64,000 nt of DNA from Myxococcales bacterium (GTDB lineage: Bacteria > Myxococcota_A > Polyangia > Polyangiales > DASUME01), in the NCBI GenBank assembly GCA_047601445.1, contig JASGJH010000001.1:5824001-5888000 (forward strand). The letters are read 5' to 3'. This document shows positions 1 to 64,000 of the stretch, one piece after another (position 1 is the stretch's first letter; every line of letters begins with the position of its first letter). The notes beneath the pieces are model-generated. The model was not told where the DNA came from and searched no databases. It was given only the letters and a program-made list of their open reading frames with translations. A program made the position numbers and the translations under genes.

Positions 1-941
1 TCTTCGGCGAGCCCGATGCACCGATCCGCGACGCGCTCGCGCACAAGAACATCGTCAGCGTGGAAAAGGGCCGCGGCGGGCGCAGCCTGGGCTTCAAGAT
101 CGTCCTCGAGGGCGGGCACAAGGGCTACTTCAAGGGCGAGCAAGTCTTCTCGGCGGCCAACTGGTTCGGCGAACTCGCCGCCTATCACCTGGATCGCATG
201 CTCGGGCTAAACCGCGTGCCCGCCATGGTGAGCCGACAGTTCGCCTGGTCCCAGCTGGAGCCCGCGGCCGGCGCCGATTGGCGCAAGCCCGAGATGATCA
301 TCCGCAACGGTCAGGTGCGTGGCGCCTTCGTCTCGTGGGTCACCGGCGGGGTGCGGCCGCTGGTGCAGCAAGAGGGCTGGGAACGCTGGATGCGGGTCAA
401 ATACTGGCCCACCTCCCTGGTGAGTCCGTTTCAGCGGCCCGCCGTGTGGGCGGCCGAGCTCGCCCAGGTGCGGCGCCTGGGCGAGGAGTGGCGCAGCAAG
501 GAAGAGCGCGCGCGCATGCGCGGCCTGCGGCCCGAGCCGGATCGTCCCGATCGTCCCTCCGAGCTCAGCGACCTCATCGTGTTCGACTACTTGATCCGCA
601 ACCTCGATCGCTGGGGTGGCGGCAACGCCAACGTGTTGATCCGCGGCGAGCACGGTCCGCTGATCTTCCTCGACAACGCTGCGGGCTTCGAGCCTGGTGA
701 GCCGCGCCCGAGCTTGATGGAGGCGCGCCTGCACGCCCTACAGCGCTTCCGTCGCAGCACCATCGCCGCGGTGAAGGCCTTCGATCTCAAGAAGTACGAG
801 GCGCGCCTGGCCACCGAGCCGCTGCAGCCGGTGCTCACTGCGGCACAGCTCGAGGCGCTCGAGATCCGCCGCAAGGCCTTGCTGAGCTGGGTCGCCGAGC
901 AAGAGCGCACTTACGGCGAAGCCATTTGGGCCTGGGAGTAG
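1..941 (+). CDS. Fam20C/Four-jointed-like atypical kinase (5'-truncated)
   Basis: Frame is open from the window edge (FGEPDAPIRDALAHKNIVSVEK...). Motifs ELAAYHLDRMLGLNRVP, DLIVFDYLIRNLDR and IFLDNAAGF resemble the Fam20/FJX1 kinase motifs. Confidence 0.7.
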   Translation, partial: FGEPDAPIRDALAHKNIVSVEKGRGGRSLGFKIVLEGGHKGYFKGEQVFSAANWFGELAAYHLDRMLGLNRVPAMVSRQFAWSQLEPAAGADWRKPEMIIRNGQVRGAFVSWVTGGVRPLVQQEGWERWMRVKYWPTSLVSPFQRPAVWAAELAQVRRLGEEWRSKEERARMRGLRPEPDRPDRPSELSDLIVFDYLIRNLDRWGGGNANVLIRGEHGPLIFLDNAAGFEPGEPRPSLMEARLHALQRFRRSTIAAVKAFDLKKYEARLATEPLQPVLTAAQLEALEIRRKALLSWVAEQERTYGEAIWAWE

Positions 942-981
942 CGGGAGGTCGCGTGACCTCCCCGTGCCCCGTGGAAACCGC

Positions 982-1989
982 TCACTCCGAGGCCAAGGAA
1001 TAGGCCATCGGCAGGACCACGAACTTGGCCATGACTGGTCGATGGTCCGAGAGCTGAGCGCCGTTCGGGTCCACGAAGGTCGCGCCCTCGACCAGGTAGT
1101 CCACCAGCATGAGCTCCACGCTGGAGCTGCTGCGGAACAACACCTTGTCGATGCGCTCGCAGCCGTCGTCGTTCGGGTCGCCCGAATCGCAGGCCGAGGC
1201 GAGCGCATTCGCCGCGGGCAGGACCCCGTTGTGCACGAAGTCCACCCAGCTGTCGGTCAGACCCGTCTCCGCCAGTAACTTCTCCATCTCGTCGCCGGGG
1301 TCGCGGTAGCGCTCGTTGAAATCGCCCGCCACCAGCACCGCCACGTCGGCCGAGTACTTGCGGATGGTCTGAGAAAGCTGGGCGAAGTTCTTGGCGCGGG
1401 CCTGCTCGTCGCCGCTCGCGTGACCTGCATCCATGTGTACGTCGTACACGTCGAGCACCAGACCTTGCCCAAGCTCCATGCGCGCACGCGTGAAGCCCTT
1501 GGGCGTGAGGCAGTCGCTGCCGCTATCGAAGGTGCCGTTGCAGGCGGTCCAGCTCAGGCGGTCGAAGGTGTGGAACGGAATGCGCGACAGCGTGTTGAGT
1601 CCGTCGCCCAGGGAGTGGGCCTTCTCGTTCGGACTCGACTGATAGGGATGATCCACCAGGCTCACGAGGTCCGCGTGATAGGAGAAATCCTCCTGCACCG
1701 TCACCACGTCGTATGGATTGAGCAACGGGCTGATCAGCGACGTGTTGCGCTTGGGGTTGCTGCCCGAGATGCCCTCCGGCAGGCCCGCCACGTTGTAGGT
1801 CAAGATCGAGAGATAGGCCGGGTCAGCGGCCAAGGACCACTCGAGGTCCGACTCCGAGCCCGCATCCATCGGGCGTTCGTGCGACGCACTGGTGTTCGTC
1901 GACTTCTGATCGTCGAAAAGACCGAGACCACAAGCAGGCAAGAGACTCAGCCCACAAAGCAACGTACCCGTGCTCCTGACGCGCGCCAT
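982..1989 (-). CDS. Endonuclease/exonuclease/phosphatase (sphingomyelinase-like) lipoprotein
   Basis: Motifs TYNVAGLP, VQEDF, AGDFN, RIDK and SDH; lipobox LLPAC. ATG at 1989 preferred over the track start 2037. Confidence 0.8.
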   Translation of the reverse strand: MARVRSTGTLLCGLSLLPACGLGLFDDQKSTNTSASHERPMDAGSESDLEWSLAADPAYLSILTYNVAGLPEGISGSNPKRNTSLISPLLNPYDVVTVQEDFSYHADLVSLVDHPYQSSPNEKAHSLGDGLNTLSRIPFHTFDRLSWTACNGTFDSGSDCLTPKGFTRARMELGQGLVLDVYDVHMDAGHASGDEQARAKNFAQLSQTIRKYSADVAVLVAGDFNERYRDPGDEMEKLLAETGLTDSWVDFVHNGVLPAANALASACDSGDPNDDGCERIDKVLFRSSSSVELMLVDYLVEGATFVDPNGAQLSDHRPVMAKFVVLPMAYSLASE

Positions 1990-2147
1990 GTTTCCCCACC
2001 TCGCGAGCACCGAGGAGATGTCGCCGTGCGCATGCACGGGCGAACCTGGCGCTCTTTTGTGGCTACCACGCGCTGGAATGGGCCGTCGAACGTGCGTATC
2101 TCGGGCGATCTAAGCGGTTTCGTGCGCTTCCGCGAGCGCACGTCGCG

Positions 2148-4001
2148 TCAAAGGGACATGCCCTCGACGTCTACCCTTCCGGTCATGGAGCCGGTGGCGG
2201 ACTCACGCTTGGCGCGGAAGTCGTCGAGCTGGCCTGCCAGCGCCGAGGCCGCCGCCGCCAGCACGCCATTGGCGGTTTCCGCTGCAGGCAAGAACACATG
2301 GTTCGCGCCCGCCGCGAGCAGAACGTCCACCTGCTTGGCCCGCGAGGCGCAGGCGAACACAAGCGCATCCTTCGACACGCTGCGCACCGCCCGCACGATG
2401 GCTTCGTTCGAGGTGCCCCTCAAGAGCTCGTCGGAGACCGTGGAAATAATTAACGCGGCCGTCTCCACATGGGCATGACGCAAGGTCTCCGGATTGCCCG
2501 CGTCGCCGTAGACCACCCGCGCGCCGAGTTCCCGAATGGCGGCATGGGTCTGCACGTTGGTATCCACCACCAAGACCTCGCTGAGCCACTCCGGATGCTG
2601 GCGATTGATGTCCTGGAGCAGCGCGAACGCCACCCGATGGAAGCCGAGGATGACGATGCGCGGATGGGCATCGTGGGGCGTCTTGCTGGGGCGATCCGCC
2701 GGGGCCTTGAAGCCGATACGCTCGAGCAAGGGGCCGAGCTTGAACGGCAGCACCGTGGACGCCTTGAATAGTGCGGGCGTGAGCAGCGCGGTGATGACGA
2801 AGGCGAAGATCACCACGCTCGCCAGGCGCCCGTCGACGTGGCCTTCCTTCACGCCGAGGTACACGATGACCAGACAGAACTCCGAGATCTGGCCCAGCTT
2901 GAGGGACGCATCCACGGAGGTGTTGCGGTCGAGCCCGGTGAAGTAGAGCAGCGGAAAGAACACCAACAGACGCAGCACCACGGCCACCACTGCGAGCAGC
3001 AACGCGAGCGCCAGCACGTGGGTGCCCTCGGGGACGGGGATGCTCATCCCGAGCGCCACAAAGAACAGCGTCACGAAGAAGTCGCGCAAGTTGGTGACCT
3101 TGGCGGCGACGTCATGGTGATACGGGAACGAAGCGATGGTCATGCCGGCGATCAATGCGCCCATCTCGAGCGAGACCGAGAGCGGGATGTGGATGCCGAG
3201 CAGCTTGAGCAGGTTGCCGAGGTTGCCGCCGATCAAGCCCACGAAGAAGCACCAGGCGAGCGCCACCGAGACCATCAGGTCGGGCAGCTTGGCCACGGCG
3301 CTGAACAAGAACGGCAGCGCATAGCGCGCGCCCAGGGTGGCGATGCCCACCAGCAGCACGATGCCGCCGAAGGTGAGCAGGATGGGCGCCACTTCGGGCG
3401 CTTCGAAGCTGGGCTGGAGCGCCAGCACGACGATGGCCCAGATGTCCTGGAAGATGAGCAGGCCCACAGCGATGCGACCCGACAATGAGTCGAGCCAGCG
3501 CCGCTCCTGCAGGAAGCGCACGACGAGCAGCGTGGAGGAGAAGGCGCTGGCGAGCGCGAAGTACACCACCGTGTAGCGGCCGCCGAAGCCGGCCGGGATC
3601 AGCGGCGTCAGTAGATAGAAGGTGCCGAGTGCGGCCACGATGGTGAGCGGCACCTGCAGCGCGCCGCCCAGCAGCAACGTGCGACCGCTGGCCAGGAGCG
3701 AGCGTGGGTTAACCTCGAGGCCGATCACGAACAGGAGCAGCGTGAGGCCCAGGTTCGCGATGGTCTCCACGTCCGATGCCGAGTGCACGAGACCGAAGCC
3801 CGCCGCCGGACCCACCATCACACCGGCCACCAGCAGGGCCGCGATGGTGGGGATGCGCAAACGCTCGAAGATGGCCGAGAGAAAGCCGGCTGCCAAGAGG
3901 CACATGCCGAGCTCCGACACCAGCGTGCTCGTCCCGGCACTGGCTTCGATGAGTTGTGGCAAACGTGCGGCGTTGTCCGCCACCAGATGTCGCACGTGCA
4001 T
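2148..4001 (-). CDS. CPA2 cation:proton antiporter with C-terminal TrkA-N/RCK domain (Kef-like)
   Basis: Many TM helices with LFVIGLE, LIFQD and FFVALGM; C-terminal ILGFHRV and VYGDA. Confidence 0.88.
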   Translation of the reverse strand: MHVRHLVADNAARLPQLIEASAGTSTLVSELGMCLLAAGFLSAIFERLRIPTIAALLVAGVMVGPAAGFGLVHSASDVETIANLGLTLLLFVIGLEVNPRSLLASGRTLLLGGALQVPLTIVAALGTFYLLTPLIPAGFGGRYTVVYFALASAFSSTLLVVRFLQERRWLDSLSGRIAVGLLIFQDIWAIVVLALQPSFEAPEVAPILLTFGGIVLLVGIATLGARYALPFLFSAVAKLPDLMVSVALAWCFFVGLIGGNLGNLLKLLGIHIPLSVSLEMGALIAGMTIASFPYHHDVAAKVTNLRDFFVTLFFVALGMSIPVPEGTHVLALALLLAVVAVVLRLLVFFPLLYFTGLDRNTSVDASLKLGQISEFCLVIVYLGVKEGHVDGRLASVVIFAFVITALLTPALFKASTVLPFKLGPLLERIGFKAPADRPSKTPHDAHPRIVILGFHRVAFALLQDINRQHPEWLSEVLVVDTNVQTHAAIRELGARVVYGDAGNPETLRHAHVETAALIISTVSDELLRGTSNEAIVRAVRSVSKDALVFACASRAKQVDVLLAAGANHVFLPAAETANGVLAAAASALAGQLDDFRAKRESATGSMTGRVDVEGMSL

Positions 4002-4146
4002 GGCAGGCGAGCATACGGGCGACCTCCGTTAATCGCACCCATGAACGCCGGCTTGGCCTCAAGTTCCCCATGGGGCACAAATCCCCCGCCTGCGCGCCCG
4101 TGTTTTGCTGGCGATGGTGGGTGGAGCGCGCTACCTCGCAGACGTC

Positions 4147-5208
4147 ATGAACTCGCCGTCGCGCACGCCCAAACAGAGCGGTTTCCGCCAGCCCGGAGAA
4201 TGGACCCCCCACCGTGCGTGTTGGGTCGCGTTTCCCTCGGACCCCGAGCTATGGCCGGATCTCGCGGGTGTGCAGGCTTCCTTTGCCACCATGTGCCGCG
4301 GCATCGCGCGCCCGTCGGCCAAGCCCGATGTCAGCGGCCCCCAGAGCGAGGCGCTCGAGCTCCTGGTGCGCGATGCCGCCGCCGAGGCCCGCGCGCGAGA
4401 GCTGCTCTCGGATCTCGAGGTGCGCTACCACCGCATGTCCTACGGAGACATCTGGATGCGCGACATCGCCCCCGTCTTCCTCACCGATGCGAGCGGTGAG
4501 GTGGCCAGCGTGCGCTTTCGCTTCAATGGGTGGGGCGAGAAGTACGACTACCCCGGCGATACCGAGGTCGCCGCGCGCGTGCAGGATCAGCTGCAATACG
4601 CGGCTTTCCAGAGCTCCCTGGTGCTCGAGGGCGGCGGTGTCGAGAGCGATGGCGCAGGTCTGTGCATGACCACGCGCGACGTGGCGCTCAACCCGAATCG
4701 CAACCCCGGCCGCAGCGAAGCCGAAGTGGAGGCAGAGCTCAAGGAGGCGCTGGGCGCCGAGCGCGTGATCTGGCTCGATCAGGGCCTCTTGAACGATCAC
4801 ACCGATGGCCACATCGACAACATCGCGCGCTTCATCGCGCCTGGCCGCGTGGTGTGCATGCGTGCGCAAACGGCCGATGATCCCAATGTGGACGTGCTCG
4901 CGAGCATCGAGGGCGATCTGCGCAAGCAGGGCCTGGAGGTGGTCACACTACCCTCCCCCGGGCTGGTGCTCGGCCGCGAACAACGGCCGCTGCCCGCCAG
5001 CTACCTCAACTTCTACATCGCCAATCACAGCGTCGTGGTGCCCGTGTTTGGTTCGCCCCACGACGAAGCCGCGCTCACCGCGCTCGCAGCGCTATTTCCC
5101 AACCGCACGGTGGTGCCGGTGCCCGCCAAGGTCTTCCTCGAGGAAGGCGGCACGGTACACTGTATTACGCAGCAAGAGCCGCAGCGCTCCAGCGAGAGAA
5201 CCATCTGA
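4147..5208 (+). CDS. aguA: Agmatine deiminase
   Basis: Motifs PGEW, WMRD, FNGWGEKY, LEGGG, HTDGHIDN and GGTVHCITQQ; next to aguB. ATG at 4147. Confidence 0.92.
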   Translation: MNSPSRTPKQSGFRQPGEWTPHRACWVAFPSDPELWPDLAGVQASFATMCRGIARPSAKPDVSGPQSEALELLVRDAAAEARARELLSDLEVRYHRMSYGDIWMRDIAPVFLTDASGEVASVRFRFNGWGEKYDYPGDTEVAARVQDQLQYAAFQSSLVLEGGGVESDGAGLCMTTRDVALNPNRNPGRSEAEVEAELKEALGAERVIWLDQGLLNDHTDGHIDNIARFIAPGRVVCMRAQTADDPNVDVLASIEGDLRKQGLEVVTLPSPGLVLGREQRPLPASYLNFYIANHSVVVPVFGSPHDEAALTALAALFPNRTVVPVPAKVFLEEGGTVHCITQQEPQRSSERTI

Positions 5209-5217
5209 GGTACAGTC

Positions 5218-6072
5218 ATGGCCCGTTCCACTCTGCGCGTCGCCGCTCTCCAGTGCGCCCTACCCGGACCCTACGAGCAGAATCTCGCCGCCATCGAACG
5301 CTTGGTGCGCGAAGCCAAGAAGCGTGGTGCCCAGGTGGTGCTGCCGCCCGAGTTGTTCGCGGGTGAGTACTTCTGTCGCACCGAGGAGCCGCGTTTCTTC
5401 GAGTGGGCCGAGCCCTTCGAGACGAGCCGCACGGTGGCGCGCTTTCGCGAGATCGCGCGGGAGCTCGGCGTGTCCCTGCCCATCTCCTTCTTCGAGCGCG
5501 ACGGTCAGCAGTACTACAACTCGATCGCGGTGCTCGATCCCGAGGGCAACGTGCTCGGGCGCTATCGCAAGAGCCACATCCCGGATGGCCCGGGATACGA
5601 GGAGAAGTTCTACTTCCGTCCCGGTGCCGATGGCTTCAAGGTCTGGTCCACGCCCCACGCGCGACTCGGCGTGGGCATCTGTTGGGACCAGTGGTTCCCC
5701 GAGTGTGCACGCGCCATGGCGCTGCTCGATGCCGAGGTCTTGCTCTATCCCACGGCCATCGGTAGCGAACCCGAGGAACCCGACTTCGACAGCAAGGACG
5801 CCTGGCAGCGCGCCATGATCGGCCACGCCGTGTGCAACGTGATGCCGGTGATCGCGGCCAACCGCATCGGCAACGAGAACGGCCAGACGTTCTACGGCAG
5901 CTCCTTCATCTGTGACCACCGAGGCAACAAGCTCGCCGAGCTCGGGCGCAGCGAGGAAGGCGTGATCACCGCCGACCTGGACCTCGACAAGATCCGCGAG
6001 GACCGCGCCTCCATGGGCTTCTTCCGCGATCGCCGCCCCGAGCTCTACGGCTCCCTCAGCGAACGGCGCTGA
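5218..6072 (+). CDS. aguB: N-carbamoylputrescine amidase
   Basis: Nitrilase-fold motifs PELF, YRKSHIPDGPGYEEKFYF, ICWDQWFPE and YPTAIGSEP. Confidence 0.93.
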   Translation: MARSTLRVAALQCALPGPYEQNLAAIERLVREAKKRGAQVVLPPELFAGEYFCRTEEPRFFEWAEPFETSRTVARFREIARELGVSLPISFFERDGQQYYNSIAVLDPEGNVLGRYRKSHIPDGPGYEEKFYFRPGADGFKVWSTPHARLGVGICWDQWFPECARAMALLDAEVLLYPTAIGSEPEEPDFDSKDAWQRAMIGHAVCNVMPVIAANRIGNENGQTFYGSSFICDHRGNKLAELGRSEEGVITADLDLDKIREDRASMGFFRDRRPELYGSLSERR

Positions 6073-6075
6073 GCC

Positions 6076-6693
6076 TCAGTCTCGCTTGGGTTCGGTGTAC
6101 GACAGGCCGCGGTAGAGGGAGTCGCAGGCGGCCTTGAGCGCGGCGTCGTCGATGCGCACGTAGCCGAGCCGCTCGTTCTTGATGAGGCTCACCAGAGCGC
6201 CCCAGATGATGGCGAGGATGACGTCGGGCCGCATGTCGTCGCGGATCACCTTGAGCTCCTGCAGGCGCAAGAAGCCCAGGTAGAGCGGCGAGAGCGAGGT
6301 CACGTCCAGCTGCCGGCTGGCCCCGTCCAAGTACGCCAGGTGATCCTGCAGCTCCAGGAAGCGGAAGGCCAAGGCGTCCTCGCGCGCGAAGCCAACCAGG
6401 CGCCACCACAGGGTCTCGAAGATCTCGCGCGGCGGCGCCTTGGGCGTGCCCGGGGCAAACAGGCGGTCCAAGAGACGTCGCTTGGCCTCGCGGAAGACCT
6501 CGTTGGCCAGGGCCTCTTTGCTCGGGAACAGGCGATACAACGAGCCCGCCCCCACGGCCGCCTTCGCCATCACGTCTGGAATGGTCGTTCCCGCGTAGCC
6601 CCGCTCGGCGAACAGTGATAGGGCCGCATCGAGCACGGCGCGGCGCGTGCGTTGAGCCCGCCCGATCGCCTTATCTGTGCTCGAATCCGTCAT
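6076..6693 (-). CDS. TetR/AcrR family regulator
   Basis: N-terminal HTH AALSLFAERGYAGTT...GSLYRLFPSKEAL. Confidence 0.9.
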   Translation of the reverse strand: MTDSSTDKAIGRAQRTRRAVLDAALSLFAERGYAGTTIPDVMAKAAVGAGSLYRLFPSKEALANEVFREAKRRLLDRLFAPGTPKAPPREIFETLWWRLVGFAREDALAFRFLELQDHLAYLDGASRQLDVTSLSPLYLGFLRLQELKVIRDDMRPDVILAIIWGALVSLIKNERLGYVRIDDAALKAACDSLYRGLSYTEPKRD

Positions 6694-6774
6694 GATTATC
6701 CGAAGATGATGCTTTCGAGCCGGAAGGTCAATGGGCCTCTTTGTGACCCCGATGACACAGCTATTGAACTCGAT

Positions 6775-6809
6775 TTGACAGCCCAGACATTGTTGGAATA
6801 CTCATTCCA
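6775..6809 (+). promoter_or_regulatory. Sigma70-like promoter overlapped by a probable TetR operator
   Basis: TTGACA (6775-6780), 16-bp spacer, AATACT (6797-6802); palindrome TGGAAT-ACTC-ATTCCA (6794-6809) covers the -10. Confidence 0.6.
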
Positions 6810-6826
6810 CTCAAGCAGGAGTGCCC

Positions 6827-8800
6827 ATGTCATACGTGATCACTGGCGGTACCGGGTTTATCGGCAAGCACCTGATCGACCGCCTCGTGCGCCGCGGCAA
6901 GCCCATCCACGTGATCGTCCGCGCCGGATCCCGGGCCAACCTCGAGGGCCTCATCGCCAGTCGCTGGGCCGCCCACGCCGGCCTCGTGCTGCCCCTCACC
7001 GGCGACATCACCGAGCCCCTCTGCGGCGTGAGCCCCAGCGAGCGCGCCGCGCTGATGGGCAAGGTCGAGGGCCTCTTCCACCTGGCCGCCATCTACGACA
7101 TGGACGTCGACGCCGACGCCGCCTGGCGCGCCAACGTGGAGGGCACGCGCCACGCCGTGGAGCTCGCCAACGAGCTCGGCTGCACCCTGCACCACGTGAG
7201 CTCCATCGCGGTCACCGGCGGCGTGTACCCCGGCGTATTCCGCGAGGACCAGTTCGACGAGGGCCAGAAGCTCGAGCACCCCTACTACCTCACCAAGTTC
7301 GAGTCGGAGGCGCTGGTGCGCCGCGAGTCGCGCGTGCCCTTCCGGGTCTATCGCCCGGGTGCTGTGGTGGGAGACTCCAAGACGGGCGAGGCCGACAAGG
7401 TCGACGGGCCCTACTACTCGTTCCCGCTGCTACGCCTGGCCAAGAAGAGCTTGCCGCCCTGGTTGCCGTTGATCGGCGTCGACAGCGGTGTGCTCAACAT
7501 CGTGCCCGTGGACTACGTGGCCGACGGCCTCGACGCGCTGGCCCACATTCCGGGTCTCGACGGCCGCGCGTTCCACCTGGTCGATCCGCAGGCCCCTTCG
7601 CTCTATGAGGCGATGTCCTTGTTCGCCAAGGCGGCTGGGGCACCGCGCTTTGCCTTCAAGGTGCCGGGCAAGTTCACGAGCGCGCTACTGAAGCACAATC
7701 CGCTCGCGAATCTGCCGCTCGCGGAGGCGGTGAAGCAAGGCTTCTTGGACAAGGTGGGAGTGCCCGAGTCCATCCTGGAGGCCACCGAGTGGGTGACGCG
7801 TTTCGACACCCGCGAGACCGTGGCGTTGCTTGCGCCGCTCGGGATTCAGTGCCCTCCCCTCGCGGCCTACGCCCAGGTGATCTGGGACTACTGGGAGCAG
7901 CACCTGCGCGCGGGTGCGGGCAAGCGGCGCACCCGGCAGCCTCGCGTGCGGCGCTCGCGCGACGTGACCGGCAAGCGCGTGTTGATCACGGGTGCCAGCA
8001 GCGGCATCGGGCGCGCGGTGGCGCTACGGGTGGCGGCCGAAGGTGGTGTGCCCCTGATGGTGGCGCGCTCCCTCGACAAGCTGGAGGCGCTGCGGGATCA
8101 CATCGTGTCGCGCGGCGGCCAGGCCGAGGTGTTTGCCTGCGATCTCAACGTGGCGAGCGACATCGACGCGCTCTTGGCCAGGCTCGAGAACGAAGCGCCC
8201 GTAGACGTGTTGGTGAACAACGCGGGCCGCAGCATCCGCCGCTCCCTGTCTCACTCCTACGATCGCTTGCACGACTTCGAGCGCACCATGCAGCTCAACT
8301 ACTTCGGCGCCCTACGCCTCACCATGGGTCTGCTCCCGCGCATGCGCAAGGAACGCAACGGCCACGTGATCAACATCTCGAGCGCCGGCGTGCGCGTGAA
8401 CACCCCGCGCTTTGCAGCCTATGTGGCTAGCAAGGCGGCGTTCGACGCGTTTAGCCGTGTGGCTGCAGGGGAGGTGCTCGGCGACGGCGTGTTCTTCACC
8501 ACCGTCTACATGCCCCTCGTGCGCACCGAGATGATCGCGCCCACCAAGGGCTACGCCAGTGCCCCCGCGCTCACGCCCGAGCAGGCGGCGTCCTGGGTGG
8601 TGCACGCCATGCGCGAACGTCCGAGCCAGCTAGGCGGCCCGGTGGCGCTCGCGGTGCACACCGTGAGCGAACTCGCGCCACGCTTGATGGAGCGCGCACG
8701 CAACATGGCCTACCGCTACACGCCGGGCAGCACCAAGGCCAAGCCCAAGGCCGATGCCACTCCAAAGGCTCAGTCCTTTGCCCGCAGAGAAATTAACTAA
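6827..8800 (+). CDS. Two-domain SDR, fatty acyl-CoA reductase-like
   Basis: N-terminal extended SDR (TGGTGFIG, YYLTK) fused to an Acr1-like SDR (TGASSGIG, NNAGRSIRRS, MQLNYFG, YVASK). AGGAG RBS before ATG 6827. Confidence 0.85.
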   Translation: MSYVITGGTGFIGKHLIDRLVRRGKPIHVIVRAGSRANLEGLIASRWAAHAGLVLPLTGDITEPLCGVSPSERAALMGKVEGLFHLAAIYDMDVDADAAWRANVEGTRHAVELANELGCTLHHVSSIAVTGGVYPGVFREDQFDEGQKLEHPYYLTKFESEALVRRESRVPFRVYRPGAVVGDSKTGEADKVDGPYYSFPLLRLAKKSLPPWLPLIGVDSGVLNIVPVDYVADGLDALAHIPGLDGRAFHLVDPQAPSLYEAMSLFAKAAGAPRFAFKVPGKFTSALLKHNPLANLPLAEAVKQGFLDKVGVPESILEATEWVTRFDTRETVALLAPLGIQCPPLAAYAQVIWDYWEQHLRAGAGKRRTRQPRVRRSRDVTGKRVLITGASSGIGRAVALRVAAEGGVPLMVARSLDKLEALRDHIVSRGGQAEVFACDLNVASDIDALLARLENEAPVDVLVNNAGRSIRRSLSHSYDRLHDFERTMQLNYFGALRLTMGLLPRMRKERNGHVINISSAGVRVNTPRFAAYVASKAAFDAFSRVAAGEVLGDGVFFTTVYMPLVRTEMIAPTKGYASAPALTPEQAASWVVHAMRERPSQLGGPVALAVHTVSELAPRLMERARNMAYRYTPGSTKAKPKADATPKAQSFARREIN

Positions 8801-9027
8801 GAACGGGCGCCAAACCTGTCGATAGGTTTGGCTTGGATCCGGCGGTCGTGATCTGTACGGGCCGTGCAGACCTCGTGTGGCCCTGGCCGTTGGCGCTCCC
8901 GTGATGGTGGCCGCGCTCGCGAACGGGTCCACGGCCCCGGCAATGACCGCGGCGCCTCACATCACGGGTTTTGATCGCCCGTTCTAAGCTGTCGTCGACG
9001 CCAAGGGCATGCGCCCTCGCTTGTGTC

Positions 9028-9906
9028 TTACTCCGCGGCTCGCGCGCTCAAGGTGGCGTGCCTCGCCTGCAGCTGCTTGCTGGTGAGCGTGCTGCCATCG
9101 TGGCTGAAGCCGGGTGGCGCGAACACGTAGCCTAGCTTGGCGCGCAGGGAGGGCGCCCGCTTGAGGTCGCGCCAGATGGCGCGCCACTCGTGGAAGGCGA
9201 TCACGCGCAGGTCGAAGCTCTCGAGGTTCTTGGTGATGCCGTACACGGGCGGGTCCGCGGGATCCTCGGCCGCGAAGCTGCCGAACAGGCGGTCCCACAC
9301 GATGAAGATGCCGCCGTGATTCTTGTCGAGGTAGCGCACGTTGGTGGCGTGGTGCACGCGGTGGTGGCTCGGCGTGTTGAGCACCCACTCGAGCGGACCC
9401 ATGGTGCGGACTTCCTGGGTGTGGATGAAGAACTGGTAGATCAGACTGATGGCCTGCTGCATCAAGATGAGCTCCGGCGAGAAGCCGAGCAGCGGCAAGG
9501 GCAGCCAGAAGATCCACATCAAGTAGGGCTGCGTCCACGACTGCCGTAGCGCCGTGGCCAGGTGATAGTGCTCACTCGAGTGGTGATTCACGTGGCCGGC
9601 CCAGAACAAGCGGACCTCGTGGTTGGTGCGGTGCGACCAGTAGTAACAAAAGTCCTCCGCCAACAGCAGCGCGAGGTATCCAAGCACGCCCATCGGCACG
9701 GTGAACAGCCGGTGCTCGTAGAGCTTGGTCAGGACCCACAGGAAGCCCAAGCGGAACGGCACGCCCGCCACCACGGCGCCCGTGCCCATCAGCAGGCTCG
9801 CCCAGGTGTCGCGCTTCTCGTACACGCCGCGGTCCCGCGTGACGTGCAGCTCGAGCAAGATCGAGAGCAGAAAGACCGGGACGGCCCAGGCGATCAAGGT
9901 GTCCAT
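9028..9906 (-). CDS. Sterol desaturase / fatty acid hydroxylase family, alkylglycerol monooxygenase-like
   Basis: His boxes HRTNH, HVNHH, FFIHT and TPSHHRVHH; YLDKNHGG and WDRLFG. Start ATG 9906 overlaps the TetR 3' end. Confidence 0.85.
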   Translation of the reverse strand: MDTLIAWAVPVFLLSILLELHVTRDRGVYEKRDTWASLLMGTGAVVAGVPFRLGFLWVLTKLYEHRLFTVPMGVLGYLALLLAEDFCYYWSHRTNHEVRLFWAGHVNHHSSEHYHLATALRQSWTQPYLMWIFWLPLPLLGFSPELILMQQAISLIYQFFIHTQEVRTMGPLEWVLNTPSHHRVHHATNVRYLDKNHGGIFIVWDRLFGSFAAEDPADPPVYGITKNLESFDLRVIAFHEWRAIWRDLKRAPSLRAKLGYVFAPPGFSHDGSTLTSKQLQARHATLSARAAE

Positions 9907-10562
9907 GGCGTGCCTCCGTCGCGCAAATCGCGCGGTGAAGTGCTGCTGCCCCGCGTGAGGGCGCCCAACATCAATTGCTTGAGCACCGCGAGGGCGGGCC
10001 CGGCCACGTTGCCGGCGCCGTAGCTCTCCACCACCAGGCCCTCCATCGAGCACATCAGGAGGTCCACCCAGGCATCGAACTCCGGGATCTCGCGCGCTGC
10101 TTGAGGGAAGAGCCTACGCGCGAGGTCCACCAGCACGCGGCGATGCTGCTGAACCACGGGCATCAGGGCGGCCTGGAGATCCGGGTCGGTGCGCGCGGCG
10201 GTATAGAGCTCGAAGGCGACGGCCAGGCGCGGCCCCGTGAACAGACGCCAGAGCAACTCGAAGGAGACCTCGGCGGTGGCAGCTCCCTGGGGAAGATCCG
10301 CAAAGCTCGTTTGATACCCATGCACGAGGGACGCGAAGAGGTGCTCGACAGCGGCCGATAACAGCTCGGCTTTACTGGGATAATGCTTGAAGAGTGCTCC
10401 CTGTGATACGCCGGCAAGTTTGACGATTTCGGGGGTCGTGGTGCGGGCGTAGCCGAGCTCCGTGAGGCAGGCGAGGGTCGCCTCGAGCAATCGGCGCTGG
10501 GTGTCGTCGCGACGCTCCTGCTGAGTGCGGCGAGGTCGGGGCGGCGTGGAGCGAGCGGACAT
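9894..10562 (-). CDS. TetR/AcrR family regulator
   Basis: RRTQQERR...GYARTTT...AGVSQGALFKHYPSKAEL. Confidence 0.9.
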   Translation of the reverse strand: MSARSTPPRPRRTQQERRDDTQRRLLEATLACLTELGYARTTTPEIVKLAGVSQGALFKHYPSKAELLSAAVEHLFASLVHGYQTSFADLPQGAATAEVSFELLWRLFTGPRLAVAFELYTAARTDPDLQAALMPVVQQHRRVLVDLARRLFPQAAREIPEFDAWVDLLMCSMEGLVVESYGAGNVAGPALAVLKQLMLGALTRGSSTSPRDLRDGGTPWTP

Positions 10563-10589
10563 CCCGCAAACTCTATCCTTCTAATTTAG

Positions 10590-10607
10590 AAAGTGACAAG
10601 TCACTTT
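10590..10607. promoter_or_regulatory. Palindromic operator, probably TetR autoregulation
   Basis: AAAGTGAC-AA-GTCACTTT in an AT-rich patch just upstream of the TetR start. Confidence 0.65.
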
Positions 10608-10907
10608 TTATTATGAACGACGGTGTTCCCGGCTAGGCCTACAGAAACACTTGCGAAAAACTGGATGCTTCAATGGAGTCGTCGATTACATTCCACGGAA
10701 GGTAGGCAAGCTTCCAAGCAAGGGGTGGGTGCGGTGATGCTTGGACGCGCCAAGCGCGTCTCGAGCGGCCTTCGGCGGGCATGTGGCTCGTCGGGAGGAT
10801 CGTCCGAGTGGGGCAGAGAACCCGCCTGGACATCGTACACGCGGACCACAACCCGCTTGGACATCTAGCTCGCGGGCAACGCTCGCATCGACCGGGAGAA
10901 CGCAGAC

Positions 10908-11639
10908 ATGAGGAACGGGATCATCCGCTCGCTATTCGCCCTCGGGCTCACCCTGACTGGCGCATCCGCGCAAGCGCAGGATCCAGAGGCTGGTGAGGTC
11001 TCCACGAGCGAGACCACGACCACCACCGTGACCACCACCAGCGCCGACACGGGCGGCGGCTCCGTGAGCTCGGGCTCCACGGGCGCCCAGGGTCCGCTGC
11101 GTCTCTACGGCGGTCTCCACTTCGGCGGCGGCGGCAACGTCAAGGTGATGCCCGAGGAGGGCGACTCGGACAAGGCGGATCTCGCTGGCCTGATCGGCTT
11201 CCAGCTGGGCGCCGACTACGTGATGCACCAGTACTTCGCCATCGGCGGCGAATTCCGGCTCACCTCCACCGCGGGTGGCGATCGCCCCGACGGCGTGGAT
11301 CGCAGCGACGTGGCGATTCTGCTGGTCGACTTCGACGTGAAGCCGCGTGGTCGCTACCAGTTCGGCAACATTCCCCTCGAGGTCTACGGCACCCTGCCGC
11401 TCGGCTTGAGCATCATCGCTCCCAAGGTCGAAGGCGCTGACACCAAGGTCAATATGAACTTCGGTATCGGTGGCGGCGCGACCTACTTCTTCACCGACAA
11501 GATCGGTGTGAACGCCGAAATGGCCGGCATCTTCCACTGGTACCGTGAGTCGATCGACACGGGGTTCGGCAACGACTTCACCGTGCGCAATCGCCTCGGC
11601 CAGTTCTACATGTTCCTGAACTTCGTGTACGCGCTCTGA
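10908..11639 (+). CDS. Outer-membrane beta-barrel protein
   Basis: Signal peptide (..ASAQA), Thr/Ser linker, amphipathic strands, C-terminus FLNFVYAL. Confidence 0.75.
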   Translation: MRNGIIRSLFALGLTLTGASAQAQDPEAGEVSTSETTTTTVTTTSADTGGGSVSSGSTGAQGPLRLYGGLHFGGGGNVKVMPEEGDSDKADLAGLIGFQLGADYVMHQYFAIGGEFRLTSTAGGDRPDGVDRSDVAILLVDFDVKPRGRYQFGNIPLEVYGTLPLGLSIIAPKVEGADTKVNMNFGIGGGATYFFTDKIGVNAEMAGIFHWYRESIDTGFGNDFTVRNRLGQFYMFLNFVYAL

Positions 11640-11650
11640 GCGCGCTGCGA

Positions 11651-13225
11651 CTAGGCGCTCTGAGTATTGCTCGCGGGCGGATCCGCCCGCTTCGACGCGC
11701 GCTTGTTGCGCGCGCGTGAGCGCCAGAGGGCGACACCGAGGAACGGCACGGCCAGAAAGGCCGGGAAATCCCCGAGCACCTGGTACGGGTAGTTCTGCTC
11801 CAGCAGCGGCAGCGTGGCGCTCAAGTTGCCGCGCTCGTAGACGCCAGTGACCCCGACCACGCGGCCCATGGGGTCGATCATGGCGCTCACGCCGCTGTTG
11901 GTGGAGCGCACCATGGCTCGGTGGTGCTCCACGGAGCGGAACTTGGCGAGCGCGAGGTGCTCCCAGGGCTCGTGGGTGTCGCCGAACCAGGCGTCGTTCG
12001 ACATGTTGACGAAGAGCTGCGGGTTGGCCTCGGCGACCACGCCGCGCACGAAATTGGGCAGGATGTCCTCGTAGCAAATCAGCGCGCTGATGCGGTGGCC
12101 GTCGAGGAGGAGCGGGTGCTTGTGCTGGCCCTGGGCGAAGTTGCCCGAGTTGGGGGACCACTCGTAGAGCACCGGGAAGGTCTCGCCGAAGGGCAGGTAC
12201 TCACCGAAGGCCAACAGGAAGATCTTGTCGTAGCTGCCGACCAGATTGCCCTGCGCATCGGCCAAGAACGCCGTGTTGAACGGGCGCTTCTTGCCCTTGA
12301 ACTCTCGGCGTGTGAGTCCGCCGAATAGCGTGGGCACGCGCACCACGTTGCCGAGCACCTCGCGGCGCACGTTGAGCATGTCCTCGGGGATGTACCAGTT
12401 GAAGGCCGACTCCGGCCACACCAGCAGGTCGAGGTTCACCTCGCGCTGTAGCTGCTTGCTCTGCTCGAGGTGGCGGCGCCAACCTTCCTCGGGATCCTCG
12501 CGCTTCTCGAAGAAACCCATGTTGGTCTGCACCAAGCCCACGGTGATCTTGGGCGCGCTCGCGGCGCGCGCGTCGACCTCGTGGATGCGGTAGGCGCCGT
12601 AGGCCAGCGTGAGAGCCCACAGTCCACCCGCGATGGCGGGCTCACGCAGCGCCAAGTGGTGCTTGCCGGGCTCGCGTCGGGACTCGACCCAGGAGCGGAC
12701 GAACGCGTAGATGCCCGCGTTGGCAAGCGTAAGAAGCGCGCTAACAAGCAGCGGACCGCCGAGGTCGGCCACCTGGATGGCGACCGGCAGGTTGTGCAGG
12801 CTGGCCCCGAAGTAGTGCTCGAAGAGCAGCGGGATGGCCCACTCGGCGAACACCATGGAGGCGACCGCGCTGGAGAGCGCGCCGAAGCCGGCGTGGCGGG
12901 AGCGACGGTAGAGCAACGAAAAGCAGAGTAGGGCGCTCGATTGATAGAGCCAGACGATGGCCGCAAAGAGCACGCACACGGCGAACGGGAAGCCCGAGAA
13001 GTCCTCGAGGGTGTTGACGATCCAGTAGTAGCCACCCACGTTCGTCACGAAGCCGAAGCAAAGGCCGAGCCCGACCAAGTGGCGGTACGGCAGCTCCTCG
13101 CGTGGATCCAGCGCCCACAGCATCGGGACCAGCGCGATGAAGGCGAGCGGCCACAGATCGAAGCCGGCAAAACCCAGGAAGTACAGCGCCCCCGCGAGCG
13201 CGGCCAACACGTAACGAACCGCCAT
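11651..13225 (-). CDS. lnt: Apolipoprotein N-acyltransferase
   Basis: TM region followed by VWPES, YDKIFLLAFGEYLP, ICYED, NDAWF and RSTNSGVS. Real start is probably MAVRYV at 13225. Confidence 0.92.
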   Translation of the reverse strand: MAVRYVLAALAGALYFLGFAGFDLWPLAFIALVPMLWALDPREELPYRHLVGLGLCFGFVTNVGGYYWIVNTLEDFSGFPFAVCVLFAAIVWLYQSSALLCFSLLYRRSRHAGFGALSSAVASMVFAEWAIPLLFEHYFGASLHNLPVAIQVADLGGPLLVSALLTLANAGIYAFVRSWVESRREPGKHHLALREPAIAGGLWALTLAYGAYRIHEVDARAASAPKITVGLVQTNMGFFEKREDPEEGWRRHLEQSKQLQREVNLDLLVWPESAFNWYIPEDMLNVRREVLGNVVRVPTLFGGLTRREFKGKKRPFNTAFLADAQGNLVGSYDKIFLLAFGEYLPFGETFPVLYEWSPNSGNFAQGQHKHPLLLDGHRISALICYEDILPNFVRGVVAEANPQLFVNMSNDAWFGDTHEPWEHLALAKFRSVEHHRAMVRSTNSGVSAMIDPMGRVVGVTGVYERGNLSATLPLLEQNYPYQVLGDFPAFLAVPFLGVALWRSRARNKRASKRADPPASNTQSA

Positions 13226-13293
13226 CGGCGCCCAGCGTAGCAGGGGACGTCCGGCGAATTTGGGAGAACCGCCTGCGGTGGGGTGGGACCCGT

Positions 13294-13363
13294 CCTGCGT
13301 GCTCGTGCTCGTGCTCGAATGCCCTCTCGCTGGCCCGCCAACGGCCGAGCACGAGCACGCAGG
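13294..13363. repeat. Perfect 18-bp inverted repeat built of GTGCTC units (REP-like)
   Basis: CCTGCGTGCTCGTGCTCG (13294-13311) and its reverse complement CGAGCACGAGCACGCAGG (13346-13363). Confidence 0.75.
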
Positions 13364-13423
13364 TGGGCCTTCAGGGGATCGCGTGACCCTCCCCGATCTC
13401 CAAAAAACGCCTAAGCTCGGGGC

Positions 13424-13747
13424 GTGGCTACCACCATCTTTCGCATCCTCGCGCGCGCTGACTGGGAGGCATTTCAGGCGAGCGGCAGCTTTCGGGGCAC
13501 GGCCCACGACCTGCGCGACGGATTCATTCACTTCTCCGCCGAGCACCAGGTCGCGGGCACGGCCGCCAAGCACTACGCAGGTCAGGTGGACCTGGTGCTC
13601 CTGCACGTGGACACCCAGCGGCTCGCCAGCTCGACGCGGGCCGAGCTCAAGTGGGAGGTCTCACGCGGGGGCGACTTGTTTCCCCACCTGTACGGCGAGC
13701 TTCCGCTGGCTGCCGTGGAACGCGCTGAGCCTTTCTCTGTGGCCTGA
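13424..13747 (+). CDS. DUF952 family protein
   Basis: DLRDGFIHFS and LKWEVSRGGDLFPHLYG. Confidence 0.9.
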   Translation: MATTIFRILARADWEAFQASGSFRGTAHDLRDGFIHFSAEHQVAGTAAKHYAGQVDLVLLHVDTQRLASSTRAELKWEVSRGGDLFPHLYGELPLAAVERAEPFSVA

Positions 13748-13771
13748 GGCGGCGTCCTCGCGACGGCGGAA

Positions 13772-14317
13772 TCAACGCTGGTCCTCGTCGCGCATCATTC
13801 GAAAGAAGTCGGTCGGGCCGGGGTCGATGCCGGACTGCATCATGAGCGTGGTCACTTGGCCCCGATGGTGGGTCTCGTGGTTGAGGAGCTGGGTCAGTGC
13901 CCACCAGCGCGGGCACGAGCCCGTCATGCCGCCGCTCATGAGCCTATAGGTGATCACGTCCGATAGGGAGCGCTCCTCGAGTTGGTTCACGTAGGTGAGC
14001 AGGTCCGCGTCGGTGACGGCGCGCTCCCGGGTGAGATCGCGAAAGTCCGCGTAGAGCTCCTGTCCGAGTGAGGTCACCGCGATGGCTTCACCTTGGGCGT
14101 CTCGAGATTGGAAGCGCTCGGGATCACCGGTGAGGCGCCCCAGCCAGGCTCGGTCGCCCAGCAGAATGTGATTGAGCGTGCCGTGGATGGAGCCGAAGAA
14201 GGCTCCGCGGTCGCGCTTGCGCTCCTCGTCTTCGAGCTTGGCGAGCAAGCCGTAGACTCGGTCATTCATCCACAGGTTGTAGCGGGCGAGCGCGCGGTAT
14301 TGCTCGAGCCAGGACAT
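13772..14317 (-). CDS. DinB family protein
   Basis: YNLWMN, FFGSIHGTLNHIL and NHETHHRGQ; GGAG RBS before ATG 14317. Confidence 0.9.
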   Translation of the reverse strand: MSWLEQYRALARYNLWMNDRVYGLLAKLEDEERKRDRGAFFGSIHGTLNHILLGDRAWLGRLTGDPERFQSRDAQGEAIAVTSLGQELYADFRDLTRERAVTDADLLTYVNQLEERSLSDVITYRLMSGGMTGSCPRWWALTQLLNHETHHRGQVTTLMMQSGIDPGPTDFFRMMRDEDQR

Positions 14318-14528
14318 GGTGGGATCTCCTTCGGGCGTTGCCAACGGACGCGGCGAGCTTAGGTCGGGTTCCCCCTGCGGGGCATTACGGGTCACCCGTG
14401 ATGGGCGCGGGCGCCCTGGGCCCCAGCCGGGCCAGCCGTGAGAGCAAACCTGAGACATGCGAGTGGCCTGTCAGCGCCTTTCCAAGTAAGGATGCCCGGC
14501 TAGACTCGTCCGGTTTTTTGAGGAGTTC

Positions 14529-17048
14529 ATGCTGGATCGCTTTCTCGCTGGCGTGATTCGCTTGGTGCGCGAACGCCGCCTGCTGCTCGTCGGGCTGGTC
14601 GTGCTGCTGACCGTGGTGTCGGCGGTGTCGCTGCGCTGGCTGGAGGCAGATCCGTCGCCGCGTGCTCTGTTGGCCTCGGCCGACACGGATCAGGAACAGA
14701 TCTCGAACGAGTTCCGTACGCGCTTCGGCAGCACGGACAACATGCTCGCGATCCTGATTGAAGCGCCCAAGGACGTGATCACGCCGTCGCCGCTCGGGTA
14801 CATGTACGCGCTCGGGGAGGCGGTCTCCAAGATGCCGCACATCGAGCGGGTGGAGAGCTTGGCGCGCACGCCCTTCCCACAGACGGGACCGAATCCCAAG
14901 GACGACGAGCTCAGCCTGGAGGCGCTCGAGGAGTCGCCGGATCCGCTCAAGGATGATCCTAACCTCACCCTGGCGCTGTCGGACGTGGTGGCTTCGGCTC
15001 CCGAGCTGTTCCCGTTGGGGCTCGCCTCGCTGAGCGAGCGCGCGGCGGGCATGCGCAACCTGGCGCCGCTCATCACCAGCGACAAGCCCGACCAGGCTCA
15101 GGCCGACGCGCTCAAGGCGGCGGTCGAGAAGATGCCCATCTTGCGGGGGCGTTTGATCAGCAAGGATGGCCGTTTGGCGTTGGTGGCGGTGGCCATCGAC
15201 GATGCGCTCACCAGCCACAACGACTTGAGCAAGGCGCTCAAGAACGTGACCGATTGGATCGCCGCGCATCCGGCGCCGTCCGAGCTCAAGGTCCAGGTCA
15301 CGGGCTTGCCCGTGGTGCGCACGAGCATCGTGGAGAGCATGCGCCGCGATCAGCGGTTGCTCACGCCGGCCACCCTGGTCGTGAGCCTGATCATGTTGCT
15401 GTTCGCGTTCCGCTGGTGGCCGGGCGTGCTCTTTCCGCTGCTCAAGGTGGGTCTGACGTCGCTCTGGGTGCTGGGTGGGATGGCGCTGTGCAGCATCAAG
15501 CTCAACGTCATCAACAATATCCTGCCCGCGTTGTTGATCATCATGGGCCTCAGCGACGCCATTCACCTGGTGGCGCGCTATCTGCACGAGACCGGCCGCT
15601 CGCGCGACTCCAAGCGCGCCATGAGCACCACCATCGCGGCCATCGGCCACGCCTGCTTCGGCACGGCGAGCACCACGGCAGCCGGCTTGTTCGCGCTGTG
15701 GGTCTCGAAGACGCGCATGCTGGCGGAGTTCGGCATCGTGGGCGGCATCGGCGTGATGGTCTCCTACCTGGATACGGTGGTCTTTCTGCCGGCCATGCTG
15801 CAGAGCTTCACGCCGCCCGCGCACCTCCTGCAGGAGCAGGAAAAGAAGGAGCAGCGCCCGAGCCCGCTCGACGCGATCCTCTCGCAGGTGACGCTCAAGA
15901 TCCTGCGTCAGCCCAAGGTCGTGTTGGCGATCTCCATCCTCCTCACGCTGGGCTCCGCCATTACGGCGCGCGAGTTGCGAGTAGACAGCGCGCTCCTGGA
16001 TCAGTTCGAGAAGGACGATCCGATGTACAAGAGCACGCGGTTGCTCGAGCAGAACTTCGAGGGTGTGCGTCCTTTGGAGGTCAGCCTCTCGAGTACGGAG
16101 CCGGGCCGCTTCCTGGATCCGGACACGCTCAAGCAGCTGGCCACGGTGACGACCTGGTTGAACGAGCGCCCCGAGGTGTTGAGCGCCACCGACCCGTCCA
16201 TGCCCTTCGTGCAGGTCTGGTCTGCCTTCACCGGCACCCAGGCCAGCGTGGGCGATGCCTTGCGCACCAAGCCCGAGCTCGCGGGTCTCACCTACGTGCT
16301 CGGCAAGCGCACGCCCAACCCGCTGGCCGCGCTGCTCTCGAGCGATGGCAGCCACGCGCGCCTGCGCATCCGTCTGCGCGACGACGGCTCGCGGGCCACG
16401 CTCAAGCTGATCGACCAGCTCGATTCGCAGCTCAAAAAGGCCTTCGCCAAGCAGCCCGACGTGACCTACGCGTTCACCGGCGACGCCTACTTGAGCTCGC
16501 ACGGTCTCGACGCGGTGGTGACGGATTTGACGGGCAGCCTGGGTGTGGCGGTGGCCACCATCTTGGTGCTCGTGTTCTTCTCCTTCCGGAGTTGGCGCTA
16601 CGCGCTGCTGTTGATCCCGCCGAACGTGATCCCGATGGTGTTGGTCATGGCCTGGATGGTGTGGCGCAACATCCCCTTGAACGCGGCCACGGCCATCATC
16701 TTCTCGGTGAGCATCGGCATCACGGTGGACGCAGGCATTCATCTGCTCGCGCGGCTTCGGGAGGAGCTCGGCGAGCGCATCCTGTTGACGACAGCCATCA
16801 TGCGCAGCGTGCGCGGTACTGGCAGTGCCATCGTGCTCGCGTGCACCACGCTGGTGCTGGGGTTCGCGGCGCTCTTGCTGAGTAACTTCGTGCCCGTGCA
16901 GCGCTTCGCGGAGTTGATCGCCGTCAGCATCGCGAGCTGCATCCTCTCCACGCTGCTGGTGTTGCCGGCGGTGTTGCAGGTGGCGGGTCGTCGCTTCGTG
17001 AGCCCCGAAGGCACGGCGGTGAGTCCCCTCGTGAGCAAGGGGCACTGA
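14529..17048 (+). CDS. MMPL/RND family transporter
   Basis: Two repeats of periplasmic loop plus TM bundle with GLSDAIH and GITVDAGIH. Confidence 0.85.
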   Translation: MLDRFLAGVIRLVRERRLLLVGLVVLLTVVSAVSLRWLEADPSPRALLASADTDQEQISNEFRTRFGSTDNMLAILIEAPKDVITPSPLGYMYALGEAVSKMPHIERVESLARTPFPQTGPNPKDDELSLEALEESPDPLKDDPNLTLALSDVVASAPELFPLGLASLSERAAGMRNLAPLITSDKPDQAQADALKAAVEKMPILRGRLISKDGRLALVAVAIDDALTSHNDLSKALKNVTDWIAAHPAPSELKVQVTGLPVVRTSIVESMRRDQRLLTPATLVVSLIMLLFAFRWWPGVLFPLLKVGLTSLWVLGGMALCSIKLNVINNILPALLIIMGLSDAIHLVARYLHETGRSRDSKRAMSTTIAAIGHACFGTASTTAAGLFALWVSKTRMLAEFGIVGGIGVMVSYLDTVVFLPAMLQSFTPPAHLLQEQEKKEQRPSPLDAILSQVTLKILRQPKVVLAISILLTLGSAITARELRVDSALLDQFEKDDPMYKSTRLLEQNFEGVRPLEVSLSSTEPGRFLDPDTLKQLATVTTWLNERPEVLSATDPSMPFVQVWSAFTGTQASVGDALRTKPELAGLTYVLGKRTPNPLAALLSSDGSHARLRIRLRDDGSRATLKLIDQLDSQLKKAFAKQPDVTYAFTGDAYLSSHGLDAVVTDLTGSLGVAVATILVLVFFSFRSWRYALLLIPPNVIPMVLVMAWMVWRNIPLNAATAIIFSVSIGITVDAGIHLLARLREELGERILLTTAIMRSVRGTGSAIVLACTTLVLGFAALLLSNFVPVQRFAELIAVSIASCILSTLLVLPAVLQVAGRRFVSPEGTAVSPLVSKGH

Positions 17049-18241
17049 TGAGGTTGCCCGGGCGCAGTTGGCGTGGACTCGGGCTCGTTTGTTGGGTGCT
17101 CTCGATCACGCAGGTCGCCTGCTCGCGCGAGGCCAAGCCGGCGCCGGCGATCAGCGCGCAAGACGGGGCTGCTGCGGCGCCCAAGTCGAGCTCGGGCGCA
17201 TCGTTCGTGGATGCTTCAGTTTCGGTGCGAGATGCTGGAGCGGCGGAGGTGGCCGGACAGCCGCCGGCGCAGGTGCCGCTGGTGCGCGAGCGCCGGGAGC
17301 TGATGAGCACCATCTACGAAATCAGCGTGGTGAGCTCCGACGATTCGCGCGCGCGCGAAACCATCGAGCGCGCCCTGACCGACATTGCACGCCTGGAGCG
17401 TGAGCTTTCCGAGTGGATCCCAGAAAGCGACATCTCGCGCATCAACGCGGCGGCCGGGAAGACCAAGGTGCAGGTAGGGCCGGACACATTGGCCAACGTG
17501 CAGGCGGCGCTCGACGCGGCCAAGCGCACGGGAGGAGCTTTCGATCCCACCTGGGCTGCCCTGCGACCGTTCTATCTCTTTCAGCCCGGCGAGAAGAAGG
17601 TCCCCGATGTGGCCGCGGTGCGCAAACAGAAGCACCTGGTGAACTACCGCGACGTGGTGGTCGACGCAGCGGGCAGTACGGTCTTTTTGAAGCGCAAGGG
17701 CATGGCGCTGGGGCTCGGTGGTATCGCCAAGGGATGGGCCGTGGATCGCGCGTCTGCCATCCTAATCGAGGCGGGCTTCCCGAATCACATGGTGTTCGCG
17801 GGCGGTCAGGTGCTCGTGCGAGGGCTCAAGGGCGACCGCAAGTGGCGCGTGGGCATCCAGCATCCACGTATGGCGGGCTATATCGGGTTCATCGAGCTCA
17901 CGGACGCCTCCATTGCCACCGCAGGCGACTACGAGCACAGCTTCATCGCCGATGACGGCACCCACTGGCACCACATCATCGACCCGGAGACCGCGTTGCC
18001 GGCACGCCGGTCCACCTCCGTGACCCTGGTGGCACCGAACGGCCTCATCGCGGATGCGCTCGACACGGGCTGCTTCGTGATGGGACCGGAGAAGTGCCTG
18101 AAGATGCTCGCCGAGTACCCCGAGCCCATCGAGGCGGTTATCATCGATGATCAACTCAAGCTGTTCGCCACGCCGGGCACGCGCGAGAAGATCGTGATGC
18201 GGATGGCGATCGATTCCGAGGGCAGGATCCCCATCCCCTGA
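17048..18241 (+). CDS. apbE: FAD:protein FMN transferase lipoprotein
   Basis: GAFDPT, LGGIAKGWAVD, ATAGDYE, HHIIDPET and ADALDT; lipobox QVAC. TGATG coupling to the MMPL gene. Confidence 0.9.
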   Translation: MRLPGRSWRGLGLVCWVLSITQVACSREAKPAPAISAQDGAAAAPKSSSGASFVDASVSVRDAGAAEVAGQPPAQVPLVRERRELMSTIYEISVVSSDDSRARETIERALTDIARLERELSEWIPESDISRINAAAGKTKVQVGPDTLANVQAALDAAKRTGGAFDPTWAALRPFYLFQPGEKKVPDVAAVRKQKHLVNYRDVVVDAAGSTVFLKRKGMALGLGGIAKGWAVDRASAILIEAGFPNHMVFAGGQVLVRGLKGDRKWRVGIQHPRMAGYIGFIELTDASIATAGDYEHSFIADDGTHWHHIIDPETALPARRSTSVTLVAPNGLIADALDTGCFVMGPEKCLKMLAEYPEPIEAVIIDDQLKLFATPGTREKIVMRMAIDSEGRIPIP

Positions 18242-18383
18242 GAGGACGTTCCCACCACGCCGATCGTCGACTTGGCTTAGTCGTCGGCGTAGCCCTTGCG
18301 TGGACCTTGACGGCGACGGCGGCGTGAACCTGTACGACCCGCGTTGAGACCTGCTGGCAGTGCCGTGGCTGTTTCAACCGCGA

Positions 18384-19724
18384 TCACTGTGCCTTGATAC
18401 TCGGATCCCCGATTCGTCCCGCGAACAAGACCAGGCCGCTCGAGACCTGACGGATCAAGAATGCAAACGGGCGGTTGATGGTGAGCACCGGGACCGGCGC
18501 GGGAAGCGCGCGGGTGCGGATGCCGACGGCGGTGGCCCCAGAGGCTTCGGTGCCCTTTTCGTTTACATCCACGAAGGCGCCGTGCAGCACGTGGCTCACG
18601 TAGAGGTCGCCGGGCTTGCCCGCGATCCCACTTAGGTCCGCCTGGCTGGAGAACAGGGCCTTGATCCCGAGCTCCTTGAGCATGGGGATCAACTCGACCG
18701 AATCGAGCTTGGCAGTGAAGCGGGGCAGCTGCAGCTTGGCCTTGGCCGGCTCGAGCCGCTCGAGGGTTCGGCCGAGCACGTCGGCGTCGAAGGCCTCCTT
18801 GGGCATGCTCTCTCCCCCGGGTAACACGATCACCATGGAGAGCTCGCCGCCCGCGTAGGGCAGCTCAAGCACGGTGGTGTCCTCACCGAGCATGCCGAGC
18901 GCGTAGTCCGCTTGGCGCTCCATGAAGGGCACGGAAACCGCGGGCTTGCCGCTCGGCGTGAAGGGGCCGTCGTGGGTATTCTGAGGATTGAAAGCGTCCT
19001 TCCACACAGCCTGCATGGCCACTGCGCTCACCAGCACGGCGCGCGTGAGCGAGTCGATGCTGCCTGGGCCGAGCAGCCGCTCGAGGCGGCCACCCGTGTG
19101 GGTCGCAATGTCCTGGTTGATGCGCTCGCGGGCCGACTCGGGGCTCTTGGAGAAGGGAACGCTGAAGCTGCTGGCGTGGTAGCCCTCGCGCAGTTCGCGC
19201 GCGAAGGCGGGTGCCACGGACATGGCCTCGTCGGCATAGAAGCCACTCGCCACGTGGAGCGCGTTGCCGGCGCCGGGCGCCGTCGCGAGACGAGCGAGCT
19301 CCTTCGCGAGCAGCAAGCCCTGACCCGGTTTGATCGCCAGGGCCTTCTCCAGCTCGCGCGCCGTTTGTTCGCGCGCCCCCGGCAAGGTCATCTGCAGCGC
19401 CAAGGTGGCGGTGATGGGGGCCAGGACCAGGTTGACGCGGCCGGGCTCCAGATCCCGGAGCATGCGCAGAGCGAGCTGGTTGGCGGCGAGCACCAGACTA
19501 GGAGGTAGGTTCGAGGTGTGCGGCCGCGCGCTGTCTTCCTGCTCGGGTACAGGCGGCTCGGCGACCTCCTCGATGCCTTCCCCCGGAGTCGGCTCGGCGG
19601 GAGGCGCTTCGGGCTCCTCGAGCGCAGGTTTGGGTGCGCTCTTGGGCACATCCCCCGCCGGCTGCTTCGCCGAATTGCACGCCATCGTCAGCACGAGCCA
19701 TGCGGCCCAACGGGAGCTCCCCAC
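18384..19724 (-). CDS. Serpin lipoprotein
   Basis: Hinge VNEKGTEASGAT, NRPFAFLIR, LFAGRI and LELPY; GGAGG before GTG 19724; lipobox TMAC. Confidence 0.88.
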   Translation of the reverse strand: MGSSRWAAWLVLTMACNSAKQPAGDVPKSAPKPALEEPEAPPAEPTPGEGIEEVAEPPVPEQEDSARPHTSNLPPSLVLAANQLALRMLRDLEPGRVNLVLAPITATLALQMTLPGAREQTARELEKALAIKPGQGLLLAKELARLATAPGAGNALHVASGFYADEAMSVAPAFARELREGYHASSFSVPFSKSPESARERINQDIATHTGGRLERLLGPGSIDSLTRAVLVSAVAMQAVWKDAFNPQNTHDGPFTPSGKPAVSVPFMERQADYALGMLGEDTTVLELPYAGGELSMVIVLPGGESMPKEAFDADVLGRTLERLEPAKAKLQLPRFTAKLDSVELIPMLKELGIKALFSSQADLSGIAGKPGDLYVSHVLHGAFVDVNEKGTEASGATAVGIRTRALPAPVPVLTINRPFAFLIRQVSSGLVLFAGRIGDPSIKAQ

Positions 19725-19792
19725 GTACGACCCTCCGGCAGCGCAGTGTGCCACGAGGACGCGCGCTCCGGGGATGCTTCTCGCAACGTGGC

Positions 19793-21451
19793 TCAGAGCT
19801 CTGGAAGGACACTCGAAAGAGCGATGGTGAGCCCGCCGACCTCGAGTGTGGCCCAGTTGGCCTGGGGCTCGGGAATGTAGAGGAAGCTCTCGCTGCTGTG
19901 ATCCAGATGCACGCGTGAGGCCTCGAGCTCGGCGACGAGGTTGCCCTGGGCGTCGCGCACCCGCAGGGGTTCGAATTCCCCGCCGGGCGTCTCCGAGGTC
20001 ACGAAGCCGGCCCAGCGCGCCGATCCGTTGCCGTAGAGGATGAGGCTGTGCCAGGGGCCGCCGGCGATGAGCGCGCTCGTGCGGCTCTTGGTGGTGGCGC
20101 TGGTGGCGTTGTTCACGATCAGCGAGCGAGCTGCCAGGGCGGAGTACGTGTAGTCGCTGATCCAGGTGGGCTCGCAATAGCCCATCATGTCCTTGAGCGT
20201 GGGCTGCATGAGGGTCTTGCTGCGCGCGTCCCAACCCCAACTGCCGATGTCGCCCCCGGTGTACGGGTACTTGGCGTCCACGCCGTCGATCTTGCCGCCC
20301 GAGGGTACGCACGGCGAGTGGCCTCGCCCGTGGGCATGGCCGAGCTCGTGCACCGCGGTGGAGGGCGTATTGTCGTCGATGTAGCCCACCCCGAGCCCGA
20401 TTTGATCGACGCTGCTCACGTTGACCGTCTGCGGCGCCAGGCCGAGCACGCAGCTCCCGCTGCAATAGGTTCGCAGCGTGCTCTTGGGTGTGATCAGCCC
20501 GAAGTAATAGGTATTGCGGGGCGCGCCATCGCGCTGGCGCTGCTTGCGGATCTCGTTCAGGAGCTCGCTCCAGCCGTCGCCGTTGGCGTCGACCGAGTAG
20601 GCCCAGGTCAGGGCCGCCGCCACGTTGACCTCCACCTTGGCCACCGGATAGTACGCGGCCAGCGCTGAGCGGATGCTCTCGATCTGCGCGGCGCTCGTGT
20701 CCGGCAACAATGTGCCGAGGCGCACGGGCACCAGCGTGACGCGCAAGGTGCCCAGGTCCTCCGCAGAGAGCGCTTGCGCTCCGCTCTTGGGGAAGCGCGC
20801 GCCCGGGTTGTCCTTGCGCTTGGGATTGCACTTCTCCTCCACCAAGGCCGCGCTCAGGGTGGTGTCGGGGCCGAGCGCCGCGGCGGGCACGTTGAAGTTG
20901 AAGGTGCTGCCGAAGTCGGCGTCGGTGGAGGCCTTGCTCGGCGTGAGGCGTGCCTCGAGGCGCGTAACCTGCGAGCCATTCTGCAGCGTGAGTGTGCCCA
21001 GCACGGCATGGGCGCTGTAGCCGGTGAGCGGCTCCGCGAAGACACGCACCAGGGCTTCCTTGCCCTGTGTCACGGGGGCCGCTTGCTCGCTGACCCAGGC
21101 ACCGCCCGAGACCAAGGTGACCTTCACGGTCTGATAGAGCGCGACGTCCTTGATGCGCAAAGTCTCCACCAGGGACTCACTGTCAGGCCCGCACGGATCC
21201 GGCGTCTTGCCGGGCGTGCCCGCGTCCGCGTTGGTGTGCTGCTGGGCGCTGCCTGCATCTCGCACCGCGTCATCATCCGGATTGCTCGAACGATCGCCGT
21301 CACCCTCGTCTGCGCTCGCGTCCGCTTGGTCGACCGACGCCGTACTCGGATCGAGATCCGAATGCGTGGTGTCAGGGTCTTCGACCGTGCCGACACACGC
21401 GGCGACGCCGGCTGTCGTTAACAGCATTGCGAGTGGGAGAACACCGCGCAT
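19793..21451 (-). CDS. Secreted metzincin metallopeptidase lipoprotein (M66-like)
   Basis: HELGHAHGRGH zinc motif, DMMGYC Met-turn, lipobox VAAC. Confidence 0.8.
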   Translation of the reverse strand: MRGVLPLAMLLTTAGVAACVGTVEDPDTTHSDLDPSTASVDQADASADEGDGDRSSNPDDDAVRDAGSAQQHTNADAGTPGKTPDPCGPDSESLVETLRIKDVALYQTVKVTLVSGGAWVSEQAAPVTQGKEALVRVFAEPLTGYSAHAVLGTLTLQNGSQVTRLEARLTPSKASTDADFGSTFNFNVPAAALGPDTTLSAALVEEKCNPKRKDNPGARFPKSGAQALSAEDLGTLRVTLVPVRLGTLLPDTSAAQIESIRSALAAYYPVAKVEVNVAAALTWAYSVDANGDGWSELLNEIRKQRQRDGAPRNTYYFGLITPKSTLRTYCSGSCVLGLAPQTVNVSSVDQIGLGVGYIDDNTPSTAVHELGHAHGRGHSPCVPSGGKIDGVDAKYPYTGGDIGSWGWDARSKTLMQPTLKDMMGYCEPTWISDYTYSALAARSLIVNNATSATTKSRTSALIAGGPWHSLILYGNGSARWAGFVTSETPGGEFEPLRVRDAQGNLVAELEASRVHLDHSSESFLYIPEPQANWATLEVGGLTIALSSVLPEL

Positions 21452-21562
21452 GGGAAGGGCAAACCTAGTCACGAATCGGTCGTCGCGGAACGCCAAAATT
21501 TGCTCCAATCAGCGCAAAGTGCCGAACGTCTGCACTTTTGCGTCTGACTTGAAACTGCGGTG

Positions 21563-22432
21563 CTAGGGCCCGATTCGCAAGCGTTGCATTCTGTAGTTCA
21601 GGCCACCCCGATCATCGCGCAAGATCACCCAAACCAGAACGTCGCCGCCCCCGGCGGGCGCACGGAAACGCGTCTGTGCGGACCCATCGGCGGCCACAGC
21701 GCCCTGACTTTCCAGCACTTCTCCGCGGCTCACGTGCCACGCGACCTCGAGCGATTCAGTTCGAGTCTGCAGACGGTTCGTGCCGTGCTCGTAGACCATG
21801 TAGCGCTCGAAGGAGGAGATCTGTGCGCGCACACGCAGGTCGATCTCCGCACCAGGTTGAACGCTCGAGACGACCGCTTCCGCGGCCTCATCGAACGCGG
21901 GGTTGCGATTGGCCACGTAGCTTGCGGCATAGTCCTGAGCGATCGCGAGCGGCGCGTCGCGCAAGGGACACAGCAGGCGCAAGCGCTCCAAGCTGACTTG
22001 AGTTTCAGGCAAGGCCACGCGCAGTGGCTGGTAGTAGCCTCCCGAGGGGTCGGCATCTCGCGGCCTCAAATCGGCCGCATCGGCGCCGCCGAAGCGGGCG
22101 CATGCGTCGGCTGGCACACGCACGTTCGCCACGACGCCCCGCTCGGGCAACGCGGGGTCTTCGCCGGCCACGCAGGAGCGCGAAGCGAAGCCCGACTCGC
22201 TGAGGGCCTTGGGCGTGCGGCACAGACTCCAGCGCACGGCGACATCGCTGCGCAGACCGTCCTCGCCAGCTACCAGCAGGGTCACGCTGATCGGGGTACC
22301 CGGCGCGGCTTCGGCTGGCTCCGCGAGGATCCCGAGCACCTGCTCGTCGCCAGCTGGGGCCAGCTCGACTTCTTCGCCAGCGAGGCAGCCGCTGATGACG
22401 AGCGCAAGCCCGCAGTTTGTCAGCTTCGTCAT
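21563..22432 (-). CDS. Cys-containing lipoprotein, last gene of the TonB-receptor operon
   Basis: MTKLTNCGLALVISGC lipoprotein signal; C-terminal WVILRDDRGG; starts 2 nt after the receptor stop. Confidence 0.7.
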   Translation of the reverse strand: MTKLTNCGLALVISGCLAGEEVELAPAGDEQVLGILAEPAEAAPGTPISVTLLVAGEDGLRSDVAVRWSLCRTPKALSESGFASRSCVAGEDPALPERGVVANVRVPADACARFGGADAADLRPRDADPSGGYYQPLRVALPETQVSLERLRLLCPLRDAPLAIAQDYAASYVANRNPAFDEAAEAVVSSVQPGAEIDLRVRAQISSFERYMVYEHGTNRLQTRTESLEVAWHVSRGEVLESQGAVAADGSAQTRFRAPAGGGDVLVWVILRDDRGGLNYRMQRLRIGP

Positions 22433-22434
22433 GC

Positions 22435-24459
22435 TCAGAGCTCCATCTGAATGCCCAGCAAGGCGAGCCAAGGCAGACCGCGCACGTCGCGCCGCCGCGT
22501 GAAGTCGTCGTTGTAGGCCACCTCTTCCACGTTGGCGCGGGCGGTGACGTTCAGCAGGTCTGCGTACAGCATCAGGCGCGAGGTCTCTCCAACGTGGAAG
22601 CTTTGCTCTGCGTGCAGATCGAGCTGGGCGAAGGCCGGGACGCGGGCGCGATTTTGTGCGGCGAAGCTGGGTTGATAGCTGTCGCTCTTGCTGTCGTAGT
22701 AGCTGCCGAGCACGCTGGTGCGTGGGTTGCCGGTGGCATAGCGAAAGCGCGTGCTCACCAGGAAGCTCTCGCGGCGGTAGCTCAACAAGGCGCTGAGCAC
22801 GTGGGTCTGGTCGAGATCGAACAGGCGCTCCATCCCAAAGGTGCCCGTGCGCGTGCTGCGGCTCAGCGTGTAGCTCGCCAGAAAGCCCACGCCGCTCTCC
22901 ACCTGCCGTTGCAACAGGAGTGCCCCGCCATAACTCCATCCGCTGCCGCTCTGTACGAGCGCATGGGAGACACGCGGTGTGGGATCGTCGCTGCGCCGCG
23001 CGAGTCGATCGAGCTGCTTGGCGAAGCCCTCGGCGCGCAGCACGATCCCCGCCGGTAGCTCGGCCTGGGGCCCCATGCTGCCCACCATGGCGCGTGAAGC
23101 ACCGAGGCTCGGAGTGCCGAAGACCGCGCTCAGATCGCTCGCCGCGGGTGGTTGATGGTGCAGCCCCGCCCGCGCCTGCAGACGGAGGGCAGGATGGAGC
23201 GCCAGCGATATGGCCACGCGCGGCTCGGGGTAGGCGGCCAGCTCATCGTGTCCCACGGCGGGCACGCCGCCCAGCTTGGGCGTGCTGCGGTTCACGGAGA
23301 GGGCATAGAGCTCGAGCCGCAGACCGAGTTGCGCGGAGAAGGGACCGCGCTGCACAGCGACACTGGCATAGGGCGCGACGTTGCTGCTGTTGGTGCGCCA
23401 GCGATCCCGATTCACCTCATCGCCGGGGCCTTGCCCGAATACGTGCAAGTCGCCCTCGCGCGCCGGCAAGGTCAAGCTCCCTGCGCGCTCGAGCCGGCTC
23501 GCCAGCGAGAGCACGTCCAGGCCCAGCTGGAGCTGCGCCGTCGGCCAGCTCCGTGCGTAACTCGCGCGTGCCCCGATCCGTGTGGCCGCGCTGCGCGCCG
23601 AGAATGGCACCAGATCGAAGCGATCGAACTCGCGTCGGTCGCCCCATCCCACGAAGCCCAGGAGCCGCACCCGGGCACCGTCGGCGTAGCGTCGCACCAG
23701 GCTCAAGGCGCCCACTTGATCGCTGCGCTCCAGGGTCTGCTGGTCCGGCACGCTAGCCACGTCCGACGCCACGCTGCGCTGCAGCCGATCGCGCGTGCCC
23801 AACCACAGCAAGCTCAGGCGCGTGCGACGGTCGACGTCCCAGCTCACCTTGCCCCCCGCGTCTGCGTGCGCCGGGACGCTCGTGCGCTCGGCGAGCTCTG
23901 GCATGAGCCCATGTACCACGCGATCGAGATAGCCGTAGCGGCCCGCGAGGCTCACGCCCCAGGCCCCTTGCTTGGCGCGCAGTTCGAGACCGCTATCGAT
24001 GCCGTCCGCGCGCAGCGAGCCGTGCAGTCCTGTTTGCCGCAGCGCGGGCGTCTCCAGCTCCACCAAGCCGCCCAGGGCGCGCCCGTGGGACGCATCGAAG
24101 GCGCCCGCTGTGAGCGCCACGTTCGCGATCAAGGCCGGAGGCACGGTGCTGCGCAGACCTCCTGGATGAAACAACGCGGGAATTTCCACGCCGTCCACGT
24201 AGACGCGTGTCTCCTGACCGGGCGATCCCCAGATGGATAGCTCCCCGGAGTCGAAGCCCGCACGCGCCACGCCGGGCAAATTCGAGAGGGCCCGCGCGGA
24301 TTCTCCCAGGGCTCCCGCCATCTCTCGCGCCTCCTGGGCTGGCAGCACTTCTGCGCCTGGTGACTCGAGGGTGCTGACGCGCGCGCTAGCGGCGTACTCC
24401 TGCGCCTGCGCCTGTGACGCCCACAAGCAGCCGCACAACGCGAGCCAGCGCGCCTTCAC
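22435..24459 (-). CDS. TonB-dependent receptor
   Basis: Signal peptide; plug NLPGVAR...VYVDGVEIP...HGRALGG; barrel motifs EPRVA, QLDLH and LNVT. Confidence 0.85.
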   Translation of the reverse strand: MKARWLALCGCLWASQAQAQEYAASARVSTLESPGAEVLPAQEAREMAGALGESARALSNLPGVARAGFDSGELSIWGSPGQETRVYVDGVEIPALFHPGGLRSTVPPALIANVALTAGAFDASHGRALGGLVELETPALRQTGLHGSLRADGIDSGLELRAKQGAWGVSLAGRYGYLDRVVHGLMPELAERTSVPAHADAGGKVSWDVDRRTRLSLLWLGTRDRLQRSVASDVASVPDQQTLERSDQVGALSLVRRYADGARVRLLGFVGWGDRREFDRFDLVPFSARSAATRIGARASYARSWPTAQLQLGLDVLSLASRLERAGSLTLPAREGDLHVFGQGPGDEVNRDRWRTNSSNVAPYASVAVQRGPFSAQLGLRLELYALSVNRSTPKLGGVPAVGHDELAAYPEPRVAISLALHPALRLQARAGLHHQPPAASDLSAVFGTPSLGASRAMVGSMGPQAELPAGIVLRAEGFAKQLDRLARRSDDPTPRVSHALVQSGSGWSYGGALLLQRQVESGVGFLASYTLSRSTRTGTFGMERLFDLDQTHVLSALLSYRRESFLVSTRFRYATGNPRTSVLGSYYDSKSDSYQPSFAAQNRARVPAFAQLDLHAEQSFHVGETSRLMLYADLLNVTARANVEEVAYNDDFTRRRDVRGLPWLALLGIQMEL

Positions 24460-25346
24460 GGCACACGGAAGCGAAAGGCCAAGCTCCCTGCACCACGACC
24501 TGCGCCCTCACGTGTGTCGCTCGGCAGGGCGATGCCGCTCGCTCGCTCGAGCGAACGGCCATTCAACCAGGCCTGCACTTCGTAATGAGAACTCGCCTCC
24601 TCGCACAGCGAGGCACTCGCCACCCGCACCGTGTACTCGCCCGCCACTGGCGCACTCGTCCACGACACGTTCTCCTCGCGTCGCCCATCGATCACACAGC
24701 CTGCGTTCGAGTCGAAGTCGAGGACGCCACCGCTCTGCCAGGCACTCGGATCCTGCGCGGGCATGCCAGGACCCGGCGCCTTGTAGGAGTTGATGTCGCC
24801 CGCCCAGATCTCGCGGTTCTCCGGCGTGATGACGTGCAGGTCGAGGTCCACGTCGCTGTCCCAGCGCAGACGCACCACTAGCTGCACCTCGTCTTCGGCG
24901 GCCACGGCCTGCAAGGTCACGCGCTCGAGCGGGCCCACGCGACCCTGCGTATCCACGGCCGCCAGCTCCAGCTCGAGTGTCTCGCCGACCTCCACGTCTC
25001 GTGAGAAGGACAGGTTCGCCTCGTAGCTGGGCAAGTCGGGTTCCTCCAGCGTGGGCACCCCCGCCACCACCACCCAGTGACCCGTCTCGCCGCGCAGTCC
25101 CACCAGCAGCGCATTGCCATTCGCCGCCAGCGCCCCCGTGACGCGCTCGCTTCGCACCCCTGGCAGGATGTGATTGTGGGGGACGTGCACCGAAGCCACG
25201 CGCGGACCGTCGCCGCTCCGAGGCATCTTCTCAGGCACGAACTGGGCCCCCTCCACGCGCAGGCGCGCGCCAAGACCTGGGTCGTTCGAAGCCCCCACGC
25301 AGCTCGCGAGCCACCACAGCATCAACAGCATGCTCGCGCGGTGCAT
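24456..25346 (-). CDS. Lipoprotein with YfaP/DUF2135-like C-terminal domain
   Basis: Lipobox LASC; LRWDSDVDLDLHVITP, LDFDSN and ENV; overlaps both neighbours. Confidence 0.7.
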   Translation of the reverse strand: MHRASMLLMLWWLASCVGASNDPGLGARLRVEGAQFVPEKMPRSGDGPRVASVHVPHNHILPGVRSERVTGALAANGNALLVGLRGETGHWVVVAGVPTLEEPDLPSYEANLSFSRDVEVGETLELELAAVDTQGRVGPLERVTLQAVAAEDEVQLVVRLRWDSDVDLDLHVITPENREIWAGDINSYKAPGPGMPAQDPSAWQSGGVLDFDSNAGCVIDGRREENVSWTSAPVAGEYTVRVASASLCEEASSHYEVQAWLNGRSLERASGIALPSDTREGAGRGAGSLAFRFRVP

Positions 25347-26710
25347 CAAAACTCCACCTGTCCGCGCAGCGTGAGGGAGTCCATGGCCAGTGTGGTGGGC
25401 TTCCCGCTCTGGCTGCGTCCGAGCGGATTCTTCTGGTGGTCGTACTCGAGCGTGACGCGCGCGAAGGGCAGCGTGCACCACGCGAGTGCGACGGCCAAGG
25501 TGCCGTAGCTGGCATCCTTGACCACCAGGCGCGCCCCCTGGCGATCGTTGGCGTCGCGATCCGGATCGTAGCTGTCGTAGCGCGCCCCGAGTTCCAGGTG
25601 TCGCGTGATCTCCTGGCGCACGCCGAGCATCACGCCCAGCTCGCGCAGATTGCGCCCGAGCGCCACCGGATCCGCAGGATAGAGCGCGCGATCCAGATTG
25701 TTCGCCCAGACCAGCTCGCCATACAGCCTGCCTCGACCGAGCACGGGCCACTCGAAACTGAGCGCTGCGTCGCCCCCTAGCCCGAAGCGCTCGAAGTTCT
25801 GCGAGGCATCGCCGGGATTGCCCGGCATGCGCTGCAGCTCGGTGGGCTGCACGAGACCATCCTCGTTGGCGTCGCGAAAGACCACCGTGTCCTTGGTGGG
25901 CGCAGCGCCTGGATGAAAACCCTTCCCCCACAGGCCCGAGACGCCGATCTCCAAGGCCACCTTCTGGAACAGCTCTCCGCCCGCGCCGACGCGTCCCACG
26001 AAGTCCTTGGCGCGATTCGGATCGCGCTCCGGTAGGCTCGCGCTCTCGCTGGGGTTGCCGTTCATCACCGCCAGCGCGTAGCGCAAGAAGGACCACTCAC
26101 CTGCGATGCGTGCGCCCAGATCGCGACGGCCTGGAAACAGCGCCCGCACCCAGTTGCTCGGCTCCAGAAACAAGCGCCGATTGGCCTGCTCCGTGGTCTC
26201 GAAACCGAACGGGATCAGGAATAGTCCGAGCGTGGCCTGCACGTGGGGCCGCACGCTCTTGGGGTAACCCACTGACGCTTCGGCGCTGAACAGGCGCACT
26301 TGCGGGCCGTTGATGGTGTTGGCGTCGAGCACGACGCTTCCGCTCACGAGCCCATGGCGGGCATCGGCGCGCAAGCGGGCGCGGCGGATCACGAAGCGGT
26401 CTTCGTTGAGCGGCTGACGCGAGCCGGGGTCGAGCTCATCGATCGAGGACTGCTGATAGGTCACCGCGTCGACCTGCAGAAACCCGGACATGCGCACGCC
26501 ATCCGGCACGGGATCCGCGGTCGCGGTCGAACTCGTCGTCGTCGTCGAGCTGCTGGAGCTCTCAGCCGCAGGGGCACTGGGGGCCGGCGGACCCGGCTCG
26601 CCCGGGCTCACTTGCGCGCCTGCGGGCTTCGCGAGCGAAGCGCAGGTCAGCAGCGCCGCGAGCAGGCCGGCAAGCATCACGAAAGAGGTGCGTACGGCGC
26701 GGCGACTCAC
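25346..26710 (-). CDS. Porin, OprO/OprP-like
   Basis: Signal peptide; SGFLQVD, FVIRRARL, IPFGFE and RDLG; ends LRGQVEF. Confidence 0.75.
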   Translation of the reverse strand: MSRRAVRTSFVMLAGLLAALLTCASLAKPAGAQVSPGEPGPPAPSAPAAESSSSSTTTTSSTATADPVPDGVRMSGFLQVDAVTYQQSSIDELDPGSRQPLNEDRFVIRRARLRADARHGLVSGSVVLDANTINGPQVRLFSAEASVGYPKSVRPHVQATLGLFLIPFGFETTEQANRRLFLEPSNWVRALFPGRRDLGARIAGEWSFLRYALAVMNGNPSESASLPERDPNRAKDFVGRVGAGGELFQKVALEIGVSGLWGKGFHPGAAPTKDTVVFRDANEDGLVQPTELQRMPGNPGDASQNFERFGLGGDAALSFEWPVLGRGRLYGELVWANNLDRALYPADPVALGRNLRELGVMLGVRQEITRHLELGARYDSYDPDRDANDRQGARLVVKDASYGTLAVALAWCTLPFARVTLEYDHQKNPLGRSQSGKPTTLAMDSLTLRGQVEF

Positions 26711-26973
26711 GGCAGGGGCGGCAGACCACCATCGGCGCCCAGCAACGGAAGCACCGGGTTCGCCTCCACGCGCTCGGCGTCGCTACAGGCGTTGATGATC
26801 TCGAGGTGCGTCTTCGGGTTGGCGAAGCAGTCCGGTGGGACCCCGGCATCGCTGCCCGCGTCGACGTGCTCGCCCGCGTCGGGCTCGAGGCTCGGGCCCG
26901 CGTTGTCCTTCTCGTCCCCACCGCAAGCCAGCAGGACCAGGCCGCACAGCGCGGCAAAATGAAGCTTCTTCAT
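26707..26973 (-). CDS. Small lipoprotein
   Basis: MKKLHFAALCGLVLLAC; C-terminal DCFANPKTHLEIINAC...LPPLP; GAGG RBS. Confidence 0.75.
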   Translation of the reverse strand: MKKLHFAALCGLVLLACGGDEKDNAGPSLEPDAGEHVDAGSDAGVPPDCFANPKTHLEIINACSDAERVEANPVLPLLGADGGLPPLP

Positions 26974-26978
26974 GGTGC

Positions 26979-28205
26979 TTACCTCGCCTCGCAGAAGTCG
27001 TGTCGGCAGACCCCGCTCGCACAGGGCGTCTGAGCGTCGCACGGGACGCAGCCCGCGGGCGTTGCCTTGGTGACGCGGCTCTCGTAGTGACAGCCGCAGG
27101 GTTCAGCCGGCTCGTAGAGGGAGAGCTCACCGCCCTCCACGCTGCGCGTCACGCGCATGGCGCAGTCGGGCACCAGACCCACGTCGGTCACGATGTCGAG
27201 CGCTTCGAAGTCCGCAGCGGGCTCGGTGTGGAGCCCCAGGATCGAGTCGATGAGGTACTTGGCGCGCGGATCGACCGGCGCGCCGGCGGTGTCCACCTTG
27301 GTGAGCCACACGGTGGGAGACCAGGGCACGTAATGGCCATCGCGCACGTTGCGCTTGTCGAAGGAGGTCGCGCTCGAGTCGGGATAGTACGCATAGCGCT
27401 GACCGTAGGCGCGGTAGGCGAGCACGTTCACCTGGTCGCGGTGCTGGTCGTAGAGCTCGACCCCGAGGATGCCGATGGACTTTTCGGGGTTGGTGGAAGC
27501 CGTCAGCGCGCTCAACACTTCGCTCGACTTGTCGAAGCGCTGGCCACGCCACTTGTCGGCCGGCACGCTGATGGCCGCCGCCATGCTGAGCAGCGTGCTC
27601 TTGGTCACCGTGCGGATGTACATGAAGGCTTCGTCGGTCCACGGCTCGGCCATGCCGCCGTTGCCGAACCCGAATACGAAGTAACCCTGCTCGGCCGTGA
27701 TGGACTTCTGCAGACTCGCCTCGGGCACCACGAACGAGTAGCCCTGCACCGGTCCCTGGAACAGCTTGATGCCCGCGGGCGGGATGGCCGGGTTGCAGGC
27801 CGACACGAACAGCGCGGAGTTGGCCACGTCGATGGCGTGGCCGCCGTCGGGGATGGTGCAGGTAGGCGAAGGATCCTTCGGCGTCCAGCCGGCGTTGGCC
27901 GTGCTCGACGGCACGTAGAAGGGGTTCTTGGTGATCTTGGTGTCGGCGTAGATCGCCTCGATGTTGGTGCAGGACCCTGACGTCACGTAGACGAGGGTCA
28001 TCGGCTGCACGGCCGAGTTCGCCAGGGCGCGCCCCAGGTTCTTCAACAGCGGTTCCTGCGTATCGCCCACCTGCAAGTAGATGGGATTCGGTAGGTCACC
28101 GCACGCCACGTCCTGGGCGTGCGCCACGCCGGTTAGCCCGGTCAAGGCACACAGCAGCCCGCACGCGGCAGCCAGAGCCCATCGGGCTCGCTTGGTCGCT
28201 CGCAT
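26979..28205 (-). CDS. Secreted Cys-rich PstS-like substrate-binding protein
   Basis: Signal ..AHA; PBP2-like segments YVTSGSC, SIGIL and NVRDGHYVPWSP; Cys-rich tail; GAGGAG RBS. Confidence 0.6.
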   Translation of the reverse strand: MRATKRARWALAAACGLLCALTGLTGVAHAQDVACGDLPNPIYLQVGDTQEPLLKNLGRALANSAVQPMTLVYVTSGSCTNIEAIYADTKITKNPFYVPSSTANAGWTPKDPSPTCTIPDGGHAIDVANSALFVSACNPAIPPAGIKLFQGPVQGYSFVVPEASLQKSITAEQGYFVFGFGNGGMAEPWTDEAFMYIRTVTKSTLLSMAAAISVPADKWRGQRFDKSSEVLSALTASTNPEKSIGILGVELYDQHRDQVNVLAYRAYGQRYAYYPDSSATSFDKRNVRDGHYVPWSPTVWLTKVDTAGAPVDPRAKYLIDSILGLHTEPAADFEALDIVTDVGLVPDCAMRVTRSVEGGELSLYEPAEPCGCHYESRVTKATPAGCVPCDAQTPCASGVCRHDFCEAR

Positions 28206-28250
28206 CGTCACTCCTCTCAAGTCGCGAGGGGCTATCACGCTGCTGCACAT

Positions 28251-28268
28251 GGGTAAAGCAAAGCTGAC
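28251..28268. promoter_or_regulatory. Operator copy 1 (GGGTAAAGCAAAGCTGAC)
   Basis: 17/18 identical to 28396-28413; 45 nt upstream of the minus-strand operon start. Confidence 0.7.
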
Positions 28269-28395
28269 TCGAAGACGCGTTTAATTTACTCCGGCAAAGA
28301 AGTCGAAATATGCGGGGGGCGAGCGTCTAGCCAGCAGCGTCACCGGGAGTCCCCGGCCGCCCGCGTCTAAATCCCGTGCGCCGGGGAGGGCATTC

Positions 28396-28413
28396 GGGTA
28401 AAGCAAACCTGAC
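28396..28413. promoter_or_regulatory. Operator copy 2 (GGGTAAAGCAAACCTGAC)
   Basis: Directly abuts the regulator ATG at 28414. Confidence 0.7.
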
Positions 28414-29550
28414 ATGGCCTCTCAACTCGAGAATCGCGTGCGCACGCTGCGCGAGGCGCGCGGGCTCACCCAGGCTGCGCTGTGCGAGGCAGTGCAGATC
28501 AGCCGTCAGACCCTGAGCGCCATCGAGGCGGGTCGCAGTGAGCCCTCGGTCGCCATCGCCCTGGGCCTGGCCCGCGTGCTGGGCGCGCCGGTGGAAGAGG
28601 TGTTCTCGCTCGAAGGCAGCCGGGTGGTGGAAGCAGAGCTCGAGGGCGAGGCTCCACAGGCGAGCGGCGGCAGTGAGCGCGTCTTGCTGGCGAGCATCCA
28701 GGGCCGATGGGTGGCCCATCGCTTGAGCAAAGAGGAGAGCGCGCAGCGCGCCGCCGATGGCCTCCTGCTGCCCGCGAGCAAACCACTCACGAAGCAGCGT
28801 GCCCGCGTGGAGCTCCTGCGGCCGGAGTCGGAGGTTCGCGACACGCTGCTCCTGGCAGGTTGTGCGCCCGCGCTTGGGCTGCTGGCGGAGCGCACCAACC
28901 AACAGATGCGCGACCTGCGGGTGGTCTGGCTGCCGCGGGCCAGCGGCGCGGCCCTGGCGGCGCTCAAGGCGCGGCGCGCCCACGTGGCCGGTGTGCATTT
29001 CGTGGACGAGCGCAGCGGGCAGTTCAACGTGCCCGAGGTGAAAGAAGCGCTGCCCGGCAAGAAGCTCAGCTTGGTCACGCTGGCGCGCTGGCAGCAGGGG
29101 CTGCTGGTGGCGCGGGGCAATCCGCTCGGCATTCGCGGCGTGGAGGACCTGGCCCGCCCCGAGCTGCGCCTGCTGGCGCGCGAGGAGGGCTCGGGCGCGC
29201 GGCGTCTGCTCGAGGACAAGCTCAAGCGCGCGCGGCTGCCGGCCAAGCGTATCTTGAGTGCGGCGCGCGTGGTGGGTGGTCACATGGACGTGGCTCAGGG
29301 CATCGCGCTCGGCGCCGCCGACGTGGGCGTGGCCATGGAGGGTGCGGCGCTGGCATTCCAGCTCGACTTCGTGCCGCTGCACGAGGAGCGCTTCGACCTG
29401 GTGGTACCGCGCGAGATCCTCGACGATGCCCGCGTGGTGCGCTTGCTCGAGACGCTCTCGAGCGCGAGCTTTCGCCGCGAGCTCCAGGGGCTCGGCGGTT
29501 ACGATGTCGAGGGCGCAGGGGCGCTCGCGGCCGAGATAGGTGGCACATGA
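28414..29550 (+). CDS. XRE-HTH regulator with C-terminal molybdate-type PBP-like domain
   Basis: NRVRTLREARGLTQ...ISRQTLSAIEAG; AHVAGVH, QGLLVARGNP, REEGSGAR and ERFDLV; first gene of the mod operon. Confidence 0.85.
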   Translation: MASQLENRVRTLREARGLTQAALCEAVQISRQTLSAIEAGRSEPSVAIALGLARVLGAPVEEVFSLEGSRVVEAELEGEAPQASGGSERVLLASIQGRWVAHRLSKEESAQRAADGLLLPASKPLTKQRARVELLRPESEVRDTLLLAGCAPALGLLAERTNQQMRDLRVVWLPRASGAALAALKARRAHVAGVHFVDERSGQFNVPEVKEALPGKKLSLVTLARWQQGLLVARGNPLGIRGVEDLARPELRLLAREEGSGARRLLEDKLKRARLPAKRILSAARVVGGHMDVAQGIALGAADVGVAMEGAALAFQLDFVPLHEERFDLVVPREILDDARVVRLLETLSSASFRRELQGLGGYDVEGAGALAAEIGGT

Positions 29551-30407
29551 AGTCGTTGGCTGGTCTGGGATGGAGTCTCTTGTTGTTGGCCTGTGCGTGC
29601 GGACCCAAGGCCGCTGAGCCAGGTGCGCCCGCGCCGGACGCGTCGATACCGAAGGTGGCGGCACCCGCAGAGGTCCCCGTCATCCAGGTGGCGGCCGCCT
29701 CCGATCTCACGCCCGCCCTGCAGGCGATGGCGCCCGAGTTCGAGCGCGCCACGGGCAAGAAGGTTTCCCTGACCTTTGCCGCCACCGGCATCTTGGCCAA
29801 GCAGATCGCCGAAGGCGCGCCCTTCGACGTGTTCGCGGCGGCCAACGAGTCCTTCGTGGACCAGGTGATCGAAAAGGGCGCCTGCGACGCGAGCACCAAA
29901 GCGCCCTACTCGGAGGGACGCCTCGTGCTGTGGCAGCGCAAGGACGTCCAGGACCCCCTGCCCGACTGGCCCGCGCTCAAGAACGCCAAGTACAAACACA
30001 TCGCCATCGCCAACCCCGAGCACGCCCCTTACGGCAAGGCCGCCAAGCAGACCCTCGAGAAGCTCGACCTGTGGCAAGCAGTCGAGTCGCGCATCGTCTA
30101 CGGAGAGAACGTCAAGCAGACCATGCAATTCGCGGAGAGCGGCAACGCCGAGCTGGCCTTCGTCGGACTCTCGCTGGCGCTGGCGAGTGACGGCAACTAC
30201 CGCGAGGTGAGCCCCGAGCTCCACCAGCCCATCAAGCAGACCATCGTGGTCTGCAAAAACGGCAAGGCCCAGGCCGCAGGCAAGCTGTTCGCGGAGTACC
30301 TCAACAGCCCCGAAGGGCGGCGCGTGTTGAACGCGCACGGTATCCTGTTTCCCCACGAGTCACTGGCCGGCTCGGACAAGAAGCCAGACGCCGCAGCACC
30401 CAAGTGA
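29547..30407 (+). CDS. modA: Molybdate ABC transporter substrate-binding lipoprotein
   Basis: AAASDL, QIAEGAPFDVF, IANPEHAPYG and GENV; ATGA overlap with the regulator. Confidence 0.92.
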   Translation: MKSLAGLGWSLLLLACACGPKAAEPGAPAPDASIPKVAAPAEVPVIQVAAASDLTPALQAMAPEFERATGKKVSLTFAATGILAKQIAEGAPFDVFAAANESFVDQVIEKGACDASTKAPYSEGRLVLWQRKDVQDPLPDWPALKNAKYKHIAIANPEHAPYGKAAKQTLEKLDLWQAVESRIVYGENVKQTMQFAESGNAELAFVGLSLALASDGNYREVSPELHQPIKQTIVVCKNGKAQAAGKLFAEYLNSPEGRRVLNAHGILFPHESLAGSDKKPDAAAPK

Positions 30408-31069
30408 GCTTCCAACCCCTCGCGCTCTCCTTTCAGATCGCCGTGATCGCGACCGTATTGGCGCTCCTGGTGGGCGTGTCGGTGGCGGCCATCGCGGCGC
30501 TCTGGCGCTCGCGGCTCGGGGACCTGCTCGACGCGCTGATCACGGCGCCCATGGTGCTGCCACCCACGGTGCTCGGATACTACTTGCTGGTGGCGCTCGG
30601 ACGTCAGAGCGTGATCGGCCGCGCCTTCGAGTCGCTCACCGGCTCCTCCATCGTGTTCACGCGCAGTGGTGCCGTGGTGGCCGCCACGTTCGGAGCGCTA
30701 CCCTTGATCACCAAGGCTGCCCGCGCCGCCATGGAAGACGTGGACCCGACGTTGGTCGCCGCCGCCCGCTCGCTCGGCGCCACCTCGCTGCGCGCCTTCA
30801 CCAGCGTGACCTTGCCCCTGGCCCGTGGTGGCATCGTGGCCGGGGCCACGCTCGGCTTCGCCCGGGCGCTGGGCGACTTCGGCGTCACGTTGATGCTGGC
30901 GGGCAACATCCCGGGCCTCACGCGCACGGCCTCGCTCGCCATCTACGACGCCGTGCAGGCCAATCGCGAGCAGGAGGCGCTCGGCATGGTGCTCGTGCTC
31001 AGCGCGCTCGCGCTGGCAACCCTCTACACAGTGAATCGCCTCCAGCGCCGGAGCTACCGTGGCCTCTGA
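30404..31069 (+). CDS. modB: Molybdate ABC transporter permease
   Basis: PMVLPPTVLGYYLL and FARALGDFGVTLMLAGNIPG. Confidence 0.93.
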   Translation: MSFQPLALSFQIAVIATVLALLVGVSVAAIAALWRSRLGDLLDALITAPMVLPPTVLGYYLLVALGRQSVIGRAFESLTGSSIVFTRSGAVVAATFGALPLITKAARAAMEDVDPTLVAAARSLGATSLRAFTSVTLPLARGGIVAGATLGFARALGDFGVTLMLAGNIPGLTRTASLAIYDAVQANREQEALGMVLVLSALALATLYTVNRLQRRSYRGL

Positions 31070-31706
31070 GCTCGAGGTCGAGCTGCGCGTGCAGGCCGGG
31101 CGGCGTGCCAATCACGAGATCGCGCTCGAGCTACGCGTGCCCGCGGGAGTCAGCGCCTTGTGCGGGCCTTCGGGGATCGGCAAGACCACGGTGCTCAACG
31201 CCATCGCGGGTTTGTTTCGACCTGACATGGCCGAGATTCGCCTCGCCGAACGCACGCTGTTTTCGAGCCGGAGCGGGGTGGACTTGCCACCGGAGCGCCG
31301 CCGTGTGGGCTTCGTGTTCCAGAGCTTGGCCCTATTCCCTCATTTGAGTGCCATCGACAACGTCGCCTATGGCTTGCCCAAGACTACAACCGATCGCAGA
31401 CGCGAGGCCCAGCGCTGGCTCGAGCGCACGCAGGTTCCCCATCTGGCCCAGCGCAAGCCCAACACCTTCTCCGGCGGCGAAGCCCAGCGCGTGGCTCTCG
31501 CGCGCGCCCTCGCCAGCAGCCCGCAACTGCTCCTGCTGGACGAGCCGTTCACGGCCCTGGAAGAAGATCTGCGCGTGCGGCTGGGCGGCGAGGTCGTTCA
31601 GATCGTGTCCGAGCTCGGCATTCCATGTCTGCTCGTAACGCACGACCGGGCCGAGGCTGGACGTCTGGCACAAAGGATCTTCGAGCTACGCGCCGGCGGA
31701 CGTTGA
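31059..31706 (+). CDS. modC: Molybdate ABC transporter ATPase (short, no TOBE domain)
   Basis: GPSGIGKT, SGGEAQR, LLLLDEP and VTHD; LPPERRRVGFVFQ. Confidence 0.88.
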   Translation: MASELEVELRVQAGRRANHEIALELRVPAGVSALCGPSGIGKTTVLNAIAGLFRPDMAEIRLAERTLFSSRSGVDLPPERRRVGFVFQSLALFPHLSAIDNVAYGLPKTTTDRRREAQRWLERTQVPHLAQRKPNTFSGGEAQRVALARALASSPQLLLLDEPFTALEEDLRVRLGGEVVQIVSELGIPCLLVTHDRAEAGRLAQRIFELRAGGR

Positions 31707-31716
31707 AGGGCAACTA

Positions 31717-31992
31717 TTAGTTGCGGTTGCTCTCGAGTTCGCTGTGGACGTGCTCCTGCTCGCGGCGCGCATGCAGCACCAGCAGCGCCTGACCCAGTGT
31801 GTTCCATACGCTCTCCACGCTCTCGGCATCGAAGCGCAGCGTGAGCGGGCCGAAGTGCAACGACAGTGTGTTGCAATGGGCACAGCGTTGGACGTGTAGC
31901 GAGTGGCTGCGCGCCAACGTCTCCAGTCGGCAGCCTTCGGCACGTTGGCCGTTTGGTCGTGGGCTCAGATGGCCGAGGACTCCGGATTTCAT
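31717..31992 (-). CDS. Small Cys/His-rich hypothetical protein
   Basis: C...HSLHVQRCAHCNTLSLHFGPLTLRF; lies downstream of Fur/Zur-like boxes. Confidence 0.6.
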   Translation of the reverse strand: MKSGVLGHLSPRPNGQRAEGCRLETLARSHSLHVQRCAHCNTLSLHFGPLTLRFDAESVESVWNTLGQALLVLHARREQEHVHSELESNRN

Positions 31993-32043
31993 GCGGCTCA
32001 CGCTCCCCCGCCGGCCCGCGAATGTGGTCGGCGCGACGATTAA

Positions 32044-32126
32044 TTGAAAACTGTTTTCAACAACAAGCAGGATCTATCCCCAATAGACGGCGCAGGCAAG
32101 CTAATTGGAAATCGATAATCGATTTC
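32044..32126. promoter_or_regulatory. Two Fur/Zur-like palindromes
   Basis: TTGAAAAC-T-GTTTTCAA (32044-32060) and GAAATCGAT-A-ATCGATTTC (32108-32126), both perfect. Confidence 0.65.
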
Positions 32127-32681
32127 ATGTATGCGAGAATTGGCCGAGCTCGGGTCTCAACGGTGCCTGGGCACGCTCCCTCTTGCTCGACTTCATGGCG
32201 CGCAGGAGGGCAACGTCTGTTCGAGGGCTCGCGCTTGCAGGGCCGCTGCAGTCTTGTTCGAGAGCACGCGGCGATGACGGATTGGCTCGAGTGACCACTC
32301 GGAGAAAAGGCACGTGTGGCGTCGTCAACCCATCGACCCGCGTCTGCACGCTAGAGGGAACTGCTTTGCCTTCCGATGTAACGCCGAAACGCCGTGATCA
32401 GACCGGGCCGCAAGGCCCGAAAAGACAGTCCGTAAATGCTTTGCACGACATAGCCCGCCCTTTTCACGACATGGCGAGCGAGGGGACGTGAACCACGGGT
32501 TAACAGTTTTGGGCCAAGCCTTCGCGCGCTGCTGACTGACGCGAGGGGAAATGCGTGAGTACGCCGTTCACTAGCGTGACTGCTTGGGAAACTTCGGTAG
32601 ACACACCGTAAATAAAGCCGCGCTTACTGGCTCAAGCGCCCGAGTCGCGTTCGACGCACTGGCTTCGACCTGGGGGGGTCT

Positions 32682-34682
32682 ATGTTGTTCCTCGGCAGTT
32701 TCTTACTTGCGGGGTCGCTCTGGGCTAGCCCGCTCGCACTACTGATTCTCGTTCACCCGTGGCTTTGCGTCGTCGGGGGCATGGTGTGCTTGGCCGTTCC
32801 ATGCCTTCTCCTTCACTTGATACGGCGCCGCGTGTCCCGTGTTCCCCGCATCGATCCGGCCGCCCTCCTGATTTGCGTGTTCTTCGGCTTCGCTGGCGTG
32901 GCCCTGCTGGCCGCCTCCACGCTCACGGCTGAGGCCCTGGTGGCGGCGCCGTTGATGACCAGCATCCGTGTGGCCAATACCCTGGTGGCCATGATGCTGT
33001 GCGTGGCCCTGGTGCACGAGGTTCATGTGGCCTCACGCGAGCCCGTGGCAGCCCACTACCGGCAGAACCTCGAGCGGGAGGTCGACAATCACCGCCTGGC
33101 CGAGGTCAGCTTGCGCCGCAACGAGGCCCGCTATCGCAGCTTGATCGACGCCTCGTGCTCCCTGGTCTGGGTGACCGATCAGCTCGGGCAGAAGATGGTC
33201 GATGGTGGCGGAGTCCAGGACCTCACGGGCGGTCTAACCAACGGAGAGCCGCTCGAGTGGCCGCGTGTGATTCACCCGTCCGACCTGACCTCCTTCGTGA
33301 CCCGCTGGCGAGCCGGCATCGCAAGCGGCCGCGCCTTCGAGGGCGAGGCTCGTTTCGTGAGCGACGGCGACCAGGACTACCGCACGTCCCTGGTGCGCGC
33401 CGCCCCCGTGCTGGGCGACGACGGCAGCGTGGCGGAGTGGGTGGTCTCGCTGCGCGACATCGACGAGATCAAGCGCACCGAGAGCGAGCGTCGAAACCTG
33501 CAGCAGCGCGCCCTCGAGTCGAAGCACTTCGAGAGCCTGGGCGTGCTCGCCGGCGGTCTGGCCCATGACTTCAACAACTTACTCGTGGGCGTGATGGGGC
33601 ACGCCGAGCTCATCGCGCGCCGCGTGGAGGCGAACTCGCCTCTTCAAGAGAACGCCACCTGCATCGTGGACTCGGCCGAGCGCGCGGCTCAGCTGTGCAA
33701 GAAGATGCTGGCTTTTGCCGGCAAGGGCCGCTACCTGCCCGAGCGCAGCGAGCTCGCCATCGTGGTGAAGAACATGCAGCAAAGCATGGTCGCGAGCATG
33801 CCCAAGCACATCAAGCTCAGCTTCGAGCACCAAGAGAACGTGCCCTCGGTGGACATCAACCCGGACGAACTACGTCAGCTGCTGGCGATCTTCGTCACCA
33901 ACTCGGTGGAGGCCCTGGAGGCGCGCACGCGCGGGCAGATCCGAGTCGTCACTGGGAGTCGCTTCTTTTCGGCCGAGGAGCTGGCGCTGACCAAGCTCGG
34001 TTCGGCGTGCCTCGAGGGGGTGTATGCTTTCCTGGAAGTGCACGACGATGGTCCGGGGATTGCGCCGGACATCATGCCCAAGATCTTCGAGCCCTTCTTC
34101 TCCACCAAGTTCCTCGGACGTGGCTTGAGCCTGGCCGCCGCGCTCGGCATCGCGCGCACCCACGCGGGCACCGTGGACATCACCTCGCGTCAGGGGGCGA
34201 CTTGCGCGCGCTTGCTCTTGCCTGTGCTGCGCCCGGACAGCGACATCAACCAGCTGCGCCCCGTGGTGGGTCGCGAGGCACAGGGCACTGTGCTCGTGGT
34301 GGACGACGACACGGACGTGCGAGAACTCGCGCGGCTCACCCTGGAGGACATCGGAGTGCGCGTCATGACCGCCAGCTCGGGCGAAGAGTGCGTGAAGATC
34401 TATCGCGAGCTCCACGCCGAGATCGACCTGGTGCTGCTCGACCTCACTATGCCCGGCATGGACGGCGCAACGGCGCTCCGGGCACTGAGCGAGATCCAGC
34501 CTGGCGTACGCGTGATCCTCACGAGTGGCTATCTCGCCGCCGACGCCATCGAGCGCATCGGTGCGCAGGGGGTGGAGGGCTTCGTGCAGAAGCCCTGGCG
34601 TCCCAGCGCGCTGGCCAAGCGCATGTCGAACGCGCTGGCGCGGCGTGGCGAAGCCCTCTGGGCCCGCGCGGAGCGGAACTAG
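32682..34682 (+). CDS. Membrane hybrid histidine kinase (PAS-HisKA-HATPase-REC)
   Basis: LAHDFNNLL, DDGPG, FEPFFSTK; receiver VVDDD, LLDLTMP and KP. Start uncertain. Confidence 0.9.
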   Translation: MLFLGSFLLAGSLWASPLALLILVHPWLCVVGGMVCLAVPCLLLHLIRRRVSRVPRIDPAALLICVFFGFAGVALLAASTLTAEALVAAPLMTSIRVANTLVAMMLCVALVHEVHVASREPVAAHYRQNLEREVDNHRLAEVSLRRNEARYRSLIDASCSLVWVTDQLGQKMVDGGGVQDLTGGLTNGEPLEWPRVIHPSDLTSFVTRWRAGIASGRAFEGEARFVSDGDQDYRTSLVRAAPVLGDDGSVAEWVVSLRDIDEIKRTESERRNLQQRALESKHFESLGVLAGGLAHDFNNLLVGVMGHAELIARRVEANSPLQENATCIVDSAERAAQLCKKMLAFAGKGRYLPERSELAIVVKNMQQSMVASMPKHIKLSFEHQENVPSVDINPDELRQLLAIFVTNSVEALEARTRGQIRVVTGSRFFSAEELALTKLGSACLEGVYAFLEVHDDGPGIAPDIMPKIFEPFFSTKFLGRGLSLAAALGIARTHAGTVDITSRQGATCARLLLPVLRPDSDINQLRPVVGREAQGTVLVVDDDTDVRELARLTLEDIGVRVMTASSGEECVKIYRELHAEIDLVLLDLTMPGMDGATALRALSEIQPGVRVILTSGYLAADAIERIGAQGVEGFVQKPWRPSALAKRMSNALARRGEALWARAERN

Positions 34683-34724
34683 GGACACCCCGACACCCCG
34701 TAGAGCGCAGATTGGGTCGGCGCT

Positions 34725-35669
34725 CTAGCGAGTGGCGGGGAAGTTACGACGCTTGAGCTCGTCAGCGAGCGATTCGAGCTTGGCCTGACACACGGCGTCG
34801 AGCTTGCGCTTCTCGCCGAGCGCGAGCGCAAGCGAGCGAGCGTCGGTGTTGCGGTGGGAGAGGGCGAGCACTTCCTGGTGCACGCCGTGAAAGCGCGCCA
34901 GCGCTTGGCGGGCTGGCTCGAGCGAGCCCTTCTTCGCGTCCGGATCGAGCTGGCGGGAGAGCTGGTCTAGCGCCGCAGACGCCTTGGTCAGTGACGTCGC
35001 CATCTCGGACTCGTAGCGACGCATCTCGTTCTCGTCGAGGGTCGCGATGTGAGGACCCTCGAGCACCTGGATCTCGCGGACCCCGAGCATCACGGCTTGC
35101 TTCAGGTTTTGGAGCTCGAACTCGTTCAATGCGTGCGTGCCTGGTACGCCGTCGAGCGCGCGCTCGAGCTCGTTCGCTGCCTGGGAAGCCGCTCCGAACG
35201 AGAGACGCTGGGCCTTGAGGTTGGTGTTCTCCACGGCGAGAGACAGGATCTCCTCATCGAGCTTTTGGCATTGGGTGAACTCGCTGCGGAACTCTCCGAC
35301 CAGCGCGAGCTCACCCCTGTAGTCGAGGTCCTTCACCAGCGACTCGAGTCGGTCGAGCCCGCTGCTCACTTGACGTGTCTCATCGCGCGCCTCTTGCGCG
35401 AACTCGCGCGAGAGCTCGTCCGTGTCCGCCAGGACCGCGCGGTGGATGGCGTCGCCGGCGCGCGCGAAGTGCACGCGCATCTCGCTGGATAGTTTGCGGG
35501 CCTCGAGCAGCTCGCTGAACGCAGGCGCGAGGTTGCCTCTGCAGGCGACAGCGAGCAGCGCCATCGCCGCGATCGCGATCCAGGCCGTGCCACGCAAGCG
35601 AGCACGGGGAACCCGGCGGAGACCTGGCTTCCCCCTGCTTTCGACCTGCGCTCGCGCTTGGCCTTGCAT
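34725..35669 (-). CDS. Helical (four-helix-bundle-like) putative lipoprotein divergent from kdp
   Basis: Hydrophobic segment ending LLAVAC; two helical repeats ending ILSLAVENTN and VLALSHRNTD. Start uncertain. Confidence 0.65.
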   Translation of the reverse strand: MQGQARAQVESRGKPGLRRVPRARLRGTAWIAIAAMALLAVACRGNLAPAFSELLEARKLSSEMRVHFARAGDAIHRAVLADTDELSREFAQEARDETRQVSSGLDRLESLVKDLDYRGELALVGEFRSEFTQCQKLDEEILSLAVENTNLKAQRLSFGAASQAANELERALDGVPGTHALNEFELQNLKQAVMLGVREIQVLEGPHIATLDENEMRRYESEMATSLTKASAALDQLSRQLDPDAKKGSLEPARQALARFHGVHQEVLALSHRNTDARSLALALGEKRKLDAVCQAKLESLADELKRRNFPATR

Positions 35670-35751
35670 GTCTTCCTGCCTTACCACGCTCGCGCGGCTT
35701 GGCAGACTCGGTGGTGGGCGGTGGTTCGTGCGCCCGACGGGGCCAGGGCGC

Positions 35752-35799
35752 CTTGACACTTTCTTGATGCGCGCCGGGGACCCCTTGACGCCTCCTTGA
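35752..35799 (+). promoter_or_regulatory. Probable KdpE binding sites
   Basis: CTTGA at 35752, 35763, 35784 and 35795 (spacing 11/21/11) upstream of the kdp operon. Confidence 0.65.
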
Positions 35800-35906
35800 G
35801 CGCTCGGAGCACTACAACGAAAGAGCGATGGGCCGCGCTGCTCAGCATCGTTCGCGAACGAAGCTCACCTCGCAGCGCTGGCACACGCACGGCCAAGGAG
35901 CGCCCT

Positions 35907-35987
35907 ATGGATCTCGTGTTCACTAGCCTCACGGTCGGGTTCTTTTTGGTGACCTGGGGCTTCGTCAAGTTGTGCGAGCACATCTAG
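35907..35987 (+). CDS. 26-aa membrane peptide upstream of kdpF
   Basis: AAGGAG RBS; MDLVFTSLTVGFFLVTWGFVKLCEHI. Confidence 0.7.
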   Translation: MDLVFTSLTVGFFLVTWGFVKLCEHI

Positions 35988-36024
35988 TCGAGGCTGCGCT
36001 CGCTCGTGTGAATCGGAGGTTTCC

Positions 36025-36117
36025 GTGACTGCACTGCATGTCATCGGCGGCGGACTCTCGCTTGCCCTCTTGGTGTATCTGCTGTTCGCACTGCTCTACC
36101 CGGAGAAGCTGTCATGA
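36025..36117 (+). CDS. kdpF: K+-transporting ATPase subunit F (absent from the ORF track)
   Basis: GGAGG RBS, GTG start; MTALHVIGGGLSLALLVYLLFALLYPEKLS; ATGA overlap with kdpA. Confidence 0.9.
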   Translation: MTALHVIGGGLSLALLVYLLFALLYPEKLS

Positions 36118-37862
36118 CCTGGAACGCGGTCGTGCAATGCGGCCTCTATCTGACGGTGCTGACCGCACTCGGTCTGCCCCTCGGTAGCTACATGGCGCGC
36201 GTCTACACGGGCGAGGCACGAGTCGCCCAGCGCGTGCTCGGTCCGCTCGAGCGCCTGTTCTATCGGCTCGCCGGCGTACGCGCGGACGACGACATGGGCT
36301 GGCCGCGCTATGCGCTTTCCGTCCTGGTCTTCGGCCTGTTCGGGACCTTGGTGGTGTACGTGTTGATGCGGGTGCAGCACGCGCTTCCGCTCAACCCCGC
36401 GCAGATGCCGGCTGTCGATCCCGAGGTCAGCTTCAACACCGCGGTGAGCTTCGCCAGCAACACCAACTGGCAGGCCTACGGCGGCGAGAGCACGCTCAGC
36501 TACTTCACCCAGATGGTGGCGCTCACGGTGCAGAACTTCGTGTCTGCGGCGGCGGGCATGGCGGTGCTGGTGGCGCTGGTGCGCGGGTTCACGCGTCGTC
36601 AGGCGAGCGGCGTCGGCAACTTCTGGGTCGACATGACCAAGAGCACACTCTACGTGCTGCTTCCGCTGTCCATCGTGCTTGCCCTCTTGCTCGTCAGTCA
36701 GGGTGTGGTGCAGACCTTTGGCCCCTATGCGCATGCCAAGCTGCTCGAGCCGATCAAGCACGCGAACGGCACCACGATCAGCGAGCAAGTTCTGGCCCTC
36801 GGTCCGGCTGCCTCGCAAATCGCGATCAAGCAACTCGGCACCAATGGCGGCGGCTTCTTCAACGTGAACTCGGCGCACCCCTTCGAGAACGCCACGCCGT
36901 TCTCGAACTTCCTCGAGGTGCTGTCCATCCTGCTCATCCCGGCGGCCCTCTGTTTCACCTTTGGCGCGCTCATCAAGGATCGCCGCCAGGGCTTCGCGCT
37001 CTACGCGGCCATGCTGGCCATCTTCGTGCCGCTGCTCATCCTGTGCGTCGCTGCGGAGCAACACGGAAACCCCGTGCTCGGTGCGCTCGGCGTCGACCAG
37101 GCCGAGCACGCACTGTCGGTGGGCGGGAACATGGAGGGCAAGGAGGTGCGCTTCGGGATCGCCAACAGCGGACTGTGGGCGGTCGCTACCACGGCGGCCT
37201 CCAACGGGTCGGTGAATGCGATGCACGACAGCTTCACGCCGCTCGGCGGCCTCGTGCCGATGTGGTTGATGCAGCTCGGTGAGATCGTCTTCGGCGGTGC
37301 GGGCTCGGGGCTCTACGGCATGCTGATGTACGCCATTATCGCGGTGTTCATCGCCGGGCTGATGGTGGGTCGCACGCCCGAATACCTGGGCAAGAAAATC
37401 GAGGCCTATGAGATGAAGATGGCCTCGCTGGTGATCTTGCTGCCCGCAGCCGCGGTGTTGCTCGGCACGGCCATCGCGTGCGTGGTACCGGCGGGCTCGG
37501 CCAGCCTGGGCAATCCCGGGGTGCACGGCTTTAGCGAGATCTTGTACGCGTTCTCTTCCGGCAGCAATAACAACGGCTCGGCCTTTGGTGGCATCACGGT
37601 GAGCGGGATGTTCTACGCCACGGCCATCGGCATCTGCATGTTGATCGGACGCTTCTGGGTGATGGTGCCGGTGCTGGCCATCGCGGGCTCTCTGGCAAAG
37701 AAGAAACTCGTGCCGCCCAGCGCAGGTACCTTGCCCACGCACACCCCGCTCTTCGTGGGCCTCCTGGTGGGCACGGTGGTGCTGGTGGGAGCGCTCACCT
37801 TCATTCCCTCGCTGGCGCTTGGGCCAGTGGTCGAACACCTGCTCCTGCACACCCACGGCTGA
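36114..37862 (+). CDS. kdpA: K+-transporting ATPase subunit A
   Basis: NTNWQAYGGE, KQLGTNGGGFF, SNGSVNAMHDS and NNNGSAF. Confidence 0.97.
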   Translation: MTWNAVVQCGLYLTVLTALGLPLGSYMARVYTGEARVAQRVLGPLERLFYRLAGVRADDDMGWPRYALSVLVFGLFGTLVVYVLMRVQHALPLNPAQMPAVDPEVSFNTAVSFASNTNWQAYGGESTLSYFTQMVALTVQNFVSAAAGMAVLVALVRGFTRRQASGVGNFWVDMTKSTLYVLLPLSIVLALLLVSQGVVQTFGPYAHAKLLEPIKHANGTTISEQVLALGPAASQIAIKQLGTNGGGFFNVNSAHPFENATPFSNFLEVLSILLIPAALCFTFGALIKDRRQGFALYAAMLAIFVPLLILCVAAEQHGNPVLGALGVDQAEHALSVGGNMEGKEVRFGIANSGLWAVATTAASNGSVNAMHDSFTPLGGLVPMWLMQLGEIVFGGAGSGLYGMLMYAIIAVFIAGLMVGRTPEYLGKKIEAYEMKMASLVILLPAAAVLLGTAIACVVPAGSASLGNPGVHGFSEILYAFSSGSNNNGSAFGGITVSGMFYATAIGICMLIGRFWVMVPVLAIAGSLAKKKLVPPSAGTLPTHTPLFVGLLVGTVVLVGALTFIPSLALGPVVEHLLLHTHG

Positions 37863-37874
37863 AAGAGATTGATC

Positions 37875-40034
37875 ATGACCTTACCTGGCAAAGTGTCGTC
37901 GGTGCAGGCCGTTCCAGCGGAGACGTCGCCCGCCTCTGCGGTGGACACGCTGGTCGCGTCGACTGCCAAGGCTCAAACGCGGCCACTGTTCGAGACGGCC
38001 ATCGTGCGTCGCGCCCTGCTCGACTCGGTGAGCAAACTCCATCCACGACACATGGTCCGCAACCCCGTGATGTTCGTGGTGGAGGTTGGCAGCGCGTACA
38101 CCAGCTTCCTGTTCGTGCACGCGCTGTTCACCGGGCATGGTGAGGCTTCGCCCTGGTTCATCCTGGCGGTCTCGATCTGGCTGTGGTTCACGGTGTTGTT
38201 CGCCAACTTTGCGGAGGCCATGGCCGAAGGGCGCGGCAAGGCGCAGGCGGATACCCTGCGCAAGGCGCGCAAGGACGTGATGGCCAAGCGCTTGAGCGAA
38301 GCCCGTCGCGGAGCCGACTACACGGAGGTGGTGAGCGGCCGACTGCGGGAGGGTGACGTCGTACTGGTCGACGCTGGAGACCTGATTCCAGGAGACGGAG
38401 AGGTGGTGGAAGGTGCGGCCTCCGTCGATGAAAGCGCCATCACCGGCGAGAGCGCTCCCGTGATTCGAGAGAGCGGTGGAGACCGCAGTGCGGTCACCGG
38501 AGGCACGCGCGTGCTCTCGGACTGGCTGATCGTGCGCATCACGGCCAACCCTGGAGAGACCTTCTTGGATCGCATGATCTCCATGGTGGAAGGCGCCAAG
38601 CGCAAGAAGACCCCCAACGAGATCGCCCTCGACATTTTGCTGGCTGGGCTCTCGATTATCCTGCTGCTCGCCACGGTGACCTTGCTTCCCTATTCGCTGT
38701 TCGCAGTGCAGACGGCGGGCGCCGGGATGCCGGTGAGTCAGACCATCTTGGTCGCGCTCCTGGTGTGCTTGATCCCGACCACCATCGGCGGACTCCTGTC
38801 CGCCATCGGCATCGCAGGCATGGACCGGATGATCCAGGCCAATGTAATCGCGACCTCCGGACGAGCGGTGGAAGCGGCGGGCGACGTGGACGTGCTCTTG
38901 CTCGACAAGACAGGCACCATCACGCTCGGCAACCGGCAAGCCACTGCGTTTCTGCCGGCGACCGGAGTGGGAGAGCGTGAGCTCGCGGACGCCGCTCAGC
39001 TCGCATCGCTCGCCGACGAGACCCCTGAAGGACGCAGCATCGTCGTGCTCGCCAAGGAGAAGTTCAACCTGCGTGGCCGCGACCTGCACCAGCTCGGCGC
39101 CCACTTCGTGCCCTTCAGCGCCGCCACTCGCATGAGCGGCGTGGACTTGAACGGCCAACGCATCCGCAAAGGCGCGGGGGAAGCCATCGAGCGCTTCGTC
39201 CAGGAGCAGCACGGTAGCTTGCCAGCCCAGGTGCGCGCGTCGCTCGACGAGGTGGCCAGGGCTGGCGGAACGCCGCTCGTGGTCGCCGACGGTGCGCGCG
39301 TGCTCGGTGTGGTGCACCTGAAGGACATCGTGAAAGGCGGCATCAAAGAGCGCTTCGTGGAGATGCGAAAGATCGGCATTCGCACCGTGATGATCACGGG
39401 CGACAACCCGGTGACGGCCGCGGCCATCGCGGCCGAGGCGGGCGTGGACGACTTCCTCGCCGAGGCCACGCCAGAGGCCAAGCTCGGCATGATCCGAGAG
39501 TATCAGGCCAAGGGTCACCTGGTGGCGATGACGGGTGACGGCACCAACGATGCACCGGCGCTCGCCCAAGCCGACGTGGCGGTGGCGATGAACACGGGGA
39601 CTCAGGCGGCCAAGGAAGCAGGCAACATGGTGGACCTCGACTCCAATCCCACCAAGCTGCTCTCCATCGTCGAGATCGGGAAGCAGATGCTGATCACCCG
39701 TGGCGCCTTGACCACCTTCAGCATCGCCAACGATCTGGCCAAGTACTTCGCCATTATCCCGGCCGCCTTCGCGGTCACCTATCCGCAGCTCGACGCGCTC
39801 AACGTGATGGGCCTGCACTCGCCCACCACGGCCGTGTTGTCTGCGGTGATCTTCAACGCACTCATCATCGTGGCGCTGATCCCGCTGGCGCTGCGCGGCA
39901 TTCGCTATCGCCCGGTGGGGGCGTCTCGCATGCTTCGCCACAACATCCTGGTGTACGGGGTGGGCGGCGTGGTGCTGCCGTTTCCTTTCATCAAGTTGAT
40001 CGACGTGCTGCTCACCGCCATCGGTGTGGGCTGA
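37875..40034 (+). CDS. kdpB: K+-transporting ATPase subunit B
   Basis: [18 protein letters not shown] and GDGTND. Confidence 0.97.
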
Positions 40035-40047
40035 AGGAGGGGCCGTC

Positions 40048-40635
40048 ATGAACTCATACGTGCGCCCGGGTCTCGTGTTGCTGGGACTCTTCACGTTGCT
40101 CACGGGTCTCGCCTATCCCGCGCTGGTCACCGTGCTGGCGCAAGCGGCGTTTCCCGGCGAAGCCAACGGCAGCTTGATCGAGCACGATGGATCCATCGCG
40201 GGTTCGCGGCTGATCGGCCAGCCCTTCGAGAGCCCCGGTTACTTCTGGGGGCGTCCCTCCGCCACTGCACCCGTGCCCTACAACGGCGCGGCCTCGAGCG
40301 GTTCCAATCAAGGGCCGCTCAACCCGGCCCTGAAGGAGGCGGTTGCCGCGCGCGTGGCGGCCTTGCGTGCTGCCGATCCGGGACAGCAAGATGCGCCGGT
40401 GCCAGTGGATTTGGTGACGGCATCGGGCAGCGGGCTCGATCCACACCTCTCCCCTGCGGCGGCGCGCTATCAGGTGCCGCGCGTGGCGCGCGCGCGTGTT
40501 CTCTCGGAGGCGACGGTCGCCGGGCTGGTGGAGCGCCACACGGAGGGGCGCACGCTCGGATTGTTGGGGGAGACGCGCGTCAACGTGCTCGAGCTGAACC
40601 TGGCCCTGGACGCGCTGTCCGCCAAAACGCGTTGA
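40048..40635 (+). CDS. kdpC: K+-transporting ATPase subunit C
   Basis: [18 protein letters not shown] and [20 protein letters not shown] before ATG 40048. Confidence 0.96.
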
Positions 40636-40669
40636 GCTGCGCCTTTTCGGGGGTAGGGTAGGAGTCGAC

Positions 40670-43453
40670 GTGGGTGAACAACGACGAGATGCTCTCGGAC
40701 GTCCCGACCCCGACGAGCTCCTGCGGCGCTTGAACGCCGAGCGCGAGCGCGCCGAACGCGGCAAGTTCAAGGTTTTCTTCGGCTTCGCACCGGGGGTCGG
40801 CAAGACCTACGCGATGCTCGAGTCCGCCCACCGACTCAAGGGCCAGGGGATCGACGTGGTGGTGGGCGCCGTGGAGACCCACGGGCGCACCGAGACCGAG
40901 AAGTTGTGCGTGGGGCTCGAAGTGCTGCCGCGCCGCGAGGTGCTCCACCGTGGGACCACGCTGCACGAGTTCGATCTCGAGCGCGCGCTGGTTCGCAAGC
41001 CTCAGGTGCTGTTGTTGGACGAGCTCGCCCACACCAACGCCGAGGGCTCACGTCACAGAAAGCGCTATCAGGACGCGCTCGATCTGCTCGAGGCAGGCAT
41101 CGAGGTGCACACCACGCTGAACGTCCAGCACGTGGAGAGCCTCAACGACGTGGTGGCTCAAGTGACCTCCGTGCGGGTGCGCGAGACCGTGCCCGACGCC
41201 GTGCTCGACCGCGCCGAAGAGATCGAGCTGGTAGACCTGCCGCCCGAGGACCTCCTGGCGCGCTTGCGCGAAGGCCGCGTGTATATCCCGGAGCAGGCCA
41301 GCCGTGCCGCGCAGAACTTCTTCAAGCTCGGCAATTTGCTGGCACTACGCGAGCTCGCCCTGCGCCGCACCGCCGATCGCGTCGACGTGGACGTGCGTGC
41401 CTATCGCGCCGAGCATCGTATCGATCAGGTATGGGCGGCCGGGGAGCGCATCCTCGTGTGCGTCGGACCGAGCCCTGGGTCGGCGCGCCTGGTGCGTGCG
41501 GCGCGACGAATGTCTGCGGGCCTCCGAGCTCCGTGGCTCGCGGTATACGTGGAGCGCAGTACGGGCGCGCCCATCGGCCAGTCGGCCCGCGAACGCCTGG
41601 AGTCCAACCTGCGTCTCGCGGAGTCGCTGGGCGGCACGGTGGTGCGCCTGGTGGGCACCGATGTCGCGGACAGCTTGCTCGAGTACGCCCGCAAGCACAA
41701 CGTCACGCGCATCATCCTCGGCAAGCCCACGCACCCGCGTCTGCGCGACCGCTTGCGTGGATCGCTGGTCGACTCCGTGGTGCGTGGTAGCGGTGGCATC
41801 GATGTGCACGTGATTTCGGGGGATGCCGGGGACGCCCCGAGCCGCCCTGCTCCTCCGCCCCCGAGCCAGCGGACCGGGCTGCGCAGCTACCTGTGGGCGT
41901 TGGTGGCGGTCGGCGCGGCGACCGGTCTGGCGGCGCTCTTGCGCGTGGTGCTCGCGCCGCCCGACCTGGTGATGATCTACCTCGTGGCCATCATGTTGGT
42001 GGCCATCCGTTTCCCACTCTCGGTCGCCATCCTGGCTTCGGCGCTCTCGGTAGCAGTCTACGACTTTTTCTTCGTGCCTCCCTACCGCACGCTAGCCGTC
42101 TCGGACGTCCGCCACTTGCTCACGTTCCTGATGATGTTCGCCGTGGGTGTAGTGATCAGCAATCTCACTTTGAGGCTTCGGCGGCAGGAGCTGCGCGCCC
42201 GCGAGCGCGAGGATCGCACCGCCACGCTCTACGCGCTCAGCCGCGACCTGGGCACCACCTTCGGTGAGCCGCAGGTGGCGGCGGTGCTGGCGCGTCACGC
42301 GAGCTCCGTGTTCGGCGTGGCCGCGAATGTCAGCAAGTTGAGCGAGCGGCGCAGCTTGACGCGTCTTGCGAGCGCGGGAGCAGCCCCCATCGGGCCCACC
42401 GAGGATGGAGCTGCGCGCTGGGTGCTCGAGCACGGGCGACCGGCGGGCTGCGGGACGGACACCTTGCCGGGAGCGCGCACCTTCTCGGTGCCGCTGAGCG
42501 TGGGACCCAACGTGCATGCAGCTCTCTCCATCGCGCCGCGCTCGCCCCATGGACTGAGCTTCGATGAGCGCGACTTTCTGACGGCGTTCGCGCGTCAGGG
42601 CGCGCAGGCCCTCGAGCGCGCCATGCTCGCCGAGGAGGCCAAGCGCGCAGCACTGCACGCGCGGGCAGAGGAGATGCGCAGCAGCCTGTTGAGCGCGGTG
42701 TCGCACGATCTGCGCACGCCCTTGGCCGCCATCACCGGCGCAGCCAGCAGCTTGCGCGATCAGAGCGTGCACATCCCCGAGGCGCAGCGCGTCGAGCTGC
42801 TCGACACCATCGGTGAAGAAGCCGAGCGCCTCGAGCGCCTGGTGAGCAACTTGCTCGACATGACCCGCCTCGAAGCCGGAGGCGTGGCGTTGCGTCGCGA
42901 ATGGGTCCCGCTCGAAGAGCTGGTGGGATCATCGCTGACCCGCCTGGAAGGCAAGCTGCGTGGGCACCCCATCGACGTGTCGTTGCCGGCCGAGCTGCCC
43001 TTGGTGGCCGTGGATCCGGTGCTGTTCGAGCAGGTCTTCGTGAACTTGTTCGAGAACATCGCCAAGTACACGCCGGTCGGCACCCGCGTCGCCGTGCGAG
43101 GCTGGGTCGAGCCACCTGGGGAGCGTACCGGGGTCCCTGACGCTGCAGAGCGCGCGGCGCCCGTGGTGGCCATCGAACTGCGAGACTGGGGACCGGGCCT
43201 CCCGGAGGGGGGCGAAGAACGCGTCTTCGAGAAGTTCTATCGTGGCAGTCATCGCGGGGTGGCAGGGGTCGGGCTGGGGCTGCCTATTTGCCGGGGCATC
43301 GTCGAGGCCCACGGAGGTACGATCAGCGCCGAAAACCCCCTGGACGGAGGTGCTGGCTTCGTGATCCGTTTGCCGCTCGACCAGTCCCCACCAGACGTGG
43401 AGCTCGCCCCCGATAGCATCGTCGAGTCCTCCTCGAACGGGGCCTCGTCGTGA
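40670..43453 (+). CDS. kdpD: Sensor histidine kinase KdpD
   Basis: GFAPGVGKTYAML, DELAHTN, USP region, four TMs, SHDLRTPL. Confidence 0.96.
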   Translation: MGEQRRDALGRPDPDELLRRLNAERERAERGKFKVFFGFAPGVGKTYAMLESAHRLKGQGIDVVVGAVETHGRTETEKLCVGLEVLPRREVLHRGTTLHEFDLERALVRKPQVLLLDELAHTNAEGSRHRKRYQDALDLLEAGIEVHTTLNVQHVESLNDVVAQVTSVRVRETVPDAVLDRAEEIELVDLPPEDLLARLREGRVYIPEQASRAAQNFFKLGNLLALRELALRRTADRVDVDVRAYRAEHRIDQVWAAGERILVCVGPSPGSARLVRAARRMSAGLRAPWLAVYVERSTGAPIGQSARERLESNLRLAESLGGTVVRLVGTDVADSLLEYARKHNVTRIILGKPTHPRLRDRLRGSLVDSVVRGSGGIDVHVISGDAGDAPSRPAPPPPSQRTGLRSYLWALVAVGAATGLAALLRVVLAPPDLVMIYLVAIMLVAIRFPLSVAILASALSVAVYDFFFVPPYRTLAVSDVRHLLTFLMMFAVGVVISNLTLRLRRQELRAREREDRTATLYALSRDLGTTFGEPQVAAVLARHASSVFGVAANVSKLSERRSLTRLASAGAAPIGPTEDGAARWVLEHGRPAGCGTDTLPGARTFSVPLSVGPNVHAALSIAPRSPHGLSFDERDFLTAFARQGAQALERAMLAEEAKRAALHARAEEMRSSLLSAVSHDLRTPLAAITGAASSLRDQSVHIPEAQRVELLDTIGEEAERLERLVSNLLDMTRLEAGGVALRREWVPLEELVGSSLTRLEGKLRGHPIDVSLPAELPLVAVDPVLFEQVFVNLFENIAKYTPVGTRVAVRGWVEPPGERTGVPDAAERAAPVVAIELRDWGPGLPEGGEERVFEKFYRGSHRGVAGVGLGLPICRGIVEAHGGTISAENPLDGGAGFVIRLPLDQSPPDVELAPDSIVESSSNGASS

Positions 43454-44145
43454 ACGTCCCGGGACCCAGCGTGCTCGTGGTGGACGACGAACAACCCATG
43501 CGGCGTTTCCTACGCACTGCGCTGGGAGCTCACGGCTACACCTTGTTCGAAGCGTCGAGCGCGGCGGAAGCCAAGCTGGTGATCACCACCCAGAACCCGA
43601 GTCTGGTGCTGCTCGACCTCGGGCTGCCCGACGCCGACGGCCTCGAATTGACGCGGGAGCTGCGCGAATGGAGCCGGGTGCCGATCATCGTCATCTCCGC
43701 GCGCGGTCGCGAGGATGACAAGGTCGCCGCGCTCGACGCGGGCGCCGACGACTACCTCACCAAGCCCTTCGGCGTGAACGAACTGTTAGCGCGCATCCGC
43801 GTCGCGCTCCGGCATGCCCGGGGAACGGCCCAAGAAGAGAGCAGACCGTTCGAGCTAGGCGGGCTAGCCATCGACTTCACGCGCCGGCTCGTCACGGTAG
43901 ATAGTCGTGAGATCCATCTAACACCCACGGAGTACAAGCTGCTCGGCTTGCTGGCGCGCCACGCGGGTAAGGTCCTCACGCACGCGCAGATCCTCAAGGA
44001 GGTTTGGGGCCCGAACTACGCGAACCAGACCCACTACGTACGCGTGCACATGGCCGAGCTGCGCAAGAAGGTGGAAGTCGACGCGGCCCGACCCCAGCGC
44101 ATCCTCACCGAGCCTGGCGTGGGCTATCGCCTGCGCGACCGCTGA
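43450..44145 (+). CDS. kdpE: Response regulator KdpE
   Basis: LLDLGLPD, ALDAGADDYLTKPF and TEPGVGYR. Confidence 0.95.
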   Translation: MNVPGPSVLVVDDEQPMRRFLRTALGAHGYTLFEASSAAEAKLVITTQNPSLVLLDLGLPDADGLELTRELREWSRVPIIVISARGREDDKVAALDAGADDYLTKPFGVNELLARIRVALRHARGTAQEESRPFELGGLAIDFTRRLVTVDSREIHLTPTEYKLLGLLARHAGKVLTHAQILKEVWGPNYANQTHYVRVHMAELRKKVEVDAARPQRILTEPGVGYRLRDR

Positions 44146-44230
44146 CCCGCGCTTCGTGGGCCTGCACCCAATCTTGCTCGCCACGGGACCCAAACCAGGT
44201 GTTCTGGAACGTTGGTAACCCAAGGGGGTT

Positions 44231-45820
44231 GTGGCATATTGCGCCGCGAGGTTCACCCCCTTGGCCAAACCCACGCTCGGCTCGATTGTCGGCGGGAAAT
44301 ACAAGCTCCTGCGCGCGCTCGGCGAAGGCGGGATGGGGACGGTGTACGAGGTGGAGCACGCGCTCACGCACAAGCGCGCCGCCATCAAGTGGGTGCACCC
44401 GCAAATGGGCTCCTCCGACAGCGCCCACGACCGGCTACTCCACGAGGCCCGCGCCACCTCGCGCATCCACCACCGCAACGTAGTCGATGTGTACGACGTC
44501 TTGCGGGAGGACGTCGCCGTCTGCCTGGTGATGCAGCTGTTGGTAGGCGAGCCGCTGTCGGATCTCATCGCGCGCGGGCCGATGCCCCTGAGCGAGTTCG
44601 TCGCCTTGCTCCTGCCTGCCATGCGCGGCGTGGCCGCGGCGCACGCGGCGGGCGTCATCCACCGCGACATCAAACCCGACAATATCTTTCTCGCTCAAGA
44701 GCCCGGGCAGTCCGAGATCGTCCCCAAGGTGATCGACTTCGGTATCTCCAAAGTCTTCGACCCCAAGGCGTCCAATCACACGCGCTCTGGGATCACCATG
44801 GGTACACCCAAGTACGTCTCCTACGAGCAGCTGCTCGGCGCGCGAGACGTGGACGCGCGGGCCGATGTGTACGCGTTCGGCGTGATGCTCTACGAAGCCA
44901 TCACGGGGGAGCCTCCCTACCGTGCCGGGACCTTTGGTGAGCAGGCCGTGGCCTTCGCGATGTCGGTTCCGGCGCGGCCCGTGTTGCTGCGACCCGACCT
45001 GCCGCCGGCCCTCGATACGCTGGTCTACCGCGCCATCGCCAAAGACCGCGAGCACCGCATCCGCAATATCGAAGCCTTGATCGCCGAGCTCGAGCAGTTC
45101 GCGGATGCCAAGGCCTACCCCGTGCCCATGCAGGCCTTCGCGGAGCCCGTACCGCCCTTCGGCACCCTGCAGCACGACGACCCGACGTCGCCCGCGGTGG
45201 TGACCCCCAGCTCGCAACCCCGCGACTCCTTGCCCGAGGTGAGTCGCCTCTCTCCCACGCCGAGCGCCCCGGCGCCGGTCGTGCCGGTGGCTAGCACCAG
45301 CCGCCGCCCGCGCGTGCGACTTACGAGCTTGATCGTGTTCGCCTGCGCGGCAGGTCTGCTCGGCCTGCTCGTATGGTGGTTCCAGGTGCCCAATCACCAG
45401 GCCTCCTTGCCGGCGGCGCGCGCGGAGTCCGCACCCACCACGGCCACGGGGGCTCGCGCACCAAGCCCCGGGTTCGCCACCAGCCCAGCCCCCAGCGGCA
45501 TAGGTCCCAGCAGTACGCCCGAGCCAACGTCCAACCCCAACGAGAGCGAACTGCTTCCCTCCCGAGCGAACGCCATGTTGCCCACCACCTCCCCAGCGAC
45601 CGTGCCCTCTGCCGTGCCTCTCTTGGGGGCTCCGCCGCCCGCAGCGTCCAAACAGCCAGTCGCCCGGCGCCAGGTCCCGCCGATCGTGAGCAAGGCGCCC
45701 GCGCGTGATCCGAGCGAGTCTGCCCCCGTCGCGCCGCGAGAGGCCGTCGACACTCCCAAGTCCGATGCCTCGGGCAATGAAACCCATCGCGCCGGGCGCC
45801 TCGGGCGCGACGAGTTCTGA
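44231..45820 (+). CDS. Membrane Ser/Thr protein kinase (Pkn type)
   Basis: GEGGMG, AIK, HRDIKPDN, DFG and GTPKY; one TM then a Pro-rich tail. Start may be TTG 44261. Confidence 0.92.
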   Translation: MAYCAARFTPLAKPTLGSIVGGKYKLLRALGEGGMGTVYEVEHALTHKRAAIKWVHPQMGSSDSAHDRLLHEARATSRIHHRNVVDVYDVLREDVAVCLVMQLLVGEPLSDLIARGPMPLSEFVALLLPAMRGVAAAHAAGVIHRDIKPDNIFLAQEPGQSEIVPKVIDFGISKVFDPKASNHTRSGITMGTPKYVSYEQLLGARDVDARADVYAFGVMLYEAITGEPPYRAGTFGEQAVAFAMSVPARPVLLRPDLPPALDTLVYRAIAKDREHRIRNIEALIAELEQFADAKAYPVPMQAFAEPVPPFGTLQHDDPTSPAVVTPSSQPRDSLPEVSRLSPTPSAPAPVVPVASTSRRPRVRLTSLIVFACAAGLLGLLVWWFQVPNHQASLPAARAESAPTTATGARAPSPGFATSPAPSGIGPSSTPEPTSNPNESELLPSRANAMLPTTSPATVPSAVPLLGAPPPAASKQPVARRQVPPIVSKAPARDPSESAPVAPREAVDTPKSDASGNETHRAGRLGRDEF

Positions 45821-45823
45821 GCC

Positions 45824-46684
45824 GTGCTCCAAACGCGCTCTTTTCTCCTCGTGATGTTCTTGTCGAGCCTGGAGCTCGTCAGTCGCGTCCAGGCCCAGAC
45901 CGGCGATGCCGCCGCACCGAGCAACGTCGTCACGGGCGTTCCGGCGGCTCCGGTCGTGAACCCTCCGGCATTCGAGGAACCACCCGGCTACGCCGAGCTC
46001 ATCGACGCCGCCATTCGCGAGCATGAGCTCACGCACTTCCAGGAGGCCCGGGAGCTCTTGCTCAAGGCCCACGCCATGTTTCCGAACGCGCGTACCCTGC
46101 GCGGCCTGGGCAAGGTTGAGTACGAGCTGCGCAACTACGGTCACGCGGTGAGCCACCTCGAGAACGCATTGGCTTCGCCGGTGCGCCCCCTCGACGCGCG
46201 GCTGCGCGCCGAGGTGGAGGAGCTACTCGCCCGCGCGCGCGCCTACGTGGGCGAGGTGCACGTGGCCGTGAAACCGAGCAGCGCCTCGGTGATCGTCGAC
46301 GGCGTCACCGTGGCAAGCGGGCCCCAGGCTGTGTTCTCGCTGGTGGTGGGCGACCACCTCATCGAGTTCCAGGCAGCAGGACATTTCCCCGAGCGACGCG
46401 CCGTGCGCGTGAAGGGCGGCGAGCAGACCAACATTCAGGTCGTGCTCAACGCGCCGCTGGCGGACAAGGAGCCAGCTAGCCCCGAGAAGGCTGCCCCATC
46501 CCAGCCCAGCAGCGCGCCCCACGACGATGAGGCGCGCACGCGCACGCGCAGGCGCTGGCTGGCGTGGACCCTGTCGGCGGTGGCCGTCACGGGTGCCGCG
46601 CTCGCAATCGGCTTCGCGTTTCGCGACGATTCCACCGGTCGCGCGGATGGAGGCACGAGCGGCGTCGTCCTGAGGAACCCATGA
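45824..46684 (+). CDS. TPR + PEGA domain exported protein
   Basis: Signal peptide, TPR-like helices, VIVDG...GDHLIE PEGA-like segment, C-terminal TM. Confidence 0.75.
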   Translation: MLQTRSFLLVMFLSSLELVSRVQAQTGDAAAPSNVVTGVPAAPVVNPPAFEEPPGYAELIDAAIREHELTHFQEARELLLKAHAMFPNARTLRGLGKVEYELRNYGHAVSHLENALASPVRPLDARLRAEVEELLARARAYVGEVHVAVKPSSASVIVDGVTVASGPQAVFSLVVGDHLIEFQAAGHFPERRAVRVKGGEQTNIQVVLNAPLADKEPASPEKAAPSQPSSAPHDDEARTRTRRRWLAWTLSAVAVTGAALAIGFAFRDDSTGRADGGTSGVVLRNP

Positions 46685-48072
46685 AGCGTTGGTCGAACTT
46701 GCTCGCGCTGCGCGCCTACGCGCTGCTCCTTCTGGCTTCTCTGGTGCTCGCATGTGAGTCCACGTCCACGCAGCCCGACGGCATCGTGGTGGCGGTCTAC
46801 AGCGATCTCGTCGTGGGATCCGAGTTGAGTACGCTCACAGCCACGGTGATGGATCAGGACGGCAGTAAGGCGGCAGAACACACCTTCCAGCTCGACGCCA
46901 CGGCGCAAGGTGACTCCAACCTCCTGGTCTCCTTTGGCGTGCAACGCGGTCACTCCGAGCGGCTCTATCTCAAGCTGCAGGGCTTCGTCGGTGCCCAAGC
47001 CAATTCCAAGCTGGTCATCGAGCGTGTGCTCGAGGCTCGTTTCGTGTCGGGCAAGACCGCACTCTTGCGGGCGCTGCTGGGCGCGCGTTGCCTCGAGAAA
47101 CTGAGCTGCGACGGCCACACCACGTGCGATCCCTCAAACGGGGGCTGCATGGAGATTGCGGATGCCGCGCTCGAGACTCGCGATCCGAAGACACCCGACG
47201 ATGTCCACTGGCTGCCGACGAACTACGCGCCTCGTGAGAGACCTCAAACCTTCGACTCCGGTAGCGACGCCGCGGTGGACTCGGGCGCGGACTCCGGAGC
47301 AGACACCCTGGCGCCGGGACTCGCGTGCACCGAAGCGGCCGCATGCGACAGTCGAAGCTGCCTCGGAGGCTTTTGCTGCGCGGGTCTTTGCTCGCATGAT
47401 CACGTGGCTCCGAGCTGTCAGGGAGGCGGCTGCGAGAGCGGCATTTGTGACGACGGCTACGCCGATTGCAACGGCGATAAGGCGACCGACGGTTGCGAAA
47501 CGAAGGTCGCTAGCGACCCGAATCACTGCGGCATTTGTCAGAACGTCTGCGACTACGGCGCGTGTCAGGGTGGCGCATGCGTGACCTATGTCGAGGGCTC
47601 GCAATCCAAGGCGCAAACGTTCGACTGGGAGGCCGGCACCGTATGGTCCTTCCGCATTTACAATCAGCACCCAGGGAAGCTTGCTTCGATGGGGGTCTTG
47701 GCCGCCGCGCCGAATCAGGCTCAGCTCTATTTCGCGCTGTATCTGGATAACGGCGGTGCGCGGGGCTCTCGCCTCATCCAGAGCGATGTGCTCACCGTCG
47801 ATGCCGAGCGCGTCGAGTGGCGCGTGCCCGCGAATGTCGACGTGCCGATGCTGGGTGACAACCAGGGCTACTGGTTCTTGTTCACGCTCTCTGCGAAGAC
47901 GACGCTCTACACGGACCCGGGTAATCGCGACTTTTGGTCGTCGACAGGAACGCCGGAGTTTGGTCCAATCATGGGAGACCGACCTGACGACGTGTACAAC
48001 ACGTTCGAGCACGGGATCCGCTTCCCGAATCTGTTCTTTACCGTTGTGCCAAGTGGGGAGTCAGGTTCGTAG
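46681..48072 (+). CDS. Cys-rich lipoprotein
   Basis: Lipobox VLAC; ADCNGDKATDGCE and DPNHCGICQNVC repeats; ATGA coupling to the upstream gene. Confidence 0.78.
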   Translation: MKRWSNLLALRAYALLLLASLVLACESTSTQPDGIVVAVYSDLVVGSELSTLTATVMDQDGSKAAEHTFQLDATAQGDSNLLVSFGVQRGHSERLYLKLQGFVGAQANSKLVIERVLEARFVSGKTALLRALLGARCLEKLSCDGHTTCDPSNGGCMEIADAALETRDPKTPDDVHWLPTNYAPRERPQTFDSGSDAAVDSGADSGADTLAPGLACTEAAACDSRSCLGGFCCAGLCSHDHVAPSCQGGGCESGICDDGYADCNGDKATDGCETKVASDPNHCGICQNVCDYGACQGGACVTYVEGSQSKAQTFDWEAGTVWSFRIYNQHPGKLASMGVLAAAPNQAQLYFALYLDNGGARGSRLIQSDVLTVDAERVEWRVPANVDVPMLGDNQGYWFLFTLSAKTTLYTDPGNRDFWSSTGTPEFGPIMGDRPDDVYNTFEHGIRFPNLFFTVVPSGESGS

Positions 48073-48094
48073 TCCGTGAAAGAGAAGTAGTCGT

Positions 48095-48559
48095 ATGACG
48101 TGCTGTGGTTTGTTTTTCGGCACCGAGTCCACCCAAGGTAACTGTCTGCTCGCGACGCCGATCACCAAGAACAAAGACGCCTTCCCGTACTTCCCCTACA
48201 GCACGCCCCCCACGCCGAACCAGACGAAGCAGATCTACTGCCGCATCTACTCGCACACGCCCTACACCCAATCCATCGAGTACCTCGTCTACGTCTCGCC
48301 GCCGCTGGTGAACGGCGTCTTCCCGAGCACGCCGGTCTTGCAAACGCAGTTCGGGGTCGGCGGCAACTGGGTGGTCTCGGGAAATCGCTACTACAAGCAG
48401 GGCACGTTCCTGTTCACGCCGACGCAGCCGCAGGTGATGAGCGGCATCTGCATGCTGGTCAAAGCCAACCCCATGGGGCTCGCGGACTGCGCTTGCCCGA
48501 CGGGGTTCACCGATCTGGGGCTACAGCCTCTCTGCGCCATCTACGATCGCCCTTGGTGA
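48095..48559 (+). CDS. Hypothetical Thr/Pro/Tyr/Cys-rich protein
   Basis: 154 aa with GC-rich third codon positions and protein-like composition; no family recognised. Confidence 0.6.
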   Translation: MTCCGLFFGTESTQGNCLLATPITKNKDAFPYFPYSTPPTPNQTKQIYCRIYSHTPYTQSIEYLVYVSPPLVNGVFPSTPVLQTQFGVGGNWVVSGNRYYKQGTFLFTPTQPQVMSGICMLVKANPMGLADCACPTGFTDLGLQPLCAIYDRPW

Positions 48560-49044
48560 ACAGCCAACGGAAGACGCCACGTCCGGCCATATAGGGGGGC
48601 CAACGCGCGAAAGGAGCTCGTGATGATCGGTCCGTACTCGCCGTTCAGTCGAGACGATGCCCCCCAAGTTCGGCCCTGTTCCTGCGTCCGCTCCCCCAAC
48701 GCGCGAGGAGGTTCCCGTGACGCGCGATCTATGCGCTGCACCCGGAAAGCCCCGCGCTGCTTCCGCGTGACTGCGCGGTCTCCGCGGCCTGCGTTCGACT
48801 CGAAATGCCAATGCCCTGTGACCGCACTGACACCCGCAGTGCGTTGGCGCGCGCGCACTGCGATAGACCTCGCACGCACTTCAATTGACCCTTTTCAGCG
48901 CCTCGAGGCACATGTAGGGTACGGAGCTCAACGGAGAACTTCGCGCGCCCCGGCGCCTGGTTTCAGGTCCTGACGGCAGAGCACGGCAGGGCACAGCTGG
49001 TTTTCCGAAATCGTTTTTATCTTGGTGTTCAAAAAAGGTGGCTT

Positions 49045-50268
49045 ATGCGGAGTGCAACTGGCGCGATTGTGGTGGCTTGTCTGGGCCTCATGGCCTGCGG
49101 AGGGGATCCGCCGGCCATCACGGGTGCCGCCTTTAAACCGAACACCCCGTGGGACCCCGACGGCGATGGCGTCTCCAACGGCACCTACCTCGATAACAAC
49201 GGCGACGGCGTGGCCGACGGTATCGATACCGATGACGATGGCAACATCGACCTGGACGTCTACGGCAAGCCCCTCAGCAAGGGCGACGGGGACGGCGATG
49301 GCGATGGGGACGGCGACAACACCACCGACCCCACCGGCGACGGCGACAACGACGGCAACTGCGCGGAGCAGATCGTCAAGAACGACCGCATCCCGCCCGA
49401 CATGCTGATCGTGCTCGATCGCTCAGGCAGCATGAAGATGAACAGCACCAACCGCTGGGATCCCTCGGTGGCGGCGCTCAAGCAGGTCACCTCGCAGCTG
49501 GCAGGCGGCATCAGCTTCGGTTTGATGAGTTTCCCTCCCTCGGGTGACGAGTGCGGCGCTGGCAAGTTGGACGTGCCGATTGCCGCCAACAACGCCATGG
49601 CCATCAACACGGCGCTCACGAACATGAGCCCCAAGGGCGGCACACCCACGTCCATCACGCTCAAGGAGGCGCACAAGCTCCTCGGCGGTGTGAGCCAGGA
49701 TCCGGACGCCATCGTGACCCCCAAGTACGTGCTCTTGGTCACCGACGGTGAGCCCAACTGCACGGCCAGCTGTCCCGACCCGCTCTCGGACTTTGCGGGC
49801 TGGTTCACCTGCATCACCAGCGGTGACCAGCAGGCCATCAAGGACAGCGTCGCCGAGATCAAGTCCATGACCGCCGACGGCATCAAGACCTTCGTGGTGG
49901 GCTACGACACCGGCAGCGACCCGGTGAAAACCACCATGGACATGATGGCCCAGGCCGGCGGCACCGGGGCCAAGAGTCACATCATCGTGAAGAGCGGCGA
50001 CGAGTTGCTCAAGGCCCTGGAGGACATCGCGGGCCAGGCGGCCACGTGCACCATCGTCCTCGAACAGTCGGTGAGCGACCCGAGTTACGTCCTCGTGACC
50101 ATCGATGACTCCCTCATGCTCGGCCTCAACCAGAAGGACGGCAATGGCTTCTCGGTGGGCGCCGACAATCGCACTGTGACCATTCTGGGCAAGTCGTGCG
50201 ACATGCTGCGTACCAAGGCCGATGCCAAGGTCCACGTGCAGGTACTTTGCGAGCCCGTGATTCTCTGA
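49045..50268 (+). CDS. VWA-domain lipoprotein (CglB-like) with Asp-Gly repeats
   Basis: Lipobox LMAC; MIDAS VLDRSGSM, GGTPT and VTDGEPNC; DGDG repeats. Confidence 0.82.
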   Translation: MRSATGAIVVACLGLMACGGDPPAITGAAFKPNTPWDPDGDGVSNGTYLDNNGDGVADGIDTDDDGNIDLDVYGKPLSKGDGDGDGDGDGDNTTDPTGDGDNDGNCAEQIVKNDRIPPDMLIVLDRSGSMKMNSTNRWDPSVAALKQVTSQLAGGISFGLMSFPPSGDECGAGKLDVPIAANNAMAINTALTNMSPKGGTPTSITLKEAHKLLGGVSQDPDAIVTPKYVLLVTDGEPNCTASCPDPLSDFAGWFTCITSGDQQAIKDSVAEIKSMTADGIKTFVVGYDTGSDPVKTTMDMMAQAGGTGAKSHIIVKSGDELLKALEDIAGQAATCTIVLEQSVSDPSYVLVTIDDSLMLGLNQKDGNGFSVGADNRTVTILGKSCDMLRTKADAKVHVQVLCEPVIL

Positions 50269-50291
50269 GCCGCACAGAGAGCGTCACATGA

Positions 50292-50327
50292 AAGGCCGCC
50301 GGGAGATTCCTGGCGGCCTTCGTGTTT
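50292..50327 (+). terminator. Intrinsic terminator-like hairpin between convergent genes
   Basis: AAGGCCGCCGGGA-GAT-TCCTGGCGGCCTT followed by CGTGTTT. Confidence 0.7.
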
Positions 50328-50406
50328 GTGGGGAGCGAGCAGCAGTCGACGCACACCCACTCGCTTCGTTGGGGTGAGCCTTCAGGCGCAGGCCTGGTGT
50401 CGTGGC

Positions 50407-53400
50407 TCAGCCGTCTTTGCGCGGCGGTCGGGTTACGGCCACGGTGGCCGCATCGCGCTCGGACTGCTCCATCTTGCTGCGCGGGCCCGAGCCGGTCTGC
50501 GAAGCTGCGGCGAGCGCGCCGGAGACCAGCTGGTCCTTGCCGCGTGAGCGGGGCATGCGGGTGCTGGTGCTGTCGCCGGCCATGCGAGACTCCCGGCCGC
50601 GCGGGCTGAGGGCGAGCTCACTCAAGCGCTCGCACTTGGCGATCAGCGCGGGCGTGTTGGTGGGCCGGTACCACTGCTCGCACTTGGCCAAGCTAAAGGC
50701 GTATTCCTCGGGGATACCAGCCGCCCAGGCGATCTCCGCGCGCACTTCCTGCAATCCACCCTGGACGAGCGGATGATTGCTGGTGCTGTAGCGCTTGATC
50801 AGGGCATCCACTTCGCCCATCGCCTGCTCGTGCTCACCGAGGCCGGAGAGCGCCAATGCGTGCTCCATCTCCACGTGCAGGAACATGGTCACATAGTCGC
50901 GGTCGCGCTCGGTCATGCGCGCCATCACGGTCACGCAGTGCTCCAGAGCCTCCGAATGCTTGCCGCGCTCGTTGTAGGCCTGCGCCAGGAAGCCGTGCAG
51001 GGCAGCCCAGCCGATGTAGCTGCGTGGCGCCCTCACGCGCAGCGCGTCGTCGAGCGTATCCAGCGTGGTCTCGAGGTCTCCCTTGCGCACTAGCACGAGC
51101 GACGCGAATGCGAGCCGCTGATAGAACTCCAGGGAGTCCGCCTGCTTCTGCGAGACCTCCAGGCGGTCGCGTACGCGCGCCATGGACACGACGTCGCCGA
51201 GCAGCGAGTACACCGGAATCAAGGCCGGCGCCTCCCACAGCTCGACCTGCCAGGCCGAACCGACTTCGGCCGCGTGGATCTCCACCTGCTCGCGGTGGAC
51301 CAGGGCCTTCTCGGTCTCACCACGGTTGGTGTAGTAGAGGAAGCGCAGCGCACTGGCGATCATGGAGTAGAGCTTGAGGCCCGTGGCGTCCATGATGTCC
51401 GCGCTCTCGAGGGCGGCCTGGCCGTCCTCGCGGAACACCGCGAAGGCACCGCGCGCGAAGTGGCAACCTGCCACGTACAGGAGCCGCGCATTCTCCGGCA
51501 AGCCCCAGGCGAAGCGCGGATTGAGCTGAAAGTTCTTGGCCAGTCGATCGAAGGCCTCGTAGGCCTCGGCCTGGTTCTCGCGTCCGATTTCCTGCAGGCC
51601 CTTGGTGAAGTGGTAGATCGCCACCGGCGTGGTGAACGAGGGCAGCACGTCGAAGGGCTTGAGCGTATGGGCCACGCGGGCCGCGCGGTCGGCGTCGAGG
51701 GCCAGCGTGGCCGAAGCCGTCAGCGTGGTGACGGTGCCGAACAGCTGGACCAACATCGAATAGAACGAATAGGGGCGCTCGCGCTTGGGCACGCAATAGA
51801 AGCGCACGCAGGCCACGCTCAACGCGAAGAGCAACGCCAGATGGCGCCCGATGAAGCGCGACCACAGGCGGGCCAGGCGCAGACCACAGGTGTGCTCCAG
51901 CGTGTCGAGCGCCTCGTCGCCGTAGAGGTCACCGTAGCGACGCTCCTCGTAGTAGCTGGCCTGCGCCATGGTCGCGAGGAGGCACGCGCGCTGATAGATG
52001 GAGCAGCGGTGCTTCTTGTAGACCTTGAGCGCGGCCTCCACGGGCTTGCCCATGTGGTGAAGGTTCGCGATCAGCGTGCTGATGCGGAAGCTGTCGGACG
52101 CCACCAGCGCAATCATGTCGGCGCCGCGCATCTCGTCGCCGCCCCGGATCAAGTGCCAACCCGCCTCGATCTGCAGGATCGGGTCGTCGGATGCCATGGT
52201 CGAGAAGGCCGCACCGAGCCGCAAGTGGCAGCGCTTGCGACCTTGATCGCTGATGGCTGCGAGCACGGCTTCGCGCAGCGCCGCGCTGCTGAAGTGATAG
52301 CCATCCTCACCGCCGTGCAGCACGTCGTTGCGCGCAAGCTCGTCGAGCAGGACGTGAACGCTGCGCTCCTCCGGCTGGCTCACGCCGCTGTAGGCGTCGA
52401 ACACCAGCAGGCGGCACAGCTCGAGGGTGGGCCGCTCGCGTTGCACGCTGAGGCACTCGGCCAGCGAGCGTGCGGAGCTGCTCAGGCCTTCCAGGCGCGT
52501 CAGCAGCGCGTCCTCGAGCGCCGCCGGCAGCTCGGCGTCGGGGCGCTCGACCGGCAGTAGCCAGAGGCCGCCCGAGTAGCGGATCACCTTGCGCTGCGCG
52601 AGCTGGCGCGTGATCTCCATGCAGTGCAGCGGGCTGCCCAGCGTGCGCCCGTGCAGCCACTCTCCGAAGCGCTCCACGTTCGGCACATCGCCGAACAGCG
52701 AACGCACGAGCTCCAGGGTTTCCCTGCTCTCGAGGCCCGCGAGGGTCACGCGCGCGCACTGGTTGCGCAGTGCCTGGAGACCCACGCGGTTTTGGCGATC
52801 GCTGCCCGAGGTCTCTGTGAACACCAGGAAGATGGCGTTGTCCGCCGACTGCTTCGCCAGGCTCGCCAGCACACCGAGGCTCGCGTCGTCCGCGTGCTCG
52901 ACGTTGTCGACCTGCAGCACGAGCGGCTTTTCCTTGGCGATGCTGGCGAACCAGCCATCGAGGGCGAGGTGGAATTCTCCGCTGTCGCGCGCGCCCGGCG
53001 GCCAAGAGCCATTGGGCGGCGGCGGCCAAGAACCGCCCATCGAAGGCGGCGGCCACGAGCGACCGGTGGGCTGCATGGGCGGCACGGAGATGGCGGCCGA
53101 TCCCGGAGGAATCGAGGCGCTGGGGCCCAGGCGCGCCTCCACCTCGCGGCCCAGCGCGAGGAGTCCGGTGCGATAGGCGCGGGCCTCGTCGCGTGCCAGG
53201 TTGGGGAAAGCGTCGAGCAGGCGGATCGCCATGGCGCGCACGGTGCCTCGCGCGTGCCGGGTCGTGCTGGCGTCGACCCGGACCACGTGTGCCCCGGCGA
53301 TCTGTGCTCGCACCGCGACCTCTTCGAGGAAGCGCGTGCGCCCCATGCCCGCGGCACCTTCGATCAACACCGCGCTGCCCGTGCCGCGCCGCGCCGAGGT

Positions 53401-54348
53401 CGCGTGCTCGCTCAGGTCCTTGAGCAGCTCCGCGCGGCCCGTGAAGCGTGGGTTGAGCAGGAAGCTCTGCGCGAGCAGCTCGGCGTCGTCCTCCTTCTCT
53501 GGTGCCAGACCGCCGATGACCTCGAGGCGAGAGATCACCTCGGCGGCGCTCGCGGGGCGCGCCATCGGGTCCTCGCTCAAGAGCGACAGCACGAGCAAGT
53601 CGAGCTCGACCGGGATGCCCGGCACGAAGTCCGAGGGCGCCGGCGGCGCGTTCTGCCAAACCTGCGGTAGATCGTCGATGCAGTTGGCCGGATAGGCGTG
53701 CTGGTTGGTCAACATCCAGTACGCGAGTGCGCCGAGCTGATAGAGATCTGAGCGGTGATCCTGGGGCGCGTTGGCGACTGCCTCGGGCGGGATCGCCGGC
53801 GGCGTGCCCACGATCTCGCGCGTGTAGCCGAAGCCCGTGAGCGCACCGAAGTCGAATAACTTGCAGTGACCGTCCGGCGTGCGGCGCACGTTGCCGGGGC
53901 TGAGGTCGCGGTGGATCAAGCGCCGGGCGTGCAGCAAGGCCAGCGAGGTCGCGACGTCTCGAAGATAGGAGCAAGCTTCGCGATAGGGCACGGGAGCGGA
54001 CTTGCGCATGTCCTCCCCCTGCAAGAGCTCCATCGTGTAGTAAGGGCCCTGCTCGTCGACTCCATAGTCGAAGACGCGGATGATGCGCGGATGATCCAGG
54101 CCGGCCAGGACCTGGTACTCGCGCTCGAATGCCTCGACGAAAAACGGACGGTCCAGAACTTGAGGCTTGATGCGCTTGAGCGCGCGCTCCTCACCGGCCT
54201 GACGGTCGAACACGCGCAGCACCGCGCCCATGCCACCCGACGCGATCTCCGCGTTGATGACATAGCGATCGGCGACGCGTCCTTTGCGAGCGGGTGGAAG
54301 GCTGCGAGGAGGCAGACTTACGCCGCGATTCCCAGGGACCGTTCCCAT
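50407..54348 (-). CDS. Ser/Thr kinase fused to AAA/STAND ATPase and helical repeats
   Basis: ASGGMG, HRDLSPGN, DFG; FTGR, GAAGMGRT, VDNVEHAD and GSPL. Confidence 0.88.
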   Translation of the reverse strand: MGTVPGNRGVSLPPRSLPPARKGRVADRYVINAEIASGGMGAVLRVFDRQAGEERALKRIKPQVLDRPFFVEAFEREYQVLAGLDHPRIIRVFDYGVDEQGPYYTMELLQGEDMRKSAPVPYREACSYLRDVATSLALLHARRLIHRDLSPGNVRRTPDGHCKLFDFGALTGFGYTREIVGTPPAIPPEAVANAPQDHRSDLYQLGALAYWMLTNQHAYPANCIDDLPQVWQNAPPAPSDFVPGIPVELDLLVLSLLSEDPMARPASAAEVISRLEVIGGLAPEKEDDAELLAQSFLLNPRFTGRAELLKDLSEHATSARRGTGSAVLIEGAAGMGRTRFLEEVAVRAQIAGAHVVRVDASTTRHARGTVRAMAIRLLDAFPNLARDEARAYRTGLLALGREVEARLGPSASIPPGSAAISVPPMQPTGRSWPPPSMGGSWPPPPNGSWPPGARDSGEFHLALDGWFASIAKEKPLVLQVDNVEHADDASLGVLASLAKQSADNAIFLVFTETSGSDRQNRVGLQALRNQCARVTLAGLESRETLELVRSLFGDVPNVERFGEWLHGRTLGSPLHCMEITRQLAQRKVIRYSGGLWLLPVERPDAELPAALEDALLTRLEGLSSSARSLAECLSVQRERPTLELCRLLVFDAYSGVSQPEERSVHVLLDELARNDVLHGGEDGYHFSSAALREAVLAAISDQGRKRCHLRLGAAFSTMASDDPILQIEAGWHLIRGGDEMRGADMIALVASDSFRISTLIANLHHMGKPVEAALKVYKKHRCSIYQRACLLATMAQASYYEERRYGDLYGDEALDTLEHTCGLRLARLWSRFIGRHLALLFALSVACVRFYCVPKRERPYSFYSMLVQLFGTVTTLTASATLALDADRAARVAHTLKPFDVLPSFTTPVAIYHFTKGLQEIGRENQAEAYEAFDRLAKNFQLNPRFAWGLPENARLLYVAGCHFARGAFAVFREDGQAALESADIMDATGLKLYSMIASALRFLYYTNRGETEKALVHREQVEIHAAEVGSAWQVELWEAPALIPVYSLLGDVVSMARVRDRLEVSQKQADSLEFYQRLAFASLVLVRKGDLETTLDTLDDALRVRAPRSYIGWAALHGFLAQAYNERGKHSEALEHCVTVMARMTERDRDYVTMFLHVEMEHALALSGLGEHEQAMGEVDALIKRYSTSNHPLVQGGLQEVRAEIAWAAGIPEEYAFSLAKCEQWYRPTNTPALIAKCERLSELALSPRGRESRMAGDSTSTRMPRSRGKDQLVSGALAAASQTGSGPRSKMEQSERDAATVAVTRPPRKDG

Positions 54349-54655
54349 TGACTCCTAAAGCAGAAGCATACCAAAGGCTCAGGGTGATGACTCAACAGAG
54401 CTCCGTGGTCTACTGCGGATCGCGGATACAAAGGCCCACGTCGGCGTACGTGACGTGCCGACGGGCCGACCAAATCCATCGCGTATCGATGCGTTCGAAC
54501 TGGCTCGTCGGCATCGCTCACGAGCGTGAGAGCTATCACGTGTCCAGCACATTTGAGTAGTAAGAGACCAGACTCCGCTTGAAAGCCGTTCACCGCACTG
54601 CGTCAAAACAGTGAGACGAGATCTTCCCAGTCTGGCAGTCAGCATTTCACGCCGT

Positions 54656-55282
54656 TCAGGGCTTCACGGTCGCTTCGACCATGGCCCCGAAGGCTTCGGT
54701 GACCTCGCTCAGCTGCTGGTGACGCTCCGCCTCGGGCGTCTTGTGCGTGAGCGGGCCGTCGAGGGCCAGGCAGGCGAAGCCGTGGGCAACCGACCAAAAC
54801 AGCAGGAGCAGCGCGTCCCTCGAGGGATGGGCTGGAACCCCGCGCGCCACCGTCTCGTCGATCAGCCGCTGCAGGATGGAGAAGGCGCGATCGCCCTCGG
54901 CCTGGGCGCCAGGGCAGTTCTGCAGGTTCACGAGTTCCGGCCGGAACATCACGCGAAAATGGGCCGGATTCTGTAGCGCGAACTCGACGTAGGTCTTGAG
55001 CGCGGTGGTTACGCGCGCACGCAGGGAGGGGGCTTGCTCGGCCATGGCGCGCTCGATGGCGTCGGAGATCATCCGAAAGCCCTCCTGCGCGATGGCGCCG
55101 AGAATGGCCTCGCGATCGTCGAAGTGATGATAGGGAGCCTGGTGGCTGACCCCGGCACGCCTGGCCACCTCGCGCATGCTGAGGGCGCCGACCCCGGCTT
55201 CCTCGATCAACTGGATGCTGGCCTGGACGATGCGCTGCTGCTGGTCACTGAGCGGCGCTCCCGCCGGATCGAACTTCGACAT
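54656..55282 (-). CDS. TetR family regulator (WHG-type C-terminus)
   Basis: LSMREVARRAGVSHQAPYHHF and WSVAHG. Confidence 0.92.
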   Translation of the reverse strand: MSKFDPAGAPLSDQQQRIVQASIQLIEEAGVGALSMREVARRAGVSHQAPYHHFDDREAILGAIAQEGFRMISDAIERAMAEQAPSLRARVTTALKTYVEFALQNPAHFRVMFRPELVNLQNCPGAQAEGDRAFSILQRLIDETVARGVPAHPSRDALLLLFWSVAHGFACLALDGPLTHKTPEAERHQQLSEVTEAFGAMVEATVKP

Positions 55283-55307
55283 CAATCACCCATCCTGGGG
55301 CGCACCC

Positions 55308-55421
55308 TAGACAGTGTCAAATGGGGTCGCCAAGTGTCCCTGGAGACCAAGTTCATCACACTTCGCACAATAAGACTGGTCGACCGGTCAATGCTGTGAC
55401 ACTGTCATGTGACGCTGTCTA
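55308..55421. promoter_or_regulatory. Three TetR operator-like boxes
   Basis: TAGACAGTGTCAA (55308-55320), GTGACACTGTCAT (55396-55408) and GTGACGCTGTCTA (55409-55421) between the divergent tetR and RND genes. Confidence 0.65.
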
Positions 55422-55443
55422 GTAGACGCTTCCCGGAGGACCT

Positions 55444-56505
55444 ATGGGTGGCCGCGAACATCGTTTGAAGTTTCAACGAATTCTTGCGCTTACGAGCCTC
55501 GTTCCGCTCTTTTCCAGCGGCTGCGGTGGCTCGGCGGTTCACGCGGAGTCCAAGCCCGACCAGGAGCTGGTGGCCGTGACGGCTCAGGCTATCGGGCATG
55601 ATCCCGTGACGCGTATCATTCGAGCTTCGGGAACCCTCGAGCCCAAGCGTGAGCACACGCTCTCCTTCAAGGTCGGCGGAGTCGTGGCGCAGGTCCTGGT
55701 CGAAGAGGGCAAGCGCGTACGCCAGGGCCAGGTGCTGGCACGGCTGGACGCCACCGAGGTCCTGGCCGGCGAGAGCCAGGCCCAGCAGGGACTACAGAAG
55801 GCGGAGCGCGACGCAGCCCGCGCCCGCACCCTGCGCGATCAAAATGGCATCGCGCGCAGCATGGTCGACGACGCCGAGACCGCGCTCGAGGTGGCCCGGG
55901 CCAGCGCGGCGAGCGCCGCTTTCAACCTCAAGCACACGGAGCTGGTCGCTCCGAGCGACGGAGTCGTCGACCGGCGCATGGTGGAGAAGGGGCAGATCGT
56001 GGGCCCGGGCACGCCGCTCTTCGCGCTGAGTACGGCGGACACCAAGGTGGTTCGCGTGCAACTCACCGACCGCGACGTCCTCGATCTCAAGCTCGACGAC
56101 GAGGCCAAGGTGGTGCTCGACGCCCGCCCCGAGCTGCCGCTCTCCGCGCGGGTCACGCGCATCGCGACGCTGGCTTCCCCGGGGGCCGGCACCTACGAAG
56201 TGGAGCTCGCGGTGCAGGACGAGTCGGCGCGCAGCCTGCCTGGTGGGCTCACGGCCAAGGTGCTGTTCGAGCGCATCGAGCACCCGCGGGCTTCGGTTCC
56301 GCTCACGGCGCTGGTGGGCGGTCAGGGCGACGGCTCGGCTGTCTACGTGCTCGAGGGAGACAAAGTGCACCTCGCTCCCGTGCGCATCGCCTTCATCAGC
56401 GGTGAGCAGGTGGCTCTGGTAGAGGGCCTCGAGGGCGCCGAACGCGTGGTCAGCGCGGGGGCGGAAGAGCTGAGTGACGGCGCACGCGTGCGCCTCTCGC
56501 GCTGA
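55444..56505 (+). CDS. RND efflux periplasmic adaptor (MFP)
   Basis: LSFKVGGVV..V.VEEG..V..GQVLARLD and LVAPSDGVV. Confidence 0.92.
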   Translation: MGGREHRLKFQRILALTSLVPLFSSGCGGSAVHAESKPDQELVAVTAQAIGHDPVTRIIRASGTLEPKREHTLSFKVGGVVAQVLVEEGKRVRQGQVLARLDATEVLAGESQAQQGLQKAERDAARARTLRDQNGIARSMVDDAETALEVARASAASAAFNLKHTELVAPSDGVVDRRMVEKGQIVGPGTPLFALSTADTKVVRVQLTDRDVLDLKLDDEAKVVLDARPELPLSARVTRIATLASPGAGTYEVELAVQDESARSLPGGLTAKVLFERIEHPRASVPLTALVGGQGDGSAVYVLEGDKVHLAPVRIAFISGEQVALVEGLEGAERVVSAGAEELSDGARVRLSR

Positions 56506-56515
56506 GGAGGTCGGT

Positions 56516-59500
56516 ATGCTCGCCGAATTTTCGGTCAAACGCTGGCAGTTGACGCTAGTGGTGGTGATCGCGTTGATGGCGCTCGGGGTCAACTCGCTGC
56601 TGGGCATCCCCAAGGCCGAGGACCCCACGTTCCCCACGCCCGCCTTCTTGGTGGTCTCCGTGCTGCCCGGGGCGTCCCCCACCGACCTGGAGCGCCTGGT
56701 GGTGGACCCCTTCGAGGGCCGCATGAAAGCCCTCGAAAACCTCAAGAAGCTGCAGAGCACCATCGAAGAGAGCGTGGCCACCACGTTCGTGGAGTTCGAA
56801 GCTGACTCCGACCCAGACAGCAAGCACGACGAGATGCTGCGTGAGATGAACGCGCTGCGCCCGGAGCTACCCGCTGAATTGGTGCGCTTCGACCTGACCC
56901 AGTTCAATCCCTCCAACGTCAACATCGTGCAGGTGGCGCTGGTCTCGGACCACGCGCCCTACCGCGAGATCGACAAGGTGGCGCGCGCGCTCAAGCGACG
57001 CGTGGAAGTGGTGCGCGGTGTGGACCAGGTCATGCTGCGCGGGCTGCCCAAGCAGGAAGTGCGCGTGGTGCTCGATCTGCCGCGCATGGTGGCTCTCGGT
57101 ATCTCGCCGCTCGAGGTGATCAACGCCATCGGCGCGGAGAGCACCAACATTCCGGCCGGCGCCGTGGAGCAGGGGGCGCGTCGCTTCAACGTCAAGACCA
57201 GCGGCGACTACCAGTCGGTGGACGAGGTGGCCTCCACCGTGGTGCGCTCCGTCCGGGGTAGTGCGGTGCGCGTGCACGACGTGGCGCAGGTGTCGCTGAC
57301 GGACTCCGAAGCCGTGGACATCGCCCGTTTCGACGGCAAGCGCGCGGTGCTCCTCTCCACGAACATGCGGGAGAACGAGAACATCTTCGCGGTGACGGAG
57401 GGCATCGAGCGGGAGCTCGCCGCCTTCGCGCCCCAGGTCCCCCGCAGCATGAAGCTCGTGCACGGCTTCAAGCAGGCCCACAACGTCGAGCACCGCATGT
57501 CGGGGTTCGCGCGCGACTTCGCGCTGGCCATCGTGCTCGTGCTGGCGACCCTGCTGCCGCTCGGGCTCCGCGCGGCGGTGGTGGTCATGGTGTCTATTCC
57601 GCTCAGCCTGGCCCTGGGCCTCGTGATGCTCGAGGTGTCGGGCACCACCATCAATCAACTCAGCATCGTGGGCTTCGTGATCGCGCTCGGGTTGTTGGTC
57701 GATGACTCGGTGGTGGTAGTGGAGAACATCACGCGCCACCTGCGCGAGGGACTCGCGCCGCGTAAGGCCGCGATCGCGGCCACCAAGCAGATCACCGCGA
57801 GTGTGCTCGGTTGCACGGCGACCCTGATGTTCGCCTTCATGCCGCTCCTGGTGCTGCCCGGCGCGGCCGGACAGTTCATCCGCTCCCTGCCGCTGGCGGT
57901 GTTGTTCACCATCGGCGCCTCGCTCCTGATCTCGCTCACCGTGGTGCCCTTCCTCTCCAGCGTGGTGCTCAAGGAGGAGCCCGAGCACGGCAACGTGTTC
58001 TTCCGCGTGATGACCTCCACCATCGAGCGCACCTATCGCCCCATCCTGGCCCGTGCGCTCGCACATCCCTTCCTCACCCTGCTCGCTGCCAGCGCCCTGT
58101 TCGCGGGCAGCCTGGCGCTGGTGCCCAGCATCGGCTTCAGCCTGTTCCCCAAGGCGGGCACCCCCGAGTTCATGGTGAAGGTGGACGCAGCCGAAGGCGC
58201 GAGTCTCGCCGCCACCGATCGCGCCGCGCGCTTCGTGGAGGACATCGTGCGGGCCCAGCCTGAGGTGAGTTGGGTGTCGACCACCGTGGGCAAGGGTCAA
58301 CCGACGGTCTACTACAACATGCCCGTGGGCGGTGAGAAGGTGAGCATGGCCGAGGTCTACGTGCAGGCCCACCTCACGCCGGACACCGCGCCCGCCTTCT
58401 ACGAGGCGCTGCGCGCGCGCTTCGCGAACTACCCTGGTGCGCGCATCACACTCAAGGAGTTCGAGAACGGGCCCGCGCTCGATGCGCCCATCGCCATGCG
58501 CCTGATGGGCGACGACCAGGAAGCGCTCTCACGCGCCGCCGAGAGCATGGAGAAGCTGTTCCGCGAGACCCCGGGCACGCGCGACGTCAAGAACCCGGCC
58601 CGCGAGATCCGCACCGACTTACGGCTGAACGTGGATCGCGACAAGGCCGCACAGCTGGGCGTCTCGGTGGCCGATGTCGATCGCGCCACGCGTCTGGCCC
58701 TGGGCGGCGTGGTGGCCGGCAATTACCGCGAGAGCAACGCGGACGACCCCTACGACATTCGGCTCACCTTGCCGCGCGCGACCACGCCCATCGCTGGCGG
58801 CGCACGTCCCTCGCTCGAGGCGCTCGACTTGCTCTACGTGGGCACCACCCAGGGCGGCGCGCTGCCCCTGCGCGGTGTGGCCAAGCTGGACCTCGAGACC
58901 TCACCGACCACGTTGCGGCACTACAACCGCGAGCGCAGCGTGACCGTCACCGCTTACCCGCGCGAGGGCTTCAACACCGATCGCGTGACCCAAGACATTC
59001 TGGGGCGCATCGCCAAGCTCAAGCTGCCTGACGGCGTGCGCGTGGTTCCGGCCGGCGAGATCGAGAGCCGTCAGGAGAGCTTCGGCGGGCTCGGCACTGC
59101 CGTGCTGATCGCCATCTTCGGAGTGCTCGCCATCCTGGTACTCGAATTCCGGACCTTCAAGAGCACCTTGATCGTGGCCTCGGTGATCCCGCTCGGTGTG
59201 GTGGGAGGCTTGGCGGCGCTCTATCTCAGCGGCTACACGCTCTCGTTCACGGCCAACATCGGGTTCGTGGCGTTGATGGGCATCGAGGTAAAAAACTCGA
59301 TTCTGCTGGTGGATTTCACCAATCAGTTGCGCCGCGAGGGGATGGGGGTCGACGAGGCCATCCAGAAAGCGGGTGAGGCGCGCTTCGTGCCCATCTTGCT
59401 CACGTCGCTCACGGCCATCGGCGGACTCATCCCGTTGGTGCTCGAGCGCTCGGCGCTCTACTCGCCGCTCGCTCTGGTGATCCTCGGAGGTCTGGTGAGC

Positions 59501-59635
59501 TCCACGCTGCTCACCCGCGTGGTCACGCCCGTGCTCTACAAGCTGCTCGCACCCGATGTCGGACGAGTTGCAGAGGCTCAGGTGTCCACCCCGTCGGTGT
59601 CGGAGACAGTACTCGGAGGGGTGCCCGCGGAGTAA
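56516..59635 (+). CDS. RND efflux permease (AcrB/AcrD/AcrF family)
   Basis: GLLVDDSVVVVENI, GIEVKNSILLVDF and RFVPILLT; GAGGAGG RBS. Confidence 0.94.
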   Translation: MLAEFSVKRWQLTLVVVIALMALGVNSLLGIPKAEDPTFPTPAFLVVSVLPGASPTDLERLVVDPFEGRMKALENLKKLQSTIEESVATTFVEFEADSDPDSKHDEMLREMNALRPELPAELVRFDLTQFNPSNVNIVQVALVSDHAPYREIDKVARALKRRVEVVRGVDQVMLRGLPKQEVRVVLDLPRMVALGISPLEVINAIGAESTNIPAGAVEQGARRFNVKTSGDYQSVDEVASTVVRSVRGSAVRVHDVAQVSLTDSEAVDIARFDGKRAVLLSTNMRENENIFAVTEGIERELAAFAPQVPRSMKLVHGFKQAHNVEHRMSGFARDFALAIVLVLATLLPLGLRAAVVVMVSIPLSLALGLVMLEVSGTTINQLSIVGFVIALGLLVDDSVVVVENITRHLREGLAPRKAAIAATKQITASVLGCTATLMFAFMPLLVLPGAAGQFIRSLPLAVLFTIGASLLISLTVVPFLSSVVLKEEPEHGNVFFRVMTSTIERTYRPILARALAHPFLTLLAASALFAGSLALVPSIGFSLFPKAGTPEFMVKVDAAEGASLAATDRAARFVEDIVRAQPEVSWVSTTVGKGQPTVYYNMPVGGEKVSMAEVYVQAHLTPDTAPAFYEALRARFANYPGARITLKEFENGPALDAPIAMRLMGDDQEALSRAAESMEKLFRETPGTRDVKNPAREIRTDLRLNVDRDKAAQLGVSVADVDRATRLALGGVVAGNYRESNADDPYDIRLTLPRATTPIAGGARPSLEALDLLYVGTTQGGALPLRGVAKLDLETSPTTLRHYNRERSVTVTAYPREGFNTDRVTQDILGRIAKLKLPDGVRVVPAGEIESRQESFGGLGTAVLIAIFGVLAILVLEFRTFKSTLIVASVIPLGVVGGLAALYLSGYTLSFTANIGFVALMGIEVKNSILLVDFTNQLRREGMGVDEAIQKAGEARFVPILLTSLTAIGGLIPLVLERSALYSPLALVILGGLVSSTLLTRVVTPVLYKLLAPDVGRVAEAQVSTPSVSETVLGGVPAE

Positions 59636-59764
59636 ATCCGGGCGAAGCGAGAGGCAGACGCAAATGTCGGGCAAACAGATCATGCGCACCTTCGCCTGGC
59701 CCAGCGACGGCATCGCCAAGAAACGGCTCGAAGCTCCCAGCAACTTCTGAGGCGAGCTCGGGCC

Positions 59765-61231
59765 TCAGCCGAGGAGCTCGTAGTCCGCGGGGCGCACGCG
59801 TCGCGTGGCGAGCCAAAAACGCGCCGTGCTGTGGGGCCAGAGCGAGAAGTTCTTGCCGCCCTCCTGCTGATACCAGCTACGGCAGCCGGTGTTCCACACC
59901 GTGCCCGAGAGCTCCTCTTGCAGGCGCTCGTTGAAGCGCTGCTGGGCCTCCGGACGCACGCTCAAGGCGCGCGCGCCGCGCTCCTGCACGAGCTTCATGC
60001 ACGAGAGCGCGTAGTGAACCTGGGCCTCGATCATGAAGATCACCGAGTTGTGCCCGAGCGTGGAGTTCGGCCCGAGTAGCTGGAACATGTTCGGGTAGCC
60101 CGCCACGGTGACGCCGTAGAAGGCCTCCGCGCCCTCACGCCAGGCCTCGCGCAGGTCCTGTCCCGCGAGCCCGGTACAGGCGAAATTCCGCAGATAAGTC
60201 CGCGGATCGGTGACGAACCCGGTGCCCAAGATCACGGCGTCCAGCGCGCGCTCGCGGCCATCCTCGGTGACCACTCCATGCGGCGTGAACTCGCGGATCG
60301 CGTCGGTCACGAGCTCGACGTTGTCGCGGTTGAAGGTGGGATAGTAGTCGTTCGAGATCAGGACTCGCTTGCAGCCGATGGTGTAGTCGGGCGTGAGCTT
60401 CGCGCGTATCGCAGGGTCCTTCACCTGGAGCCACATGAAGGCCTTGGCCATGGTCTCCGCCGTGCGCGCCAGACGCGGTCGCGAGAGAGGCAAGATGCGC
60501 GCTTCGTTCGTCCAGTAGCAACGCGTGCGGTGCAGCTTGCGCATGCCGTCTACACGCGCGAAGAGTCCCTTCTCGAGGCCCGAATAGGCGCGGTCGTCGC
60601 GCGGGATCACCCAGGCCGGCGTGCGCTGGAAGACGTGCAGGCGCGCGGTCTGGGGAGCGATCACGGGCAAGTACTGGATGGCGCTACCCCCCGTGCCGAT
60701 GGAGGCCACACGCTTGCCCGTGAGGTCGAAGCCGTGGTCCCACTGGGCCGAGTGGAACACGCGCCCGCGAAACTCCGAGAGCCCCTTGAACCTGGGAAAA
60801 GCGGGCACATGCAGCGGACCGGTGGCCAGCACGAAGAAGCGCGCGCTGATGCGGGACCCGGCCTTGGTGGTCACCCTCCAACGTCCGCTCTCCTCCTCGA
60901 AGTGCGCCGACTCGACCTCCTGGCCGAAGCGGATGAAAGGGCGCAGCTCGTACTTTTGCGTGACCTTGAGGATGTAGCTCTGGATCTCGTGCCAGGGTGC
61001 GTAGCGGCGGGACCAATCGCTCTTGGGTTCGAACGAGTAAGAGTACAGATGGGACTGCACGTCGCAGGCCGCGCCGGGATAGGTGTTCTCACGCCAGGTG
61101 CCACCCACCTCGTGGCCCTTTTCCAAGATCGCAAAGCGCTGGTAGCCGGCCTCGCGCAGCTTGATAGCGGTGCACAGACCTCCGAAGCCCGCTCCCACGA
61201 TCACGACATCCAAGAATTCGGTCTCGCTCAC
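59765..61231 (-). CDS. Baeyer-Villiger / flavin-containing monooxygenase
   Basis: GAGFGG, GGTWRENTYPG, FRGRVFHSAQWD fingerprint and GTGGSA. Confidence 0.92.
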   Translation of the reverse strand: MSETEFLDVVIVGAGFGGLCTAIKLREAGYQRFAILEKGHEVGGTWRENTYPGAACDVQSHLYSYSFEPKSDWSRRYAPWHEIQSYILKVTQKYELRPFIRFGQEVESAHFEEESGRWRVTTKAGSRISARFFVLATGPLHVPAFPRFKGLSEFRGRVFHSAQWDHGFDLTGKRVASIGTGGSAIQYLPVIAPQTARLHVFQRTPAWVIPRDDRAYSGLEKGLFARVDGMRKLHRTRCYWTNEARILPLSRPRLARTAETMAKAFMWLQVKDPAIRAKLTPDYTIGCKRVLISNDYYPTFNRDNVELVTDAIREFTPHGVVTEDGRERALDAVILGTGFVTDPRTYLRNFACTGLAGQDLREAWREGAEAFYGVTVAGYPNMFQLLGPNSTLGHNSVIFMIEAQVHYALSCMKLVQERGARALSVRPEAQQRFNERLQEELSGTVWNTGCRSWYQQEGGKNFSLWPHSTARFWLATRRVRPADYELLG

Positions 61232-61307
61232 CCGCCAAGCCTATCACCGCGCGGGCGCGCCATCCGCCGGGTCAGCAGCGTGTGAAAACGCGAATTCTCC
61301 TGTCGGC

Positions 61308-61321
61308 TGAACCTAGGTTAA
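61308..61321. promoter_or_regulatory. Palindrome, possible site for the nearby Crp/Fnr regulator
   Basis: TGAACCTAGGTTAA, 34 nt upstream of ATG 61356. Confidence 0.45.
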
Positions 61322-61355
61322 GGCAGCGCGTTTCGGTCAGCGGCAGGCTCGCAGC

Positions 61356-62060
61356 ATGACCCACCACCAAGACAAGACCCTGGCCCGGGCAGCGGCCCAA
61401 ATGGCCTTCGCTGCGGGCTCCCTGCTCGCTCTCCTGTGCAGCATCGTGCTGGCGACCGGCGTCTCCCAGCAGACCTTCGAGCGCTTCATGCCGCCCGCGA
61501 GTTACGCGAGCGCCCTGCTCGAGCAGGCATCCGCGCTACGCCTCATCGTCGCCATCGACGACGTGTTCGTGGTGACCTACGTGGCGGCCACGCTCCTCCT
61601 GTGCGCCTCCCTCGCGGGCCGAGCGTCGCGGGTCTTGCTCCAGGTGGTGCTTACGGCGGCGCTGCTCGGGGGCGTGCTGGACCTGATCGAGAACCACCAC
61701 ATCCTCGCGATGCTGCGAGCCGCCGAGTTCGGGGCAGAGCCCAGCGTGGGACAAATCGAGGCCCAAGTCGCTGCGAGCTCGCTCAAGTGGATGCTCGGCC
61801 ATGCGGCCTTCGCCTTGCTCGCCTTCGCGCTGGAGCTGCCGGCCAAGCTGGCCGCGGCGGTGCGCGCGAGTCTGCTCGGGTTTCAGCTCCCCCTGGGCGC
61901 AGCCACCCTGGTGGTGACACAGGAGGGCTGGCTCAGCTTGCTCTCGTGGGCCCGCTACGGCAGCTTGCTCAGTGGGTTCTTCGCGATTTCCTGGCTCATG
62001 GGCGGCGCTTCTCGGCCGCCTTCCGCCTACGACGCAGTCGGCTCAAGTGCACCGGCGTGA
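61356..62060 (+). CDS. Integral membrane hypothetical protein
   Basis: About six hydrophobic segments; intramembrane IDDVF and DLIENH. Confidence 0.7.
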   Translation: MTHHQDKTLARAAAQMAFAAGSLLALLCSIVLATGVSQQTFERFMPPASYASALLEQASALRLIVAIDDVFVVTYVAATLLLCASLAGRASRVLLQVVLTAALLGGVLDLIENHHILAMLRAAEFGAEPSVGQIEAQVAASSLKWMLGHAAFALLAFALELPAKLAAAVRASLLGFQLPLGAATLVVTQEGWLSLLSWARYGSLLSGFFAISWLMGGASRPPSAYDAVGSSAPA

Positions 62061-62613
62061 CACCGAGATACGAGGCAATGTGGCGCGCCTGGACCCGGGT
62101 CTCGATGTCGGGCTGCTGCTCGAGCAGCGTCGCGTAGCGTGCCTGGGCGTCGAGGGCCAAGAGCTCGTACTCACGGCGCGCCTTGCGCAGGTAGAGCTGC
62201 TGCGTGAGGATGCGGAACACGTTGTCCCAATTGCGCATGCGCCGCGCTAGCTCGGACAGATCGTCGAAGCGCATCACGAGCAGCCGCGCTTCTTCGTCGG
62301 CCACGATGTTCGAGGTCGATGGGCTCTTGGAGAGCAAGTCCGCCATGGAACCGGTGAGACCAGGAGCGAACACGAACGCCTTCACGCGCTCGGTTCCATC
62401 GGCCAGACCGTAGTACTCGCGCACGGACCCATTCGTGACCAGGGCGGCGTACTCGGCCTGCTCGCCCGCTCGCAAGAAGTGCTCGCCGGCGCCCAGTTTG
62501 CGCACGCTCAACAGCGGCGCGACGGCGTTGAGGTCGTCTTTGGTGAGCGTGCCGAGCTTGCTCATGTACCGCATGAAAGCGGCCAAATCGGAGGCGAGCG
62601 GTCGGGTGCTCAT
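61996..62613 (-). CDS. Crp/Fnr family regulator
   Basis: cNMP-binding-like N-terminus; IASYLGVTPVHLSRLR HTH. Confidence 0.9.
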   Translation of the reverse strand: MSTRPLASDLAAFMRYMSKLGTLTKDDLNAVAPLLSVRKLGAGEHFLRAGEQAEYAALVTNGSVREYYGLADGTERVKAFVFAPGLTGSMADLLSKSPSTSNIVADEEARLLVMRFDDLSELARRMRNWDNVFRILTQQLYLRKARREYELLALDAQARYATLLEQQPDIETRVQARHIASYLGVTPVHLSRLRRRRKAAEKRRP

Positions 62614-62663
62614 GGTCCGTTAGGATGTACTCCTCGGCGCGGGCTAGGGCTAGGGGCCCCTGT

Positions 62664-63152
62664 TCAGAACGTAGCGCGCAAGCTCACGCTGCCATGCTGG
62701 AACGCTTGGCCGAGCTGCAGCTGCGGGAACACGGCGATCTGCTGCCGCGCCCGGTGAATTCTCTTGCTGCGCCGGATTCCGTGACCCAACAGGAAGCCTC
62801 CGAGCCCGGCCGCGGCAATGCCAGTCATGTAGCCGCCGAAGACCAGCACGGCCGCGCCCGCAGAAGCGTCGCTCCCGCCAGACAGTGCAAGCGTGGCGAA
62901 CGTGAAGAGTGCGGGCGCGGCGGTTAGCAGGACGCTGCCCAACACCATCTCGGCACGCGGACCTTCCAGTGATTGGGCTGCCCGTGCACTCGTATCGGTG
63001 ACGCGGATCGAGACCTTCGTGACGGGCGCTGGCTTGGGTGCGGGCTGTGGCTCGAGCTGACTCTGGGCTTGGGCGCGCGGCGTGAGTAGCGCCGAGCCGA
63101 GCAGCGCTGCGGTGACGACCGCGAGAAATCCCGCGAGGCGGAGGAACGACAT
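62664..63152 (-). CDS. Exported/membrane hypothetical protein, paralogue 2
   Basis: Signal peptide, Pro-rich linker, two hydrophobic helices, C-terminal VSLRATF. Confidence 0.7.
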   Translation of the reverse strand: MSFLRLAGFLAVVTAALLGSALLTPRAQAQSQLEPQPAPKPAPVTKVSIRVTDTSARAAQSLEGPRAEMVLGSVLLTAAPALFTFATLALSGGSDASAGAAVLVFGGYMTGIAAAGLGGFLLGHGIRRSKRIHRARQQIAVFPQLQLGQAFQHGSVSLRATF

Positions 63153-63201
63153 GGGCAGACTTTCCTTTGGCGATGGGTGAGCGACCGCTCCAATACCTAG
63201 C

Positions 63202-63687
63202 TCAGAACGTAGCGCGCAAGCTCACGCTGCCATGCTGGAACGCTTGGCCGAGCTGCAGCTGCGGGAACACGGCGATCTGTTGCCGGGCACGATGAATTTT
63301 CATGCTGCGTCGGATTCCGTGGCCCAACAAGCAGCCGCCGAGTGCAGCCGTGACGACACTGCCGAACACGCCCAGGCCGAAAGCCTTCTGGGCACCTTCG
63401 GATGCGCCGTACGTGAAGCTGGACGCTGCGAGCAAAGAGAGGCCGATCAGCGCGGGCGTGGCGGTGAGCAGGATGGAACCCGTCACCATCTCGATGCGCG
63501 GCACCGCCAAGGATTGCGTTCCCAACATGTTCGCCTCCGCGGTGGAGAGCGGTGGGATGGTCGTAACCCTGGGCGTTGGTGGTGGTATGAGCTGTTGTTG
63601 CGCTTCGGCGTGCGACGTGAGCAGGGGCGAGCCGAGCAGCGCGCCCGTGACGACCGCGAGAAACGCCATCAGGCGGACAAACGGCAT
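63202..63687 (-). CDS. Exported/membrane hypothetical protein, paralogue 1
   Basis: Same architecture as 62664-63152; real start is probably MPFVRL at 63687. Confidence 0.7.
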   Translation of the reverse strand: MPFVRLMAFLAVVTGALLGSPLLTSHAEAQQQLIPPPTPRVTTIPPLSTAEANMLGTQSLAVPRIEMVTGSILLTATPALIGLSLLAASSFTYGASEGAQKAFGLGVFGSVVTAALGGCLLGHGIRRSMKIHRARQQIAVFPQLQLGQAFQHGSVSLRATF

Positions 63688-63860
63688 GGGCAGAGTTCCT
63701 TGGCGATGGGTGAGGCGCGCCGACCGCGACGTCGACCGGGCGCTCTCCCCAGTAACGCTCCGAGAGGCATCGAGTCGCAAGGGGGCTCACCCCACGGCAG
63801 GGCGTGCCCTGGATTTCGAGAACGAAAAACCGAAAGGATTCTCGAGGAGACGATCTTAAA

Positions 63861-63879
63861 GAAATTGACTTTCAATTTC
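63861..63879. promoter_or_regulatory. Zur/Fur-like palindrome upstream of rpsD
   Basis: GAAATTGA-CTT-TCAATTTC, 22 nt before the ATG. Confidence 0.6.
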
Positions 63880-63901
63880 GTCAATGCCAAAAGAGCTCGT
63901 C

Positions 63902-64000
63902 ATGAGCCGCTACACCGGTCCCCGTCTGAAGATCATGCGTGCCCTCGGCACCGACCTGCCCGGCCTCTCACCCAAGCTCAGCGAGCGTCGGCCGTACCCG
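63902..64000 (+). CDS. rpsD: 30S ribosomal protein S4, Cys-free type (3'-truncated; absent from the ORF track)
   Basis: MSRYTGPRLKIMRALGTDLPGLSPKLSERRPYP. Confidence 0.88.
   Translation, partial: MSRYTGPRLKIMRALGTDLPGLSPKLSERRPYP

Follow-up and report, generated by a model that had tools for sequence, protein, structure and literature searches.

ModABC carries molybdate across the inner membrane, and TonB-dependent receptors act with surface lipoproteins in the SusCD, BtuB-BtuG and TbpAB systems. How trace amounts of molybdate pass the outer membrane is not well defined, and the only protein-based route found in print is the ModA-IcmP pair of the P. aeruginosa H2-T6SS, in which, according to the available parts of two reports, an extracellular binding protein brings molybdate to an outer-membrane partner (PMC8602904, PMC11734730). 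For sulfur, the TonB-dependent receptor SftP is described in a sulfate-ester-use cluster of P. putida S-313 (PMC7711191, available part). A literature search returned no described system of surface molybdate capture and outer-membrane passage like the module presented here.

The window, i.e. the whole stretch of 64,000 nt of a Myxococcales genome that was analysed, contains six closely packed minus-strand genes, here termed g1 to g6, with junctions in gene order of +5, -4, -1, -4 and +2 nt. They diverge from a regulator-modABC operon, and an 18-bp box occurs twice between the two. This layout, including gaps of at most 5 nt, had been described in the initial annotation and was recovered in full. 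As judged by eye, all six proteins have signal peptides and that of g1 is cleavable. Genes for an M66 peptidase and a serpin follow g6; as they are found in 0/189 of the loci surveyed below, they lie outside the module. A scan for sigma-70 promoters and terminators performed no better than chance. No Rfam match was obtained at the locus and, hence, no Moco riboswitch reached threshold.

The first gene, g1 (26979-28205, minus strand), encodes a PstS-fold binding protein of 408 aa with 14 Cys. Sequence searches gave no match in PDB, Pfam, NCBIfam or viral contigs, and the ModA, TupA and WtpA families in Pfam and NCBIfam were likewise not matched. The AlphaFold model of g1 (pLDDT 90.9) is far nearer to PstS (4ecf; VIA Z 25.4, rmsd 2.3, 250 aligned) than to SubI (Z 15.6), ModA (14.8) or TupA (13.2). 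The structure comparison thereby upholds the PstS-like label given initially and assigns g1 to the PstS-type fold. Its pocket, termed M type, comprises G47-D48-T49-Q50, S78, S130-A131, R198 and K202-S203-T204, residues that were mapped to the PstS pocket by a weak profile alignment (probability 2.6%, E 0.018). By this weak mapping, the phosphate-selecting Asp column holds D in 23/23 proteins with the canonical PstS pocket (P type) and A or N in 79/79 M-type proteins, and in the latter KST replaces SGT and GDT replaces GSS/T. The combination of Asp (D-type PstS) or Ser (S-type PstS) at the selectivity position with SGT was thus not found in M under the same weak alignment. The new Asp48 of g1 could serve as proton acceptor from phosphate, arsenate or vanadate. 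A search of proteins of 904-2580 aa yielded no g1 fusion, which is weak evidence. A stand-alone g1 homologue elsewhere in the genome adjoins a kinase-like gene.

The small gene g2 (26707-26973, minus strand) encodes a lipoprotein of 88 aa with a lipobox Cys assigned by eye. Its distribution over 79 M-type operons suggests its role: g2 is present with a g1 lacking a lipobox in 61/79 and absent next to a lipoprotein g1 in 12/79, both occur together in none, neither was found by pattern in 3/79, and three more were not scorable. By this sequence pattern, g2 is likely a detached lipid anchor of g1.

Of the remaining genes, g3 (25346-26710, minus strand, 454 aa) encodes an OprO/OprP-like porin. It has no Pfam match, and its profile gave no meaningful PDB match; Atlas feature and structure matches support the label, with a TM of 0.76 to a PF07396 cluster meeting the naming bar, so that on predicted models g3 resembles the PF07396 members that define the OprO/OprP barrel. 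The protein encoded by g5 (22435-24459, minus strand, 674 aa) is, as labelled initially, a TonB-dependent receptor. It contains a Plug domain (PF07715, E 8e-8, over the cut-off), followed by a C-terminal barrel; the barrel match is weak, the profile matches TonB receptors in the PDB, and g5 is 37% identical to a paralogue whose PF00593 match exceeds the cut-off. The N-terminal TonB_C/CarboxypepD extension of this paralogue is absent from g5. No family matches were found for g2, g4 or g6. The lipoprotein g4 (24456-25346, minus strand, 296 aa, lipobox Cys by eye) forms two beta-sandwich domains in its model (pLDDT 90.2), and the fold search returned only generic Ig-like matches (best Z 9.5, N-terminal Ig-like domain). 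The initial label YfaP-like, a likeness to YfaP/DUF2135, is supported by no scan (0 Pfam families at E 0.01). The lipoprotein g6 (21563-22432, minus strand, 289 aa, lipobox Cys by eye), encoded right after the receptor gene, reaches TM >0.5 in the Atlas only to unnamed Myxococcota clusters and has no PDB match by profile; it represents an uncharacterised Myxococcota family.

On the plus strand, modA (29547-30407, a lipoprotein by eye) and modB (30404-31069) belong to the ModA and ModB families (TIGR01256, 202.7 bits, cut-off 62.5; TIGR02141, 212.9 bits, cut-off 182.6). All 15 PDB sequences matched by modA are named molybdate-binding or molybdenum ABC binding proteins. The third gene, modC (31059-31706), is a short form of 215 aa whose best match, TIGR02142, lies below the cut-off for a full-length ModC (204.4 bits, cut-off 285). 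The genome contains eight molybdopterin-oxidoreductase matches.

The regulator (28414-29550, plus strand) combines HTH_3 (XRE) and PBP_like domains (Pfam), and among NCBIfam models it best matches the PBP portion of the MoeA fusion PRK14498, at 176.6 bits and below the cut-off. It is likely an oxyanion-sensing repressor. A DNA-binding domain fused to an oxyanion-binding domain is also described in the available parts of the reports on TaoR, the regulator of tungsten aldehyde oxidoreductase (PMC11980592), and ModE (PMC11672702). By these partial sources, TaoR has PBP_like in common with the window regulator and pairs it with HTH_17 (PMC11980592), in contrast to the HTH_3 and predicted palindromic site found here; ModE, unlike the window regulator, uses Mop domains (PMC11672702). 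Having HTH_3, the window regulator falls outside the TaoR family as defined by HTH_17 and PBP_like, a domain pair that was found in both HTH_17-type neighbour regulators scanned (L009 and L010).

The two copies of the 18-bp box are identical at 17/18 positions; with up to 2 mismatches allowed, the 9.5-Mb genome has no further site. Copy 1 (28251-28268) lies 46-63 nt upstream of the g1 start and scores 7.7 bits on a matrix built from homologues. Copy 2 (28396-28414, with the box at 28396-28413) forms an imperfect palindrome that touches the start codon of the regulator gene; with the window left out of the matrix training, it scores 13.5 bits and ranks third in the genome. The operator is found at 14/14 homologous HTH_3-PBP promoters (8.7-18.9 bits, training set). 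The box is thus the predicted conserved palindromic operator of HTH_3-PBP_like regulators, and the locus supplies an operator for this group.

A survey of Myxococcota gave 189 loci; after the exclusion of ten that were duplicates or g1 fragments, 179 remained. Pocket classes were set on alignment columns first and then counted, giving 119 classed operons (79 M, 23 P and 17 S, the last having a third pocket); the class counts exclude one operon and six single genes whose pockets fell into no class. The g1-g6 unit is a Myxococcota-wide conserved envelope module. Among the 64 M loci with 6.5 kb or more of downstream sequence, 48 have all six genes and 13 miss only g2. The M type, to which the window copy belongs, forms a clade with 100% support. 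Mo/W regulators or transporters adjoin 31/79 M operons (22 with an HTH-PBP_like regulator; 12 beside modA/modB, MOT1 or a TupA-family protein) versus 0/23 P and 0/17 S operons, counts that overstate independence because the loci are related by descent. Phosphate markers adjoin 5/23 P and 0/79 M operons, and sulfur-linked markers 6/17 S and 1/79 M operons. With references from outside the surveyed loci only, Mo markers remain at 15/79 M versus 0/40 P/S, phosphate markers at 4/23 P versus 0/96 others and sulfur markers at 2/17 S versus 0/102 others. No adjacent Mo gene is present in 48/79 M operons. Three genomes (G318, G311 and G280) each have M, P and S operons, and in the window's genome an S copy faces sulP and sbp-cysTWA. 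The Mo/W-linked uptake reading of the initial annotation therefore stands with regard to Mo linkage, as homologous operons are linked to Mo/W genes and the box is conserved; the module is wider than proposed, with phosphate- and sulfur-linked pocket variants as well.

Three regulators point to Mo, namely the HTH_3-PBP_like and HTH_17-PBP_like regulators and a PhoB-like regulator beside modA. The PhoB-like regulator adjoins modA in 22/25 loci of family f9; in family f2 none of 16 loci has it next to modA, and one copy lies next to an S operon. A GTAAC repeat scoring 10 bits or more is found in 14/25 f9 loci (background 9/491). It precedes 35/54 M operons without an HTH-PBP regulator, 1/22 with one and 0/83 P/S loci; 19 M operons lack both a Mo gene and the repeat. 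A kinase gene that precedes modBC in five genomes was considered as a PhoR-like Mo sensor and rejected, being a short kinase after another signalling gene.

We consider it probable that the M module comprises a Mo-repressed, membrane-tethered binder that feeds a receptor and porin and then ModABC. In the model that we infer for its ligand, surface exposure, physical contacts, transport direction and repression, g1 is predicted to be tethered to the outer membrane by g2 and to bind molybdate or a molybdenum complex. It would pass its cargo to the TonB-dependent receptor and porin and so to the periplasm, where ModABC would likely take over. With molybdate present, the HTH-PBP_like regulator would likely repress both operons, and M operons, which lack exbBD-tonB, would borrow a motor from elsewhere. 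As the same chassis is phosphate-linked with a PstS pocket and sulfur-linked with a third pocket, the specificity of the module appears to reside mainly in g1. More tentatively, the module may constitute an undescribed six-component Myxococcota family of oxyanion scavengers, in which changes to the PstS-fold pocket direct one chassis (tether, porin, TonB receptor and two lipoproteins) to phosphate, sulfur or Mo. The M version would then be a TonB-energised route dedicated to molybdate or to a complex, for example Moco taken from prey, with a PstS-fold protein preferring a metal oxyanion and three regulators including a Mo-sensing PhoBR paralogue.

Like the binder of the H2-T6SS ModA-IcmP pair, g1 is proposed to deliver molybdate to an outer-membrane partner; that pair, in the available parts of its reports, consists of a secreted ModA and a metalloproteinase, whereas here a PstS-fold binder, likely lipid-tethered, is combined with a TonB receptor, a porin and three lipoproteins. 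PstS and the OprO/OprP porins of the Pho regulon resemble g1 in fold and g3 in porin type, and the P version keeps the canonical pocket; the module differs by the M-type pocket, the lack of pstCAB, the added TonB receptor and the linkage to Mo genes. As in SusCD, BtuB-BtuG and TbpAB, the receptor is co-encoded with lipoproteins that would capture cargo. In contrast to those systems, g2, g4 and g6 have no family match, the binder is folded like a periplasmic binding protein, the unit includes a porin and an oxyanion seems to be the cargo. SftP is a precedent for the S version, and the available part of its report (PMC7711191) mentions no PstS-fold protein, porin or lipoprotein set.

The M version might still capture phosphate or a like anion (arsenate, vanadate, phosphonate), with the Mo neighbours a regulatory reuse and GTAAC a true Pho box. 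The fold of g1, much nearer PstS than ModA or TupA, and the OprO/P-type porin fit this alternative. Because S-type PstS proteins bind phosphate without the Asp, according to the available part of one report (PMC13614923), its loss in the M pocket does not exclude phosphate. Moreover, the GTAAC repeat resembles the Pho box, its best site in the window's genome (12.9 bits) lies upstream of pstS, and its putative regulator is closest to PhoB (231 bits, cut-off 296); phosphate stays a rival since many M operons have this Pho-like repeat in front of them. In 4/5 f9-type genomes, however, a separate phoB-phoR-phoU-pstSCAB cluster is visible, and five pstS promoters in such genomes score just 5.3-7.7, with a GTCAC repeat, which lowers the plain Pho-box reading. 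In addition, no pst or pho gene lies beside the 79 M operons (pstCAB/phoU encoded with g1 in 0/79) while PhoB flanks 4/23 P operons, five genomes have both M and P operons, and the window operon has its operator in common with modABC. On balance, phosphate capture is unlikely.

Of similarly low probability is a Mo-linked module that does not import, either sensing or holding molybdate at the surface, or with a porin that exports and displays the lipoproteins while the receptor signals. Plain-ion porins already adjoin sulfate and phosphate ABC clusters, exbBD is found in 0/69 M operons, and the stand-alone g1 homologue has its kinase-like neighbour. Against this, exbD is present in 15/18 P and 12/12 S operons, implying that the shared chassis performs energised transport, and no sigma/anti-sigma or kinase gene is conserved in M operons.

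That the cargo is specifically tungstate, or vanadate, instead of molybdate is improbable, despite TaoR-type regulators beside nine M operons and TupA-family proteins beside six. No W-type aldehyde oxidoreductase or aldehyde:ferredoxin oxidoreductase match was found in this genome (98.7% complete), the adjacent transporter is ModABC, and the examined TupA-family neighbour is without the TTTS stretch that its best PDB match contains; Mo is favoured over W as cargo in this organism. A chance position beside modABC with unrelated cargo is very improbable, as several different Mo markers are spread over separate clades, with none next to a P or S operon, and the operator is common to both operons, even though the full divergent regulator-modABC layout was unseen in other loci (L006 has modAB without the regulator).

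With Mo-repressed import through a tethered binder as the preferred reading, the module is a concrete, testable candidate for the outer-membrane passage of molybdate in abundant soil bacteria. Its three natural pocket variants on one fold, available as three paralogues of one genome, make the discrimination of phosphate, sulfate and molybdate directly testable.

In the window, the six envelope genes g1 to g6 form a tight minus-strand run from 28,205 down to 21,563 (junctions of +5, -4, -1, -4 and +2 nt) that diverges from an HTH_3-PBP_like regulator gene and modABC, as the initial annotation had described. The 18-bp box noted between them is indeed duplicated, at 28,251 and 28,396, and a genome-wide search returned no further site at ≤2 mismatches. 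ModA and ModB score above their NCBIfam cut-offs; the short-form ModC falls under its own. Signal peptides of the six genes were assigned by eye. No family match for g1, including ModA and TupA, was obtained in sequence searches. Its AlphaFold model (pLDDT 90.9) has the PstS fold, with Z 25.4 against 4ecf and a concordant Foldseek result; the Z values for a sulfate-binding protein, ModA and TupA are 15.6, 14.8 and 13.2. The PstS-like label is thus upheld by structure, and those of g3, which clusters with OprO/P porins, and g5, a TonB receptor, also stand. The window g1 has neither a PstS pocket nor a PstS operon context. g4 is modeled as two beta-sandwich domains and g6 falls within an unnamed family of Myxococcota proteins. 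Residues about 273-295 of g3 (gene 25,346-26,710) form a conserved insertion bearing an EF-hand-like acidic motif.

Further genes in the window include an M66-type peptidase lipoprotein and a bacterial serpin (18,384-21,451, same strand, 3' of g6), which are not conserved with the module, and an ordinary kdpA (Pfam) followed by genes resembling kdpBCDE (36,114-44,145). Two 16-nt repeats, 21 nt apart (32,439-32,475), precede a PAS hybrid kinase gene at 32,682.

Homologs of g1 number 1152, with matches in 26 of 251 genomes in the phylum, 63 of 121 in the family f2 and 6 of 107 in another class. The 189 loci examined comprise the best 80 of 185 matches, all 29 outside matches from the phylum search, 79 of 103 from f2 and 1 of 6 from the other class, some matches on very short contigs being left out; removal of duplicates and fragments gave 179 loci, 120 of them operons. 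Single or cut-off P-type g1 genes account for 42 of the surveyed loci. The sequences point to a real, conserved family of modules rather than a one-off.

Three pocket types were distinguished by mapping PstS motifs onto g1, an alignment that is weak and consistent with the fold. P pockets carry S/T at 48, S78, SGT and D131 (23/23); M pockets, including the window copy, carry D48 (75/77), A or N at 131 (79/79) and K202-S203-T204; S pockets carry A78 (17/17), mostly G131, and SAA/SFV. M is a clade with 100% support. The receptor tree mixes P with S copies, so the pocket was altered on a common chassis. Among the 64 M loci whose downstream sequence is long enough, 48 have the complete six-gene set. 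g2 accompanies an unanchored g1 in 61 of 79 M operons. In 12 others g2 is missing and g1 is itself a lipoprotein, extended by a long linker; by pattern, 3 have neither g2 nor a lipobox, 3 are not scorable and none has both. g2 thus behaves like a detached anchor for g1.

All three operon types occur in each of three genomes (G318, G311, G280). A second full operon of the window genome (C1:5583044-5593140) contains an exbB-exbD-tonB insertion; sulP lies opposite it and sbp-cysTWA follows. This copy (L001, L002; G000:C1:5583044-5602392) has an S-type pocket, with a sigma-54 activator and a porin nearby. A stand-alone g1 homolog (L003, G000:C1:3818032-3819654) with a canonical PstS pocket and, by eye, a g2-like N-terminal part lies downstream of a Ser/Thr kinase-like gene.

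The neighborhood survey of mod versus pst/pho linkage suggested at the outset favors mod. Of the 79 M operons, 31 have a Mo/W marker alongside, none a phosphate marker and one a sulfur marker. None of the 40 P/S operons adjoins a Mo/W marker; 5 of the 23 P operons adjoin phosphate markers and 6 of the 17 S operons sulfur markers. The last figure counts in a sigma-54 activator assigned to sulfur from its position only, and related loci are not independent. Part of the marker references came from surveyed loci, hence a recount with outside references only (Mo 15/79 M vs 0/40; P 4/23 vs 0/96; S 2/17 vs 0/102). The Mo link is made by different genes in separate clades. Neighbors at P loci (Pfam, NCBIfam) include phosphonate genes or purple acid phosphatase, those at S loci TauD, encapsulin cysteine desulfurase or cysteine dioxygenase. 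There is good genomic evidence that the M variant is Mo-linked.

A sigma-54 promoter pattern occurs in 6 of 17 S operons (L153, L157, L159, L172, L244, L251) and in 0 of 23 P. TupA-family binding proteins without an adjacent permease occur at seven loci (L017, L026, L042, L047, L049, L056, L151), some adjoined by a second TonB receptor; the single one aligned lacks the TTTS stretch. A broken HTH_3-PBP_like gene adjoins a TupA-family gene at G000:C1 104.6-106.4 kb, within a region (1-150,000) that has frameshifted genes and a GC of 0.56-0.62 against about 0.67 elsewhere. This region probably reflects contamination or a chimeric join.

Promoters of all 14 homologous HTH_3-PBP_like regulators carry the consensus palindrome TGTAAAG-N4-CTTTACA. 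The window copy at the regulator start codon, which was left out of matrix training, scores 13.5 bits (rank 3 in the genome), the other 7.7 bits; none of the top 25 operator-matrix sites of the genome stood out as an additional Mo target. The overlap with the start codon suggests that the regulator is a repressor. An HTH_17-PBP_like type replaces it at 9 M operons, the domain pair of TaoR (PMC11980592); the window regulator lacks this pair. Promoters near HTH_17-PBP_like regulators (L009, L010, L014, L015, L018) have in common a tandem repeat of the GGTAACATTAGG type, which is a candidate TaoR-type site.

An 11-bp GTAAC repeat, Pho-box-like and scored with a matrix trained on upstream regions of loci from the 185-match search, occurs at 35 of 54 M operons without either regulator type, at 1 of 22 with one, and at 0 of 83 P/S loci. 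In 22 of 25 loci of the family f9, modA stands apart from modBC and next to a PhoB-like regulator accompanied by a HAMP kinase (L130, L131, L284-L308). The repeat lies upstream of this regulator, between it and modA, at ≥10 bits in 14 of 25 loci against 9 of 491 background windows. A strict pattern matches genome G253 at this place and twice at the module, nowhere else; its one match in G254 is at an unrelated site. The regulator-kinase pair is a candidate molybdate-sensing two-component system.

Counting against the Mo reading of the repeat, the regulator's best family is PhoB, the top matrix site in the window genome is at pstS, and in f2 none of 16 loci has the PhoB-like regulator next to modA. 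Carboxylates supply octahedral molybdate coordination in an archaeal ModA. Such octahedral coordination is described for that protein in PMC11734730, and PMC13614923 presents Asp as the phosphate selector of D-type PstS. S-type PstS binds phosphate with Ser at this position (same source), so the M ligand is not nameable from the pocket alone. With no M operon phosphate-flanked, a phosphate-like cargo is improbable.

That the module senses or exports, with no import, is equally improbable. Tungsten or vanadium as cargo is less probable still: the genome has eight molybdopterin-oxidoreductase matches, one xanthine-oxidase-type match and no match to W-type aldehyde oxidoreductase, which favors Mo. 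Chance adjacency to modABC is very improbable given the flanking counts.

A full-text literature search, covering subscription papers thinly, found no description of the module, in line with the initial annotation; the oxyanion module is real, conserved and apparently undescribed. Its proposed way of working is like that of TonB receptors with capture lipoproteins and of ModA-IcmP (PMC8602904). We infer each step of the molybdate mechanism and consider the whole fairly probable: Mo starvation would lift repression, at the cell exterior tethered g1 would capture molybdate or a Mo complex, g5 would import this cargo with g6 acting as its lid and with a TonB motor that is borrowed, exbD being found in 0 of 69 M operons, g3-g4 may provide a parallel pore or display route, and ModABC would complete uptake.
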